A stretch of 53,970 nt of DNA from a virus (lineage: Duplodnaviria > Caudoviricetes), in the IMG/VR virus record IMGVR_UViG_3300025872_000072, positions 1-53,970 of that record, one strand, 5' to 3'. This document shows, piece after piece, positions 1 to 53,970 of the stretch. Below the pieces are notes generated by a model. The model ran no database searches and was not told where the DNA came from. It was given only the letters and a program-made list of their open reading frames with translations. A program made the translations under genes and the position numbers. Position 1 is the stretch's first letter. The number at the start of each line of letters is the position of its first letter.

Positions 1-207
1 ACGTCATGTGGATCGCTTGAGATTGCACTTCATGCGTTGAAGGCTGAGAAGGACTTCATAGCGCTCACCGAGGTTCTCTTCAAGAACCTTGAAGCTGCGA
101 GTTGCCTGAGTCTTGGACTCAATGACTTCCTTGCAGCAACGGCAAACCAGCACGAGACATTTGTCTACAAGCTGCAGCAGAGGGTCAAGGCGGACATCGG
201 GGCATAG
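1..207 (+). CDS. C-terminal part of a ferritin/Dps-like protein (5' end outside window)
   Basis: Frame +1 is open from base 1 to TAG at 205-207 and reads ...LKAEKDFIALTEVLFKNLEAASCLSLGLNDFLAATANQHETFVYKLQQR. The GLxDFL...HExxxYKL pattern resembles the last Dps helices. It converges on the hairpin at 213-236 and is absent from the ORF track because it has no start here. Confidence 0.55.
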   Translation, partial: TSCGSLEIALHALKAEKDFIALTEVLFKNLEAASCLSLGLNDFLAATANQHETFVYKLQQRVKADIGA

Positions 208-212
208 CAAAA

Positions 213-236
213 CGGGCCACCTAAATGGGTGGCCCG
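213..236. terminator. Intrinsic terminator hairpin between convergent genes
   Basis: Perfect 9-bp stem CGGGCCACC/GGTGGCCCG with a 6-nt loop, followed by TTTT on the minus strand. Confidence 0.75.
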
Positions 237-254
237 GTCAGAAGGAGTAAAGAA

Positions 255-857
255 TCACTTCTTCTTTGCTGCGCCAGCGCCCCTCTTGGCGGCTGTTGCA
301 GCCCCACCCTTCTTACCAAGAGCACCACCTGCAGCTGACGCTGTTGGTCCTTGACCAAGAACTGCAAGGCATGCGTCCGAGGCTATTGTTGCAATCAAAG
401 ACTTAGCCTCATCCTCACTCATGCCTGCCTTGGAAAGGTTAGCAACCCCTGTTGCAATCTCCTTCTTTAGAGCCGAGGAAAGTGAAGCCTGGAATGACTT
501 TTGTGCAGCAAGGGCAGCCTTCTTCACAGCGGCATCCTTGATTGAAGCGATTCCCCTGGTCACGTTCTTCTTGGTATCGGCGGCGGCCTTGGTTATCTTA
601 CCGACAAGGTCGATGGCGGGCTTGAAGGCCTTACCTGCCTCTGTGCCCACCTTGCTGGCTGCTGCGCTTCCGCCTGCAGTGAGGGCAGCAAAGCCTGCCT
701 TGATTGTGTCAAAGAGCCCCTCTTCAAGGACTTCACCTGCTACCCTGTTGGCACGAGCCTCAGTCATCACAAGGCGTGTTTCCTCACCGTCCTGTGAGCG
801 ATTGAACTCCTCCCTGACCATCTGGCGAAGCTTCGCCTCTGTAAGCTTAGTTGTCAT
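255..857 (-). CDS. Ala/Lys-rich probable virion (head-internal) protein with leader KLTEAKLRQMVREE
   Basis: ATG at 857 with GGAGA SD. The leader is shared with the two adjacent genes and a late-type ATAGTTA lies upstream. Confidence 0.65.
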   Translation of the reverse strand: MTTKLTEAKLRQMVREEFNRSQDGEETRLVMTEARANRVAGEVLEEGLFDTIKAGFAALTAGGSAAASKVGTEAGKAFKPAIDLVGKITKAAADTKKNVTRGIASIKDAAVKKAALAAQKSFQASLSSALKKEIATGVANLSKAGMSEDEAKSLIATIASDACLAVLGQGPTASAAGGALGKKGGAATAAKRGAGAAKKK

Positions 858-882
858 CTGACATTCTCCAATGAGACAATGA

Positions 883-889
883 TAACTAT
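883..889 (-). promoter_or_regulatory. Putative late promoter ATAGTTA
   Basis: The same heptamer recurs just upstream of several structural-type genes (8118, 11655, 14876, 49531; ATACTTA at 30702 and 35485). Confidence 0.55.
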
Positions 890-908
890 CCATGAAAGAT
901 GATTAAAT

Positions 909-939
909 TACAAACGCCCAACACAATCAGGCGTTTGCA
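909..939 (-). terminator. Hairpin, possible terminator
   Basis: CAAACGCC/GGCGTTTG stem, extendable with G-U pairs, downstream of 986..1450. The U tail is weak. Confidence 0.4.
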
Positions 940-985
940 AGGAAGGTTGATTAGATCAGGTGTCCAGATGCTTGCTTGAGACCTT

Positions 986-1450
986 TCAAGTCTCAGTCCA
1001 CGGGATGGCACCAGGCTTGAGCGGGATGTTGTACCCTGAACCCTGGAGATCTTCGGGACTTGCTGCCTTGTAATCCTGACTGAGCATCCTCCAGACAGCA
1101 GCCTTGATACTTGTGTCCATGGGGTCGGTGTAGCCGGCCTTTCTTGCGAAATCATTGAACTGCCTGAGAGCAGCCTGCTGATGCTTTGGGTCAGCAGCAA
1201 GAGCAATGAACATGACAGCATACGATCTGCCCATCTTTGAAGCCGGATGCTTTGTCTTGCTGAGCTTATCGAACAGACGATCCTCTGCACGTGCCATTGC
1301 TGCTGCTGACTGGTACTTCACACCCTTTACACGTGGCTCAGCGATCGAACCTTCGGGATCTGCGAATCCACGGCGGCCCATCTCACTGAGTGCCCTTATC
1401 TCTTGACGGACGATCTGACGAAGGCGGGACTCTGTAAGACGAATGGGCAT
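986..1450 (-). CDS. Probable virion-internal protein with leader IRLTESRLRQIVRQE
   Basis: 154-aa ORF with AGGAG SD. The leader is nearly identical to that of 1487..2116. Confidence 0.7.
   Translation of the reverse strand: MPIRLTESRLRQIVRQEIRALSEMGRRGFADPEGSIAEPRVKGVKYQSAAAMARAEDRLFDKLSKTKHPASKMGRSYAVMFIALAADPKHQQAALRQFNDFARKAGYTDPMDTSIKAAVWRMLSQDYKAASPEDLQGSGYNIPLKPGAIPWTET
1406..1444 (-). repeat. 39-nt direct repeat, copy 1, encoding the leader peptide
   Basis: 38/39 nt identical to 2072..2110. Confidence 0.9.
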
Positions 1451-1486
1451 GCTCTGCTCTCCTGTTTTAGTGATGAAGCGATTAAG

Positions 1487-2116
1487 CTATCTACCCACAA
1501 GGATTCTTATTATCTCTCTAGCAAGATGGTTACTCGGTGCGGAACCGTGTTGCCTTGCAAGCTTGATGTAGTCTGGATGCTTCATGATCTGAATAAAGAG
1601 TCTATCTGCCTTACCTGTCTTTCTTGCATAATCGATAGACCTCTTCGGAATCAAAGAGGTATAGATTGGTGCCATCTTCTGGGCTGCAGCGAGAGTATCA
1701 GCTCCTCCCTTGCTACCAAGTCGATCGAGAGCAGCCGCCTGTGCCCATGTCTCAGGGGTGTCCTGGAACTCTTCGACCTGGCTCAGGACGTCGATAATCT
1801 GATCGTCATCCATGGACTGGATCTGCATTGAAGCCATTGAAGCCATCTCGGCGGCGAGGGGGTCGTCCTCTGCTCCACCGAGGATTTGGAGGAGGATGTG
1901 CATTGCTCCCTCGGCGTCTCCCATCCCGATGTATGACCTGATGTCACGAAGATCAGAAGCGTGCGGATTCACAAGCGCGATGATCTCTTGAATCGTCTGC
2001 GGGAGGTTGAGGTTGCTGCTTTCCCTCAAACGACGGGAGCGTGGACGACGAGTGAGTTTTGCAGCCTCCTCACGGACGATCTGACGAAGACGGGACTCTG
2101 TAAGACGAATTGCCAT
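1487..2116 (-). CDS. Probable virion-internal protein with leader IRLTESRLRQIVREE
   Basis: 209-aa ORF with AGGAG SD and an ATAGATA late-like motif at 2145-2151. Confidence 0.7.
   Translation of the reverse strand: MAIRLTESRLRQIVREEAAKLTRRPRSRRLRESSNLNLPQTIQEIIALVNPHASDLRDIRSYIGMGDAEGAMHILLQILGGAEDDPLAAEMASMASMQIQSMDDDQIIDVLSQVEEFQDTPETWAQAAALDRLGSKGGADTLAAAQKMAPIYTSLIPKRSIDYARKTGKADRLFIQIMKHPDYIKLARQHGSAPSNHLAREIIRILVGR
2072..2110 (-). repeat. 39-nt direct repeat, copy 2, encoding the leader peptide
   Basis: 38/39 nt identical to 1406..1444. Confidence 0.9.
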
Positions 2117-2171
2117 TTGATGATTCTCCTAAACGGACAATCATTATCTATTCACCTGTGAGTTAAAACAA

Positions 2172-2201
2172 CACGGGCCCGGCTTTTTTGCCAGGCCCGT
2201 G
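2172..2201 (-). terminator. Intrinsic terminator
   Basis: Minus strand reads CACGGGCCTGGC-AAAAAA-GCCGGGCCCGTG followed by TTGTTTT. Confidence 0.75.
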
Positions 2202-2221
2202 GAGGCTAGAGCCTCAGTCGA

Positions 2222-2413
2222 TCAGGTGCGACCCTGAGCGTCCGTGTCGTCGCCGCTGATGTAGGGACGAGTGTTGGGACCACCGCGGACCTGGAAGTAC
2301 CGGCCGTTGTAGCGGACCACGGCGTAGCCGGAGCGCTGGACGGGAACGCGGAAGATGGTCTCGTTGGTGTTGGTAACGCGGATGCCGATGGGGGTGCGAT
2401 TGCTGACGAACAT
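2222..2413 (-). CDS. Small (63 aa) basic, beta-rich hypothetical protein in its own transcription unit
   Basis: ATG at 2413 after an AAGGAG SD, strong C/G third-position bias, own promoter and terminator. The track's longer start (2602) overlaps the next gene. Confidence 0.75.
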   Translation of the reverse strand: MFVSNRTPIGIRVTNTNETIFRVPVQRSGYAVVRYNGRYFQVRGGPNTRPYISGDDTDAQGRT

Positions 2414-2474
2414 GTGTACTTTGCTCCTTGATTGTTGAAGAATCGGTTGGAAACCATTTCCTTCCGATGATTGA

Positions 2475-2502
2475 ATCATATTACTTGTGGCTGAGTTTAC
2501 AA
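2475..2502 (-). promoter_or_regulatory. Sigma70-like promoter TTGTAA-N16-TATGAT
   Basis: Matches the promoter class recurring across the window. TTGTAAACTCA is also seen at 37360-37370. Confidence 0.6.
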
Positions 2503-2507
2503 GGCCC

Positions 2508-2726
2508 TTAGATCTTTCCGTCAATCTCATCGATGAGGGTCTCACACTCAGCCTCAGAAGACCCGAGCTTCGACTTGATCTTGACAATTCGAATGGCGGC
2601 AAACAGTGCCTTCATGTCAAGCTTCTCCTTGTACTCGTCAATAAGCGCCTTCTTGTCCTCACCGAGGAGCCGCTGCTCGTTCTCAATGGAGGTAAGCTTC
2701 TCAATGAACTCTGTTGCGATGGACAT
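2508..2726 (-). CDS. GapR/DUF2312-like (T4 DsbA-like) small DNA-binding protein
   Basis: FIEKLTSIENEQRLLGEDKKALIDEYKEKLDMKALFAAIRIVK fits the DUF2312 helical pattern. Confidence 0.6.
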   Translation of the reverse strand: MSIATEFIEKLTSIENEQRLLGEDKKALIDEYKEKLDMKALFAAIRIVKIKSKLGSSEAECETLIDEIDGKI

Positions 2727-2742
2727 CCTATTCTCCGTTGCT

Positions 2743-3021
2743 CTACTTGTTCTTGCCCTTTGGCTTTTCACGAACTGTTGTTTGCTTGGTTGGTTCGACA
2801 CTCACAGGAGTCTTCAAACTTGGAACTGGCTGGTGGTCGATCCGCTCGACTGGAATTTCCGGTGGAAAGAGTGCTCTCATCTCCTCGTCATCCGGTGGAT
2901 TCACCTCAATAGAGGCAAGATGCGCAAGGAGGTCTGCGCGGCTTCCAATTTCATTGGTTGAAAGGAAACGTCCAATGTCAATGTTTCTTCGCTTCAGAAA
3001 AGCGTTCCAGCTTGTTTTCAT
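2743..3021 (-). CDS. Hypothetical protein
   Basis: 92-aa ORF with an ATGA overlap to the upstream gene. Confidence 0.6.
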   Translation of the reverse strand: MKTSWNAFLKRRNIDIGRFLSTNEIGSRADLLAHLASIEVNPPDDEEMRALFPPEIPVERIDHQPVPSLKTPVSVEPTKQTTVREKPKGKNK

Positions 3022-3275
3022 GCCTCACCTGTGTTCTGTATTCGTGTTGCCTCGGCAACCAGGTAATCGATGAGGAGACCGACCACCTTGTCATCGTACT
3101 CTTCGGAGAGCTTCTTCCTTGCCTGCTTTGGGGCATTTGACGGATCAACACCACCAAGAAGAAGTTCCTTGAAGATGGTGACGGCACGATCAAAGGCCTC
3201 ATCCACCATCTCTTCTTCCCACTCCATCTCTTCAAGGAGCTGCATCCTAATGTGAAGTGGATGGAATGAAGCCAT
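3018..3275 (-). CDS. Hypothetical acidic helical protein
   Basis: Start at 3275 immediately follows the upstream stop. Confidence 0.6.
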   Translation of the reverse strand: MASFHPLHIRMQLLEEMEWEEEMVDEAFDRAVTIFKELLLGGVDPSNAPKQARKKLSEEYDDKVVGLLIDYLVAEATRIQNTGEA

Positions 3276-3276
3276 C

Positions 3277-3555
3277 CTACTTGACCTCGAGAAGCTCACG
3301 AATGGCAGACTGGAACCGAGGGTCCGCAGCCATGCGGAAGATTTCGGCCTCGGTCGGCTCCGTGCCACCATTGTGAAGCTTGCAGAAGGGACCGGCAATC
3401 TTTGCCAGACCACGAAGAAGGACGTTACGGGCGGTGGCGTGGTTCATCTTGTCGCCATCGTCCGTCATCCGTTCGGCAATCTCGCGGAAGCCCATGCCTC
3501 CCTGGGTGACGGTGGCGTAGCCGTGGGAAGACTTGTGACCCTTGGGCATAGACAT
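3277..3555 (-). CDS. Small HTH protein resembling sigma region 4
   Basis: GMGFREIAERM...MNHATARNVLLRGLAKI HTH pattern, coupled to the sigma gene by a TGATG overlap. Confidence 0.6.
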   Translation of the reverse strand: MSMPKGHKSSHGYATVTQGGMGFREIAERMTDDGDKMNHATARNVLLRGLAKIAGPFCKLHNGGTEPTEAEIFRMAADPRFQSAIRELLEVK

Positions 3556-4328
3556 CAGACACCTCCCTGACGGGCATTGAGGACTTCGATCTCGTCCTGT
3601 GTGATTGGGAAATTCTCATCATCCGTCGGTTCCTCACCGAGGCCGAAGCGAAGGCGGATAATCTTCTCCTCACGAGGACTAAGGGAAGCCAGGGCAGAAC
3701 GGAGGATGACCATCATCTTGTCACGATCAATGGCCTCGCCTGGGTCCTGGGCGTTCATATCCTGGATGGACTCGCCAAGGGAGGGGGAGTCCGGGTCACC
3801 GGGAATACGGCCGGCATCCAGGGAGAGGGTGCCGCGGTAGGTGTTCATGAGTGTCTGGTACATGTTCAGGGAGCAACCCATGAACTCCGCCACCTCCTTG
3901 TCAGAAGGAGCGAAACCAAACTCCTCGGTGTACTCTCGAATCATCATCTTGGCTCGATAGTAGAAGATGTTGGCCGAGGCAGGCATCTTGATGTTCGAGC
4001 CGCTGTCAGAAACAAGGCGGCGGACCGACTGGCGAATCCACCAGGTGGCGTACGTGGAGAACTTGACTCCACGGCGCCAATCGAACCGGTCCACCGCCTT
4101 GATGAGTCCGATGTTGGACTCCTGCACCAGGTCCTCGAAGGCGCAGCCCTTGTTCATGTAGCGCTTGGCGATCGAGATGGCCAGCCGAAGGTTCGACTGA
4201 ATCATCCGGTCCCGAGCACGCTTGTCACCTGCCTCCATTGCCTTGGCCAGCATCTGCTCATCCTCACGGGTGAGAAGGTTGTGCCGTCCGACGTTCTTGA
4301 AGTACATGTTGAGGGTGTCGTACGCCAT
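3555..4328 (-). CDS. RNA polymerase sigma70-family factor (regions 1.2-4)
   Basis: LLTREDE, MIQSNLRLAISIAKRY, DLVQESNIGLIKAVDRFD, KFSTYATWWIRQ, LSPREEKIIRLRFGL. Confidence 0.95.
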   Translation of the reverse strand: MAYDTLNMYFKNVGRHNLLTREDEQMLAKAMEAGDKRARDRMIQSNLRLAISIAKRYMNKGCAFEDLVQESNIGLIKAVDRFDWRRGVKFSTYATWWIRQSVRRLVSDSGSNIKMPASANIFYYRAKMMIREYTEEFGFAPSDKEVAEFMGCSLNMYQTLMNTYRGTLSLDAGRIPGDPDSPSLGESIQDMNAQDPGEAIDRDKMMVILRSALASLSPREEKIIRLRFGLGEEPTDDENFPITQDEIEVLNARQGGV

Positions 4329-4388
4329 GTTTTCCTGGTGGGTTAGAGGAATCCGGATTTTGTAGGAGGATTGTTTCCTCCTTACATT

Positions 4389-4417
4389 AGTATATTAATC
4401 ACCCTGATCAGGATGAA
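4389..4417 (-). promoter_or_regulatory. Promoter TTCATC-N17-TATACT for the sigma gene
   Basis: Shares GTGTTCATC...GGGTGATTA with the promoter at 7235-7263. Followed by a 5' hairpin AGGAGGA/TCCTCCT. Confidence 0.55.
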
Positions 4418-4631
4418 CACCCTTTTTTGCAACCCAGGCCAAATGATTTGCACGAACGATCTTGCGGTGCTCAACCTCTCGAGCGAAGTAGCAGGCCTCG
4501 ACCTCGAGCTCTGGGTGGTTCTTTCCCTTACGACGTTCACGTTCGATGTAGGAGACGAGCGACTGGTGTCGACCCTCGAGCTCCTCGTTAGGCATCAATG
4601 CGATGTCATCATTGGTCAGCTTACGGCTCAT
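4395..4631 (-). CDS. Hypothetical protein
   Basis: 78-aa ORF with an ATGA overlap to the groEL stop. Confidence 0.65.
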   Translation of the reverse strand: MSRKLTNDDIALMPNEELEGRHQSLVSYIERERRKGKNHPELEVEACYFAREVEHRKIVRANHLAWVAKKGVHPDQGD

Positions 4632-6232
4632 TCCTTTGTCTCCATGGTGGGGTCCTCAACAATGCTTGCCCCTACCGAAAGTAACAGTAATCCTGCAGAT
4701 ACTGCATGTTCAAGAGAAGAGACGATCACCTTCACCGGATCAATGATTCCCTCCTCGTAGAGGTCACACCACTCGAGGTTTGAAGCATTGTAGCCGAATC
4801 CAGGATCCTCCCGGACAATTCGATCCACGATAGAGTCAGGGGAAACCCCGGCGTTCTCGAGGATCTGTCGAACAGGTGCTAGACACGCCTTGCGAACGAT
4901 ATCTACACCTGAGCGATACGAGTCATTCTTATTGCGTCCAAGGCGACGCAGGGCCTTTGTTGCCTGGACGAGTGATGTGCCACCGCCAGGAAGGATGCCG
5001 CTTTCGATGGCGGCCTTTGTTGCATGAAGGGCATCGTCCACACGATCCCTGCGTTCACGAACCTCAAGTTCAGTGGCGCCACCAACTCGAATAACGGCCA
5101 CAGCGCCTGAGAGCCTTGCAATCCTGCGCTTGGTCACTTGGATGCGATGTTCGTCAAGGGTCGGATCTTCAAGAGATTCACGAAGGTTTGCAATCCTTGA
5201 CTCAACTCGCTTCTTGTCACCAGTAGGCTGGACAATGATCGTGTTTAGCCTATTGACCTGTACACGCTTGCATGAGCCAAGCCGTGACGTGTCAAGTTCC
5301 TGCAACTCCTTCTCACCACCCAGGAATACCTGGCAGCCCAGAAGGGTCGCAAGGTCCTCCAAGGCAGGAACACGTGAATCACCAAACTCAGGAGCCCTGA
5401 TGACGCAGACGTTGAGGATGCCCTTGGCCTTGTTCATCACGAGTCCCTGGAGTGCCTCACCCTCCACATCGTCTGCAATGATGAGCAGCGGTCTTCCAGT
5501 GCCGAGAACCTTCTCAAGAAGTGGAACGATCTCACGCATTGCTGAGATCTTCTTGTTCGTCACAAGAACGAAGGGTTCCTTGAGCTCGCACACCAACTTG
5601 TCATGATCAGTGACAAAGTAGGGACTGATGTAACCACGATCGATCTCTGCACCCTCAGTTACGGCAAGCGAAGTAGCGTATCCTTTTGCTTCTTCTACGG
5701 TGACGACACCCTCACGACCTACGAGGTTGAGCGCCTGTGTCAGGAGACGACCGATCTCACGTTCACCATTGGCAGAGATCGTGCCGACATTCTCAATCTC
5801 GGAATCAGATTCAACCTTCTTTCCCATCCGCCTGATCTCTGATAGGACGACCTCAGTAGAATCCTCAATGCCACGCCTGATGTCCAGAGGTGAGAATCCT
5901 GCCGAGATGAGCTTCAGGCCTTCTGCAAAGATCGCATGCGTCAGGACGGTTGCGGTTGTCGTACCATCACCCGCTACATCACAGGCTCGCCCCGCCGCCT
6001 CCTTTACGATCTGTGCACCAAGGTTTGCAAACCTATCCTTGAGATTGATTGCCTTCGCAACTGTGACGCCATCCTTGGTCACAAGTGGCGGACCGCCAAT
6101 CTGTTCAATCACAACGTTGTTGCCACGTGGACCAAGCGTCACCTTGACGGCATCTGTCAGTGTCTTGACACCCTGTAACAGGTGACGCCTTGCATCATTG
6201 TCAAACTCAACGAGCTTGTTAGTATCGTACAT
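4628..6232 (-). CDS. groEL: Chaperonin GroEL
   Basis: VTLGPRG, TKDGVTVAK, AGDGTTTATVL, DRGYISPYF, DALHATKAA, GGG, GIIDPVKV. Confidence 0.97.
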   Translation of the reverse strand: MYDTNKLVEFDNDARRHLLQGVKTLTDAVKVTLGPRGNNVVIEQIGGPPLVTKDGVTVAKAINLKDRFANLGAQIVKEAAGRACDVAGDGTTTATVLTHAIFAEGLKLISAGFSPLDIRRGIEDSTEVVLSEIRRMGKKVESDSEIENVGTISANGEREIGRLLTQALNLVGREGVVTVEEAKGYATSLAVTEGAEIDRGYISPYFVTDHDKLVCELKEPFVLVTNKKISAMREIVPLLEKVLGTGRPLLIIADDVEGEALQGLVMNKAKGILNVCVIRAPEFGDSRVPALEDLATLLGCQVFLGGEKELQELDTSRLGSCKRVQVNRLNTIIVQPTGDKKRVESRIANLRESLEDPTLDEHRIQVTKRRIARLSGAVAVIRVGGATELEVRERRDRVDDALHATKAAIESGILPGGGTSLVQATKALRRLGRNKNDSYRSGVDIVRKACLAPVRQILENAGVSPDSIVDRIVREDPGFGYNASNLEWCDLYEEGIIDPVKVIVSSLEHAVSAGLLLLSVGASIVEDPTMETKE

Positions 6233-6233
6233 T

Positions 6234-6419
6234 TCAGTCCTTTAGGATCCGACGTCCTTCCTGAACGGCCTTGACTGGGCGGCCGATCATTCGGCGTTCA
6301 CGTGACACGACATTCTCGGCCACAAGGAGGTCGCCTACCATGATGGCCACCTCATTCTCACTGATCGTACCTTCACCTCGCATGCGAAGTTGCTCGGCAT
6401 CATGTAGCATAGTTTCCAT
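6234..6419 (-). CDS. Small hypothetical protein directly upstream of groEL
   Basis: ATG at 6419 with GGAG SD, 61 aa. The track's longer frame overlaps the exonuclease. Confidence 0.65.
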   Translation of the reverse strand: METMLHDAEQLRMRGEGTISENEVAIMVGDLLVAENVVSRERRMIGRPVKAVQEGRRILKD

Positions 6420-6429
6420 ACTCACTCCG

Positions 6430-7218
6430 TTAGTTGAGATTTGCAAAGGTGTTGACGAACTTGTTCCAAGGACCGTCCTTGAGCAGGGAAGCAAAGCCTT
6501 TGGACTCGAAGAAGGTCTTGATTGCCCATGAATCCATGGTTCCGCTTGTGTGCTCGAGGCCACCATCAATGGGCTCGAAGGTGATGAGCGACATATTGCG
6601 ATGGAAGATGTCGCTTCGACCCTCCTCGGCAAGGAAGGCGGTAAGCTTGTGATTGTCCTCAAGAAGCTTGACTGCGGTCTTGCCACCGATACCCTTGAAG
6701 CCTGGGATGCCATCGGAACCATCGCCTACAAGGGACTTCCACATCACGTAATCGTAAGGAGTGGCATCGATCCAGCGGTCCTTGACGGGATTCCAGAGCT
6801 TGACACGTTCATCGTCAGGAACGAGGAGCTGGGTGAAGTCGGAATCGGTTGAAACGATGACGATCGGGTCGTTTGCATGGACGTGATTCGTGAGGTGTGC
6901 AATGACGTCGTCACATTCACGTTCAGGGTGCCGAATGATATGGACAGGAAGGCGGGACATCACGTTGAGGATGTCTCCATGTTGGCGCCAGAAGTCGTCG
7001 CCGGAGGATGCACGGCCTGCCTTGTAGTCACTGAAGGTTTCGTGGCGCTTCAGGGGCCGGCCTTCCTTGACGATGTAAACGCGGCTTGGATCGAAGGTCT
7101 CAACAGCCTTGCGGAAGATGAGCATGAACGTGTAGGTGATGGAATCATCACCCTTACCGAAACCTGCACGGGCACGATGGACCATATTGTTAAAATCGAT
7201 GAGCAGGATTGGCTTCAT
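6430..7218 (-). CDS. 5'-3' exonuclease / flap endonuclease (T4 RNase H-like)
   Basis: LIDFNN, YKAGR, ECDDVI, STDSDF, GDGSDGIPGFKGIGGKTA. Confidence 0.92.
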   Translation of the reverse strand: MKPILLIDFNNMVHRARAGFGKGDDSITYTFMLIFRKAVETFDPSRVYIVKEGRPLKRHETFSDYKAGRASSGDDFWRQHGDILNVMSRLPVHIIRHPERECDDVIAHLTNHVHANDPIVIVSTDSDFTQLLVPDDERVKLWNPVKDRWIDATPYDYVMWKSLVGDGSDGIPGFKGIGGKTAVKLLEDNHKLTAFLAEEGRSDIFHRNMSLITFEPIDGGLEHTSGTMDSWAIKTFFESKGFASLLKDGPWNKFVNTFANLN

Positions 7219-7234
7219 TATTTCCTCCACATTC

Positions 7235-7263
7235 AGAATATAATCACCCGTTGAACAGATGAA
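7235..7263 (-). promoter_or_regulatory. Promoter TTCATC-N17-TATTCT
   Basis: Near-twin of the sigma-gene promoter at 4389-4417. Confidence 0.55.
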
Positions 7264-7284
7264 CACCCTTTATGGGAACTTTGT

Positions 7285-7707
7285 TTACAGCCCTGGCGGT
7301 AGGATAATTCTCGCCTTGACACCATCATCAAGGACAACAGTCTCACCGTTGATATCATCATCAATCTCTGGCTCAATCTGCCTCTTTTGCGGGACAGTTG
7401 GTGCCACTTCGGCGAAGTGCTTCTTTGCAGCCTGGGTCGCTACATCACAGATCCGCTGTATCGCGGTAGTCGCGTTGACGATTAGGTGCTCCCTCGCATG
7501 CTCGACACCGTCAAAGACTGTGGCATCAAGCTCACTGAGCGGAACACGATTTCTCTTTCCACCCTTGGTTACGATCTCAACCGTGTACTCAGTGCTGGCG
7601 CCTTGGAGGGTCTTCTTCTTCAGCTCCTCGACAACCATGACAGGGTGGATGTTGGTGTCCCCCTTTAGGAGGACAAAAAGAACTTGACCGATGCTGTATT
7701 CCTTCAT
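7285..7707 (-). CDS. Hypothetical protein
   Basis: 140-aa ORF with a probably leaderless start just downstream of a promoter. Confidence 0.7.
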   Translation of the reverse strand: MKEYSIGQVLFVLLKGDTNIHPVMVVEELKKKTLQGASTEYTVEIVTKGGKRNRVPLSELDATVFDGVEHAREHLIVNATTAIQRICDVATQAAKKHFAEVAPTVPQKRQIEPEIDDDINGETVVLDDGVKARIILPPGL

Positions 7708-7743
7708 GTTGGAATACTAACATCGGTCAAGCCTAATGTTCAA
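7683..7743 (-). promoter_or_regulatory. Promoter TTGAAC-N18-TAGTAT overlapping a start-codon-sequestering hairpin
   Basis: CTTGACCGATG/CATCGGTCAAG (11 bp) plus GTATTCC/GGAATAC (7 bp) enclose the ATG at 7707. Confidence 0.7.
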
Positions 7744-7755
7744 TGAATCTTGAGA

Positions 7756-8100
7756 TTACTTGAAGCCGATTCCCTTGAAACCCATTGTGACGCCGTTGCG
7801 ATGTGGTGCCTTCTTGCCGAAGACCTGTCCGCTTGCCCACATCTCCTCGAGTTGGGCACGGACCTTACGGCGAACGTGCATCTCAGCCACGTTCTCCTTC
7901 ACCTTCTCAACGGTCTCATCGGACTCTTCGACCTTGTCCTTGGACTCGTCCTTGTCGGCCTTCTCATACATGCTGCCACCGCACTCACATGTGCCGCCTT
8001 CGTACATGCTGCCACCGCACTCGTCACACGATGAAGCCTCCTCAACACTCTCACGGAGGAGTCCAGAAAGCCTCAGCATCCTATTCTTGTTGAATTCCAT
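7756..8100 (-). CDS. Probable virion-internal protein with RMLRLSGLLRE motif and an ECGGSMYE repeat
   Basis: ATG at 8100 with AAGGAG SD and upstream ATAGTTA. A 20-nt exact repeat lies at 7967-7986 and 8003-8022. Confidence 0.65.
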   Translation of the reverse strand: MEFNKNRMLRLSGLLRESVEEASSCDECGGSMYEGGTCECGGSMYEKADKDESKDKVEESDETVEKVKENVAEMHVRRKVRAQLEEMWASGQVFGKKAPHRNGVTMGFKGIGFK

Positions 8101-8117
8101 AGCTTGCTCCTTACGTC

Positions 8118-8124
8118 TAACTAT
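8118..8124 (-). promoter_or_regulatory. Putative late promoter ATAGTTA
   Basis: Recurrent heptamer upstream of a structural-type gene. Confidence 0.55.
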
Positions 8125-8128
8125 ACAG

Positions 8129-8785
8129 TTAGATTGGGACAAGCTTTACAGAGACCTGATTATCAGACTCTTTCCAGAATTTAATTGTGTTCTCAAGCTT
8201 TAGCCTTGACTTCTTTGCACGCTGGGAGGTGTTCAGTAGCTTTTCTTCGGCAGCTTGAAGCATTTTTTCGCTCCTGTTCTCAATGGAACCAATGAGAACA
8301 TTGCACTTTGCAAATGCCTTGTGTTTCGATAGCCTCATCTTTCCCTTAGATCGGACAGAGTTAGGTGCAATGAAGTCCGACTTTACAAGTCCAATGAAGT
8401 GGAGCACTGCAAATTCCTGCATTCCACGATTGACAACGTACAGAAAGTCCTTTGGCTTATCCTCGGTCACTGAGAACTCATCTGCTTGCAAGTTAACTGC
8501 ACCACCAGCAAGAGGAGAGGTGAGCTTGCACTCGAGTTCAACACCAATCTCACCGATCATAATGTCGGGCTTTCCTGTCTTGCCGTCTGCAATTACATCA
8601 GAGTATCTTGTAGACAGTTCCTTTGCGAAGAACTCTTCCTGTGCCTGGGATAGGATGACATTCCTTCGACCAGGATTGGACTCGAGTACCATATCGTATC
8701 TGGTGAAAAGTTCACCAAGTTCCGTGTGAAACTTGCAGAGTCTTCCAATGGCATTCTTAGCATCGGATTGTGTCAGGTACGACAT
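8129..8785 (-). CDS. PD-(D/E)xK nuclease resembling a type II restriction endonuclease
   Basis: QEEFF...GKPDIMIGEIGVELECKLTS gives an E...PD-x10-ExK active-site pattern. Confidence 0.65.
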   Translation of the reverse strand: MSYLTQSDAKNAIGRLCKFHTELGELFTRYDMVLESNPGRRNVILSQAQEEFFAKELSTRYSDVIADGKTGKPDIMIGEIGVELECKLTSPLAGGAVNLQADEFSVTEDKPKDFLYVVNRGMQEFAVLHFIGLVKSDFIAPNSVRSKGKMRLSKHKAFAKCNVLIGSIENRSEKMLQAAEEKLLNTSQRAKKSRLKLENTIKFWKESDNQVSVKLVPI

Positions 8786-8789
8786 GATT

Positions 8790-8830
8790 TCCTCCATGAT
8801 TCATTCTACATGGAGGAGAGCTGTGTTCAA
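8790..8830 (-). promoter_or_regulatory. Promoter TTGAAC-N16-TAGAAT with an SD-sequestering hairpin
   Basis: Perfect 9-bp TCCTCCATG/CATGGAGGA stem with the -10 box in the loop. Confidence 0.7.
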
Positions 8831-9195
8831 GTATTGAGATTCTTTTGCACGGCAGCAGTTATATTCTTACCCTTTGCTGCTGCGTCTCGAAGAGGACTAA
8901 GTCCAAGAATGCTACGAACCTTGTCATATTCTGCTTCGGTGAGCTTCTCACGTAGTATCTTCATATCAACGAACTGGCGTAAGTCCATCTCAAAAACTGG
9001 CACCTCATTTCCGTCATTGCCAGGTTCTGTCTCACCAGTGTTCCTGTTTATGAAGATGAAGAGGAGTGCCGGATCGGCCTCATTCGGTGGGACCTCAATG
9101 AATGGAAGCTGTGAATCCTCCTCATACATGATTTCAGGAATCCAGCTTGTGGGGGCGGTTGACTTCTTCTTGCTCATGGAAGAATCATTCGCCAC
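8827..9195 (-). CDS. Hypothetical protein
   Basis: 122-aa ORF; alternative start at 9177. Confidence 0.7.
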   Translation of the reverse strand: MANDSSMSKKKSTAPTSWIPEIMYEEDSQLPFIEVPPNEADPALLFIFINRNTGETEPGNDGNEVPVFEMDLRQFVDMKILREKLTEAEYDKVRSILGLSPLRDAAAKGKNITAAVQKNLNT

Positions 9196-10507
9196 TTGAC
9201 CTCACAGGTAAACCCGCCATTTTGATTTTCTGTAAGCCCTCATCGTGCACCTTGAGGAATGCCTTTCCTTCCTTAGTCTTTGATAGAACCTTCCTCACAT
9301 CATCAGTGACATCAGCAGAATACTGTTCTAAGAGTTCAGTGCGAAGAGACTCAAGAGCCTGTAGAAATTTCTTTCCTTCTTCACCCGCAGCCTTCGGATC
9401 TCTTATAGTCATGACAAAGTCTTCAATCGTTTTCTTGGTGACGATGACGACGGCAGCGCTGAAAAGATTTTCATCATTTGCGCTTCCTGCTATGCCACCG
9501 GACTTGAGAAGCTCCTTCTCCTTTCCATCTTTCTTGGCCTTTTCAACAAGATTCTGTGAAAGTTCCCTAATCTTCTCATCGGTTTCTTTTCCAAGACCGC
9601 TGATCTTGATGGCAACAGATGACTGCAACTTTATGAGGTTACGAAGCTCACTGATATCTTTTGCCTTTGCAGCATTTGCGGCAAACACGAAGGGAGAGTT
9701 AAGCTGTTCCACAAAATCCTTTGACATGTTTGACTTGAAATCTATAAGTTTCTTCATGTCCTCAGGCTTGACCAGAGTCTCAGGCGGCATTTTGCTTACA
9801 GCTTCAATGAAAGCCTTGGTCATGAAACGCGTTGCAAGCTTGAACTCTTTCTCAGTCGGAATGCTCCGCTTCTCAGAGGCTGCCTCAACAATTACAGGCA
9901 AAAGTTCTTGACCTTGTAGTCCCTCAGGCAGACCAGTTATTCCAAGCCTTCTATCAAGGTCATTGATGAACTGCCTTTGGGCATCTTGAAACGCCTTCAG
10001 CTGCATGGGTGCTCCACGCAAAAGCTGCTGTGTCATGTTAGCGATACTTGCGTTTCGCTTCTCCTCTTCGGTCTCTGGCTCTTCGCCACGACGTTCAGCA
10101 TAATCGAAATCGAAACCAGATTCTCTAAGAAAATCCTTCATGTCGTTGATCCAGCCTGGCCCTTCTATTATTGCCTTGGCGGCAAGGTACTGCCCAGGAG
10201 CCATGACATAAGCGACAAACTGGAAGTCTGAACCCATTGAACTCGTGATTTCACCAATCTTGTTCTGGTACTCAGAGATTATTCCTTCCTTCGTCGTCTT
10301 ATACCTTTCTTTCAGCTGTTTGATCTTCTCGGGGTTTGATGTGAACGAGATTGCGATAAAATGACGTGTAGAGTTGAGGATGTCCTTGAAGGCAATTTTG
10401 GCAACCTTCAATACGTCAGTGAAAGACGAAAGTAGCGTACCAAGGAATGTTGCTTCCTCACGTAGGACCTCAAGCCTAACATACTTCCTGATGTCTTCCT
10501 CTTTCAC
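9185..10507 (-). CDS. Helical probable virion protein with leader IRKYVRLEVLREE
   Basis: 440-aa ORF in a late-type operon. Confidence 0.65.
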   Translation of the reverse strand: MKEEDIRKYVRLEVLREEATFLGTLLSSFTDVLKVAKIAFKDILNSTRHFIAISFTSNPEKIKQLKERYKTTKEGIISEYQNKIGEITSSMGSDFQFVAYVMAPGQYLAAKAIIEGPGWINDMKDFLRESGFDFDYAERRGEEPETEEEKRNASIANMTQQLLRGAPMQLKAFQDAQRQFINDLDRRLGITGLPEGLQGQELLPVIVEAASEKRSIPTEKEFKLATRFMTKAFIEAVSKMPPETLVKPEDMKKLIDFKSNMSKDFVEQLNSPFVFAANAAKAKDISELRNLIKLQSSVAIKISGLGKETDEKIRELSQNLVEKAKKDGKEKELLKSGGIAGSANDENLFSAAVVIVTKKTIEDFVMTIRDPKAAGEEGKKFLQALESLRTELLEQYSADVTDDVRKVLSKTKEGKAFLKVHDEGLQKIKMAGLPVRSSGE

Positions 10508-11484
10508 TTTTCCTTCTCAACGATTGGGGGAAGGGGCTGGGTCCTCGGGTTACCACCCATTGCGGACCTTTGCGCAGCACGAAGCTGGTTCTTCAAGGCT
10601 CTTATAGCAAGGCCAAGAACATGCTTACTATCAGACCCATTCTCTTGGTAAGACCTGATTCTCTCAAGGTCCTCAATTCGCATCTCAATGTCTGCGATGT
10701 GTGACCTTGAACCAAAGGGGACGAGCTTGCCATTCCTGACGGGAACGTCAACCTCCTTCAGTCTTCTCTTCACGCCTTCACCAACCATGACAGGTGAGAC
10801 TATGGGCAAATCAGCACTGGCCTTTTGCTGCTTCTTTTGGGGAGCTACAGGCTCACTTGTCTTCTTCTTTACATCGGCCTTCATCCCACTGGGAACAGGC
10901 ACCTCAGACGGATCCATACCTGCGAGTATCATCCTCGCAAGAGCATCGAGGTAAGTGAACATGTCCTTTGCTTGGTTGTCTGTCAGTGATGTGACGTAGT
11001 TGTCTATCGCCTTCATCACCTTGTCATCCTTCATTGAGGAACCAGCGCGTATCTTGTTTACTCGGTCAATGACACTGAGGCCGGTAACTGTGTCAGGCAA
11101 CTTTGCAGGTGTCTTCTTTAGCTCGGCAGCTCCCGGTAACTCCTTTGGCTTCTCAGGCTTATCTTCAGCTTCAGCATCAGTATCGGCATCTTCCTCACCT
11201 CCGCCTTCCGCATCACCTGACTCTTCCTCACCAGAAGATTCCTCACCGCCCTCTTCGCCACCCTCATCACCCCCCTCGTCAGGGGTGTCAGAAAAGAGAT
11301 CGTCGCCTGCATCTTCACCACCTTCCTTCTCTTCGTCCTCTTCCTCAGAAATAGAACGAATCTTGATTGCAGCGTTCGACATCTTTCGCTGCTTCTTAAT
11401 CTCATCTGTGTCCTGTTCCTCTTTGAGGAGGCCAAGCGCACGAAGGAGACCAGACTTGGTGTTTATCATTCTCATCTTTCCCAC
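10504..11484 (-). CDS. Probable virion/prohead protein with a long acidic Gly/Glu-rich region
   Basis: 326 aa, LLRALGLLKEE leader, low-complexity acidic tract. Confidence 0.65.
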   Translation of the reverse strand: MGKMRMINTKSGLLRALGLLKEEQDTDEIKKQRKMSNAAIKIRSISEEEDEEKEGGEDAGDDLFSDTPDEGGDEGGEEGGEESSGEEESGDAEGGGEEDADTDAEAEDKPEKPKELPGAAELKKTPAKLPDTVTGLSVIDRVNKIRAGSSMKDDKVMKAIDNYVTSLTDNQAKDMFTYLDALARMILAGMDPSEVPVPSGMKADVKKKTSEPVAPQKKQQKASADLPIVSPVMVGEGVKRRLKEVDVPVRNGKLVPFGSRSHIADIEMRIEDLERIRSYQENGSDSKHVLGLAIRALKNQLRAAQRSAMGGNPRTQPLPPIVEKEK

Positions 11485-11639
11485 CGAGTCCTATTTTGTG
11501 GAAGTTCACGATAACGTTGTGCATACTCACGCTGTGGTGTAAGTTCCTCCTGCTTTGGAGACTCCTTCACTGACTCACGCTTCACAATGTCACTCATGAA
11601 CTTATCAAACTCAAATGAGTGTTCCTGGTTGTCGTTCAT
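11472..11639 (-). CDS. Small hypothetical protein
   Basis: ATG at 11639 with AAAGGAG SD, downstream of ATAGTTA. Confidence 0.6.
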   Translation of the reverse strand: MNDNQEHSFEFDKFMSDIVKRESVKESPKQEELTPQREYAQRYRELPQNRTRWER

Positions 11640-11653
11640 ATGCACTCCTTTCA

Positions 11654-11941
11654 CTAACTATTGACTAAGATCCCGGATAGTTTAACTGTTCCCGTACTTG
11701 ATTCATAGGAAGCTTTGTCAACTGCAAGTTTCAATGAAAGAGTACGTCCTTTGACGACAACCTGCTTGCCAAACAAAAACATGGACTCTTCGATGTCGCC
11801 AGCATTCTGCACCGTGACTTTTGCTCTAGTTGCAGAACCCTCAGCAGAAAGCCTAATGCTCAATACACTGGAAGCTTCAATCACAACGTCGTCATCAAGC
11901 TCAATGACATCACGAAGAGCGTCAGACATGATGATTGACAT
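11654..11941 (-). CDS. Hypothetical beta-rich protein
   Basis: Start at 11941 abuts the upstream stop at 11943. Confidence 0.55.
   Translation of the reverse strand: MSIIMSDALRDVIELDDDVVIEASSVLSIRLSAEGSATRAKVTVQNAGDIEESMFLFGKQVVVKGRTLSLKLAVDKASYESSTGTVKLSGILVNS
11655..11661 (-). promoter_or_regulatory. Putative late promoter ATAGTTA
   Basis: Recurrent heptamer. Confidence 0.55.
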
Positions 11942-11942
11942 T

Positions 11943-12281
11943 TCACAATCCTGTGATCTCGCTGTAGACCTCGTCCAAGCTTTTGGTGAACTCATCATCA
12001 CCAAAGCTTCTTGATTCACACTTGACTTCGACTTTTAGTCCTGTCACCCTGAGTATCACACTATGGTATGTTTCATCTTCTAGTTCAAGAGCGGCAGACA
12101 CAAAATCCTTCAGATGATTCCTCTGAGTAAAGTTGTAAGCACGAAGCAAGCTGTCTTCTTTTCTCTTCCAATCTGACTTTAGCGGACTGATTGGGAGATT
12201 CCTGCCTACGAGATTTTCAATAAGAGTTCCCCTCTCTTGCGCAGTATCGAAGTATTCACTTAGCAGGTTACTTACCTTCAC
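11943..12281 (-). CDS. Pterin-4-alpha-carbinolamine dehydratase (PhhB/PCD)-like protein with an N-terminal extension
   Basis: W...LLRAYNF...FV...LEDETYH..L.V....VEV follows the PCD pattern. The HHP motif is altered to YHS. Confidence 0.55.
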   Translation of the reverse strand: MKVSNLLSEYFDTAQERGTLIENLVGRNLPISPLKSDWKRKEDSLLRAYNFTQRNHLKDFVSAALELEDETYHSVILRVTGLKVEVKCESRSFGDDEFTKSLDEVYSEITGL

Positions 12282-12283
12282 TT

Positions 12284-12676
12284 TTATGCCCTCGGTACGT
12301 CAAGATCAGGCTCATCATTTCCTACATCCAGCGTCCTCAAGAACTCAAGATAGAACTTTTTGACATTTTCCTCGGGAACAAGCTCAGAAAGAGCCTGAAG
12401 GGCATAACCCAGTTCCTTTGATGAGCCAGGTACGTAAGAAGGATCCTCAACGGGAGGCCTCTCGGTTGAGAGCTGAACTGCCGTCTGCTGCGACGCTGAT
12501 ATTGGGACATTCTTTCCCAGGGTGGAGCTAGACATCTGCTTGTCGTCATTGCCGCTCTGACCTGCAGTTACATCACCTGTGAGCGCAATCTCACGCAAAA
12601 GCTGCCGTATCACTGTTTCATTGACAAGAATCCGATCAGTTGATGTATTCTTTCTTGTTCGATTTGACATTGACAT
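12284..12676 (-). CDS. Probable virion protein with leader-like VNETVIRQLLRE
   Basis: ORF in a compact operon; start uncertain (12676 or 12670). Confidence 0.6.
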   Translation of the reverse strand: MSMSNRTRKNTSTDRILVNETVIRQLLREIALTGDVTAGQSGNDDKQMSSSTLGKNVPISASQQTAVQLSTERPPVEDPSYVPGSSKELGYALQALSELVPEENVKKFYLEFLRTLDVGNDEPDLDVPRA

Positions 12677-12869
12677 TTCCCTTGTGATGTGAGTTTCTTT
12701 GTTCAGCGTCGAGGGCCTGTAGTGCTTCTGCCATCTTCTCAATGGCGCTGTTAGTACCCTGTAGCGCACGCACCATGAGGGTCACGTTGTGCTCTAACAC
12801 GGCAACCCTCTTCTCTAGAGCGTTTATGCGTGCTGTGTTACCACCGAACAGCCGTTCAAACAGGCTCAT
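12636..12869 (-). CDS. Small coiled-coil hypothetical protein
   Basis: 77 aa with a heptad pattern and an ATGA overlap. Confidence 0.6.
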   Translation of the reverse strand: MSLFERLFGGNTARINALEKRVAVLEHNVTLMVRALQGTNSAIEKMAEALQALDAEQRNSHHKGNVNVKSNKKEYIN

Positions 12870-13120
12870 TCGCCCTCACCAATCGCATCATAGATTGTGT
12901 TTGCCTCAACCTTTGACAGTCTCTTGATAGTCTTGTTTCTCTTCGTCTTTACAACCCTATCAAAGATCCGCTTAGTTTCTTCATCATTGTCAAGTATTCC
13001 AACAATGAAGAACTCAAGGATCTCTTGCATTGTCACATGATTCTCAATACAGGCCTTGCGAAACGCAATGTGCATGTCCTCTGAAACCTGTATGTGAATT
13101 GCCTTACGAGGAATGTTCAT
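12866..13120 (-). CDS. Small ribbon-helix-helix-like DNA-binding protein
   Basis: KAIHIQVSEDMHIAFRKACIENHVTMQEILEFFI fits the RHH pattern. Confidence 0.5.
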   Translation of the reverse strand: MNIPRKAIHIQVSEDMHIAFRKACIENHVTMQEILEFFIVGILDNDEETKRIFDRVVKTKRNKTIKRLSKVEANTIYDAIGEGE

Positions 13121-13653
13121 ACTGCTCCTCCTCCTCCTGGCATTGCGCCTACTGCGAAATGACGTCCTACACTCTTGTCATCATCAGAAGTTGTTGGCCC
13201 ACCCTCAGGTGAGGGTTCATAATCGAACTCTGTCTTTAGAATTTCCATGAACTTCTGTGCTGTATCATCGTCATACTTTGTCTGCAGGTAATCCTCGGTC
13301 CTATTGACTATAACCGATGGTATATCGAGCAGGGTGTCGTAATTTTTAACGATACGCATAACTTCAGTGGCAAAAATTCCCAGGTCGATTGGAGGCATTC
13401 CCGTCTTTTCTTCGCCCTCAGTTTCGCCCTCAGCCTCGAATAGGAAAGCAAGCGATGTTCGCCTGATGGATTCCGTTGCGGTCATTGACTGTTGGCCCTT
13501 GCCTACCTTAACAGCAGTACGCTCAGCATCCATGATGTGTCTGAGTATCTGCCTGTCGACTGATGCGTCCTCGGTGGGCTTAGACGATATGGATGACTCA
13601 GCATCCTCATCGGCCTCAAACATGAGCTTGAGGCTTGGTTTAAACAGGTTCAT
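13117..13653 (-). CDS. Probable virion/prohead protein with repeated L(M/L)FEA motifs
   Basis: 178 aa, acidic, with LKLMFEA and LAFLFEA. Confidence 0.6.
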   Translation of the reverse strand: MNLFKPSLKLMFEADEDAESSISSKPTEDASVDRQILRHIMDAERTAVKVGKGQQSMTATESIRRTSLAFLFEAEGETEGEEKTGMPPIDLGIFATEVMRIVKNYDTLLDIPSVIVNRTEDYLQTKYDDDTAQKFMEILKTEFDYEPSPEGGPTTSDDDKSVGRHFAVGAMPGGGGAV

Positions 13654-14357
13654 GATAGCACCTTCGCGGCCTTCTCGGCCTTTTCAAACCTTGCGTGCAC
13701 CTTTGTCCAGTTGATCTCTCGCATCATGGCAAAGACGTATGACTTTCTATCAGTGAGATAGTCACGATAATAGGCGTGCTCCCAGCAGTCCATCACGATC
13801 ACAGGAATGCAACCCATTGGAATGTTGCCATTGTGAAGGTCAACCATCACGTTGATGTAACGCTTGAGGAATGTGTTGTAGCAAGTGACTGCCCACCCAT
13901 TTCTTGAAGAAATGCTACATGCTATGAAGTCTTTCTGCCAGGCATCAAATGAGCCCCAGTCACGTTCAAGTCTCATGTATGTGAGTGAATCGGTTGTTAT
14001 TGATGACTTTGGGTCACCGATGTTATCGAAGTAAAGCCCATGCAGGAATGCTGCATTGAGATTATGAGACTCATCGAGCTTGAGGCAACGAAACTCACTG
14101 TGGTTCGGTGATGCGTCGTCGCGACTAACTGAGTCCAACTTTGCAGAAACTTCATTCAGGGTCTTTACATACCCGTCAAGGAGTTTCTGGTGCGATGCCT
14201 TTGTCTTCTCGGACAAAGACTCTGTGTTAGTCTCAAACGTCTTTGACTGTACGACGTAAGCCTCGTCGACCTTCTTTGGCTTGGCACTCTTTGGAATAAC
14301 CTCGCTTACGGCTTCACTCACAATCTTGCCAAGAAAATCATTCTGTCTGGTCGCCAT
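13650..14357 (-). CDS. sod: Fe/Mn superoxide dismutase with an N-terminal extension
   Basis: H..L..GYV, LHGLYF, WGSFDAW..DF, GWA, DCWEHAYY metal-ligand signature. Confidence 0.9.
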   Translation of the reverse strand: MATRQNDFLGKIVSEAVSEVIPKSAKPKKVDEAYVVQSKTFETNTESLSEKTKASHQKLLDGYVKTLNEVSAKLDSVSRDDASPNHSEFRCLKLDESHNLNAAFLHGLYFDNIGDPKSSITTDSLTYMRLERDWGSFDAWQKDFIACSISSRNGWAVTCYNTFLKRYINVMVDLHNGNIPMGCIPVIVMDCWEHAYYRDYLTDRKSYVFAMMREINWTKVHARFEKAEKAAKVLS

Positions 14358-14857
14358 TAGGCCTCCTCGTATTCTTTTTCAAAAGCCGCCTGGTCAACTA
14401 CAAAGATTCTCTCACCTTCATCAGGCTTGCTTGGTGTCTTTGGATAAGCCTTCTTTCCGCGGTCGACAGTGTCTTCCTTCTCATCAGGCTTCTCATCATC
14501 GGTCTCGTTCTCCATGCCTATGATGTCATGGGCAGCTTGATCTGCAAGTTCCTTGGCTTCGCGGTCTGCTTGGATCTCAGCACCCACTTCCTTTGGAACG
14601 ATCTTAGTGACATCAGTCGTGCTTGGACGAGGAGTTTCGGGAGTACGAAGTGTGACCTGGGCTGTTCCGTCCTTGCCGGACACTTTGTCAACAGTGTACT
14701 CATAGCCAGATGACTTGTGGAGGACCTTCAAGTCCTGACCGATTATCATCTTGCCCCTTGAGTCGAAGACGTTGATCTCACTAATGAGCCCCCTCAGGTG
14801 AGATACATACTCTTCCTTCATCATCTTGATGAGTCCCTTGTCGTCGATCTTTCTCAT
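14357..14857 (-). CDS. Probable virion protein with leader GLIKMMKEE
   Basis: 166 aa, first gene after ATAGTTA at 14876. Confidence 0.6.
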   Translation of the reverse strand: MRKIDDKGLIKMMKEEYVSHLRGLISEINVFDSRGKMIIGQDLKVLHKSSGYEYTVDKVSGKDGTAQVTLRTPETPRPSTTDVTKIVPKEVGAEIQADREAKELADQAAHDIIGMENETDDEKPDEKEDTVDRGKKAYPKTPSKPDEGERIFVVDQAAFEKEYEEA

Positions 14858-14875
14858 GACGGTCCCTACAATGTA

Positions 14876-14882
14876 TAACTAT
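14876..14882 (-). promoter_or_regulatory. Putative late promoter ATAGTTA
   Basis: Recurrent heptamer at the head of the 14857-to-11654 gene run. Confidence 0.55.
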
Positions 14883-15289
14883 CAATCCGTGTATCGTCTG
14901 ATTAACACACCGGCATTCTCAAGTATTCCCAAACCCGAAGCATCCCTGTATGGATTCATGTATATGACCTCTTGAATGCCTCCATTCACAATGGCCTTTG
15001 CACACTGCCTACAGGGCGAGTGTGTGAGGTACATCTTCTTTCGCTTTGGATTGTTGAAATCAAGTTTGATAAGAGCATTGATCTCGGCATGTATGAAACC
15101 TGATTGACCAGGCTCAGATGACTCAACCTCATTGGGTCCTCCTCTCTGGTCTCCATTGTAACCGACAGCAAGCACCTGGGTGTTGTCATCCGTCACTATG
15201 ACGGCTCCGACGGATGTCCGTTGGTCAACAGACCTCCTTGAGAGAATCATTGATGTTTCCATCCAAACTTGATCCCACGATGGTCTCAC
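14882..15289 (-). CDS. dCMP deaminase
   Basis: RPSW, VGAVIV, GYNG, HAEINA, SPCRQCAK. Likely GTG start at 15289 after GGAGAG (track start 15364). Confidence 0.93.
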   Translation of the reverse strand: MRPSWDQVWMETSMILSRRSVDQRTSVGAVIVTDDNTQVLAVGYNGDQRGGPNEVESSEPGQSGFIHAEINALIKLDFNNPKRKKMYLTHSPCRQCAKAIVNGGIQEVIYMNPYRDASGLGILENAGVLIRRYTD

Positions 15290-15377
15290 GTTTCTCTCCG
15301 TTGAATCAGGATAATCACAAGAAGTCGTGTTGGTTATTACCTTATCAATCGTGCTGTTTGTCACAGAGGGTCACACG

Positions 15378-16232
15378 TTACTTATCGAACAAGGTTTCGA
15401 TGCTAGTGTCTGCTGGTAGGGCAAAGCCGGCTGCCTTCCTGTGTCCTCCGCCTCCGTACCTCTTGGCGACCTCGCTGACATCCGAGTCCTCATGGTGTGC
15501 GCGAAGGCTCACCTTCACCTGACGAGTATCGTGGTCATAGTACCAGATCACTGCAAAGTCACACTTCGGGGATAGGGCATTCCCAATCTCAGACATCCAG
15601 TGTGGAGAGTTCACCACGAGGACTTCCTTTCCGTCCATCTTTCTTGCCGTCGCGTGCTTGGCGATCTTGGAGATGACAGTCTTGGAATAGGCGAGGATGT
15701 AGGCTCCCCTCTCCTGGGCATTGTCGACTGCAGAGTCGTCGAGGTATTTGTCGAACTCCTCGAAGTCGAAAGGTACCATGTCGAAGGCCGCAGCGAACTC
15801 CTTCGAGTACGGGATCTCCCACTTCCAGAGGTCCCTGTCCTCGATATGACGGATCATGCGAGGGGGCTCTTTCGTCGGATGAAAGAACTTCCAGGCCAGC
15901 ATTGCACCGCTCTGTCCCATATCGAAGTGGGTGCATGAGATGTCGTGGAGCTCCACCATGGCAGACTTGTGGTGGTCGAGGACGAGGAAGCCCTTGGCCT
16001 CCTTGATGAGACGCTTGGTGGTGGCATTGTCGTAGGAGAAGTCCACCACGAGGACGTTCTTTCCGGATACGTCAGGCGGTGGCTCACCGTACTTTGCTGC
16101 ATGGTATGTCGCCCTATCACCGAGCAGTTTCCAAGCAGCGTATGCCGCACCGAAACCGTCTGTGCAGGATGCGTGGTAGATGACGAGGTCCACACTGTGC
16201 GGATCAAGAAGGCTTCCCATATTGGCGGACAT
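15378..16232 (-). CDS. DHH/DHHA1 phosphoesterase
   Basis: YHASCTDG, VDFS, LDHH, IEDRDLW, SLR, GGGHRKAAGF. Confidence 0.92.
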   Translation of the reverse strand: MSANMGSLLDPHSVDLVIYHASCTDGFGAAYAAWKLLGDRATYHAAKYGEPPPDVSGKNVLVVDFSYDNATTKRLIKEAKGFLVLDHHKSAMVELHDISCTHFDMGQSGAMLAWKFFHPTKEPPRMIRHIEDRDLWKWEIPYSKEFAAAFDMVPFDFEEFDKYLDDSAVDNAQERGAYILAYSKTVISKIAKHATARKMDGKEVLVVNSPHWMSEIGNALSPKCDFAVIWYYDHDTRQVKVSLRAHHEDSDVSEVAKRYGGGGHRKAAGFALPADTSIETLFDK

Positions 16233-16244
16233 CTCCTATTCTCC

Positions 16245-16826
16245 TCAATTATGCCCGATGCCTGTGGTAAGAGGATGGCATGCCCAGCACATGGGCTCGT
16301 ATGTGTCTGCACCACCTACAGAAATTTCATCAAGTGATGGAACGCGCCTGTGTGTGAGCTGGGCATCATCGCCGCACGATACACAGACAGCCGTGCACTT
16401 TTCGACCTTCGTTGCGAATGGGAGGAGCTTCTCTACTTCTGTGAAAGATCGTAAGTTTGCTGAGAGTTCAATTGACGAGACATACACGGAGATTCCCATA
16501 CGAAAAACCTCGATGAGGGCATCTGCGATACCATCGATCATGAAGGCCTCATCTACTGCGACAACTTCGGGTTTCTCATTTCGAATGATGTGAAGGACTT
16601 CCTGTCCACTAGAGACAGCGATGGCCGCCATCGAGGCGCCTGAATGGGTTACGATTGCACTGTCAGAATACCTGCTATCAATCACAGGTTTAAAGCAGGA
16701 GACTTTCGTCTCACGGAGACGGTGTCTCTCAATCGCTCCAACTAATCTCGTTGACTTTCCTGACCACATTGGTCCCGTAAAAACAACGAACTCTCGATTA
16801 ATCCTTGCCCGACGACGTACGGCCAT
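16245..16826 (-). CDS. tdk: Thymidine kinase
   Basis: GPMWSGKS, KPVIDSRY, VDEAF, CVSCG, VGGADTYEPMCWAC. Confidence 0.93.
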   Translation of the reverse strand: MAVRRRARINREFVVFTGPMWSGKSTRLVGAIERHRLRETKVSCFKPVIDSRYSDSAIVTHSGASMAAIAVSSGQEVLHIIRNEKPEVVAVDEAFMIDGIADALIEVFRMGISVYVSSIELSANLRSFTEVEKLLPFATKVEKCTAVCVSCGDDAQLTHRRVPSLDEISVGGADTYEPMCWACHPLTTGIGHN

Positions 16827-17208
16827 AATCATCCTCCAGTCTAACGAACGTGTCCCTTGACCTATCACCGATCTCGATGATAGTTGAATCATCTACTGAC
16901 TTAATTCTATAAGGACACTCGGACTGTATAGAAAAGGTTTCACCTGCTACAATCACCACTGTTGAGTATGGATTTTCTGCGGTGTTTGAAACAGTGAAAG
17001 AGTTTCCAAAAGTGATCTCAACACAACCCTGAAGCACAAAGAATGACTTGTTCTTTAGCCTGTGATACTTGAGACTTGTCCTGTTTCCTGCTCTAATCTT
17101 TATGATCTTGCCCACCAGCGTGTCAGGTGTTGACCAGGTCCATGTCTCACCCCAAGGAGTCATCTCCTTCTTAGCGGGCCCTGCCCATCCTATCTTTGGT
17201 TCTGTCAT
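16798..17208 (-). CDS. Cupin protein (mannose-6-phosphate isomerase type II C-terminal-like)
   Basis: TPWG, KIIKI..G.RTSLKYH, G....I.....YRI. Several metal ligands are altered. Confidence 0.7.
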   Translation of the reverse strand: MTEPKIGWAGPAKKEMTPWGETWTWSTPDTLVGKIIKIRAGNRTSLKYHRLKNKSFFVLQGCVEITFGNSFTVSNTAENPYSTVVIVAGETFSIQSECPYRIKSVDDSTIIEIGDRSRDTFVRLEDDYGRTSSGKD

Positions 17209-18188
17209 AGTCCCCACCACTTCCAAGTCATCTCAAGACCTCTAGCTAGATCAACCTGCGAGACAAACCCAAGGTTTGTTGCGGCCTGCTCAGTGTTTGC
17301 CCGTGTGTGCTTAATGTCACCAACTCTGGCAGGAGCATTCGACACGTTGATCTTTCCGAATTTCAATCTGAACATGTCGAGAATTTCATTGTTTGAGTAG
17401 CTCCTGCCTGTCCCAATGTTGTATGCCTGCCCTCTAAACGGTTCAGTCCTCGTTGCAGCAAGCAGGTTTGCTCGAACGACATCACCAACAAATACCATGT
17501 CGCGTGACTGCTCACCGTCACCATCTGACCTGAGTGAGTTTCCATTTTTGACGCAGTTGCACCAGGCTGTTATTGCAGTTGCGTATGCAGAATCTCCATA
17601 CTGCCTGGGTCCGTAGACATTGAAGTATCGTAAAGAGACAGCATCAATACCGTGAAGTTCAACTGCGATTCTGATGTAGTCCTCGACAAAGAGCTTCTGT
17701 AGACCGTATGGAGAGCTGGGCTTTGGTCTTGAATCTTCGCCTGTTGGAATCTCAGCATCACCATAGAGTGCGCAAGTGGATGAGAACACGAGCCTCAGTG
17801 GAGACTTACAGTCACGTACAGCTTCAATCAACGAGAGGGAGCGTGTGCAGTTAACGTCTGTGGTCGCCGCAGGGTTCTCTACGGTCTGGCTTACCCTTGG
17901 GTTTGCAGCAAGATGGAAGACCACATCATACCTGCCATCACGAATCCTATCAAGGACATGCCTATCCTCAATGTCAGTCTCGAAGAAGACCACATCATCC
18001 TTCCCCCTCCTGTCATCAATGTGCATTGAAAGGGCAGAAATCACAGGCCTCACCCTCAGATCATCAAGATTCTCAAGCCTGCCTGTTACAAGACTGTCCA
18101 CGATATCAACAGTCCAGCCAGTCTCAACAAGCTTGTGAACAAGATTAGAACCGATGAAACCACAACCACCTGTCACAAGAGCGCGCAT
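17205..18188 (-). CDS. NAD-dependent NDP-sugar epimerase/dehydratase
   Basis: VTGGCGFIGS, HLAA, SPYGLQK (YxxxK), LRYFNVYGP, GDGEQSRD. Confidence 0.95.
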   Translation of the reverse strand: MRALVTGGCGFIGSNLVHKLVETGWTVDIVDSLVTGRLENLDDLRVRPVISALSMHIDDRRGKDDVVFFETDIEDRHVLDRIRDGRYDVVFHLAANPRVSQTVENPAATTDVNCTRSLSLIEAVRDCKSPLRLVFSSTCALYGDAEIPTGEDSRPKPSSPYGLQKLFVEDYIRIAVELHGIDAVSLRYFNVYGPRQYGDSAYATAITAWCNCVKNGNSLRSDGDGEQSRDMVFVGDVVRANLLAATRTEPFRGQAYNIGTGRSYSNNEILDMFRLKFGKINVSNAPARVGDIKHTRANTEQAATNLGFVSQVDLARGLEMTWKWWGL

Positions 18189-18228
18189 AGTACCTCCGAA
18201 CCAATCATACACGTCGTACGTGAGTTGA

Positions 18229-21200
18229 TTAGCACTCCACAAGTTTCATTCGATACATGTTTGTTGAGGCGCCCCAGCCTGAACTGTTCTCGACATCGGC
18301 AACCCAGATGGTATACGGCTTGATATCTCCTTCCTTGACGCTCCAGATCCTAATCCATGTGTTGGCATTGGTAGTGTCAGTCACCTTTGCTCGAGCAAAG
18401 ACCTTATTGTTCTTTGTGGTCTTCATCTCAATTGCAAGGACACAGAACCACACAACATCCTTCTTGCCATCCTCAAGATCACCAAGCGGTGGAATCTCTG
18501 CCTTGTGAATCTTACGCATGATCTCTTCAGGGAAGAGGACATGATGAGGGGCTGAGCCCGATATCTCGGCCTGCATTGCAACCTTCTCAACACGAGACCA
18601 GTCCTCAGTTCCTGTGGTCTCATCGATGAGCCTATCGACTAGTGGCCGAGGCTTCAACTTTGCAGCCTGCTTTGCGGTCATCCCATAGCGGCCCTTCTTC
18701 AGGTCACCATAGTTTCCGATGATGATGTCATGCAGTTGCTTGTGATTTGCAACCTTGCCGCTTATCATCTCATCGATTGAGCCGAATGCCTCCATGCCAA
18801 GGAGGGCTTCGAAGCATCGACGATTGAGCTTTGAGTGTCGCCAGCCACCGTCCTGGTTATAGAGAAGCTCATCAATATTCTTGTAGGGTCGATTCTCGAT
18901 GATCTCATCGACGGCGGCGCCACCAACACCCTTCAGTGAAGAAAGGGGTGGAACGAATGCCTGAAGCTTCTCGGACCATGACCATACGTTTCCTGAGGAG
19001 TTGATGTCAGGAGGCGAGATCTTGTAGCCAAGCTGCTTGATCTCAGACATCATTACCGCCATGCCTTCCACATTGTGGTTTTCTGTCTGTAGGCATGTGG
19101 CAAGCCAGTCATGTGGATAGTAAGTCATCAGCCAGGCACCGTAGTACGAGTCGATGGCATACGCAACCGAGTGGGACTTATTGAAGCCGTACAGTGAGAA
19201 GAATGCAATCGTATCGAACAGGTCAGTTGCCTGTTTCAGGTTGAGGCCTGAACACTCCATACAACCCTTGATGAACTTCTTTTCCAATGCCTCCTTCTCG
19301 TCGGACTTCTTGCCAAGGGAGGTGAGGTCCTTCTTCACCAGGGTCTTTCGCATCTTGTCAGAGTCGCCTGGCGAGAATCCGGCAAGCTTCTGCGCCAGCA
19401 ACATGAACTGTTCCTGGAAGACGATGAACCCACACGTTGGGCCGAGAATCTCCTCGATGACCGGATGATCGTACTTGATCGCAGCCTTGTTCTTCTTCGC
19501 CTCAACATATTTCTTGTGGACGTTAGCCTTTAGGGGACCAGGCCGGTAGATTGCCGTGACGGTCGAGAGGTCGATGATGTTCTCAACCTCAGCCGCCACA
19601 CAGAACTTCCTTGCGCCGTCCGATGTGAACTGGAAGATGCCTGGCCACTTGCCTTGCTGGTAGACATTATCGAACACCTTCCTATCGTTGGGTTCGACAT
19701 ATCGACAGTTGAGCTTGTCATCATAGAACTTCTTAATGTCGACGAATGTCGGTTCACAGGCAAGTTCACGGCGAAGAATTCGACGAATGCAGTCCTCGAC
19801 CATCTGCATTTGCTTCAGACCAAGGAAGTCGAACTTGAGGAAGCCGTTCTCTTCAAGGTTTCGAATGTTGACACCCTCGGTCCACGGAGTCTGGAGTTCG
19901 CCTCGGACAGCAATGAGAGGCATGTGCTTCTCAAGTTCGGGACAGACGAGGACACCGCCGGCATGACGACCGATCGATCGATTCATCATGAAGAGAGATC
20001 GAACCTGGGACTCGACGTGTGGGTACTTCTCCATGAACTCACGGTACCTTGCCGAGTGCTCCATACAATCCTCATGCTTGAGGATGAACATGGACTTCTC
20101 CATGTTTGGGTCACGTGACTTATCAGCAACCTCCCTCTCAAGGGGACCTGTGACGGCATTCACCTCATCAAAAGGAATCTGGTAGAACTTTGAGACGTCC
20201 TTCACCAGGGACTTGAGCTTGAGGGTGTTGAAGTTAGAGACCGGAATAACAGACTCATCACCGAAGATCTCACGTGCGGCATCAATCAAGGCATCACGGT
20301 TTCCGACATCCGTGTCGATATCAGGCCAACCTGCTCGATGGCGTCCAAGGAATCGTTCCCAAAGGAGGTCGTACTTTAGTGGATCGACATGGGTGATTCC
20401 AAGGAGGTAGTTGACAAGCGAGCCTGCACCGGAACCACGACCGGCGCCTGGCAGGGTTCGATTCTCAGCGACCTTGAACACCTTCTGGAGGGTCAGGAAG
20501 TAGTTCTCGAAGCCAAGATGCTTGATATCACCAAGCTCGAACTTGGCACGCTCGACATATTCCTTGTTGTTTGCCAATCCTTCATCGATAAGCGCCTGCT
20601 TCACAAGCCCAGTGAGCTGGCTCATTGCCGTGCTTTCACTCGTTGAGAATGATGGAAGCTTTGCCTTGTCCTCGAACCAGATCTCCTCGCAAAGGTTCCA
20701 GGCAATATCATGACCGCGCTCAATGGAGTCCTTTACGATACCCTCCTTGCCGCGATAGAACTCAAACTTTTCCCAACGCTCGAGGAACTCACCCCACATC
20801 TGGGTGTGGTTCTTTGGATAGAGTTCAGCCTTCAGCTGTTCCTTAGTCGGTAGGACGGGAGCAGTTCCGTCGTTCTTGATTCGACCTGGCTGAAGCTGAC
20901 GATAGATTTCACGAGATTCCCAGGCATCAGGCGACGGGTAGTGGGCATCCGAGGTCGTAAGAAGGTTGATGCCTGTCCTATCTGCAAGTTCAAGCATGCA
21001 CATGTTCGTGAGGTCCTGTGCACCAAGCTTATTGAACTGCATCTCAAGGAAGAAGTTCTCGCGGCCAACGCAATCTACGAACCGATCGACCATGTTCGTA
21101 AGCCTGCCCATGATGCGATTCAGCATGGCAGGATCAGTGATGAGATCGGGACTCAGCTGGTCGAACTTTGCTTCAGGAAATTCGCGGTAGATGAGACCAC

Positions 21201-21777
21201 TTGGATAGCCTCCAACACAGGCGGTGGAAACAACAAGGCCCTCACCATGTTCCCTGAGCATGTTGAAGTCAATACGAGGAAACTTGTAGAATCCATCCTT
21301 GAAGGACTTCTTGACCAGAGTGAAGAGGTTGGAGAGTCCGACACGGTTCTTTGCAACAACGACGAGATGATAACGTCGGTTTGGATTGTCTTCCTGCTCG
21401 GTACGAGTCTCATCGGCATCTTCGACGACGAGACCTGCCGCCTCCTCATCTTGGTCAGGTGCGGACTCGCCTGAGAGGTCTTCAAGCTTCACCTTGGAAG
21501 CCTCGTAGGTTCGCTTCCACTCCTTCAGGTCAGGAACAAAGTAGAATTCAACGCCATAAAGTTGACGGAACTGCTTGCCCTTGGACTTTACCTTCTTTGC
21601 ATGCGCATGCGCATGTGCAAGACCGTTGCCGTTGCCGTGGTCGGTCAAAGACCATGAATCGAGACCATTGTTCAGGCAGAAGTCGATGTGCTCAGCAGGA
21701 TTGCCGAGACCATCGTACGGTGAGAATGTCGAGTGATTGTGAAGGCTTGCATACCGTGTTGGCGCAGAAAAGTTCAT
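18229..21777 (-). CDS. dnaE: DNA polymerase III alpha subunit (family C)
   Basis: PHP domain (HNHS, LTDHG), GRGSGAGSL, PDIDTD, KFDFLGL, YGFNKSHS. No intein seen. Confidence 0.97.
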   Translation of the reverse strand: MNFSAPTRYASLHNHSTFSPYDGLGNPAEHIDFCLNNGLDSWSLTDHGNGNGLAHAHAHAKKVKSKGKQFRQLYGVEFYFVPDLKEWKRTYEASKVKLEDLSGESAPDQDEEAAGLVVEDADETRTEQEDNPNRRYHLVVVAKNRVGLSNLFTLVKKSFKDGFYKFPRIDFNMLREHGEGLVVSTACVGGYPSGLIYREFPEAKFDQLSPDLITDPAMLNRIMGRLTNMVDRFVDCVGRENFFLEMQFNKLGAQDLTNMCMLELADRTGINLLTTSDAHYPSPDAWESREIYRQLQPGRIKNDGTAPVLPTKEQLKAELYPKNHTQMWGEFLERWEKFEFYRGKEGIVKDSIERGHDIAWNLCEEIWFEDKAKLPSFSTSESTAMSQLTGLVKQALIDEGLANNKEYVERAKFELGDIKHLGFENYFLTLQKVFKVAENRTLPGAGRGSGAGSLVNYLLGITHVDPLKYDLLWERFLGRHRAGWPDIDTDVGNRDALIDAAREIFGDESVIPVSNFNTLKLKSLVKDVSKFYQIPFDEVNAVTGPLEREVADKSRDPNMEKSMFILKHEDCMEHSARYREFMEKYPHVESQVRSLFMMNRSIGRHAGGVLVCPELEKHMPLIAVRGELQTPWTEGVNIRNLEENGFLKFDFLGLKQMQMVEDCIRRILRRELACEPTFVDIKKFYDDKLNCRYVEPNDRKVFDNVYQQGKWPGIFQFTSDGARKFCVAAEVENIIDLSTVTAIYRPGPLKANVHKKYVEAKKNKAAIKYDHPVIEEILGPTCGFIVFQEQFMLLAQKLAGFSPGDSDKMRKTLVKKDLTSLGKKSDEKEALEKKFIKGCMECSGLNLKQATDLFDTIAFFSLYGFNKSHSVAYAIDSYYGAWLMTYYPHDWLATCLQTENHNVEGMAVMMSEIKQLGYKISPPDINSSGNVWSWSEKLQAFVPPLSSLKGVGGAAVDEIIENRPYKNIDELLYNQDGGWRHSKLNRRCFEALLGMEAFGSIDEMISGKVANHKQLHDIIIGNYGDLKKGRYGMTAKQAAKLKPRPLVDRLIDETTGTEDWSRVEKVAMQAEISGSAPHHVLFPEEIMRKIHKAEIPPLGDLEDGKKDVVWFCVLAIEMKTTKNNKVFARAKVTDTTNANTWIRIWSVKEGDIKPYTIWVADVENSSGWGASTNMYRMKLVEC

Positions 21778-21842
21778 CAGGCCGCTCCTGTTAGGACGAT
21801 TGACTTACAATCAAATCCTATTAGGAACGGCCTGATGTTCAA
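21775..21842 (-). promoter_or_regulatory. dnaE promoter TTGAAC-N16-TAGGAT inside a long RBS/ATG-sequestering hairpin
   Basis: On the mRNA strand CATCAGGCCGTTCCT pairs with AGGAGCGGCCTGATG (15 bp, one G-U). Inner stems are TAGGAT/GTCCTA and GATTG/CAATC. Confidence 0.8.
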
Positions 21843-21860
21843 TCAGGAGTGGTGCTTAGA

Positions 21861-22295
21861 CTACTCGATGTGACCGTAGTACGGCTCGAATAGGACCTTT
21901 CGCTCGTCAATGCAGCGCTTCAGGTAATCACGAAGCTCATCGTAACTCGTGGTCACCTTCACGCCTGACTGGGCCAGCATCAGGTTGAAGTTGCCAGTGA
22001 GACCCTGGGCAAAGTAAACGATCGGAACGTTTGCATTGTATGCCACACCTGCCTCGAAGATCGTGCCCATGTCCTTGTCTCGCGTGTTGCAAAGGACAAA
22101 GTCGGCAGTTCGAATGTGCTCAATGTTTCCCTTGAACGTGTCCTTCTGGACGTCAAGAGAAGCATTTGGTGGACAGATGAAGATCTTGCGTGGAGATGCC
22201 ACGTTGAGACCGAGGTCACCGAGAAGATTCTCAAGTGCCTCAACCTCTTCAAGAGCCTTGGGTGTGAACCAGCCAGATGCGAGATATACCTTCAT
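21861..22295 (-). CDS. Nucleoside 2-deoxyribosyltransferase / nucleotide N-hydrolase family
   Basis: VYLASGWF, DMGTIFEAGVAY, NLML. Confidence 0.88.
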   Translation of the reverse strand: MKVYLASGWFTPKALEEVEALENLLGDLGLNVASPRKIFICPPNASLDVQKDTFKGNIEHIRTADFVLCNTRDKDMGTIFEAGVAYNANVPIVYFAQGLTGNFNLMLAQSGVKVTTSYDELRDYLKRCIDERKVLFEPYYGHIE

Positions 22296-22306
22296 GTTTC
22301 TATTCC

Positions 22307-22876
22307 TCAGTAGTTGAGATTGATATTGTTTGCTGAGATTCCGAATTGTTCAACATTCGATCTGATGGACTCCAGCAACTCTTTCGTTCCTGCAAAGAAC
22401 ACCTGCGTTCCAACAGGAAACTTGTCAACCCCGAAAGGGGTCAAAGGAGTTGCTGGACGATCACTTTCCCTTGTGACCCACGAGATCCCACCTGCACTCT
22501 CAACATTCTTCTGGAACGGGTGGGGCCAACGAGAGTATGAAACAAACCATGTGCGAAGACCTGCATTGCGACGATAGTCAAGGACGCTGATACAAGCTCC
22601 GATGCCAGTTCCTCCGCATATGACTACGGCATTTTCGCAGTCAACATTCGGAAAACCATTCCCAGCTGGACCAGACAGGTCCACATCAGAACCGACATCA
22701 ACATCAAGCGGCCCCCCATGACGAGTGAGCACAGTTACCTCGCCATCGCTGGACTCAGCAACGGCAAAGTACCTGCCACCAATCACGACACACTGCCCAG
22801 GCTTCACTTCAGAATCAAGTGCATATGAGACTGTCATGAAATCAGGGCCAACATTCTTCCTTGTGACCTTTGCCAT
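22307..22876 (-). CDS. Ferredoxin-NADP reductase-like flavoprotein (PyrK-like, no Fe-S tail)
   Basis: PGQ, RYFAV, GPAGNGF, ICGGTGIG, FAGT. Confidence 0.75.
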   Translation of the reverse strand: MAKVTRKNVGPDFMTVSYALDSEVKPGQCVVIGGRYFAVAESSDGEVTVLTRHGGPLDVDVGSDVDLSGPAGNGFPNVDCENAVVICGGTGIGACISVLDYRRNAGLRTWFVSYSRWPHPFQKNVESAGGISWVTRESDRPATPLTPFGVDKFPVGTQVFFAGTKELLESIRSNVEQFGISANNINLNY

Positions 22877-22877
22877 A

Positions 22878-23414
22878 CTACACCCAAGCCTTCACGAGGC
22901 CTTGCATTGTTTCTCGCATCTCGCGGTCAAGGTCCTCATCATCAACATTCACCAGCACCGTCTTACACTTGGTCCACTTTGCAAACTGCATGTAGAGGTC
23001 ATGAATCCTTGTGATGTTGTCGTTGATGTTGTCATACTCATCCTTGACACCTGCATACGAGGATCGATGAGGAATGACGATGACCGTGCCAAGCCTTGCA
23101 TGACGTTCATCAAGCTGCCGAAGGAGCTCAAAGTCAGTCTGCCTTCCGAGGGCTTGAGAGTATATCCACTCGGAAGGCCAGGCGCGGTCGAGGATTACCG
23201 ATGAATCAGAGGACTCGAGGTACGAGGTGAAGTAAGTGTCCACATAGCGGATCGCATTGAGGAAGTAGCTTGGGTCCTTGAGGAAGTACTCGTGTTCCGC
23301 GGTATTCTTGAAGTACGGGATACCGAGTCGACGGCTAAGCTCCTTTGCCTGCTCGGTTTTTCCCGTGCGATCTGGACCATCGTAAATGATGATTCTTTGT
23401 GTTTGCTTATTCAA
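22878..23414 (-). CDS. dNMP (thymidylate-type) kinase
   Basis: IIYDGPDRTGKT P-loop and LDRAWPSEWIY. Confidence 0.85.
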   Translation of the reverse strand: MNKQTQRIIIYDGPDRTGKTEQAKELSRRLGIPYFKNTAEHEYFLKDPSYFLNAIRYVDTYFTSYLESSDSSVILDRAWPSEWIYSQALGRQTDFELLRQLDERHARLGTVIVIPHRSSYAGVKDEYDNINDNITRIHDLYMQFAKWTKCKTVLVNVDDEDLDREMRETMQGLVKAWV

Positions 23415-23423
23415 TTACAACTC

Positions 23424-24203
23424 CTAAAGAAGGACAACGTCAGAATTGCTTGCAGCTTCAGACTTTGTGATTGTAGTAGACAACTCGGTAAAGATCAAAA
23501 ATGTCAATCCATTTTGAGAACAAAAGTTTTCTGCAGCCTCAAACTTCATGAGATTCGACCTTGTCTTCACAAGCTTAATGGGTTTTGCCTCAATCAATAG
23601 TCCAAGCTCCTCAATCAAAAAGTCAGGACGATATGTCCTTTGTGTTTCTGCGTCCTTGTACGGAATGAGAAAGGGCTCATGACGCATTTTCTCAAGAGGA
23701 ATTCCCTCTCTTTCATAGTGCATCATGCAAGTCAATTCAAGCAAACTCCTAAAGTAGCAGCCTTTGTAGTATCCCTTTGTGCCCTTGCCTGAGAGCTTTG
23801 GTGCAGGTTTCCCATACATTGGGTTCCTTTCACCGGGATGAGACTTTTTGCTTGAGATCTGCGCAGCCCGCTCAGGTCCATACATCTCAGCATCAGACTT
23901 TCCCTTTCTAGCTCTGCACCATTCATGAGCCTTTTTTATCTGGTCATTTCTCCCATACATGGGATTCCTTTCGCCAGATGTGACAATGCTCATAGTTTTT
24001 ATGAACTCTTCGTGCCTTTTTGTGCCTTCTTCATCGCCATATCTTTCAACAAGAAATGCTAATGACATGTTCATGCCCTTTATTGCGTTGGCATTTCTAG
24101 TTCCTTTTGCATGCCCATGCTTATTAGAACATGACTTGCTGCAGAACTTTTTACCCTTATTCAAGGGGCCATCGCAAAATAAGCACTTTTTGACATCTTC
24201 CAT
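23424..24203 (-). CDS. Free-standing homing endonuclease (Zn finger, NUMOD3-like repeats, TnsA-like PD-(D/E)xK domain)
   Basis: CLFC...FCSKSC, two GERNPMYG repeats, FRSLLE...YRPDFLI...IEAKP. Visibly AT-richer than its flanks. Confidence 0.78.
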   Translation of the reverse strand: MEDVKKCLFCDGPLNKGKKFCSKSCSNKHGHAKGTRNANAIKGMNMSLAFLVERYGDEEGTKRHEEFIKTMSIVTSGERNPMYGRNDQIKKAHEWCRARKGKSDAEMYGPERAAQISSKKSHPGERNPMYGKPAPKLSGKGTKGYYKGCYFRSLLELTCMMHYEREGIPLEKMRHEPFLIPYKDAETQRTYRPDFLIEELGLLIEAKPIKLVKTRSNLMKFEAAENFCSQNGLTFLIFTELSTTITKSEAASNSDVVLL

Positions 24204-24206
24204 GGC

Positions 24207-24236
24207 GTATCCTCCTACCTTTAATTAGGAGGATAC
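24207..24236 (-). promoter_or_regulatory. SD-sequestering hairpin of the homing endonuclease
   Basis: Perfect 11-bp GTATCCTCCTA/TAGGAGGATAC stem containing AGGAGG, with late-like TAATTA at the loop. Confidence 0.8.
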
Positions 24237-24280
24237 AATCCACATGTGTCAGATCCCTCAAAAGAAGGCCAAACTATCTC

Positions 24281-25207
24281 TTACTTTCCCTCGACCTTAC
24301 GGATTCGTGCCTCGTAACCGATGGTCTTCCAGTCCTCGATCATCTCCTTCTCACCTGGGAAGAGGAGGTGGTCAGGAAGCTCCTGTAGCTCGAAGAACCA
24401 TGCGGACTTCTCGAACTTCCAGTCAGGCTGATTCTCAGGATTCGTGAGGGATGGAATGTGCTTGCCGGCGGAAGGGGCACGACCGGTGTTACCGAAGACC
24501 TTGTCGGTGTTGAGACAGGTCTTATTCGCACCCATCGCCTCGAGCTTGGTGAGGAGGTTTGCCCAACCGGAACCCTTCACCTTCTCAGTGCCGTCCTCGT
24601 TGAGGTGTGCCTTGATGAGCTCATGACGAATGAGACGACCGATGAGGTTGAGCTCGTCGGTGAGGCCGTTCTCACAGCGGCGGGCAAAGTAACCACGAAG
24701 TGCCATGAAGTTGACGACACAAACGAGGTTGGTCTGCTGGCCATGGAATGTCATGTAACGACAGTCCTGTGGAGGAACACCCGCATCAACCATCTGATCA
24801 TAAAGGGCCTGGGACTGCTGGACAAGCGCGGCTGCCTTCTCACCAAAGAGAGGGTGCTCGTAGATATTCTTGGGAATCGTCACACGATGCTCGATGGCCT
24901 CCGGCATCTGGGAAGTGACACAGTAAGCCCAACCAACCCGACCACGGGTAAACTGTGCCAGACCAACGCGGCTAATTCCCTCAACACGGATCTGGAAGTT
25001 GAGAGCCTCCTGTGGAACAGGAAGCGCGGTACCAGCAAGGACCTCCTTGCAGGCCTCAATGTGCTTTGGGTTGGTGTGATCGTATTCCTGGTTACGAAGA
25101 GAGTACCAGGTCTCACGGTACCAGTTCCAGAACATCTGGTATGGATTGTCAATGCCAGAATCGAGAAGGGTTACCTTGATATCGCCAAAGCCGTTTGAAA
25201 TGCTCAC
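24281..25207 (-). CDS. Divergent ThyX-fold (flavin-dependent thymidylate synthase-like) protein
   Basis: FQIRVEGISRVGLAQFTRGR, AGVPPQDCRY, T..V..VNF..L..YF..R. The ThyX motif RHR-x8-SxR is changed to RGR-x8-SQM. Confidence 0.75.
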   Translation of the reverse strand: MSISNGFGDIKVTLLDSGIDNPYQMFWNWYRETWYSLRNQEYDHTNPKHIEACKEVLAGTALPVPQEALNFQIRVEGISRVGLAQFTRGRVGWAYCVTSQMPEAIEHRVTIPKNIYEHPLFGEKAAALVQQSQALYDQMVDAGVPPQDCRYMTFHGQQTNLVCVVNFMALRGYFARRCENGLTDELNLIGRLIRHELIKAHLNEDGTEKVKGSGWANLLTKLEAMGANKTCLNTDKVFGNTGRAPSAGKHIPSLTNPENQPDWKFEKSAWFFELQELPDHLLFPGEKEMIEDWKTIGYEARIRKVEGK

Positions 25208-26145
25208 TTTACCTCCAGACTGTTGATAATTGAACGAAACTCGGATGAGTTGCCGTACATAGAAATGTTTCTTACGCCTTCAAGTTGTTCATTGTATGGG
25301 ACCCTTGGTGACAGGGTCATTACGCCATGGGATGCGTATTCAAGGGCATGCTTCGGTGAATCGTCAATTGCAAAGAGAACATGACCCTTAGTGTAGAAGT
25401 CTTGACCGTATAACCAACGATACTTCTCAGGACTGAATGCGACCCCATCGAATGGAACACCATTCTCCTGCAACCAGGAGAACGTTGAGCATTCAACCAT
25501 TGGGTTCTCTTGCGGTCGAGCCGTGAGGATCTGGACCCAGACTCCTCGACTCGAAAGGGCACGAAGCTCATTTACGAGCCAATCAATGGGACGAAGCCGC
25601 GCCATGCCACCCTCATTGATAAACTCATCAAATGCGCGGCTTGGTTCAAGCCCTGCATCAAGAAGCGCCTGGGTATTGTAGTACTCCTTTCCAGTAAGGT
25701 TAGTCTTTACACCCCTCTTCCCAAGCCAATCGTAGAAGTCAGTCCTGAAGTCTGCAATCACGTCGTCCATGTCAACGATGACGACAGGCTCACCTGACCA
25801 CTTCTTTGTCAGCAGCCTCTGTCGGATGCTGAGGTGGGAGTCACGTAGTTCCATTGCAAACTCAAGGTCTTCATGGGTAAAATCCCATGTGTTCAGGATT
25901 GCTGCGACATACCTGATGACATCAACCGACTCAAACAACATCTTGTTTCGATTCAGGAACCTGTCATCGATGTGATGCCTGAAGTTGATGCTGTTGGTAA
26001 GCTGGCCTACCTCATTGTGAAGCGAGAGGAGGAGGGTCTTTGTTAGTTCAAGCCTTCCCTCATCGTCCTTTCCAAACTGGCCAACAGTCTCACCAAAGAG
26101 ACGCTGTGAATAGAGGATGCCCTTTACTGTGTTGAAGTTCTTCAT
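25204..26145 (-). CDS. Fusion of an all-alpha NTP pyrophosphatase (MazG/dUTPase-like) and a HAD 5'(3')-deoxyribonucleotidase
   Basis: N-terminal LHNEVGQL...FESVDV; C-terminal VDMDDVIADF, LTARP, IDDSP. Confidence 0.75.
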   Translation of the reverse strand: MKNFNTVKGILYSQRLFGETVGQFGKDDEGRLELTKTLLLSLHNEVGQLTNSINFRHHIDDRFLNRNKMLFESVDVIRYVAAILNTWDFTHEDLEFAMELRDSHLSIRQRLLTKKWSGEPVVIVDMDDVIADFRTDFYDWLGKRGVKTNLTGKEYYNTQALLDAGLEPSRAFDEFINEGGMARLRPIDWLVNELRALSSRGVWVQILTARPQENPMVECSTFSWLQENGVPFDGVAFSPEKYRWLYGQDFYTKGHVLFAIDDSPKHALEYASHGVMTLSPRVPYNEQLEGVRNISMYGNSSEFRSIINSLEVK

Positions 26146-26178
26146 GATTCATTGTAATATGATAGAAGAACTGTTCAA
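26136..26178 (-). promoter_or_regulatory. Promoter TTGAAC-N16-TACAAT with a start-sequestering hairpin
   Basis: AGTTCTTC/GAAGAACT 8-bp stem pairs the promoter spacer with the first codons. The start is leaderless-type. Confidence 0.65.
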
Positions 26179-26408
26179 CCCACCTTGACAAAGTCTTCGG
26201 CAGGCAATCCTCTATACACACACCCATCAGACGGATTGATGACATCTATGACGATTCCAACCGATATAACCCTGTCTGACCAGAAGACATTGCCCTCATG
26301 GAGGCCTCGCAATACAAGAAAGACTGTGTCCTCAGATATGTCCCAGGAGTTCTTGTTGATAATCACACTTGAGTGTGTGACCCTCTTTACTAGATCACCT
26401 GCCTTCAA
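26175..26408 (-). CDS. Small hypothetical protein (SH3/KOW-like, MKAGDLV)
   Basis: 77-aa ORF coupled to its neighbours. Confidence 0.55.
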   Translation of the reverse strand: MKAGDLVKRVTHSSVIINKNSWDISEDTVFLVLRGLHEGNVFWSDRVISVGIVIDVINPSDGCVYRGLPAEDFVKVG

Positions 26409-26599
26409 CTCTTGAGCACCAAGGTGTGAAATCCAGCAGGATAGTAGCGGACTTGACCCTCAACCTGTATGGCATAGTGCTTTAGGTGCGGATAGCGAGC
26501 CTGCACGTCCTTCGATGGAACGCCAAGTCCAAGGTACTGTCCTGTTGCACAGATGTTTCCACCCTCATCAATCACGTTGACCCAATTTCCGACGTCCAT
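26405..26599 (-). CDS. Small hypothetical protein
   Basis: 64 aa with GAGG SD. Confidence 0.6.
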   Translation of the reverse strand: MDVGNWVNVIDEGGNICATGQYLGLGVPSKDVQARYPHLKHYAIQVEGQVRYYPAGFHTLVLKS

Positions 26600-26605
26600 G
26601 TTACC

Positions 26606-26836
26606 TCACAGGGGGTTGTTCTTGTAGTGTTCAATGATTCCAAGGATTGTGTCAAGGTCATCGTCCTCGCACTCCTTGTAATTTTTGCCCATATCATGGG
26701 TTATCATGTCCCATATGAAAGAGTAGGGATTGAGAGCGGGCAGCTCATGCACGTCTTCCATGGTCTTGAAAAGGTGGTCTCCCGCCTTTCTCACTTCGTT
26801 CTTGATCGTGTTGGAGACTTCGTTCGATAGAGGCAA
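26606..26836 (-). CDS. Hypothetical protein, paralog of 26848..27078
   Basis: Shared AG.HL...N....W......GK.YK.C..D....IL..IEHYKNNP. Confidence 0.7.
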   Translation of the reverse strand: MPLSNEVSNTIKNEVRKAGDHLFKTMEDVHELPALNPYSFIWDMITHDMGKNYKECEDDDLDTILGIIEHYKNNPL

Positions 26837-26847
26837 TTCTTTTCCGA

Positions 26848-27078
26848 TTAGCAGGGATTATTCTTATAGTGCTCAATGAGCTCAAGTATACGGGGAACTT
26901 CATCTTCATCACAATCCTTGTAGGACTTTCCGAGATGATGTCGAAGGCGTTCCCATACATGGGCAAATGAATTTCTAGTTGGATGTGATTCGGATGTAGG
27001 CAACTTTCCTGCGAGGTGTGTGCCTGCCTCATCGACCTTCATGCGAATCAATCTGGTACTCTCTTGTGTCAGTGCCAT
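26848..27078 (-). CDS. Hypothetical protein, paralog of 26606..26836
   Basis: Same motifs and same length (76 aa). Confidence 0.75.
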   Translation of the reverse strand: MALTQESTRLIRMKVDEAGTHLAGKLPTSESHPTRNSFAHVWERLRHHLGKSYKDCDEDEVPRILELIEHYKNNPC

Positions 27079-27087
27079 GGTAACCTA

Positions 27088-27762
27088 CTACTTCTCCTTT
27101 TGAGTTTCCCAGAATGAACGCAGGTACACTTGGAGATGGTCTATAAGTCCATCCATATCTTCCTTCATGACAGAGGCTGCGATCTCAATCCTATCGCCCT
27201 TTGCAGCGATCTCGACTGAATCACGCCGTGGGACCCCAAGTGGTGTGGAACACAGCTCGTGCTCAGAGATGGGTGTGTAACCCCAGAGATCAACGCAAAC
27301 GTTGACCTTCCTGCCATCGACAACAGGAAGGGAGTGTCTGTGGCCATGAACCTGTAGGTCATGGCGTCCTATGACGGAATCAGGCAGGGGCTTATGGCTG
27401 AGCAGCGCCTGCCTTCCATCCTGTAGTATGAGGTTCTTCCTTTGCCAGACTTCGTCAAAGCCTACCTCAAGCATCGTTCGACGTGACCTATCATGGTTGC
27501 CAAGAATGAGGACCTTTCGACCCCTCAGTTTCCTGATGAGCGGTTCTGCATTCTCGGGCTTTCCAAGGAACATGTCACCAACAACGTAGACAGTGTCCTC
27601 CTCACTTACCCTGTCGTTCCAATTGCTGATGAGGACATCATTCATCTCTTCAGTTGATGAGAATGGTCGACTACAGTACTTGATGATGTTATCGTGGTTG
27701 AGATGCAGGTCGCTGGTGAACCAGTTCAAACTAGACTCCAAAGATCTGTCGGACCCTCTCAC
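27088..27762 (-). CDS. Calcineurin-like metallophosphoesterase
   Basis: SDLHLNH, VGD, GNHD, SH, HGHRH. Confidence 0.9.
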   Translation of the reverse strand: MRGSDRSLESSLNWFTSDLHLNHDNIIKYCSRPFSSTEEMNDVLISNWNDRVSEEDTVYVVGDMFLGKPENAEPLIRKLRGRKVLILGNHDRSRRTMLEVGFDEVWQRKNLILQDGRQALLSHKPLPDSVIGRHDLQVHGHRHSLPVVDGRKVNVCVDLWGYTPISEHELCSTPLGVPRRDSVEIAAKGDRIEIAASVMKEDMDGLIDHLQVYLRSFWETQKEK

Positions 27763-28771
27763 CCTGCGTGACGTTGAGCTTCCTCATCTTCGCCTCCTGT
27801 TCAGGAGTGATGTCCTTGGAGAGCTTGCGACCGACATTCTCATCCATCCCCTCTACGAAGGAATTGTAGATTGTCGTTAGCATCTCCGTGGAGTCAACGT
27901 CACCGGCTCGTTCCATGGTCCTTGCCAGTCCTACAATACCATAAGCAAGTTCCGAGATGTTTACATCGTCTGGGTTGAGACCGGGATGCTGTTCGAGGAG
28001 TGAGTCTGCGACGTATGCACCCTCGATGACGTAGTCCGCAATGTCCCTGAAGAAGTTCCTGAAGTCCGTGGATATCGACTGGTAGGTGACGCCTGCCCTG
28101 AACTTCGATGGGACACGTTGGCCGTCCTTTATGCGGGCCATCACGCCCTCAGTGCCGATGGTGAGGACGAGGTAATCACCAAGAGCCTTGTAGAGGTTGC
28201 CGGTGACGTAGCCCTTGATACCACGCTCTGGTGTGTACCTTCCCTTCATCCACTCTGAGTAGGCTGGGTGTGTGACGACAGTGTCGACCTGTGCCAGTCC
28301 CCCTGATGGAACCTTGACGATGATCATGAGAGGGTGACCACCGACTGTGAGCTCTACATCAACCGTGGGAGGCCTGACTGTCGTGAGATACTCGGTAAGA
28401 AGGTCAGTGTATTCCTTGACAGAAGCTGACTCCTCCTTTCTCCTCTCAGTCATGTCCTTGCCTGTGTAGTTCACTGGAAAGGAGACGAGGTAGTCGATGT
28501 CACCATATGTCGCGCTGGGCCTATCGACAATGTCACGCTCTGCATGAGTGGAAGAACCAGTCGGACGTATGGGTTCGAGTGGTGCCTTGCCCTTGGTGGA
28601 GAGCCAGCCGTTGAAACCTTTTAAAAATTCTCTGTAGACAGAGCTCGCTTCTCTTACTAAGGACGGAGTAAGATCTCTACGATGCTCAGGCGGCAGTTTA
28701 AGTCCACCCTCCCTGAGGAGATGCCTGATCAGATACCGAAGTTCATTTAACTGATGCATTTTAATGGTCAC
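27731..28771 (-). CDS. Pol-beta superfamily nucleotidyltransferase with a virion-type leader
   Basis: LRYLIRHLLREGG leader; TGSS...YGDID...QVD catalytic pattern. Confidence 0.65.
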   Translation of the reverse strand: MTIKMHQLNELRYLIRHLLREGGLKLPPEHRRDLTPSLVREASSVYREFLKGFNGWLSTKGKAPLEPIRPTGSSTHAERDIVDRPSATYGDIDYLVSFPVNYTGKDMTERRKEESASVKEYTDLLTEYLTTVRPPTVDVELTVGGHPLMIIVKVPSGGLAQVDTVVTHPAYSEWMKGRYTPERGIKGYVTGNLYKALGDYLVLTIGTEGVMARIKDGQRVPSKFRAGVTYQSISTDFRNFFRDIADYVIEGAYVADSLLEQHPGLNPDDVNISELAYGIVGLARTMERAGDVDSTEMLTTIYNSFVEGMDENVGRKLSKDITPEQEAKMRKLNVTQGERVRQIFGV

Positions 28772-28788
28772 TCACGAGCTTTTGTAAA

Positions 28789-29658
28789 CTACTTGACGTC
28801 CTTGAGCAGCCTACCGTAAAGGTTGGTGCCATCTGAGACGAACATCGCGATGTCTACGGCGTTTGCTGCTGTCGACAGGGTCTTGATTCCACCCTCAAAC
28901 TTGTAAACAGCGTTCCAGTTCAAGCTCCTGCTTCCATTAGCGTCCTGCTTGATTATCATGGTGTAGTTGCCTCCTGCGACAAGGTTGGTTGGGGCTGCCA
29001 TTGTTCTGTTGCCACCAAGAGTCACCTGGAAGACTCCGCCCAAATCGGCATTCCAATTTAGGATGGGTGCATCAGCGACAACCTGGACAGAGGAGCCTAT
29101 CTGCTTTCCCTGGACCCTTGCGGCGCTGAGGTTGTTGGTCACCGTTGTAGAACCCAAAGAGCCCGATCCAATCGTGATAAGACCATCAGCCTGTACCTGG
29201 AGAAGCGTTTCTACAACTGGCCCTGTGTTTCTCCTAACCCGGAATTGCGGTGTGGAAGTTGAACCAGACAGTGTTACTTCAAATCTATTGTTCAAGGGGG
29301 TGCTAACAAGCAAGTGACCTGTGTTGTTTGCAATTGCTGCGTTTGCACCGTCGTGAAAGATCTGTAGGTTCTGCCCGTTGCCTGCCTCTAGCTTGATTGT
29401 GTTATTGAGCTCGAGGTCACCACGGACTATCTTGATTGCAGGACCAGATGCAGAAGGCCCATAGATCTCAAGGGTTCCTGATACTACTATTGCAGTTCCG
29501 GAGGCGGCGTCTATGTTTAGTGGACCAGCATCAGCCACAATAGATCGACCCAGTCCTAAACCGCCATTGTCGTATGCGTCATCTAGTGAGTAGACGATAT
29601 CGCTTGAGTCAAGACTGTCTGCGCCTACCTGTGCTCCCCTGATTCTTGTCTGCGGCAT
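28789..29658 (-). CDS. Tail-fibre-type structural protein
   Basis: SLDDAYDNG; C-terminal VTLGGNRT...IKQDANGSRSLNW...LSTAANAVD domain typical of fibre tips. Confidence 0.65.
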   Translation of the reverse strand: MPQTRIRGAQVGADSLDSSDIVYSLDDAYDNGGLGLGRSIVADAGPLNIDAASGTAIVVSGTLEIYGPSASGPAIKIVRGDLELNNTIKLEAGNGQNLQIFHDGANAAIANNTGHLLVSTPLNNRFEVTLSGSTSTPQFRVRRNTGPVVETLLQVQADGLITIGSGSLGSTTVTNNLSAARVQGKQIGSSVQVVADAPILNWNADLGGVFQVTLGGNRTMAAPTNLVAGGNYTMIIKQDANGSRSLNWNAVYKFEGGIKTLSTAANAVDIAMFVSDGTNLYGRLLKDVK

Positions 29659-29664
29659 GATTCC

Positions 29665-30435
29665 TCACTTAATTCTTTTCTCAGGCCTAACACCAAGCTT
29701 CCGCCGATCAGCACCTGACTTTATCCTCTTTACCCTGCCGAGCCTATCGATGACATCAAACTCTGGCTGAGATTCAAGCTCCTTCACGATATCTATCAGG
29801 GTCTTCTCATCTGGTGCAGAGATTTCCATGATGGTGCAACAACGACGAAGGACGAGAACACGTTTAGGAAGGTCACCAAATGAAGTGCCCCACACCCAAC
29901 TCAGTGTCCTTTGCATGCCCTCCATCTCTTTCCTAATTGATGCTATCTTCTTCTCAAGGGCTGTCTCAATTTCTGCATCAGGAAGATCCAACTGTATGTC
30001 TAGTTCTGCTGCGACCTGTGCTACAACATCATAGTTTCCCGTTTGGTAGGCCTCAGTTGCCTCCCTGTACAGTTCGACCATCCTCTCACGTTGAGCGTCA
30101 GTTAGATTTTCATCCGGACCAACACGGTCCGGATGAGTCAGAAGCGCAATTTGCCTGTAGGCTTTCTTTGCCCACTTGGGCCTATCATCGACTGAATCCT
30201 CATGTGTTTCCTCTGGGATAGGAGGATTTGAAGGAGGTGAAGAGTCAGGTTGTGCCTGCTGCACAGAACGACGATTGTCTGGTGTCTTTGATTGCTCGAC
30301 TACACGATTGAACTTGGCAAGAGCTGTGACCGCTCTGTTCGTGTCAAAGTCATACTGAGCTTTTCTTTCAAGGAGCTCATCGTGTTCAATCTTGAGGTTA
30401 CGAAGAGTCCTCGCAAGTGCTGAGGACCTGCTCAC
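29665..30435 (-). CDS. J-domain (DnaJ-type) protein
   Basis: KKAYRQIALLTHPDR...ATEAY central J domain. Confidence 0.8.
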   Translation of the reverse strand: MSRSSALARTLRNLKIEHDELLERKAQYDFDTNRAVTALAKFNRVVEQSKTPDNRRSVQQAQPDSSPPSNPPIPEETHEDSVDDRPKWAKKAYRQIALLTHPDRVGPDENLTDAQRERMVELYREATEAYQTGNYDVVAQVAAELDIQLDLPDAEIETALEKKIASIRKEMEGMQRTLSWVWGTSFGDLPKRVLVLRRCCTIMEISAPDEKTLIDIVKELESQPEFDVIDRLGRVKRIKSGADRRKLGVRPEKRIK

Positions 30436-30687
30436 TTACTTGCCCTTCCGAAACTCTCTCCACAGCTCAAGGGGCCACAGAAGTGACTGCGAATAGCGAG
30501 ACTTTAGTTTCTCTTCCATATCAAGGCACTCCCTCTTAGTCTCACGTGAACGAGATACCTCGCCAAGGTCACGAACAAAATTCGTAACGACTACCTTTGA
30601 AACGAGTGATGAAAGGGCGATGAAGGTGTACTCGATTGGTACAACAACGGCAAGTGTGACAAGGATCGTCTGTAGTGTGTCTGACAT
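30436..30687 (-). CDS. Small membrane protein
   Basis: Hydrophobic N-terminal segment; GAGGT SD before the ATG at 30687. Confidence 0.55.
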   Translation of the reverse strand: MSDTLQTILVTLAVVVPIEYTFIALSSLVSKVVVTNFVRDLGEVSRSRETKRECLDMEEKLKSRYSQSLLWPLELWREFRKGK

Positions 30688-30700
30688 TTTGACCTCACAT

Positions 30701-31174
30701 CTAAGTATCAGTCTTTCTTTGCTTCTTGATTCGTTCTGCTTCCCTAACTGTTGAAATCTTTTCAGGATGACGCGGATCTCCAGTTCCATCGACAACCCTG
30801 TTTATTGCTGCCGCCTTTCCCTCGTATGATCCTCGCCTGCCGCCGATGAATGATATAGTTCCCTCGATCACGGCGACTCTCTCGCTAAGTGCTATTGCTC
30901 TGTCCCGCAACCGTAGCGGTTCCGTCCTTGCAAACTCACCAAGCTTAGCGAGGCCCCCAACGGCTATCTTCACCTTCTCATCATGCGATTCGTTTCTCGA
31001 TATTTCGTCGTTCACAGACTTGATGAACCGCTCTATCTCGTTAAGCACTTTTGTGCATCGCATGTCAGCCTGTGCTTCCTGCTGTTCATGCCTTGCATTT
31101 GCAAGGTTCTCCTCAAGGGAGCCAATGACTTCGGTGAGCTCTACTATTCTGTCTTCAATTTGCTGTAGTTGCAT
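30701..31174 (-). CDS. Coiled-coil hypothetical protein
   Basis: 157 aa with a heptad pattern. Confidence 0.65.
   Translation of the reverse strand: MQLQQIEDRIVELTEVIGSLEENLANARHEQQEAQADMRCTKVLNEIERFIKSVNDEISRNESHDEKVKIAVGGLAKLGEFARTEPLRLRDRAIALSERVAVIEGTISFIGGRRGSYEGKAAAINRVVDGTGDPRHPEKISTVREAERIKKQRKTDT
30702..30708 (-). promoter_or_regulatory. Putative late promoter ATACTTA
   Basis: Variant of the recurrent heptamer. Confidence 0.5.
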
Positions 31175-31207
31175 GAAGTAATGTTAGTGCCGATCCTTAA
31201 AAGTAAA

Positions 31208-31234
31208 CGGCGGGGGCCGCAAGGACCCCCGCCG
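31208..31234 (-). terminator. Intrinsic terminator
   Basis: CGGCGGGGG/CCCCCGCCG stem followed by TTTACTTTT on the minus strand. Confidence 0.85.
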
Positions 31235-31256
31235 ACCCGTTACCGGGCTTTACTGA

Positions 31257-33122
31257 TCAGCGGATGATTGCCACGACCACATCTTCGGCCTTGATGGGGA
31301 AGGCGAAGTCGATACGGTCGGAGGCGATGGCCACTGTGTAGTCGCCGCTGGCTCCCTGCACCATGAGCTGGCCGTTCAGGTAGACGTCGAGGCGTGAAGC
31401 GGCGACGCCGGCATCCGCGAAGACGCCCATGTCGAGGCTTGCGAGGGTGACAGGGTACTTGCTGGTGCCAACGTCCTGCTGCACGTCTGTGGCAATCGAG
31501 ATGACCTCCTTGCCCTTTCCACCTGCTGTGCCGTTTGCAAGCTCAACGAGTGCGCCAACGATCGACGTAGCAGTGAATGCTGCATCGAAGAGTGCGTACT
31601 CACCTGCCTTGGCGAGCTCGTATGCACCCTGTGCATCGTCGAACTTGATGTAGCCAGTAGTCTCGAGCTTCAGATCGGAGCCATCAGCAAGGATGTCGTG
31701 TGCAGTTCCGATGTTGAGGGCGGCAAACTGCGGTGAGGCAGTGCTGCGGAGGTCCTGTGACTGGGACAGGGCGACCTTGAAGCCTTCCTGAGCGATGGAG
31801 AGGCCAACGTCAGCCTGGACCGTGAAGAACTCGTTCCAAGCTGCGGCAGACACCGCACCGTTTGCACCAACCTTGAGGGCCTTGCCAGCGTCAGCTGCGA
31901 GGTCACCAAGTGTGAGGCTGTCGAACTCCACGTCTGCATTGGTGTCGATGCTCTGGGGGAGGCTGAGGACCACGCTGCCTGCAAGGGATCCCTCGGCAAG
32001 GCTCACCTGGTTCAGAGTACCAGTGATGAAGTCCATTGCCTTGGCATCCACGAGCTTGCCATTGGAGTCGGCCTTGACCAGCTTGAGGCTGAGGTTCGAG
32101 AAGGTGCCAGAGGGGGCCAGGATGCCTTCGGAGAACTCCCAGTACTTGCTGGTGTTCGACCAGATGATTGTCTTGTCGGTTGCACCCTTGAGTGTGATAC
32201 CGCCACCATCAGCTGTGGTGTCGGTGGGAGAAGCGACCGAGGCAAGCTCGATGTTCTTGTCATCGACTGACAGTGTGGTGGAGTTCACCGTGGTGGTTGT
32301 GCCATTGACGGTGAGGTCACCGGCGACGACGACATTCAGACCGAAGGTGCTTGTTCCCACGGTAAGGACGTCGGTGGATGCATCGTATGTGAATCCACCC
32401 TCATCCACGAGCTGCTTGTTGTCACCAACGTAGACAACACGACCTGCAGTGAGGTTGCTGCCTGTGATGACTGCAGCCTGGAGACCACCGCCTGGGATGA
32501 ACTTCAGGTTAGCATCTGACCTGAGGTCCTTGCCACCACTCTGGAAGACAAGGGCACCGCCGCCGCCGGTGAGAGCCTCAGAACGAAGGTCCTGGGCGAC
32601 GTGGATGACGGATGATGAGACCACAGTGCCTGCAACGCTCAGCTTCAGACCACCACCGGCCCAAAGGTCAACCTTACCTGCAGTTCCCATGCCGACAACC
32701 TCGACCTTCTGGTCGTTGCCTGCAGAGATCTTCATTCCACCGAGAGCTGCCTTGATGCTGAGGTCATGCTGCTCGGCCCTGAGCTCGTGCTGGAAGTTAC
32801 CAACGAATGCGAAGTCGCCTGAGCCGCTGACGTGACCAGCGCCATTCAGGACAACGAACTTGTCGTCGCCTGAAACGTTCTGCACCTTGAGGTCACCGCC
32901 CTTGACGGTGGTGTTCTGGGTGAAGAGACCTGCGTCCTGGTTTGCGAAGTCAGCGCCGTGGATTCTCTTGATGGCTGATGCCATGTCTGAGAGGACCTCG
33001 GAGACGTCGTTTGATGCCATCGAGCCGAATGCACCGCCCTTTGACTTTGCCTGACTGATCTGGCCAGCGCCTGAACCGTATGAGCCGGTGAGGGAGTCTA
33101 GCCTAAGCTGTGTACGTGCCAT
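31257..33122 (-). CDS. Fibre/decoration-type structural protein
   Basis: GDLTVNGTTTTVNSTTLSVDDKNIEL...ADGGGITLKG is typical of phage fibres. C-terminal VYLNGQL domain; strong codon bias. Confidence 0.75.
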   Translation of the reverse strand: MARTQLRLDSLTGSYGSGAGQISQAKSKGGAFGSMASNDVSEVLSDMASAIKRIHGADFANQDAGLFTQNTTVKGGDLKVQNVSGDDKFVVLNGAGHVSGSGDFAFVGNFQHELRAEQHDLSIKAALGGMKISAGNDQKVEVVGMGTAGKVDLWAGGGLKLSVAGTVVSSSVIHVAQDLRSEALTGGGGALVFQSGGKDLRSDANLKFIPGGGLQAAVITGSNLTAGRVVYVGDNKQLVDEGGFTYDASTDVLTVGTSTFGLNVVVAGDLTVNGTTTTVNSTTLSVDDKNIELASVASPTDTTADGGGITLKGATDKTIIWSNTSKYWEFSEGILAPSGTFSNLSLKLVKADSNGKLVDAKAMDFITGTLNQVSLAEGSLAGSVVLSLPQSIDTNADVEFDSLTLGDLAADAGKALKVGANGAVSAAAWNEFFTVQADVGLSIAQEGFKVALSQSQDLRSTASPQFAALNIGTAHDILADGSDLKLETTGYIKFDDAQGAYELAKAGEYALFDAAFTATSIVGALVELANGTAGGKGKEVISIATDVQQDVGTSKYPVTLASLDMGVFADAGVAASRLDVYLNGQLMVQGASGDYTVAIASDRIDFAFPIKAEDVVVAIIR

Positions 33123-33271
33123 TGTCTTTGTCCTTTTGTCTTGAGTTTTTGCCTTCGGCCACCATGGCCTTGGGCCACCTGGACTGGACCGTGGTCCAAA
33201 GAAGTTCCGTCGTCCGGGCTCGTAGCCCTTAGCGGTTTCCTACTCGACTTGGACTAGACTTTTTACTGGGC
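33123..33271 (-). promoter_or_regulatory. Long structured intergenic leader
   Basis: 149-nt non-coding gap with short hairpins and a 10-nt near-repeat, followed by an A-rich RBS region. Confidence 0.4.
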
Positions 33272-33505
33272 TCATGGCCCGTAGAGTCTCCGCTTCAGTT
33301 GTCGCATTGCTGCGTCATACCTCGGAAACTCTGATCTTACATATTCCTGCTCAAGCTCATTTTCACTTTCAGAGAAACTTTCAAAAATAAATTCGAACTT
33401 TCCTCTCTCGCGTCCAACAGACAGGAGGCGCTTCCCACGCATCACAAGAAAGGCCGCTAGGGAAATGTCCGATGTGGTGAAGTTCATTGATGTTGCGTCC
33501 TGCAT
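33272..33505 (-). CDS. DUF5659-like small protein
   Basis: FTTSDISLAAFL...G..L......GK..F.F pattern; alternative start at 33487. Confidence 0.55.
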   Translation of the reverse strand: MQDATSMNFTTSDISLAAFLVMRGKRLLSVGRERGKFEFIFESFSESENELEQEYVRSEFPRYDAAMRQLKRRLYGP

Positions 33506-33544
33506 TTCAAAATATGCAACCCACGTAAGTCATGAAACGATTCA

Positions 33545-35479
33545 TCAAACATGTGTGTAAGTTGCCAGACAGACATCATCTTGTTGGTAGGATGTCCCCG
33601 TGATCTCAAGGTTCTTACCAGTAAGAGTGTAATCTTTTGTACCACCTGCAGTGAGGAGCTGGCCGTTGTAGAAGAGCATCAGTGAGTTTGGAGGATCGGG
33701 TTCGTGCTCAAGAACACCCTGTGTGATGCCATCTGTCACGGTTAGCTGCACACTCTCATTGAACTTATATGACTTGGCATCTGTTGCATAACGATACATT
33801 GCAAAGATGACATCATCAGGCAGGGGCATGACATCCGGATTGAATGTGATGACCCTTCCGTTAAGGACAAAATCGTGTGATTCTCCAACCTTGAGCAACT
33901 GTCCATTGTGAAACAATAGGAGTGATGATGAGGGACTTGGAACGTTTGCAAGTTCAAACTCCCTATTGACCCCATCTATCACACCAACAGGAACTTCATT
34001 TAGGACAATCTGCCCATTCACGGCAGTTCCTGATCCACCACCGCCTGTGGCACGAAGAACGTTGATGTCCTGCGCAATGCTAGAGCTTATCGTGAGGATT
34101 GATGACTGATTCGCAGAAACTGCAAGACCGATACTGCTAATATCGGTTGCAACTGAGCCCGACAAACTTGTTATAGAGTTCAATATGCTGCTGAACTGTG
34201 ACTCATTGAGGGCGGATATTGCTTCTAGCTCACTTACTCTTGTCGAAAAAGATGATGACACAGAGCCGAACGTAGTTTCAAACGTTGAAAAGTCCAGTCT
34301 CAGATCACTATAGTCGAGAGCAATTGATGACGATAGGTTTGACAAAGACGATGAAACGCCGTTAATGCTCGACGAAAGTGTCAAAATACTTTGAGCAAAC
34401 GATCCTGACGTTGAGTAGTAGCTTGAACTCACACTATTGAATCTTGCCGTTATCTGACTATCGTAGGTTTTTAGTGACCTGATGTCAGATGCTATTGATG
34501 AAGAGGCACTAGTCAAGGCCTGCGAGTTTAGTTCAATGCTTGATGCAAGTGACTCAGAAACACTGAACAATGAAGCGTTCAGGTTTGCAATAGCATCATT
34601 GGTGTTTGTGGTAAGCGCCTGTATGTTGGCAGCAAAAGCGCCAGATGCACTTTCAAGTACAGTTACTCTTCCCGAAAGGGATGATGAGAGAGCAGATTGT
34701 TGGGAAGAAAAGGATGAGGATGCGATCTCTAGCCTTGCAACTCTCGTTGCGAGAGATGATGAGAGTGAACTTATTGTGCTAGTGATCGACGATGATAACG
34801 TTTGCCTTGCAGTCGTCTCGGCGTTGATCATGGTTGTCAAGGTGTTGACGTTTGTCGTCAGGGCATTTGACAGAGTAGATCTTAAGGCAATCTCATTGTT
34901 GAGGCTCGTCTGTAGGTTTGATATGCTTACATTCTGAGCGCTTTCGGCAGCTGCGACGGAAGCTACTGTAGACTCTACGCTCGTAAGCCTAGCATCATAA
35001 GTTCCAACATTAGCGTTGAGGGCATTGAACTGATTTGTAATCGTAGTGAAGCCGCTTGAGACATCATCAAACTCATCGGATATTGAACTCCACCCTGCCT
35101 GTATTGTAGAGAACTGGGACTCAACAGAGTCCATCCTCGCCTCAACGGACTCAGCAATGGCAAGTATCTCGGATACGTCTCTGCCTTCTGTCGTGTCTAT
35201 CGTGACTGAGCCGTCTTCGTTGAGGACTACGGATGTATTCAAGCCCTCACGAATGGAACAGGTGCCATCAGGGAACTTATAGACCCCTGTGGCACCTCCT
35301 GTTACGCTTAGTTCACCGTTGACAGTGAGGTCTGCCTCATCTCCAACGACGCCGATGTATGTGTCATGTGCAGTGAAGACCGTCTGAACTTCAGACGACA
35401 ACTTCTTCCTGATCGTCAGGAATCCTTCACTGTTGAGTACTTTACGCTCTACTGGAGCGCTGAGGGGTGCTTTTGCCAC
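33545..35479 (-). CDS. Ser-rich coiled-coil fibre-like structural protein
   Basis: Long SxS-rich heptad region and two C-terminal LxLF(H/Y)NGQLL repeats related to the C-terminus of 31257..33122. Confidence 0.7.
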   Translation of the reverse strand: MAKAPLSAPVERKVLNSEGFLTIRKKLSSEVQTVFTAHDTYIGVVGDEADLTVNGELSVTGGATGVYKFPDGTCSIREGLNTSVVLNEDGSVTIDTTEGRDVSEILAIAESVEARMDSVESQFSTIQAGWSSISDEFDDVSSGFTTITNQFNALNANVGTYDARLTSVESTVASVAAAESAQNVSISNLQTSLNNEIALRSTLSNALTTNVNTLTTMINAETTARQTLSSSITSTISSLSSSLATRVARLEIASSSFSSQQSALSSSLSGRVTVLESASGAFAANIQALTTNTNDAIANLNASLFSVSESLASSIELNSQALTSASSSIASDIRSLKTYDSQITARFNSVSSSYYSTSGSFAQSILTLSSSINGVSSSLSNLSSSIALDYSDLRLDFSTFETTFGSVSSSFSTRVSELEAISALNESQFSSILNSITSLSGSVATDISSIGLAVSANQSSILTISSSIAQDINVLRATGGGGSGTAVNGQIVLNEVPVGVIDGVNREFELANVPSPSSSLLLFHNGQLLKVGESHDFVLNGRVITFNPDVMPLPDDVIFAMYRYATDAKSYKFNESVQLTVTDGITQGVLEHEPDPPNSLMLFYNGQLLTAGGTKDYTLTGKNLEITGTSYQQDDVCLATYTHV

Positions 35480-35484
35480 ATCCC

Positions 35485-35491
35485 TAAGTAT
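35485..35491 (-). promoter_or_regulatory. Putative late promoter ATACTTA (leaderless start 5 nt downstream)
   Basis: Recurrent heptamer. Confidence 0.5.
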
Positions 35492-35497
35492 TCAGGA

Positions 35498-35881
35498 TCA
35501 GTAGCCCTCTTGAATACGACGCAGGATCTTGTTGTGCTTTGATCGATAAGCTTTCACAAACTCATCGGCATCAATTCCAAGTAGCACAAGGACTGACAGA
35601 AAGTAGTTCATCGCGTCTACGGTCTCTTCAAGGAACGCATTACGATCAAAGTCAGGAAGGTCCGTCTGCCTGTGCGGCTTTGAGTTCTTCAGATGCTGGA
35701 TCGCCTCGAACATTTCCTCAACACCACGTAGAGCAACGTCCTTAATCATGACCTGGTTTGACTTTATTGTTGGGTCAACAGGCCACTCACAATACGTGCC
35801 TGGCACATTCTCACGCAAAGCAAGCATAAACTGCTCACGTAATTCAAACATCTCTTCGAGCTTATCGATTTCCGAGCTCAT
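35498..35881 (-). CDS. All-alpha dimeric dUTPase / MazG-like NTP pyrophosphatase
   Basis: EEMFEA..HLKNSKPH, FLEETVDAMNYF, Y..K......R...GY. Confidence 0.8.
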   Translation of the reverse strand: MSSEIDKLEEMFELREQFMLALRENVPGTYCEWPVDPTIKSNQVMIKDVALRGVEEMFEAIQHLKNSKPHRQTDLPDFDRNAFLEETVDAMNYFLSVLVLLGIDADEFVKAYRSKHNKILRRIQEGY

Positions 35882-36068
35882 TTGCGGTCTCCAGCATGCG
35901 ATTAATGCTATCGTCAAGACCCTTTAGGAAATCCTGATCGGGATCGATCACATCACCGTTCAAGGTGAAACGCATGAGACGAAGATTGTCGGTCACGTCC
36001 GTTCCAGTCAGGATGGCCATCTGTATGAGCTTTGCAATTGAGGCAATTGAATTGTCAGAAAGTCGCAT
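35862..36068 (-). CDS. Small hypothetical protein
   Basis: ATG at 36068 with AAGGAG SD. Confidence 0.65.
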   Translation of the reverse strand: MRLSDNSIASIAKLIQMAILTGTDVTDNLRLMRFTLNGDVIDPDQDFLKGLDDSINRMLETANELGNR

Positions 36069-36108
36069 GTCTTCTCCTTCTTGAATAGTAACCCGTGAAT
36101 ATCCGTGT

Positions 36109-36900
36109 TTATAGCTGAACTCGTGGAACCCACCATGTCGTCCGTCCGTCCTTCGTCTCCTGGCAGACGACATCATCACCATTTGGATCTCGCTTTCGAC
36201 CGTAGACCAGCATTGAGTGCTTGCCCTCCTTGCCATCGAATCCCTTGTATGTGAGGATTGTTGAACCGCCGTTGAGATAGGCAGTTCGGATGACATCACT
36301 CACGGATTCACTAAGAAGCGTGAGCTGCTCATCTGTTGAATCCCCTACCTTTCGCCAAGGGCTCAGCTTTGCCAACCAAAGCGAGTCAGCCTTCAGGTAA
36401 TTCCCGACACCGGAGACAACGCCCTGGTTCATGAGAACCTCTGCTAGGGTTGCATCAGGATGCTTGCGAAGCCTCTCGATGAATGTACTGGGCTTCACGT
36501 TCTCGTTGAGCATGTCAGGACCAAGGGATGCCAACTTCAGCTTCAGGTCCTTTCGATTACAGAACTTCACAGTTCCAAAGTTGCGAGGATCATTGAAGTA
36601 GAGGTCACCCACAGATGTCTCAAACTTCACTCTAGCATGACGAGGAACATTCGACCAGGCTCCGGACATTCCAAGTGTGTTGAAGATGACAACATCAGCG
36701 TTCTTGAAAGTCCAGTAGATGAACTTGCCCTTGCAACCAACGCTCTCAACAGTTAGGGGAAACTGTGTGCTTGTAAGACCCTCAATCGGCTTCTTAGTGT
36801 AGCGACCGGACAACGGAGTTACTGATTGCAGTAGGTCACCCTCGGTAAGAAAGTTGTTGATGGAACGAACAAAGTTAGTGACTTCCGGACCCTCAGGCAT
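36109..36900 (-). CDS. Fpg/Nei DNA glycosylase (zincless finger)
   Basis: MPEGPEV, GKF, LGMSG, DPRNFG, LGPD, GVGNY, GRTTWW. No Cys4 finger. Confidence 0.93.
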   Translation of the reverse strand: MPEGPEVTNFVRSINNFLTEGDLLQSVTPLSGRYTKKPIEGLTSTQFPLTVESVGCKGKFIYWTFKNADVVIFNTLGMSGAWSNVPRHARVKFETSVGDLYFNDPRNFGTVKFCNRKDLKLKLASLGPDMLNENVKPSTFIERLRKHPDATLAEVLMNQGVVSGVGNYLKADSLWLAKLSPWRKVGDSTDEQLTLLSESVSDVIRTAYLNGGSTILTYKGFDGKEGKHSMLVYGRKRDPNGDDVVCQETKDGRTTWWVPRVQL

Positions 36901-37336
36901 GTACAGTCTCCTCTCGATACAGGTTCTTCAGATGATCGTGATAAGCGTTCAAGGCATGGTCCTTGGGGTGAACATTACGCCAATCACCAAGGATGAAGAT
37001 TCGATAGGCGTCCGAGGCATACTTGCCGACACCATGAAGCTCATTCACATCCTTCCACTGTGCGGAATGGAATTGTGCAGACATTCGCTTCAGTGTCTGA
37101 GTTCGCTTCTTCTGCATCCCAAGAGTCTTGATGGTCTCCTCGAGGTCGGCATCATTTGCCTGTGATAGGGCAAGAGCGTTAGGCCATTTCTGGAACAGAA
37201 CTTCAACGACAGGTTCCATCTGCTTCCTTGTCGTCAGATTAAGACACAGGCAACAGACGAGTATCTTCCACTCGTCTGGCCAGTACTTTTCCTGGATGAG
37301 ACCGAACTTGGGGGGATGCCACACGTTTGCCTCCAT
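36893..37336 (-). CDS. MBD4-like HhH-GPD mismatch DNA glycosylase (catalytic domain only)
   Basis: LIQE..W..W, LNLT, ELHGVGKYASDAYRIF, W..VHPKDHALN.YH closely follow the MBD4 glycosylase domain. Confidence 0.88.
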   Translation of the reverse strand: MEANVWHPPKFGLIQEKYWPDEWKILVCCLCLNLTTRKQMEPVVEVLFQKWPNALALSQANDADLEETIKTLGMQKKRTQTLKRMSAQFHSAQWKDVNELHGVGKYASDAYRIFILGDWRNVHPKDHALNAYHDHLKNLYREETVHA

Positions 37337-37370
37337 ATTGGAATGGTAATAGCAAACAATGAGTTTACAA
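37325..37370 (-). promoter_or_regulatory. Promoter TTGTAA-N16-TACCAT with a weak start-covering hairpin
   Basis: GTTTGCT/GGCAAAC stem pairs the spacer with early codons. Confidence 0.55.
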
Positions 37371-38150
37371 TCAGTAAGGAGTTCCGTGTCTCACGTGTCC
37401 CATGATTTCGTCAATGATTCCCGCAGTCTCATCGTGGTCACTTACGCTGTATGCACGATCATGATTCTTGAGGGCTTCATAGATCTCATAGTCGTTTCCA
37501 TTTGCCTGACACCTGTCTCCCACAAACCAGACTGTTTCATCTGGAAAGTGATTGAGAGCGTATGTCTTGTCCCAGCCTACCGGGTAGATATCGAATGAGG
37601 TAGATCCACCAAGCTTTGCAACAAGCGGAGTTCTAATCGTCATGAGACGAAGCTTCAACAGGGAAAGGATGCCAAGTCTGAAGTCATTTCTTGCATCGAA
37701 ACTCTCAAACCAGGTCCTGCTTGAGCGATCTGCTTCCCTGCCAATTGGACACCAGTTGACCATTGAGCTCCGTGAGGAAACAAAGTTTCCAGTCAGGGGA
37801 AGGTCTCGAACGTTCTCCATGACCTCACGCTGCATGGTATTGAGAATGAGGTGAAGGTCACGCCACTCCTGTCCCAGGTGATTCATCATAGACTTGGGGA
37901 CCGCCTGGGCCTGCCAGTGACCATTGACAAGTTTCCAGTGTTCAGTGCCATTGCACGGCAATGCTTCCACGCCATGCTCAAATGCCTCAAGCGGAACCTG
38001 CTCCTTGACATAGTCGAGTGCAGAACCTGTCACAATTCCAACCCTTGCAAAGGCAGAGAGTTCAGTAAGCTTCTGTAAGTTCTTTTGAGTGATTCCCTGA
38101 CGCGGTGGTGTCAAAGTTCCATCAAGATCAAAGAGTACAACGTCTCGCAT
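37371..38150 (-). CDS. Eukaryotic-type (HAD IIB) phosphomannomutase
   Basis: FDLDGTLT, R..MVNWCPIGR, GGSTSFDIYP.GWDKTY, GD....GNDYEIY. Confidence 0.9.
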   Translation of the reverse strand: MRDVVLFDLDGTLTPPRQGITQKNLQKLTELSAFARVGIVTGSALDYVKEQVPLEAFEHGVEALPCNGTEHWKLVNGHWQAQAVPKSMMNHLGQEWRDLHLILNTMQREVMENVRDLPLTGNFVSSRSSMVNWCPIGREADRSSRTWFESFDARNDFRLGILSLLKLRLMTIRTPLVAKLGGSTSFDIYPVGWDKTYALNHFPDETVWFVGDRCQANGNDYEIYEALKNHDRAYSVSDHDETAGIIDEIMGHVRHGTPY

Positions 38151-38782
38151 TAGTATCCAAATGCCTCAATCGTATGTTTGAAAGGATTGCCGTCAATGTT
38201 CCTAACGAGATCCAGCATCTTCTCTGCAAGTTCCCTAACTTCGGTCTGGGCATCAGGCTTCATGCGCAGGCCGAGAAAGTGATTGAAAGATCGCCAGTTG
38301 AACATGACGTCCATTGTAATCTGATTCCCATAGGGTAGGTAGAACCTGGCAGACTCCTTGGCACGCTTACGATCCATTCCGCTGTCGACAAGCCGTTGAA
38401 GGGTTTCGTGATAACGCATGAGTGCGTCCTCCATGAAAGCAACATACTTTGCCTTCTCAGTGAGGGGCCAGTCCTGGGGGACATAGTATTTGTCGTCCTT
38501 AAGTTCTTTATAGCGTGCAGATTCACCGTTGATCGAGACACCAATACGGTGTTTCAAGAGATGAATATGGACACTCGTGTCAACAGTTACAAGAAAGTGA
38601 AGGCTTGACTTCTCAAAAACGGTGTGATGTCCCTGTTCAGCAAGCATCTTGAGAAGTTGCGAGATCCTATTTTTCTTTTCATCGTTCAAATCACGAGAGG
38701 TCGATGTCCAAGCTGACAATGCGTGTGTTTCATCTGAGCCATACCATCCGATGAGCTCTACTTTATTCTCCTGACACGACAT
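38150..38782 (-). CDS. thyX: Flavin-dependent thymidylate synthase
   Basis: GHHTVFE, KHRIGVSINGESARY, ESARFYLP, NWRSFNHFL.LR, AQTEVR. Confidence 0.92.
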   Translation of the reverse strand: MSCQENKVELIGWYGSDETHALSAWTSTSRDLNDEKKNRISQLLKMLAEQGHHTVFEKSSLHFLVTVDTSVHIHLLKHRIGVSINGESARYKELKDDKYYVPQDWPLTEKAKYVAFMEDALMRYHETLQRLVDSGMDRKRAKESARFYLPYGNQITMDVMFNWRSFNHFLGLRMKPDAQTEVRELAEKMLDLVRNIDGNPFKHTIEAFGY

Positions 38783-39524
38783 GTTTTATCCTCCACCCGT
38801 TGATAGTTCTGTCTTTGTTCACAATTCTTTTGATTGAAGAACCTGATATCTTGAACCTGTGATTTGCAAGAATCATGCACAATCGATTCACAGATTCAGC
38901 AGTCACGGTTTCTCCGGTTGCCTCATGGGTTGCAATGCAAGATTTTGCATTGTGTGTAATCTCCCCTTTGGCATGTCCTTTGCATCGAGGATCTCCACTC
39001 ATGCCCTTGTTCCACCTTTCTTTTTCGAGCATGTTTTTCATTCTTGCTCTTTTGTGCTCTTCATCCTCGACTTTCCCATAATTCGGATTTTTGTCACCTC
39101 TTCTGGACTCTGACATCATACTTCTCCATGCCATTCCAGCCTCGGATGCAAGCCACTCTTTGCGTTTTTCACCCATCTTCTTTCGAGTTTCATCAGTGCC
39201 AGTCCAACCTTCTCCACCATCAGTGAGATTACAAAGAGACTCACGAAACTCTGCTATTAGAGACTTTTCACGTGCATATGCATCATTCTCTTCTTCGAAT
39301 CTCTCTACTATCTCTACAAGAGGTTCGTGACCACAGTCCCAGATCTTTGAGATCAATCTGAGTAGGTGAAAATTATGAGAACCGCAATTTGTCGGCTTGC
39401 CTCTTTTTACCCATGTTCTTGCACGATACAAGTGAACCTTTGATCTGTTCCCTTGCCCCTTTCCGATGTAGAAAACCCTTTCATTTGTAGGATCAACGTA
39501 TCTGTAGACATACCACACAATCAC
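38763..39524 (-). CDS. Free-standing GIY-YIG (LEM-3-like) homing endonuclease with NUMOD3-like segments
   Basis: YVY..VDP....FYIGKG...R...H, E....E..LI, L.NLTDGGEG, KNPNYGK. AT-rich. Confidence 0.85.
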   Translation of the reverse strand: MIVWYVYRYVDPTNERVFYIGKGQGNRSKVHLYRARTWVKRGKPTNCGSHNFHLLRLISKIWDCGHEPLVEIVERFEEENDAYAREKSLIAEFRESLCNLTDGGEGWTGTDETRKKMGEKRKEWLASEAGMAWRSMMSESRRGDKNPNYGKVEDEEHKRARMKNMLEKERWNKGMSGDPRCKGHAKGEITHNAKSCIATHEATGETVTAESVNRLCMILANHRFKISGSSIKRIVNKDRTINGWRIKHVVSGE

Positions 39525-39554
39525 CTCCTCTAATAGGTATTAGGTGAATGTGTG
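39514..39554 (-). promoter_or_regulatory. RBS/start-sequestering hairpin with late-like ATACCTA in the loop
   Basis: On the mRNA strand CACACATTCACCT pairs with AGGTGATTGTGTG (12/13), covering the start region and part of the SD. Confidence 0.75.
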
Positions 39555-39557
39555 TTG

Positions 39558-39722
39558 TTATGTCTCATGTCCATGTTCAGCTAGCATTCTCAGAAGGGAA
39601 GGAATTCTCATTGCCTTCTCCTCTGTGAGGTCCCGGCTCGTGCTTGTCCACGCCGATAGAGCATGGACCTCGTCCGAACCGTACCAACCCACTAATTCTA
39701 CCGTGTTGTCCTGACAGGGCAT
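39558..39722 (-). pseudogene. thyX: Truncated 5' fragment of thyX (54 codons)
   Basis: 40/54 aa identical to the N-terminus of 38150..38782. It stops at GHET-TAA just before the endonuclease. Confidence 0.85.
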
Positions 39723-39927
39723 TTCTGATCCTGTGTCTAGCATGTTTGTCCCAAACTATCTCGAAACCCCACTGGAGGATTGTGAGTGTGGAACCTGTCA
39801 AAAGAACTATACCTGCAGAGTCAGCAACGTTACTTGTGAAGAAGAACGCTACGGCAAAGCTGTAGCACATGGAGAACAACCTCCATGCTACAACCTTGCT
39901 TAGCAGTTCTATCTTTGCAGGCTTCAC
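39577..39927 (-). CDS. DUF2061-like small membrane protein
   Basis: K...WR...F..T....A.............E..W pattern. The C-terminal tail overlaps the thyX fragment. Confidence 0.55.
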   Translation of the reverse strand: MKPAKIELLSKVVAWRLFSMCYSFAVAFFFTSNVADSAGIVLLTGSTLTILQWGFEIVWDKHARHRIRNALSGQHGRISGLVRFGRGPCSIGVDKHEPGPHRGEGNENSFPSENAS

Positions 39928-40530
39928 TTAGTCCAGAATGTAGTTGAGGTCGATCTTGCAGGTGAGAGTTGGGATACGAAGCTCATTCGCAAGGTTGTGA
40001 CCCTTTGCATCGTTGGCATCCAAGTACCAGTCGGCATGTCCACGCTCATGAACCATCTTCAGGAAGTAGTCCGAGGGCTTGCCACAGTTACGTGCCATCA
40101 TCTCGTAGACCTTCTTGTTGAGGCGCTCGACCTCCTTCGCGTCGGCCTTGATCTCCTCGACCTTACCCCAGGCTCCACTGGAGACGTCGTGGATCATGAG
40201 AGTGGCATCTGGGTCCATGTAGCGCTTGCCCTCGGCACCAAAGCTGAAGAGGATTGCCCCACAGCTCATAGCCTTGCCCTCAATGATGGTCGCGACTGGA
40301 ACCCGTGAGGCCTTGATCGCAGCGATCATTGCCATGAGAGAGTAGACCTGACCACCGTATGAGTCGATGACGATGGGAATCACCGTCTGGCCGGTGTTCT
40401 GTGCACGGCTCATTGCATCCGTGAACTCCTTGGCCGACTCCTCGTCGAACTTGTTGACACGGATGATGATGGGGTCGACCCGGAGCTCGACTGCCTTGAT
40501 GTGATGAGAAACGTCTGCGATGAAGTTCAT
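39928..40530 (-). CDS. clpP: ClpP-like protease
   Basis: IDSYGG.V, AMSCGA (catalytic Ser), MIHD (His), DWYLDA. ATG at 40530 with GGAG SD. Confidence 0.88.
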   Translation of the reverse strand: MNFIADVSHHIKAVELRVDPIIIRVNKFDEESAKEFTDAMSRAQNTGQTVIPIVIDSYGGQVYSLMAMIAAIKASRVPVATIIEGKAMSCGAILFSFGAEGKRYMDPDATLMIHDVSSGAWGKVEEIKADAKEVERLNKKVYEMMARNCGKPSDYFLKMVHERGHADWYLDANDAKGHNLANELRIPTLTCKIDLNYILD

Positions 40531-40582
40531 TGCATACTCCGGTTGTGTTAGATTGCGAATTGCCTTTTCGAAGTCTTCTTCT

Positions 40583-43075
40583 TCACTTGCACTTGGAGAA
40601 GCCGCACGCCTTGCAGGAGAGGCAGCCCTCCTGGTAGACGAGCTCGGAATTACCACACTCAGGGCATCCCTTTTCGGTTGACTTTGTACCATCCTTGATG
40701 TACCCCTTGAGAACTCTTGCGATTACCCTGGCGAATGAGAACATGTCACTGTTCTTGTCCTTCTGTAGTTGCTCTACGACGTAGTGGAGAGGGACCTCGT
40801 GACGAAGCGCAAGCGATACTGTCCTCGAGAAGGCTCCCTGTGTGGGATTGTCGAAGAGGTTGACGACGTCCTTGAAGACGAGGTTCTCATCGTCACCGAC
40901 CGGAACGAGGAGATTGTATGTTGCAACTCCATCACGCTTACCATTTTTAACCAACGTGCCTGACTTGTATCGCTTGGGAATCTCAATGTTCTCAGGAATT
41001 CCACAGAACACCTCATAGGGCTTTCCTTCATTGAGACCGACAAGGACGAGCCAGGAATCGGTGTTTTCACCGTTGCGGACGTTGGCACGATGTATGTCAC
41101 AGTGAAGAGACTTGGGGCGCTTTGGTGTAAGACGACCGTCGTCTGCCTTCTTCTCCTTCTTCGGCTCATCGTTGGAGACAAGTACGCCTGTCCTGCATCC
41201 GTCACGGTAGACTGTGAATCCCTTGCAGCCTGTCTTCCAGGCCTTCAGGTAGACGTTGTTGACAGTCTCCTTTGTTGCAGAGTTGGGAAGGTTACATGTC
41301 TTGGAGATGGAGTGGTCGATCCACTGCTGTGCAGCAGCCTGGATGTCGACTGACTTCTCCCAATCGATGTCATTGGCAGTGCCACCCCAGTATGGGCTCT
41401 CCTGTGGATCAGTCTTGCCGGTGATGTCCATCCACTTCTTGAACCAGTGATGATAGACAGTGTACTCCTGCCACTTGTCGCCCATCGGATCCACGAAATC
41501 GACCCGGGATGTGAGGTCTCCCTGAGTGATCTTACGACGGCGCTTGTACGAGAGAAGGAAGGCGGGCTCAATACCGGATGTCGTGCGAGTGAGACATGAA
41601 ACAGAACCGACCGGTGCAGTTGTAGTGAGCGCGATATTTCGGCGTCCAGTGCTCTTCCACATGTCGTGGTATGGACCATTGCATGCGTTGATCACCTTCT
41701 TCAGGTATGTGTGGTTCTTCTCCTTCTCGAAGTCAAAGACCGGGAAGGCACCACGCTCCTTGGCCATGATGAGTGAAGAACGGTGAGCACCCACAGCAAG
41801 AGCCTTGTAGATCTCCTCAGTCACAGTGACAGAGCAATCACTTCCATACTTGATGTTCATTGCAGCCAGGGCATCACCAAGACCCGTGACACCAAGGCCA
41901 GTCCTTCGACCATTGAGGCCCGCAGAGCGAATCTTTTCCCAAAGGTCCCTCTCAATCTTCTTGACATGGAACGGCTGTGGGTCCCTATCAATCTTCTCAA
42001 GAATCCGATCGACACACTCTACCTCAAGATCGACAAGATCATCCATCAGGCGCTGGGCCTTCATGACCACATCATTGAATCGACCGAAGTCGAAGGTTGG
42101 ATTGTCGCTGAATGGATTGTTGACGAATGAGGTGAGATTGACAACCATCAGTCGGCAGGAGTCGTACGGGCTTAGTGGAATCTCGCCACAGGGATTCGTC
42201 GAGATCGTCTTGTAGCCGACGTCACGGTAGCAGTCTACGATTCCCTCGCGGGTAATTGTATCCCAGAAGAGAGCACCAGGCTCAGCCGAGGACCACGCAG
42301 CGTCCACGAACTTCTCCCAGATCTGTCTCGCATCGACCATCTTGACGATCTCAGCGTCCTCAGGATGGGCCTCCACAGGCCAGCGAAGACAGAAGCCGGT
42401 GTTGTTTTCCACGGCCTGCATGAACTCATCGGTGAATCGGATGGAGATGTTGGCACCGGTCACCTTCTTCAGGTCTCTCTTGATGTCGATGAAAGACTCG
42501 ATCTCAGGGTGACGACAGTCGATGGTGAGCATGAGAGCACCACGACGTCCACCCTGCGCAACCTCACGAGTGGAGTTGGAGAACCTCTCCATGAAGACGC
42601 CGATACCATCGGTGGTTCGGGCAGCGTTGGTGGTTGGCTGACCCTTTGGTCGAATGGTAGAGACATCGAATCCGACTCCGCCACGTCTCTTCATGATCTG
42701 GACCTGCTCCTGGTCAGTGAAGAGAATGCCACCGTATGAATCATGAGGCTGTTCCACAACGAAACAGTTTGACAGGCTCTGTAGTTGGTAGTAGTTTCCT
42801 ATACCAGACATCGGAGAACCCTGAGGGACTACGTCCCTGAAGCCCTTCAGAAGCTCATAGATCTCATCTTCACCCATTGCATTGGGATACTTCGCTTCGA
42901 TACGAGCGAACTCCCTCGCAAGACGACGATGCATCTGGTTGGGATTGGTCTCCAAGAGGTCATCATTGGAGTCGCGAAGCGCATACTTCATGAAAACATC
43001 GGGAGCAAGTTCATCTCCCTCGAAGTATGTCGAGGTCTCCCTCAAAGCAATCTGCCTTGTTACGTCATTCATCAC
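40583..43075 (-). CDS. nrdJ: Class II (B12-dependent) ribonucleotide reductase
   Basis: SNCFV, RRGALM, TNPCGEIPL, APVGS, SISKT.NLP, VYRDGCR, C-terminal Zn ribbon. No nrdB in the window. Confidence 0.92.
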   Translation of the reverse strand: MMNDVTRQIALRETSTYFEGDELAPDVFMKYALRDSNDDLLETNPNQMHRRLAREFARIEAKYPNAMGEDEIYELLKGFRDVVPQGSPMSGIGNYYQLQSLSNCFVVEQPHDSYGGILFTDQEQVQIMKRRGGVGFDVSTIRPKGQPTTNAARTTDGIGVFMERFSNSTREVAQGGRRGALMLTIDCRHPEIESFIDIKRDLKKVTGANISIRFTDEFMQAVENNTGFCLRWPVEAHPEDAEIVKMVDARQIWEKFVDAAWSSAEPGALFWDTITREGIVDCYRDVGYKTISTNPCGEIPLSPYDSCRLMVVNLTSFVNNPFSDNPTFDFGRFNDVVMKAQRLMDDLVDLEVECVDRILEKIDRDPQPFHVKKIERDLWEKIRSAGLNGRRTGLGVTGLGDALAAMNIKYGSDCSVTVTEEIYKALAVGAHRSSLIMAKERGAFPVFDFEKEKNHTYLKKVINACNGPYHDMWKSTGRRNIALTTTAPVGSVSCLTRTTSGIEPAFLLSYKRRRKITQGDLTSRVDFVDPMGDKWQEYTVYHHWFKKWMDITGKTDPQESPYWGGTANDIDWEKSVDIQAAAQQWIDHSISKTCNLPNSATKETVNNVYLKAWKTGCKGFTVYRDGCRTGVLVSNDEPKKEKKADDGRLTPKRPKSLHCDIHRANVRNGENTDSWLVLVGLNEGKPYEVFCGIPENIEIPKRYKSGTLVKNGKRDGVATYNLLVPVGDDENLVFKDVVNLFDNPTQGAFSRTVSLALRHEVPLHYVVEQLQKDKNSDMFSFARVIARVLKGYIKDGTKSTEKGCPECGNSELVYQEGCLSCKACGFSKCK

Positions 43076-44454
43076 TTAGCTCCCATAACTTGGTTCCACT
43101 TATCGCGTAACACTTTCTTACGATCACTCTCATCCTGCTCGATACTCTCTTGAAGGGTGAGACTGTTCTCATCAAGAATCTGTATCTTAGATCGAGATGT
43201 GTCGATGTGTACTGGGAAGAGAATTCCGTCACGACCTGCTCGATTCTTTGCAACAAAGAGTCGGCCTGCACCTGTTGCCTTCTCAGTCGGCTTTCGTGAG
43301 ATTGAAAGGACCACATCAGCAACCATTGCCTTGCCATAGGACTCGCTCATGTTCTCAAGGCCAACGACATCCGCTGCCGAGGCATCTCGATTTGCCTGTG
43401 ATGCAGTCCATACAGGAATACTACGTTCCATTGCAAGGTTTCGCAGGTCCTCATAGATGAGCTTCAGCTCCATTCGAAGAGCATCATACTCTCGACTTGA
43501 ACGCATGATGTCAGCGTAGTCAATGACAATGACGTTCGGAACGAAGCCTCGAAGCGCCAGCTTCTCAAGGTGATTACGAATAGTCGCTACCGAGCAGCTT
43601 CCGGTCGGATACTCCTTGATGATGAGCTTGCCAAGTTCCATCTCCTTGTACTTGTCCAAGACTTCCTGCTTTGAGTCCTGAATCTCGTTGGAGGGGATGT
43701 TCGTTAGATTGGAATCATACCGAATGCCGACGGCAGTTTCTGTGAGCTCAAACGTGTAGTGAAGGACGTTCTTTCCCATTCGAAGTGCATGTGCACCGAT
43801 CATTACAAGGAAGTGAGACTTACCCACACCGGTTGGCGCAACAACCACACCAAGCTCGCCCCTTCCAAGGCCACCATTGAGAACAGTCTTCTCATCAATC
43901 TGGTCAAGACCTGTTGGACATGCAAGCCGATTGATCTTTACAAACCTTGCCTCCATGTCTTCAAAGAAGTCGTGCCCAACGGAAACGGGTAGGCCGACTG
44001 ACACAGCATTCTTCATCAGGTCAAGGACTGAATCATACTTGTCCTTTGAGATGAGCTCAACAGACTTCTCAAGCGCCTCCTTCATTGCCTGCTTTCGACA
44101 GAAGTCAAGGCTCTTCTCCTTGATGTACTCAAGATCACCGGAGTTGGGGTTGGAGCGCAGGCGGCTGAGGAACTCCACCACCTGTTCTCGAAGGACGGCA
44201 TTATTGTCTGCCTTGAGCTCGTCCTTGATGATGGAGACTAGGAGCTGCATCGTCGGGAAGCAGCGATACTTCTGGTGGTACTTGAAGTACTTGTCGCTGA
44301 GATACGCGAGGTAGCGCAGGTCGAAGTAATCCGGCTGCATCACCTCTGAGATCTGAGCAGCCCATTCGTGGTCGGTTAGCAACCCAGAAAAGATTCCTTC
44401 CTGAAAGTGCTTGCCATAAGACTTGAAGAGGGCCTCAGTTCCATTCTCTGACAT
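43072..44454 (-). CDS. dnaB: Replicative helicase (DnaB / T4 gp41-like)
   Basis: APTGVGKS, FEL, IKEYPTG, IDYAD, TASQANR, KNR.G. Confidence 0.92.
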   Translation of the reverse strand: MSENGTEALFKSYGKHFQEGIFSGLLTDHEWAAQISEVMQPDYFDLRYLAYLSDKYFKYHQKYRCFPTMQLLVSIIKDELKADNNAVLREQVVEFLSRLRSNPNSGDLEYIKEKSLDFCRKQAMKEALEKSVELISKDKYDSVLDLMKNAVSVGLPVSVGHDFFEDMEARFVKINRLACPTGLDQIDEKTVLNGGLGRGELGVVVAPTGVGKSHFLVMIGAHALRMGKNVLHYTFELTETAVGIRYDSNLTNIPSNEIQDSKQEVLDKYKEMELGKLIIKEYPTGSCSVATIRNHLEKLALRGFVPNVIVIDYADIMRSSREYDALRMELKLIYEDLRNLAMERSIPVWTASQANRDASAADVVGLENMSESYGKAMVADVVLSISRKPTEKATGAGRLFVAKNRAGRDGILFPVHIDTSRSKIQILDENSLTLQESIEQDESDRKKVLRDKWNQVMGAK

Positions 44455-44455
44455 T

Positions 44456-45412
44456 CTAGTTCCTGATGTTTGCGGTGATTTGTAGTATGAATCTATCAAC
44501 GTCAAAAGTTTTTACACCGTGACGAATCATTAGTCTCATGAGTTCCAACTTGTTGGAACGAGGAAGCTCAATATCGAATGAGGAGTTGAGCTTTGAAATT
44601 TGATTGCCACTGAGGTTTGATACGTCAAGGTGCATCAACTTCCAGTTTCTCTTTACGATATCAGCGTTCTGTGTGATCTCTTTGAGAGCCTTCAGGCGAT
44701 TTTTGCTTGGGTGAGCATTGGCAGCCTGCAAGACATCATCGACAGTAATGTCCCTATCTTCTGCCAACATTGGAAAGCGCTTGACAAGGGTTGTGATGCC
44801 TACGCCCTTGATTCCCTCAATTGAGTCCGAGGTGTCTCCTGCGAAACACCTTGCCACACAGACGTTCCTTGGGGGAACGCCAAATCGTTTGATGACATCC
44901 TCAACACAGACCAAACCCTTCAGTGTCGGAGACCAGATTCTTACCCTGTCACTGACCAACTGTGCATAGTCATGATCCGATGAAACGATTATAACTTTTC
45001 TGTCCCTGAGGGTGTGCCTTGCAAGGTATCCTATGATGTCGTCAGCCTCACAGTCCGTGATGTACAGTTGCCTGACTGGCACCTGTTTCAGACACGCAAC
45101 AAGGAACTTCAGTTGCCAGTTGTGATTCTCCACAGTGTCAGGAATGTCACCCTCATGAAACCTGTTCAGTTTCACAGGCTTTCTCCTGCTTTTGTACTGT
45201 GGGTAGATCTGACGTCTACGAGTTGAACCGCCACCTTCCCAAACGACTATGCACTCACTGGGAGAGTGAGCATCAACCAGTGCGCCGAGCGATTTCATGA
45301 AACCGATGGCCCCACCAACATGCTGGCCCTCGGCCATTAGTGGGTTCGCAATGAAGTTCCTGACAAATAGGTTGAAGCCGTCTACGACAAGTACGGGACC
45401 TTCACCTGACAT
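44456..45412 (-). CDS. 5'-3' exonuclease / RNase H (flap endonuclease)
   Basis: VDGFN, YKSRR, EADDII, SSDHD, GDTSDSIEGIKGVG. Confidence 0.92.
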   Translation of the reverse strand: MSGEGPVLVVDGFNLFVRNFIANPLMAEGQHVGGAIGFMKSLGALVDAHSPSECIVVWEGGGSTRRRQIYPQYKSRRKPVKLNRFHEGDIPDTVENHNWQLKFLVACLKQVPVRQLYITDCEADDIIGYLARHTLRDRKVIIVSSDHDYAQLVSDRVRIWSPTLKGLVCVEDVIKRFGVPPRNVCVARCFAGDTSDSIEGIKGVGITTLVKRFPMLAEDRDITVDDVLQAANAHPSKNRLKALKEITQNADIVKRNWKLMHLDVSNLSGNQISKLNSSFDIELPRSNKLELMRLMIRHGVKTFDVDRFILQITANIRN

Positions 45413-45415
45413 TGA

Positions 45416-46630
45416 TTACTCCGGAGACACCATGCCATCATCGGACAGGAGGTCTGAGACTGCCTTCACCTCCTCATAGGACTCAGGGTCGATGTCAACA
45501 GCAGCGGGGTTTGCCGCCAGTCGAACCATCGCCTTCTCAAGGAGTCCATCGACCCAAGGCTTGTACTCAGGTGTGTTCATAATCTCACCGAAGTCAGCCT
45601 TATAGAACTTCTTCTCGATGATGTTGACATTCTGCTCGTTGGTGACTCGCAGCACCTTCCAGGAACCTGAACCCTCGATCACTACCTGGTGCTCTTCCAC
45701 CATATCAGGCCCATGGTCACGGAGGATGTCAAAGAGCTCCTCATGCTCCTCGATTCCCTGGCCAAAGATGATTCGGAAGTTTGCCGATCGGAATGGCTTC
45801 GCCACCTTGTTCTTGATTGTCTTGGCCGAGACGTGGATGCCGAGAACCTCATCGTTGGCACCCTTGATCTGCTGGCCTGCACCGAGCTTGATGCGAACTG
45901 ACGAGTGGAACGGAATGGCATTGCCACCCGGCACCGCTGTCGGGTCACCGTACATCACACCGATCTTGGTTCGAATCTGGTTGAGGCAGACGAAGAGGAC
46001 GCTCTGGTCACCAATGACACCTGTGATCTTACGCATGCCCTTGGAAAGGACTCGTGCTTGGAGGCCTATCGTGTCCTTGTCATAGTTGCCTTCAAGCTCT
46101 GCCTTTGGTGAGGAGGCTGCAACCGAGTCCCAGATGATTGTGATCGGTACATCCTTGCTCAGGGCCTTCGCTTTCAGGATGGTCTTCTCAGCGATATCGA
46201 AGACCTCCTCTGTGCAGTGTGTGTCCACATAGACGAAACGCTTGCCAATGTCAACCCCAAGTGCCTGAAGGTTCTCGGGGTTCGTAGCGTTCTCAGTGTC
46301 GATGTAGACGGCAATCCCACCCATCTTCTGGGTAGAACGACAGATCTGGGCTGCGAGATGTGACTTGCCAATGGACGGTGGGCCGAACACCTCCACAATT
46401 CGACCCTCAGGAAGGCCACCATTCCGACGGTTTGCAATGATGTAGTCGAGACCCTTTGAGCCCGTCGAGATCCAGCGCTTCACATGAGTAGGTGAAGTCT
46501 CTGATGCAAGGTTGTATGCCACACGGTGACCGAGGTCACGGTTCAATGAATTGATGAGGTCAGAAGTAAAGTCCTCATTGACGCTGCTAATACCGTCCGT
46601 CGAATCAATGCTTACACGCTTCTTTGCCAC
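45416..46630 (-). CDS. recA: RecA/UvsX recombinase
   Basis: ISTGS, GGLPEGRIVEVFGPPSIGKS, IDTE, WDSVAA, NQIR, PGGNA, KNKV. Confidence 0.96.
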   Translation of the reverse strand: MAKKRVSIDSTDGISSVNEDFTSDLINSLNRDLGHRVAYNLASETSPTHVKRWISTGSKGLDYIIANRRNGGLPEGRIVEVFGPPSIGKSHLAAQICRSTQKMGGIAVYIDTENATNPENLQALGVDIGKRFVYVDTHCTEEVFDIAEKTILKAKALSKDVPITIIWDSVAASSPKAELEGNYDKDTIGLQARVLSKGMRKITGVIGDQSVLFVCLNQIRTKIGVMYGDPTAVPGGNAIPFHSSVRIKLGAGQQIKGANDEVLGIHVSAKTIKNKVAKPFRSANFRIIFGQGIEEHEELFDILRDHGPDMVEEHQVVIEGSGSWKVLRVTNEQNVNIIEKKFYKADFGEIMNTPEYKPWVDGLLEKAMVRLAANPAAVDIDPESYEEVKAVSDLLSDDGMVSPE

Positions 46631-46645
46631 TTTTCCTCCTGTGCA

Positions 46646-46673
46646 ATATTAGACTTCATGTCAGGATGTTTAA
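46646..46673 (-). promoter_or_regulatory. Promoter TTAAAC-N16-TAATAT for recA
   Basis: Same class and spacing as the other promoters; lies right after a terminator. Confidence 0.55.
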
Positions 46674-46680
46674 AGAACAA

Positions 46681-46703
46681 TGGCCGGCCACAAGGACCGG
46701 CCA
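46681..46703 (-). terminator. Intrinsic terminator
   Basis: TGGCCGG/CCGGCCA stem with a TCCTTGNGG core like 31208, followed by TTGTTCTTT. Confidence 0.75.
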
Positions 46704-46718
46704 AAGCCTCATATGAGG

Positions 46719-47537
46719 TTACTCAAGGTCTGCGAAAGCATCCTCGAGGTCATCCATCGACTTCTTGGTTGAGGAACCATTCGTCTTCTTGAAGGACTTC
46801 AGGTCTTCCTCATCGTCGGCGGTCTTACCACCACGAAGGGTTCCAACCGACTCAGTCTTCACATCTGGCTCGCTGCTGCCACCGCGAAGCCAGTCATTCA
46901 CTCGCTTCTCAATGTCCTCAGCCGGAAGGGTCTCCTCGTAGTCGTCAATCTTTGGAACCGAAGAGAGCCAGGACTTCACCTGTGCGGCATCCTTTGAAAG
47001 GGGCGACGGATTCGCACGAGGCTGAATCTTGGTGTCTGCATACTGCTTGCCTGGCGTCTTGGTCACGGAGACCTTGATGTCACGACCGCTCTCAACGTCC
47101 GTGATGTCACCGTAGTCCTCATCAAGCATGAGACGAAGGAGGTCCTGGTAGATCATCTTGCCGAAGGCCCAGAGGCGAACTCCCTTGTCCTCCTCCCCAC
47201 GAACCACGACGGCAGCATAGGTGCGCATCTTCGGGTAGAGCTTCTTGGCCAGCTCACGGCTGGCATCGGAACCGTCCTCACGGAGCTTGTTGATGAGGTC
47301 CTGGATCGGATCCTTCTTCCCGAACTGGTGGGGAGCCAGGATCGCACCGGCCTTGTCACCACCGATGCCGTAGTAGTACCAGCGATCAACGAACGGCTGA
47401 CCGTCATTGTTGGGGATCGCCACGATCCGGACATTGTAGTCCTTGCCCTCCTCGGGGCGCCACATAATGGTGGACTTCTTGTTCTGTCCAGAGAGGTTGT
47501 TCAGCTTCTTACGAAGTGCTTCAAAGTCGATTGCCAT
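46719..47537 (-). CDS. Single-stranded DNA-binding protein (T4 gp32-like)
   Basis: WRP..G...VRI, GVRLWAFGK, DITD...GRDI, acidic C-terminal tail ending DAFADLE. Confidence 0.88.
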   Translation of the reverse strand: MAIDFEALRKKLNNLSGQNKKSTIMWRPEEGKDYNVRIVAIPNNDGQPFVDRWYYYGIGGDKAGAILAPHQFGKKDPIQDLINKLREDGSDASRELAKKLYPKMRTYAAVVVRGEEDKGVRLWAFGKMIYQDLLRLMLDEDYGDITDVESGRDIKVSVTKTPGKQYADTKIQPRANPSPLSKDAAQVKSWLSSVPKIDDYEETLPAEDIEKRVNDWLRGGSSEPDVKTESVGTLRGGKTADDEEDLKSFKKTNGSSTKKSMDDLEDAFADLE

Positions 47538-47652
47538 GTTTGTTCTTTCCTTGCTTGTTGTTGTTTGAGTCCAGGAAGGCGTCACCCCCTTCCAAGACCT
47601 CGATGTGGGGAATCCACATAGAGATTGTAGAAACTTGTCAGTTATTGTTCAA
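47538..47652 (-). promoter_or_regulatory. SSB promoter (TTGAAC-N17-TACAAT) and structured leader
   Basis: -35 at 47647-47652 and -10 at 47624-47629. Hairpins ATGTGG/CCACAT and GGAAGG/CCTTCC, then an A/C-rich unstructured RBS region. Confidence 0.6.
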
Positions 47653-48230
47653 GATGCACGACCAAGCCACTGCCTTGCCTGGGTGAGGAGGATTGCCAGG
47701 TTGGGCTCGTGACCACCATAGAAGCGATTCTCCTCACGGTGGAGTCCGCTCGACAGCATGATCGTCGTCCACTCATCGTAGTCCAGCTGGACACCGAACG
47801 ATTGGAGCAGGAACAGGCTTCGATGGGCCACCGGCATCTTTGCGATTTTGTCGTGGTATGTGTACATATTCCCACGCTCGACGTGCCAGTTGGACTTTTG
47901 CTCCACGAGGTAGGGTGTAGTCAGGTCACCGACCATTCCAACATTGTGGAATAGACCAACGAGGATGAGTGACTCAGTTGGTACTGTGACCTCAAGAGAT
48001 TTGGAAAGCTGCGACATTCGACGTGTCACATCAAGTGTGGTCTCAACTAGCCCGCCCGGACCACAGCCAGGATTGTGCACATCGATAGATGCAGAACAGG
48101 TTATGATCCGCTCGCCAAGTGAAGTGACAAGCTCATTCACACCTGGCCTCATCACCTTTGACGCCAACTTTGTGTACTTGCCCCACAGGGATTCGAGGTC
48201 ACGATCTTGCAATTTTGTGTCCATAATCAA
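47649..48230 (-). CDS. HD-domain protein with a degenerate metal site
   Basis: CSAS....GGLVET.L.V and LFHNVG.VG correspond to the usual PAS...GGL.EH and LHD.GK motifs. Confidence 0.6.
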   Translation of the reverse strand: MIMDTKLQDRDLESLWGKYTKLASKVMRPGVNELVTSLGERIITCSASIDVHNPGCGPGGLVETTLDVTRRMSQLSKSLEVTVPTESLILVGLFHNVGMVGDLTTPYLVEQKSNWHVERGNMYTYHDKIAKMPVAHRSLFLLQSFGVQLDYDEWTTIMLSSGLHREENRFYGGHEPNLAILLTQARQWLGRAS

Positions 48231-49015
48231 ACCATTGCCTGCATGACTGCAGACCAGGTCTTTGGAAAGTTATTCTTATTGATACGGGGAGTGTGCCTTA
48301 CACCCTTCATTGCACTGGACTCGAGGTTTCCTGCCTGGTAGAACCCTGCAACCTGCCATAGGTCGGCACCCCATGCAACGATGACGACCTTTCCCTGCCT
48401 GTGCGCTTCTCTTGCAAGGGGCACACACACATCATACGACACAGAACTCATACAGGAAGGAGTCCAAGAGGCAGATCCCCAGGGGGAAAGGTCAAGAGTG
48501 CAACCACGCTGCGAGATACGCTTCCAAGCTTCTTGTGGTGCCATTCCCATTCCCACAAGCTCCTTGTGGATATCCTTCCAGACGATACCGGCATGCCAGT
48601 TGCACTGTTCACGACCGCCTGCGGCATTCCATGCGGCAAGAGCCTTTCCTCTGGTGGGCTTCCTCCCACGCAATGGTTGGAAGTTTGGTCGAAGGCCTGC
48701 ATTGGGGAATGCAGGATCAAACTTGCCAACGGCCATCTCCTCCATGTAGCGACGAGTCAGCGAATCGTTCAGCGGACCATTCTGTAGGTTGGAGTTCGGT
48801 CCAAATGCAGGATTCTTCAAGAGGATGATGACGCTTGCATTCCATGGATCGCCTGCCCATGCGGACGGAATAGCAGGTCCTGCACTTGTCTGGAGGAGGA
48901 CTTGCTTGTCAGGCTTTGCACTGGCATTCCAGGCAGCGAAACGTTGCCTATCATCCTGCGTGAACCAGTCAGCATTCAGGCCAATTTGACGACCGGACCA
49001 GGGATTCTGTACCAT
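48227..49015 (-). CDS. Uracil-DNA glycosylase superfamily-like protein
   Basis: P.AWAGDPWNASVIILLKNPA, L.PW.S, IVAWG and late H.P match a UDG-fold layout. Confidence 0.5.
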   Translation of the reverse strand: MVQNPWSGRQIGLNADWFTQDDRQRFAAWNASAKPDKQVLLQTSAGPAIPSAWAGDPWNASVIILLKNPAFGPNSNLQNGPLNDSLTRRYMEEMAVGKFDPAFPNAGLRPNFQPLRGRKPTRGKALAAWNAAGGREQCNWHAGIVWKDIHKELVGMGMAPQEAWKRISQRGCTLDLSPWGSASWTPSCMSSVSYDVCVPLAREAHRQGKVVIVAWGADLWQVAGFYQAGNLESSAMKGVRHTPRINKNNFPKTWSAVMQAMV

Positions 49016-49017
49016 TT

Positions 49018-49058
49018 TGCCTCCTGATTGATTGTAATGGAGGCACCAAAGTGTTCAT
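49018..49058 (-). promoter_or_regulatory. Promoter ATGAAC-N16-TACAAT with an SD-sequestering hairpin
   Basis: TGCCTCC/GGAGGCA 7-bp stem with the -10 box in the loop. Confidence 0.65.
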
Positions 49059-49525
49059 TTGAATCCGCGAACTATTCCGTACTGGTCCTTTACCTGCTTT
49101 CCTGTAGCGTACTCCATCTCAATCTTACCACCCTTCCAGCATGCTATACACAGAGTTTTCGTGTATATTGCAAGCCTACCAACTGGTATTAGAGCCCTAG
49201 TCGTTCCCTCTTCAGCGATCTCAATCATTTTCGGATAGACGTGTATCTCGTTACCAACGACCTCAAACTTGTCTACGGTGGCCCCTATCGCCCTGTCAGA
49301 GTTTCGAAGGAACTTTAGGATACTTGCCGCTTTTTCAATGTTTGTGCTACCCGTTGGAATGAAGTTTGTCAGCCCAAATGCTGTCAACACTTCTTTGGGT
49401 CGTTCAGCAGCTCTGCCACTCAGTGCCACCGCTGACCTCGAGGCACGGCCTGTCACTGTTTCCTTGCCCTTTTCCTCGGACAGGTAAGCCCTGATCTGCT
49501 CTCTTATGAACTCTACATCATCCAT
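49055..49525 (-). CDS. Probable virion protein with leader FIREQIRAYLSEE
   Basis: ATG 5 nt downstream of ATAGTTA. Confidence 0.6.
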   Translation of the reverse strand: MDDVEFIREQIRAYLSEEKGKETVTGRASRSAVALSGRAAERPKEVLTAFGLTNFIPTGSTNIEKAASILKFLRNSDRAIGATVDKFEVVGNEIHVYPKMIEIAEEGTTRALIPVGRLAIYTKTLCIACWKGGKIEMEYATGKQVKDQYGIVRGFK

Positions 49526-49529
49526 GTTC

Positions 49530-50663
49530 CTAACTATTGTCCTCATCGATCATCTTGACGGTGAGATAAAACTTACCAAGAGGTTCAATATCAATCTCAA
49601 GGCCGGTCTTTCCAAGTTTCTGTAGCAAGTCTCTCTCAGCATCGACCACAATCGCATCATGAATGATGAAGAGCGGCACCATCTCACGATAAGTGTCACA
49701 CAGTTTTCCAAATCCCTTCAAGGCAACGTCCACAGCGGTCGACTGGACGAAGTGTGGGAGTCTCAGGCGTTCATCTCCAGAACTCAGTGGTCGTCCATAT
49801 AGGTTACCATATGTCTCACCTCCCAAGTGTCTTCGATGAATCTCGGGTAACCCGAAGAACCTGGATATGACCGACTGTGGTATTGATGTCTCACCCCGCT
49901 GACCGTACAGTGCAGAGATTGTCGCAACCTTCAGCTGGGCCCTGGTGTGCTGTGAACCAAGCTCACTTCTCATTGCCTCGTAGATATCGAATGGTGCCTC
50001 ACCACGAGTGAGAAGCAGTGCAGTCCTCGGTTCAAGGGAAACGAAATCGATGATTCCAATGGCGCCCTTCTTGAACCTAGAGCGAAGTATGTTTCTATGC
50101 TCCTTGTTGAGGTTGAGAATCTTCGGCCCAGACCTGACTGTCAAACGTCCTGTGGTTGTTGCGTGAGAGTACCGAACTTTCTTTGTGAATCCATCCGCAG
50201 TTGGCATGAAGGATTCGGCAAATGCTGTATTGCCTTGGCTCAAGGCCTTCTTCAGGGCTTCCTCATCGATGAGTGAAGGTTGCAGTTTACCAAGGACTTT
50301 TCTCGATTCCTGTAGGTGCGGGATATACCTGTGATTGACTATTTGCGTTGCATCATCGTGCACAGTTGCATAGAGCCTCTTGAGCATCTTGGCAAACCTT
50401 GCCGTTCCTAACGCTTTATGCCAATCAATTTTTTCTCCTCCCATGATCGTCTCATATGAGAGCCTCAATGGGTCGGATACAAGGCTCGGCACTTGACATC
50501 CGAAGATTGGAAACGTGTCTTCGATGCAAAGAGGGTAAACAGCATCTGAACCCATAACAAACTCACCGTCCAAAGGCTCATCAGCTTTTCGTAAGACAGT
50601 ACCTGAAATTCGGAAGGATGCCTGTGTTCCGGTTGAATCCTTTGACAGGAAGACGTTTAGCAT
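49530..50663 (-). CDS. Compact family A DNA polymerase-like protein
   Basis: TTTGRL, motif A IDFVSLEPR, motif B R...K......YG, VQSTA, motif C IHDAI. Only 377 aa with no exonuclease domain. Confidence 0.8.
   Translation of the reverse strand: MLNVFLSKDSTGTQASFRISGTVLRKADEPLDGEFVMGSDAVYPLCIEDTFPIFGCQVPSLVSDPLRLSYETIMGGEKIDWHKALGTARFAKMLKRLYATVHDDATQIVNHRYIPHLQESRKVLGKLQPSLIDEEALKKALSQGNTAFAESFMPTADGFTKKVRYSHATTTGRLTVRSGPKILNLNKEHRNILRSRFKKGAIGIIDFVSLEPRTALLLTRGEAPFDIYEAMRSELGSQHTRAQLKVATISALYGQRGETSIPQSVISRFFGLPEIHRRHLGGETYGNLYGRPLSSGDERLRLPHFVQSTAVDVALKGFGKLCDTYREMVPLFIIHDAIVVDAERDLLQKLGKTGLEIDIEPLGKFYLTVKMIDEDNS
49531..49537 (-). promoter_or_regulatory. Putative late promoter ATAGTTA
   Basis: Recurrent heptamer. 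Confidence 0.5.
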
Positions 50664-50696
50664 GTTAAATGCTAATCACTTTAGTAGGAAGTTCAA
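50657..50696 (-). promoter_or_regulatory. Promoter TTGAAC-N16-TAGCAT whose -10 sequence pairs with the start codon
   Basis: TTAGCAT-TTAAC-ATGCTAA perfect 7-bp stem; leaderless-type start. Confidence 0.65.
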
Positions 50697-53600
50697 GTAA
50701 GAACGTCTTTCCAGTCTTCTTCCAAAGTTTTTGCGAAGTACAACGAAAACATGTTTCCATACCCTGGCTTTGAAGATCCTAAAGTACTGCTTACAAGAGA
50801 AGAGCCTATACTCGAAGATGCGCCTAAGTTGTTGTAAACACGAGCGTATCCATACTTGCTGCTCTTAGTCAAACCCTCCATAACCAAGTACCATGAATCG
50901 CTTTGTCCTGCACGAAGTGAAGGTGTAAGAGCCTGATTGTTGTCAATCCAGGAGTCTGAGTTTCTTAGCGTTTTACCGTCAGGTGCAAGCTCAAGCATGA
51001 GAGTGTAACTATACACTGTTGCTTTAGAGATTAGACCTACCTTCCCTCTGAGTTTTGCTTTCTGTTCGGTTGATATGACAAGCTTTCGCAAGAAAGATCC
51101 GCGTGTGCCCGCCTTTTTGGCTGTCTTTGAAGCTCCTGTGGAGTCTTGTCCCGACTGTTCCGGTATGCCAAGAATTGACTTGAGGCTTTCGATTGCGATG
51201 CCCGCCTTGGTGATTGGTGACTCGTAAGAAGCGTAAGCATCGCCTGGTGATACCAGCTTGAAAGATGTAGTGAAACCGTCAAGGCCAATCTTGTGGTCAA
51301 TGCCTGTGATGGCGTAGATATTGTCCGCTGTGGTGCCGGTCTTCAGGTCAACAAAGACCTGTTGCATGTACTGCAGCGTGGGCATTCCCATCATATCAAC
51401 TGTCATCTCAGTTGGAATGATCCGCATTGGGATGCCCCTCGTCTTCGTTGCATCGGGCTTTGCACCGTCCTCAGGCGCATTCCTCATCATGTTCGCAGTT
51501 GCAAGTGCGGCATCATTCATCGATGAAACGCCTATGCTGTTGATCATTCCACCTGACCTACCATATAGCAGTGTAGGAAGTCCAGTCGATACGTAACGCT
51601 TCACCTCATCAATGCTTTTCTTCGTCTCAAGCACCTTGCCTGCGTCTATTGTGACTGTGCCTGTGGTTCCATCATCAGAGGTCTTGTATGGTCCAACGAT
51701 TCCATTGTCAACAAGCTCCTTAATGATCGCCTTTCTCCTTGCGGCATTTGTCTTGGCGTCTGTCTCAGGTGCCTTTGTGAGAAGCTTATGATCGGGTGAG
51801 TTGTCTATTCCGAAGGTTGTGATATCGCCGGATCTCGCTGCCTTCAAAAGGTCGTGGTATGTCGTGAACGATGAGCATGCTTCATCCACGACATGAAGCC
51901 TCAGGATTGACTTCCTCTCATCACCACTGACCGGCACACACTCAGGATACAGGCTGAGCTTTGGGCTTGTGAACTTGCCGCTTGGAATTCCAGCCTCCCT
52001 TAGGGCCTTTGCCTCGGCCTCGGCGTCGTCCGCCAGTGCCTTTGTCTGTGCATCTTCCTTCTTGGAAGCTGACTTCTTAACATAAGTCGTCTTACCATTC
52101 TCAGTCTTTTGTTCATAGAGGCTATTGAAACCGTATGGCACTGCGTATATTGCACTGCTGACCATGTCAGACAGAAGGATTCTTGCCATTTCAAGGCAAC
52201 TCACCTTTGTCCTCTGCTTGAACTCGTCCTGAATCCTCTTAACGACAGCCTGCTTGCTGATGGGAAACTTCGCAATCGAGAGATCTCTAACGAAGCTCGC
52301 GTACTCATTGAAGGTGTGGAAGATCATGTGGACCTCCTCATACTCCCCAGTATTTGCAAGTGGAAGTCCAACGAAAGCTAGCAGAAGTTTGCCCAAAGAG
52401 ATTGGGTCACTGATTGTCTTGTTTCCTGCACTTAGTGCGCTGATGGTGAAAGCGGTATTCCTTCCGATCTGTGCATCAGTGCATGGGAATATCTCAATAC
52501 CGCTACCAATTGCATCGAGGCTATCAGTAACAGCCTTGTCAGAGCTCTTCTTAATCGTCGCAGATACCGAGTTCTTGTTAGGGTCGAGAAGTTTCTCTAT
52601 GTTCTTTACAAGTTCTGCATTTGCCTCGCCGCCTTTCTTGAGCTTGTCTAGACTCTTTTTAAATTCCTTCCAGCTCTCTGCATCGAGTGAGAATGCGGAA
52701 TCGGTGCTTGAAACCGCGTTCAGTATAGTCTCATCGCAGAGTTTCTTGAACTTTTCACTTCCCCCACGAAGCTCTTGAATCTTTTTAGAGATCTCACCCA
52801 ACTGCTCTTCAAAGCTTGCAAGCTGTTGATTATTTGCCATTGAGATGTCTGTTGTCTTCAGTGCAGGAGTACCAACCATTGCAAGTGTGAGGTTTATCTC
52901 TACCTGACCCGAGTCATCAAAGCTGAAGGATGAGTTCACAACGCTGTACTTCTCACGGACTCTCAGTCCATCAAGAAAGGCACCCATAGGATTGTCTGTA
53001 GCATTCCTAGTGACGTTATTACCGAATGGATGGCTCCAACCGTACTCAATGTCAAGTATTGTCTTCTGGTAGACTGATGCGTTGACGAACTGTGTCACTT
53101 GGGCAAGCCTGCTTCTGTCATGAAGGGTGAGCGACATTTTGGCAGACTTATATGCAAACCATCCGCCAGTAGGAGTGACACTAATGTCGAGTCCTTTCAA
53201 AGACATGAAAGGCCTGAACCTGTCAAGGACCCTTTCATGCCCCTTGGTCGGATTGAAAGCGTTTGAGTCAAGTGGTGAGACCATCGTCTGGGGCGAAGTA
53301 AAGATCTCCATACCTGCGGTCCTGCTCACATCACTGGTTTCCGACCTGCTGAATGCTATCGTGCTGTCCATTAGAGACTCGCTGAAGTCCGATATGTTCT
53401 TTCCCATTCCGTTGATGTAACTCAGGATGGAGAGTCCGCTGATGTCTCCTGCGCTGTTGATTCCTCCTGAACTTCCTGATACGCCTATTGAGACATTCAG
53501 GTATGGGACGCATCTTGACATTTCAATCGGTGATATGATCGATGTAAAGATACCGAAGGGTGTGGTGTCCCTTGTGTGACTTCCAATGCGAGGATTCAGC

Positions 53601-53970
53601 ATCTCAATCGCATACAACTTCTTTGTACCTGGCGAAGGGCTCATGTTAGAAGTGTTGACTGCGACATTCGCCTGGTCGAGGATGCCTGCAACCAGCATGC
53701 TGTACATTGTGCCCTCGCTGAAGCTCGTGACGCTGGTGTCATAGGTTCCTGACCAGTTCAAGAAAGATGTCGTTTCTTGGTCTCCCCAGTCATTTCCCGT
53801 GAACGTGATTCTCATGAACTGACTTATGAGCTTCTCAGTTGCAGCTTTGTCAACTTCCTCACCGCTGAGGAAGTTTTTGATCTTTTCATGCAGTGAGTTC
53901 TGGTTTCCTATGGGCATGATGGTCGTCCCACCCTTCATCACACTGAGCAGCTCTTGTGCCAGTATGACAA
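50693..53970 (-). CDS. Large baseplate-hub/tail-associated protein (probably 5' truncated by the window)
   Basis: The frame stays open to the window edge. IEYGW, VVNSSFSF and MG.P......F......NIYAITGIDHKI...GFTTSFKL resemble hub (gp27/GpD-like) proteins. Confidence 0.55.
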   Translation of the reverse strand, partial: VILAQELLSVMKGGTTIMPIGNQNSLHEKIKNFLSGEEVDKAATEKLISQFMRITFTGNDWGDQETTSFLNWSGTYDTSVTSFSEGTMYSMLVAGILDQANVAVNTSNMSPSPGTKKLYAIEMLNPRIGSHTRDTTPFGIFTSIISPIEMSRCVPYLNVSIGVSGSSGGINSAGDISGLSILSYINGMGKNISDFSESLMDSTIAFSRSETSDVSRTAGMEIFTSPQTMVSPLDSNAFNPTKGHERVLDRFRPFMSLKGLDISVTPTGGWFAYKSAKMSLTLHDRSRLAQVTQFVNASVYQKTILDIEYGWSHPFGNNVTRNATDNPMGAFLDGLRVREKYSVVNSSFSFDDSGQVEINLTLAMVGTPALKTTDISMANNQQLASFEEQLGEISKKIQELRGGSEKFKKLCDETILNAVSSTDSAFSLDAESWKEFKKSLDKLKKGGEANAELVKNIEKLLDPNKNSVSATIKKSSDKAVTDSLDAIGSGIEIFPCTDAQIGRNTAFTISALSAGNKTISDPISLGKLLLAFVGLPLANTGEYEEVHMIFHTFNEYASFVRDLSIAKFPISKQAVVKRIQDEFKQRTKVSCLEMARILLSDMVSSAIYAVPYGFNSLYEQKTENGKTTYVKKSASKKEDAQTKALADDAEAEAKALREAGIPSGKFTSPKLSLYPECVPVSGDERKSILRLHVVDEACSSFTTYHDLLKAARSGDITTFGIDNSPDHKLLTKAPETDAKTNAARRKAIIKELVDNGIVGPYKTSDDGTTGTVTIDAGKVLETKKSIDEVKRYVSTGLPTLLYGRSGGMINSIGVSSMNDAALATANMMRNAPEDGAKPDATKTRGIPMRIIPTEMTVDMMGMPTLQYMQQVFVDLKTGTTADNIYAITGIDHKIGLDGFTTSFKLVSPGDAYASYESPITKAGIAIESLKSILGIPEQSGQDSTGASKTAKKAGTRGSFLRKLVISTEQKAKLRGKVGLISKATVYSYTLMLELAPDGKTLRNSDSWIDNNQALTPSLRAGQSDSWYLVMEGLTKSSKYGYARVYNNLGASSSIGSSLVSSTLGSSKPGYGNMFSLYFAKTLEEDWKDVLT

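What the first reader, a model, noticed from the sequence alone, without database searches (positions are those of the whole stretch)
21861..26145. Candidate novel DNA base-modification pathway around a divergent ThyX paralog
Seen: one run of genes from the promoter at 26151-26178 encodes an NTP-pyrophosphatase/HAD nucleotidase fusion, a ThyX-fold protein, a dNMP kinase, an FNR-like flavoprotein and a nucleoside deoxyribosyltransferase, immediately upstream of dnaE. A normal thyX exists separately at 38150. The paralog changes (R/K)HR-x8-SxRY to RGR-x8-SQMP and has a C-terminal extension. Known: phages that replace a base typically pair a thymidylate-synthase homolog with a dedicated kinase and a pyrophosphatase that removes the canonical dNTP (T4 gp42/gp1/gp56), and these cases mostly use the ThyA fold. 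Inference: a flavin-dependent enzyme makes a non-canonical pyrimidine nucleotide, possibly with reducing power from the FNR-like partner.
Basis: partly seen in the sequence, partly recalled or inferred. Interest (0 to 1): 0.85.

Follow-up and report, generated by a model that had tools for sequence, protein, structure and literature searches.

The report
Rewired ThyX phage nucleotide module
An uncultured freshwater giant phage carries, next to its DNA polymerase gene, a conserved set of nucleotide enzymes built round a rewired relative of the flavin thymidylate synthase, which probably feeds an unusual pyrimidine into phage DNA, although nobody has measured the chemistry.

Summary
Genes, coordinates and the RGR-x8-SQMP motif are as described. 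One gene was missed: a mobile endonuclease at 23424-24203. The promoter match is no better than chance.

The 308-aa protein is a confident ThyX fold (pLDDT 96; best PDB match is T. maritima ThyX). It is not a recent paralogue of the window's canonical thyX. It belongs to a separate, uncharacterised family of at least 157 clusters.

Across 114 members, the arginines and serine that hold dUMP are kept. The His, Arg and Tyr residues used for folate-dependent methylene transfer are never present.

In 62 loci from five sequence clusters and several gene orders, the family sits with:
- a deoxyribosyltransferase (59/62);
- a 5'-deoxynucleotidase (57/62), which is HD-type elsewhere and a dUTPase-like/HAD fusion here;
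- a small kinase (58/62).

Near 80 canonical ThyX genes the figures were 1, 8 and 0.

Cultured Geobacillus phage GR1 has the same module. A second ThyX-derived family has the same neighbours in SP-15 and YerA41, phages reported to carry hypermodified thymine.

Best reading (about 0.5): the module makes and phosphorylates a C5-modified pyrimidine dNMP and drains the competing canonical nucleotide. A divergent but ordinary dTMP synthase is not excluded. The FNR-like gene is accessory (8/62).

This scan had already noted the module on other genomes.

The parts
25204..26145 (-). Fusion protein (313 aa). N-terminal all-alpha dUTPase_2-like NTP pyrophosphatase domain (about residues 1-115) and C-terminal HAD 5'(3')-deoxyribonucleotidase domain (about 118-300, with a DMDDV motif).
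   Evidence: PF06941 2.6e-6. AF2 model pLDDT 84; Foldseek to mdN/cdN/3bwv, TMt 0.7-0.8. Profile against PDB: 3bwv 1.8e-4. N-terminal domains hit PF08761 in 7 of 10, all below the gathering score. D125 and D127 are invariant.
24281..25207 (-). ThyX-fold protein (308 aa) of a distinct family. It has RGR in place of RHR, SQMP in place of SxRY, Ala in place of the His of the EH motif, and a C-terminal extension of about 100 aa. It overlaps the stop of the upstream gene by 4 bases.
   Evidence: PF02511 1.3e-15. AF2 pLDDT 96, pTM 0.93. Foldseek best match is T. maritima FDTS, E 2e-9, TMt about 0.7. Profile alignment to M. tuberculosis ThyX. Family conservation table.
23424..24203 (-). TnsA/endonuclease-I-like homing-type endonuclease (259 aa), inserted between the ThyX-like and kinase genes. 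It is not part of the module.
   Evidence: PF08722 1.7e-9 and PF05367 9.4e-6. At this position it is present only in the window, L009 (same contig as L022) and L017.
22878..23414 (-). Small P-loop nucleotide kinase (178 aa), thymidylate-kinase-like.
   Evidence: PHROG 761 1.2e-13. Pfam matches are weak. A kinase lies next to the ThyX-like gene in 58 of 62 loci.
22307..22876 (-). FNR-like NAD(P)H-flavin oxidoreductase (189 aa). It is an accessory member of the module.
   Evidence: PF22290 1.3e-3. A source names a 96%-identical protein 'ferredoxin-NADP reductase'. PGQ, GP.G.GF and GGTG motifs and a C-terminal Tyr are conserved. Present in 8 of 62 loci.
21861..22295 (-). Nucleoside 2-deoxyribosyltransferase family protein (144 aa).
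   Evidence: PF05014 7.1e-13. PHROG 7995 4.6e-24. PDB 6evs 1.2e-10 with the catalytic Glu aligned. Within 6 kb of the ThyX-like gene in 59 of 62 loci.
18229..21777 (-). DnaE-type DNA polymerase III alpha subunit (1182 aa), directly downstream. It is the likely consumer of the nucleotide pool.
   Evidence: ORF. tblastn to phage DnaE-like polymerases. Adjacent to the module in 8 of 8 first relatives. A PHP-domain polymerase also follows the module in phage GR1.
16245..16892 (-). Thymidine kinase. It could return nucleosides made by the deoxyribosyltransferase to the nucleotide pool. This is context only.
   Evidence: PF00265 2.1e-35. Also present in jumbo relatives G001 and G002, but not in the three small phages checked.
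14882..15364 (-). dCMP deaminase (a dUMP supply). This is context only.
   Evidence: PF00383 4.4e-20.
38150..38782 (-). Canonical ThyX (210 aa; KHR...SARY). It is a separate family from the 308-aa protein.
   Evidence: PF02511 3.5e-37. Sequence. No BLASTP similarity to the 308-aa protein.

Best explanation
The window holds one version of a widespread phage nucleotide module with four functions.

1. A ThyX-fold flavoenzyme binds a pyrimidine deoxynucleoside monophosphate, most likely a uracil nucleotide. It puts something other than a plain folate-derived methyl group on C5, such as hydroxymethyl, hydroxyl or a longer carbon unit.
2. A dedicated small kinase phosphorylates that product so that it can reach the triphosphate pool and the phage DnaE polymerase.
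3. A dUTPase-like pyrophosphatase fused to a 5'-deoxynucleotidase takes the competing canonical nucleotide (dTTP and/or dUTP) down to the nucleoside.
4. The deoxyribosyltransferase takes the base off that nucleoside and passes the deoxyribose to another base, so the sugar is kept and the unwanted base is lost.

In the window's clade, an FNR-like reductase may supply reduced flavin, and thymidine kinase can return nucleosides to the pool.

Shown: the fold, the pattern of kept and lost residues, and the conserved gene association. Inferred: flavin use, the substrate, the product, the direction of every step, and incorporation into DNA.
For: Fold. AF2 gives pLDDT 96. Foldseek is best to T. maritima FDTS/ThyX and also matches PolB.

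Residues, in 114 family members. Kept: R80 in 113, R88 in 114, S99 in 113, R150 in 114, R177 in 114. By the profile alignment, R80, R88, S99 and R177 align with M. tuberculosis R87, R95, S105 and R199, which PMC6514825 (passage read) lists as the dUMP contacts. That R150 matches T. maritima R147/M. tuberculosis R172, a phosphate binder, is my recall and comes from no call. Never present: His in the EH motif (0 of 114), the His of RHR (0 of 114), and Arg/Tyr at the R107/Y108 positions, which equal T. maritima R90/Y91 (0 of 114). PMC11940539 (introduction passage read) calls Tyr91 and Ser88 strictly conserved and critical, with Y91/R90 acting as the acid for the flavin-carbinolamine step.

Association. 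Within +/-6 kb of the ThyX-like gene in 62 loci, NDT occurs in 59, HD or HAD 5'-nucleotidase in 57 and a kinase in 58. In 80 canonical-ThyX loci the figures are NDT 1, nucleotidase 8 and kinase 0. This holds in all five clusters below 50% identity and across several gene orders.

Non-homologous replacement. The nucleotidase is HD/YfbR-type in most lineages (PF12917 1.9e-16). It is fused to a trimeric dUTPase in one clade (PF00692 4.3e-15 with PF12917 1.4e-11). In the window it is a HAD/NT5C domain fused to a dUTPase_2-like domain.

Cultured instance. Geobacillus phage GR1 has NDT, HD, a glycosyltransferase, a P-loop kinase, a nitroreductase-type flavin reductase, a 322-aa ThyX-like protein and then a PHP polymerase. 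My HMMs score them at 1.5e-42, 5e-50, 1.3e-14 and 3.6e-23. hhalign to the family gives 98.8%.

Analogy. A second ThyX-derived family (SP-15 gp130) also sits near NDT or HD genes in SP-15, Streptococcus phage GXN1 and YerA41. SP-15, YerA41 and Carin-5 are reported to carry hypermodified thymidine (PMC12686479, passages read). Kropinski et al. proposed that gp130 is a hydroxymethyl-dUMP synthase alongside a normal Thy1, gp9 (PMC5977210, passage read).

Precedent for unexpected chemistry. RB69 and DLP3 ThyA homologues are flavin- and O2-dependent 5-hydroxy-dCMP synthases that work with a cognate dNMP kinase (PMC13326640, sections 24 and 28 read).
Against: - No chemistry has been measured for any member, and no virion DNA of a carrier of this family has been analysed.
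- The jumbo carriers (the window, G001, G002 and G006) also keep a canonical ThyX, and the window also has thymidine kinase and dCMP deaminase. This argues against full exclusion of thymine.
- In 5 of 9 other genomes the protein is the only Thy1-family gene and there is no thyA. That pattern also fits a plain, if odd, thymidylate synthase.
- An invariant R150-Y151 pair (114 of 114) could replace the lost Arg-Tyr pair. I could not inspect coordinates to test this.
- The family is not detectably related to the gp130 family (hhalign 0.75% and 2.85%), so the link to hypermodified thymine is by analogy of neighbours only.
- Carin-5 showed no NDT or HD hit within 4 kb of its gp130 homologue.
- A pyrophosphatase fused to a nucleotidase would also destroy dUMP, if dUMP is the substrate.
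- My HMMs were built from the case loci, which favours the case over the control. Many loci are close relatives.
- GT2 glycosyltransferases in G001 and G002 lie far from the module, and the small phages have none.
Confidence: 0.5

Rival explanations
1. The 308-aa protein is a divergent but ordinary flavin-dependent thymidylate synthase (dUMP to dTMP). The neighbours are general salvage and sanitation enzymes: dUTP removal, deoxyribose salvage and dTMP phosphorylation.
For: It is the only Thy1-family gene, with no thyA, in five phage genomes of 37-67 kb that are 92-100% complete. The adjacent kinase is thymidylate-kinase-like. The dUMP-contact arginines are invariant, and an invariant R150-Y151 pair might stand in for R90-Y91. 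Public annotations call relatives 'thymidylate synthase'.
Against: Residues reported as strictly conserved and critical (Tyr91, with Arg90), and the His residues of the EH and RHR motifs, are absent in 114 of 114 members (PMC11940539). Four jumbo genomes keep a canonical ThyX as well. A nucleotidase and a base-swapping enzyme are almost never found near canonical ThyX: 8 and 1 of 80 loci.
Confidence: 0.2
2. The enzyme acts on dCMP, on the T4 model in which td and gp42 sit side by side. It makes a 5-substituted dCMP, its kinase plays the role of gp1, and the pyrophosphatase domain plays the role of the gp56 dCTPase.
For: Canonical ThyX together with a ThyX-like protein in jumbo genomes mirrors T4 td with gp42 (the T4 enzymology is from my own knowledge). 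It would explain why thymidylate synthesis is kept. RB69 and DLP3 show that TS homologues with a cognate kinase can make new dCMP derivatives (PMC13326640).
Against: The Arg that contacts uracil O4 in ThyX is invariant (R177, 114 of 114). The pyrophosphatase domains resemble dUTPases. The HAD domain resembles the mdN/cdN deoxyribonucleotidases, several of which were solved with uracil or thymine ligands. None of this excludes cytosine.
Confidence: 0.13
3. The module works at the nucleoside or free-base level and does not feed DNA. For example, it re-balances deoxynucleoside pools from degraded host DNA, or it makes a free modified base or nucleoside. The ThyX-fold protein would be a binding or non-redox component.
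For: The tightest partner is the deoxyribosyltransferase (59 of 62), ahead of the kinase. A pyrophosphatase-nucleotidase fusion drives nucleotides to nucleosides. The flavin-contact His residues are lost.
Against: A kinase is adjacent in 58 of 62 loci. The phosphate-binding and base-binding arginines are invariant. The module abuts the replicative polymerase in the window's clade and in GR1. About 50 positions are nearly invariant, including in the extension, which argues for catalysis.
Confidence: 0.12

Closest known systems
Canonical flavin-dependent thymidylate synthase ThyX/FDTS (Pfam PF02511; T. maritima TM0449, M. tuberculosis ThyX)
   Same: Same fold: Foldseek E 2e-9, TMt about 0.7. The Pfam match is above the cut-off. 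Equivalents of M. tuberculosis R87, R95, S105 and R199 are kept.
   Different: RHR becomes RGR, SxRY becomes SQMP, and the His of the EH motif is lost (0 of 114 at each position). There is an extra conserved C-terminal segment of about 100 aa. There is no BLASTP similarity to the window's own ThyX. The neighbours are different.
Geobacillus phage GR1 (OK896991), genes at 23.9-30.2 kb
   Same: It has NDT, an HD nucleotidase, a small P-loop kinase and a 322-aa ThyX-like protein just upstream of a PHP/DnaE polymerase. hhalign to the family gives 98.8%, E 4e-17. A flavin reductase gene (nitroreductase type) sits beside the ThyX-like gene, as the FNR-like gene does here.
   Different: GR1 keeps RHR but has lost SxRY. 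It uses an HD, not a HAD, nucleotidase. It has a glycosyltransferase inside the block. The papers found on GR1 concern its endolysin (listing only), and no DNA analysis was found.
SP-15 gp130 / Carin-5 gp049 / YerA41 gp081 family of ThyX-derived 'thymidylate synthase homologues' in phages with hypermodified thymidine
   Same: These are divergent Thy1-derived proteins that lack the ThyX motifs. They lie near NDT and/or HD genes in SP-15, Streptococcus phage GXN1 and YerA41. SP-15 also keeps a normal Thy1, gp9, next to a deoxynucleoside kinase, and an oxidoreductase gene adjoins gp130.
   Different: No detectable specific homology: hhalign 0.75% and 2.85%. These proteins are about 410 aa, not about 310. 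Modified DNA is reported for SP-15, YerA41 and Carin-5 (PMC12686479) but for no carrier of the window's family.
T4 gp56/gp42/gp1, and the enzymes of B. subtilis hydroxymethyluracil and uracil phages (dTTPase-dUTPase, dTMP nucleotidase, dUMP hydroxymethylase, hmdUMP kinase). These are recalled from textbooks, not from a call.
   Same: The logic is the same: a thymidylate-synthase homologue, a dedicated dNMP kinase and enzymes that remove the competing canonical nucleotide.
   Different: Those hydroxymethylases have the ThyA fold. None of those systems is known to me to include a deoxyribosyltransferase or a pyrophosphatase-nucleotidase fusion.
RB69/DLP3 5-hydroxy-dCMP synthases (PMC13326640)
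   Same: A thymidylate-synthase homologue does flavin- and O2-dependent chemistry without a one-carbon transfer. It works with a cognate dNMP kinase before replication.
   Different: ThyA fold with a catalytic Cys; the substrate is dCMP; glycosylation follows. No NDT or nucleotidase partner was described in the sections I read.

Membership tests
ThyX/FDTS (PF02511, EC 2.1.1.148) | Thy1 fold | tested here: met
   PF02511 58 bits against a cut-off of 24.8. Foldseek to T. maritima FDTS, E 2e-9, TMt about 0.7.
ThyX/FDTS (PF02511, EC 2.1.1.148) | RHR-x7/8-S-x-R-Y signature, including the Tyr and Arg that PMC11940539 calls conserved and critical | tested here: not met
   The protein has RGR-x8-SQMP. 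At each of these positions, 0 of 114 family members have His, Arg or Tyr.
ThyX/FDTS (PF02511, EC 2.1.1.148) | His of the conserved EH motif. Its role at the folate/flavin site is recalled, not from a call. | tested here: not met
   The residue is Ala68 here, and A/V/S/G/Q are the commonest residues in the family.
ThyX/FDTS (PF02511, EC 2.1.1.148) | dUMP-contact residues (M. tuberculosis R87, R95, S105, R199) | tested here: met
   R80, R88, S99 and R177 are kept in 113-114 of 114 members (residue list from PMC6514825).
ThyX/FDTS (PF02511, EC 2.1.1.148) | FAD binding and dUMP-to-dTMP activity | not testable with these tools
   This needs protein chemistry or thyA complementation.
GR1-type four-function module (NDT, 5'-deoxynucleotidase, ThyX-like, small kinase) | ThyX-like protein homologous to that of GR1 | tested here: met
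   hhalign 98.8%, E 4.3e-17 over 195 columns.
GR1-type four-function module (NDT, 5'-deoxynucleotidase, ThyX-like, small kinase) | NDT, nucleotidase and kinase genes within a few kb | tested here: met
   All three are within 3.4 kb in the window. The nucleotidase here is HAD-type, not HD-type. Family-wide counts are 59, 57 and 58 of 62.
SP-15 gp130 / Carin-5 gp049 / YerA41 gp081 family | Sequence homology to gp130 | tested here: not met
   hhalign probability 0.75% (SP-15) and 2.85% (GXN1 homologue).
SP-15 gp130 / Carin-5 gp049 / YerA41 gp081 family | Virion DNA with hypermodified thymidine | not testable with these tools
   The runs that hold the window are kept as contigs only.
Nucleoside 2-deoxyribosyltransferase (PF05014) | Family match with the catalytic Glu in the D-x-G-T-x-x-E motif | tested here: met
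   PF05014 49 bits against a cut-off of 28.8. In the alignment to 6evs, 'GTIFEAG' lies under 'GTAWELG'. Whether it acts as a transferase or a hydrolase was not tested.
5'(3')-deoxyribonucleotidase, HAD/NT5C (PF06941) | HAD fold with a DxDxV/T motif I | tested here: met
   PF06941 27.9 bits against a cut-off of 24.8. Foldseek to mdN/cdN/3bwv. D125 and D127 are invariant in 10 of 10.
All-alpha NTP pyrophosphatase (dUTPase_2/MazG-like) | Significant family match | tested here: inconclusive
   PF08761 is the top hit in 7 of 10 N-terminal domains, but at 16-21 bits, below the cut-off of 22.9. The model shows four helices at pLDDT 55-80.
Ferredoxin-NADP reductase-like flavoproteins | FAD-binding barrel and NAD(P)-binding domain | tested here: inconclusive
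   There is only a weak Pfam hit (1.3e-3). Motifs and the C-terminal Tyr are conserved in 12 sequences.

The most novel reading that the evidence does not exclude
The ThyX-like family is a folate-independent flavoenzyme. It keeps ThyX's way of holding and activating a uracil nucleotide over the flavin but has discarded the methylene-transfer machinery. It would use reduced flavin (from the FNR-like or nitroreductase-like neighbour) with O2 to hydroxylate C5, or it would use oxidised flavin to take a hydride from the methyl group of dTMP and hydrate the resulting methylene to hydroxymethyl-dUMP.

The pyrophosphatase-nucleotidase fusion, the deoxyribosyltransferase and thymidine kinase would then form a loop. 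That loop strips thymine from host-derived thymidine nucleotides and re-issues the deoxyribose as deoxyuridine for the new base. This would be a new enzymatic route to a modified DNA pyrimidine, present in hundreds of uncultured phages from lakes, guts and soil.
Probability: 0.2. Interest if true: 0.85.

Novelty: new variant of a known kind. Interest (0 to 1): 0.68.

Why it matters
Known phage routes to modified pyrimidines start from ThyA-fold enzymes. Here a separate, highly conserved ThyX-fold family is locked to a kinase, a nucleotidase and a base-swapping enzyme. It comprises 157 clusters at 90% identity, from freshwater, gut and other viromes.

If it makes a new DNA base, it would add a second enzyme fold, and a nucleoside-level recycling arm, to phage DNA modification. 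That would matter for restriction and CRISPR evasion, for sequencing bias in viromes, and for enzymatic synthesis of modified nucleotides.

The question can be tested now, because cultured Geobacillus phage GR1 carries the module. If the enzyme instead proves to be a thymidylate synthase lacking the 'essential' Tyr/Arg/His residues, that would itself revise the ThyX mechanism.

Tried and rejected
- Near-identical DNA in the cultured-phage collection: none.
- The ThyX-like protein by tblastn against cultured phages gave only partial matches to ordinary ThyX genes (0 of 40 records covered 80% or more). I looked at two of them, Eggerthella phage EL753P1 and a Nitratidesulfovibrio phage. The first showed no deoxyribosyltransferase or HD gene nearby; the second record has no annotation. 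Neither was informative.
- Sequence search of the ThyX-like protein and of the fusion protein against PDB chains found nothing useful with single sequences. Profiles were needed.
- The kinase against PDB gave only weak P-loop matches, so dNMP kinase versus deoxynucleoside kinase is unresolved.
- Bacterial and archaeal genomes: 1 locus only, on a 67-kb contig of a Bacilli MAG. It carries the same NDT-HD-ThyX-like-kinase order, so it is probably phage DNA.
- Complex prediction of the ThyX-like protein with the FNR-like protein gave no verdict (score 0.01 against a mark of 0.32). This is not evidence either way.
- Sequencing runs: 24 runs listed, mostly freshwater metagenomes, all kept as contigs. 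No read-level signal of base modification could be sought, and I did not use read laying. The habitat of the low-share rows was not checked.
- GT2 glycosyltransferases exist in two jumbo relatives but lie more than 100 kb from the module. They are absent from three small phages, so glycosylation is not a general partner.
- I considered that the SP-15 gp130 family and this family are one family. hhalign rejected this.
- I could not inspect model coordinates. Whether Y151, H107, H155 or the C-terminal extension line the active site is therefore untested.
- Print searches for a described function used these terms: ThyX/phage/paralog/modified; ThyX/deoxyribosyltransferase/phage; ThyX/hydroxymethyl/bacteriophage/hypermodified; 'ThyX-like' and variants; phage GR1 and GXN1; dihydroxypentyl/SP-15/YerA41/deoxyribosyltransferase. 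None described this family's activity or the NDT/nucleotidase link. The library lacks most subscription journals.
- Supplementary files were not opened. The annotation tables of the SP-15 and Carin-5 papers may bear on the neighbours of gp130 and gp049.

Rows dropped before the 62-locus count:
- L011-L016, L022 and L026, which are the same contigs as L003-L010.
- L071-L073, L075, L076, L078-L080 and L084, which are the same contigs as L028-L036.
- L042-L046, which are partial matches of 126 residues or fewer to ordinary Thy1 genes.
Many of the 62 are still close relatives. They make five clusters at 50% identity.

Full report
What is there.

The window is a 53,970-bp viral contig that CheckV rates about 16% complete. 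Relatives reach 257-318 kb, so it is a piece of a giant phage. Runs holding it are mostly labelled freshwater metagenomes.

All genes of the finding lie on the minus strand:
- 25204-26145: a fusion protein.
- 24281-25207: the ThyX-fold protein.
- 23424-24203: a TnsA/endonuclease-I-like endonuclease.
- 22878-23414: a small P-loop kinase.
- 22307-22876: an FNR-like protein.
- 21861-22295: a nucleoside 2-deoxyribosyltransferase (NDT).
- 18229-21777: dnaE.

At that position it is present only in the window and two relatives, so I read it as a mobile insertion. The promoter-like site at 26178-26151 exists, but such sites are no more frequent here than in shuffled sequence: 7 against 5.1 +/- 2.2.

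The wider window also encodes thymidine kinase (16245-16892), dCMP deaminase (14882-15364), a ribonucleotide reductase (40583-43075) and a canonical ThyX (38150-38782).

The ThyX-fold protein.

Pfam places it in Thy1 at 1.3e-15, but over only part of the profile. With a 114-sequence alignment, AlphaFold2 gave pLDDT 96 and pTM 0.93. Foldseek's best solved matches are T. maritima ThyX structures: E about 2e-9, TM about 0.7 on the target, roughly 200-225 aligned columns, 17% identity. The UMP/dUMP methylase PolB also matches. The last 100 or so residues have no counterpart in those structures but are confidently modelled and highly conserved.

The protein has no BLASTP similarity to the window's own ThyX.

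A profile alignment to M. tuberculosis ThyX and a count over the 114 members show a sharp split.
- Kept in 113-114 of 114: R80, R88, S99 and R177. These align with M. tuberculosis R87, R95, S105 and R199, the residues a review lists as holding dUMP (PMC6514825, passage read). R150 is also invariant. That it equals T. maritima R147, a phosphate binder, is my recall.
- Absent in all 114: the His of the EH motif, the His of RHR, and the Arg-Tyr of SxRY. A 2025 paper describes Tyr91 and Ser88 as strictly conserved and critical, with Tyr91, helped by Arg90, acting as the acid that lets the flavin carbinolamine react (PMC11940539, introduction passage read).
- New invariant positions: Y151, D184, H107, H155, and a GNTGR motif in the extension.

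So the protein looks built to hold a pyrimidine nucleotide as ThyX does, but not to run the known methylene-transfer steps.

How widespread it is.

A word-indexed search found 157 clusters at E 0.001 or better; the 120 listed are 45-93% identical. Nearly all are about 308 aa and come from metagenomes, and the few that carry a source name are called 'hypothetical protein' or 'ThyX'. A full HMMER scan of 50%-identity representatives found 14 at E below 1e-30. It also found a fringe of full-length relatives at 25-32% identity that share the extension. In the viral structure library, only two uncultured phages match over the full length.

The neighbourhood.

I collected loci from IMG/VR with the family alignment and with an alignment of the distant relatives, and one from a bacterial MAG. 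After removing repeated contigs and partial matches, 62 loci remained, including the window. Clustering their ORFs and then searching with HMMs built from those clusters gave these counts within 6 kb of the ThyX-like gene:
- NDT: 59 of 62.
- 5'-deoxynucleotidase: 57 of 62 (HD/YfbR-type in 44; the dUTPase_2-like/HAD fusion in 13).
- Small thymidylate-kinase-like kinase: 58 of 62.
- FNR-like gene: 8 of 62.

As a control I took 80 loci around relatives of the window's canonical ThyX. These gave NDT in 1, the fusion in 8 and kinases in 0. In 6 of those 8, and in the one with NDT, a ThyX-like gene was also in range.

The association holds in each of five clusters below 50% identity. It survives several gene orders, including NDT-HD-ThyX-kinase, NDT-ThyX-HD/dUTPase-kinase, ThyX-NDT-HD, and fusion-ThyX-kinase-FNR-NDT.

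Caveats: many loci are close relatives, and the HMMs came from the case set.

Two fusions.

In one clade the HD nucleotidase is fused to a trimeric dUTPase (PF12917 1.4e-11 with PF00692 4.3e-15). In the window's clade a HAD nucleotidase of the mdN/cdN type is fused to a four-helix domain whose only recurring Pfam match is the dimeric dUTPase family. That match is sub-threshold, in 7 of 10 domains. These are two unrelated pairs of folds with the same apparent pair of activities: dNTP to dNMP, then dNMP to deoxynucleoside. This is the strongest hint that taking a nucleotide all the way down to its nucleoside is part of the module's job, with the NDT acting next.

Whole-genome context.

- Four jumbo records (the window, G001, G002 and G006) have both a canonical ThyX and the ThyX-like gene.
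- Five records of 37-67 kb, 92-100% complete, have the ThyX-like gene as their only Thy1-family gene.
- One 188-kb record has two divergent copies.
- None of the nine other records has thyA.

So 'a paralogue beside a normal thyX' describes only the giant phages.

Cultured anchors.

The window's NDT led to Geobacillus phage GR1. There, NDT, thioredoxin, an HD protein, a glycosyltransferase, a 145-aa P-loop protein, RNase H, a nitroreductase-type NAD(P)H flavin reductase, a 322-aa 'FAD-dependent thymidylate synthase' and a PHP polymerase follow one another. The 322-aa protein is a relative of the family (hhalign 98.8%), and my HMMs recognise all four parts. GR1 thus has a flavin reductase of a different fold where the window has its FNR-like gene.

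Separately, Bacillus phage SP-15 has two Thy1 proteins. Kropinski et al. proposed that gp9 is the thymidylate synthase and gp130 a hydroxymethyl-dUMP synthase (PMC5977210, passage read). In the record, gp130 sits two genes after a tandem NDT (gp127) and next to a short-chain reductase. Homologues of gp130 occur in the following phages:
- Carin-5 (43% identical).
- Streptococcus phage GXN1 (40%). It has an NDT-HD-gp130-like order.
- YerA41. Its 'mannosyltransferase' gp086, 2.3 kb away, matches my NDT model at 9.6e-17.
- Some Vibrio phages.

Carin-5 showed neither NDT nor HD within 4 kb.

SP-15, YerA41 and Carin-5 are reported to carry thymidine with a pentyl-type linker, phosphate and sugars (PMC12686479, passages read; PMC13697223, conclusion passage read). 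The gp130 family is not detectably homologous to the window's family beyond the shared fold. This is an analogy of neighbourhoods, not membership.

Reading.

The best-supported explanation has four parts: (1) a nucleotide-level C5 modification by the ThyX-fold enzyme; (2) a dedicated kinase; (3) a pyrophosphatase-nucleotidase that drains the competing canonical nucleotide; and (4) an NDT that removes its base and saves the deoxyribose. This matches the classical logic of T4 (gp56, gp42, gp1 beside td) and of the B. subtilis hydroxymethyluracil and uracil phages (dTTPase-dUTPase, dTMP nucleotidase, hydroxymethylase, kinase), which I cite from memory.

I favour a uracil nucleotide as substrate for three reasons. 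The O4-contacting Arg is invariant. Both pyrophosphatase domains resemble dUTPases. The HAD domain resembles the mdN/cdN enzymes.

The recent finding that ThyA-fold enzymes of RB69 and DLP3 are flavin- and O2-dependent 5-hydroxy-dCMP synthases (PMC13326640, sections 24 and 28 read) shows that thymidylate-synthase homologues can leave one-carbon chemistry altogether. The selective loss of the methylene-transfer residues here would fit a folate-independent reaction.

Against this reading:
- Giant carriers keep canonical ThyX, thymidine kinase and dCMP deaminase. Thymine is therefore not fully excluded; partial replacement, as in SP-15, or a cytosine target would reconcile this.
- Small carriers have no other thymidylate synthase.
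- The invariant R150-Y151 pair might restore ordinary chemistry.
- No carrier's DNA has been analysed.

I put the main reading at about 0.5, an ordinary synthase at 0.2, a dCMP target at 0.13, and a nucleoside-level or non-DNA role at 0.12.

Relation to earlier notes of this scan.

A sequence look-up and a word look-up showed that the same module had been flagged on at least ten other genomes, with similar readings. One note names GR1, which I had reached independently. Three name the gp130/YerA41/Carin-5 family, which led me to check YerA41 and Carin-5 myself.

- the case-control count;
- the two convergent pyrophosphatase-nucleotidase fusions;
- the residue census over 114 members;
- the tally of which genomes have or lack a canonical ThyX;
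- the high-confidence model.

Limits.

- Model coordinates could not be inspected.
- The complex prediction gave no verdict.
- Only contigs, not reads, were available for the runs that hold this phage.

Noticed in passing
L028:9291-12359, L030:9446-12811 and the same position in L029, L034-L036, L051, L070, L074: In the 57-59 kb phages, three genes follow the ThyX-like and kinase genes directly. They are a choline/ethanolamine-kinase-like APH-fold kinase (PF01633, 2e-13 to 2e-15), a MobA-type nucleotidyltransferase (PF12804, 3e-12) and a BCCT betaine/choline transporter (PF02028, 1e-102). This is a lic-like choline-activation set inside a phage replication block. Whether it decorates DNA or the host surface is unknown.
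   Followed up: partly
window 36109-37336: A Fpg/Nei-type DNA glycosylase (PF01149, PF06831) and an HhH-GPD glycosylase-like ORF lie beside phosphomannomutase (37371-38150) and the canonical thyX. These are unusual repair genes for a phage, and they act on oxidised bases.
   Followed up: no
window 38763-39524 and 23424-24203: Two homing-type endonucleases flank nucleotide-metabolism genes. One is GIY-YIG/NUMOD3, upstream of the canonical thyX. The other is TnsA/EndoI-like, between the ThyX-like and kinase genes, and is present at that site in only three related contigs.
   Followed up: partly
L005:12602-17425, L007:13457-19788, L027:12277-14297: In these relatives the DnaE gene matches in two or three separated pieces. 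This suggests inteins or inserted mobile genes inside the polymerase gene.
   Followed up: no
L177:7380-7916 (YerA41 gp086): This gene is annotated 'mannosyltransferase', but it matches my deoxyribosyltransferase HMM at 9.6e-17. It lies 2.3 kb from the gp130-like gene gp081.
   Followed up: partly
window 17205-18242 and 37371-38150: A GDP-mannose-4,6-dehydratase/epimerase-family gene lies directly after dnaE and is conserved there in relatives. There is also a phosphomannomutase. No glycosyltransferase turned up among the 46 window ORFs I scanned.
   Followed up: partly
window 26606-26836 and 26848-27078: Two tandem 76-aa ORFs are paralogues of each other. They are conserved upstream of the module in several relatives. 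Their function is unknown.
   Followed up: no
window 3555-6232, 13650-14357, 35498-35917: The phage encodes a sigma-70 family factor, a GroEL-type chaperonin, an Fe/Mn superoxide-dismutase-like protein, and a second small all-alpha dUTPase_2-like ORF (E 1.2e-3).
   Followed up: no
G007 (record behind L054), 17846-18289 and 84563-85006: This 188-kb phage with terminal repeats has two divergent Thy1-type genes (E 5e-10 and 7e-6) and no strong canonical ThyX.
   Followed up: no
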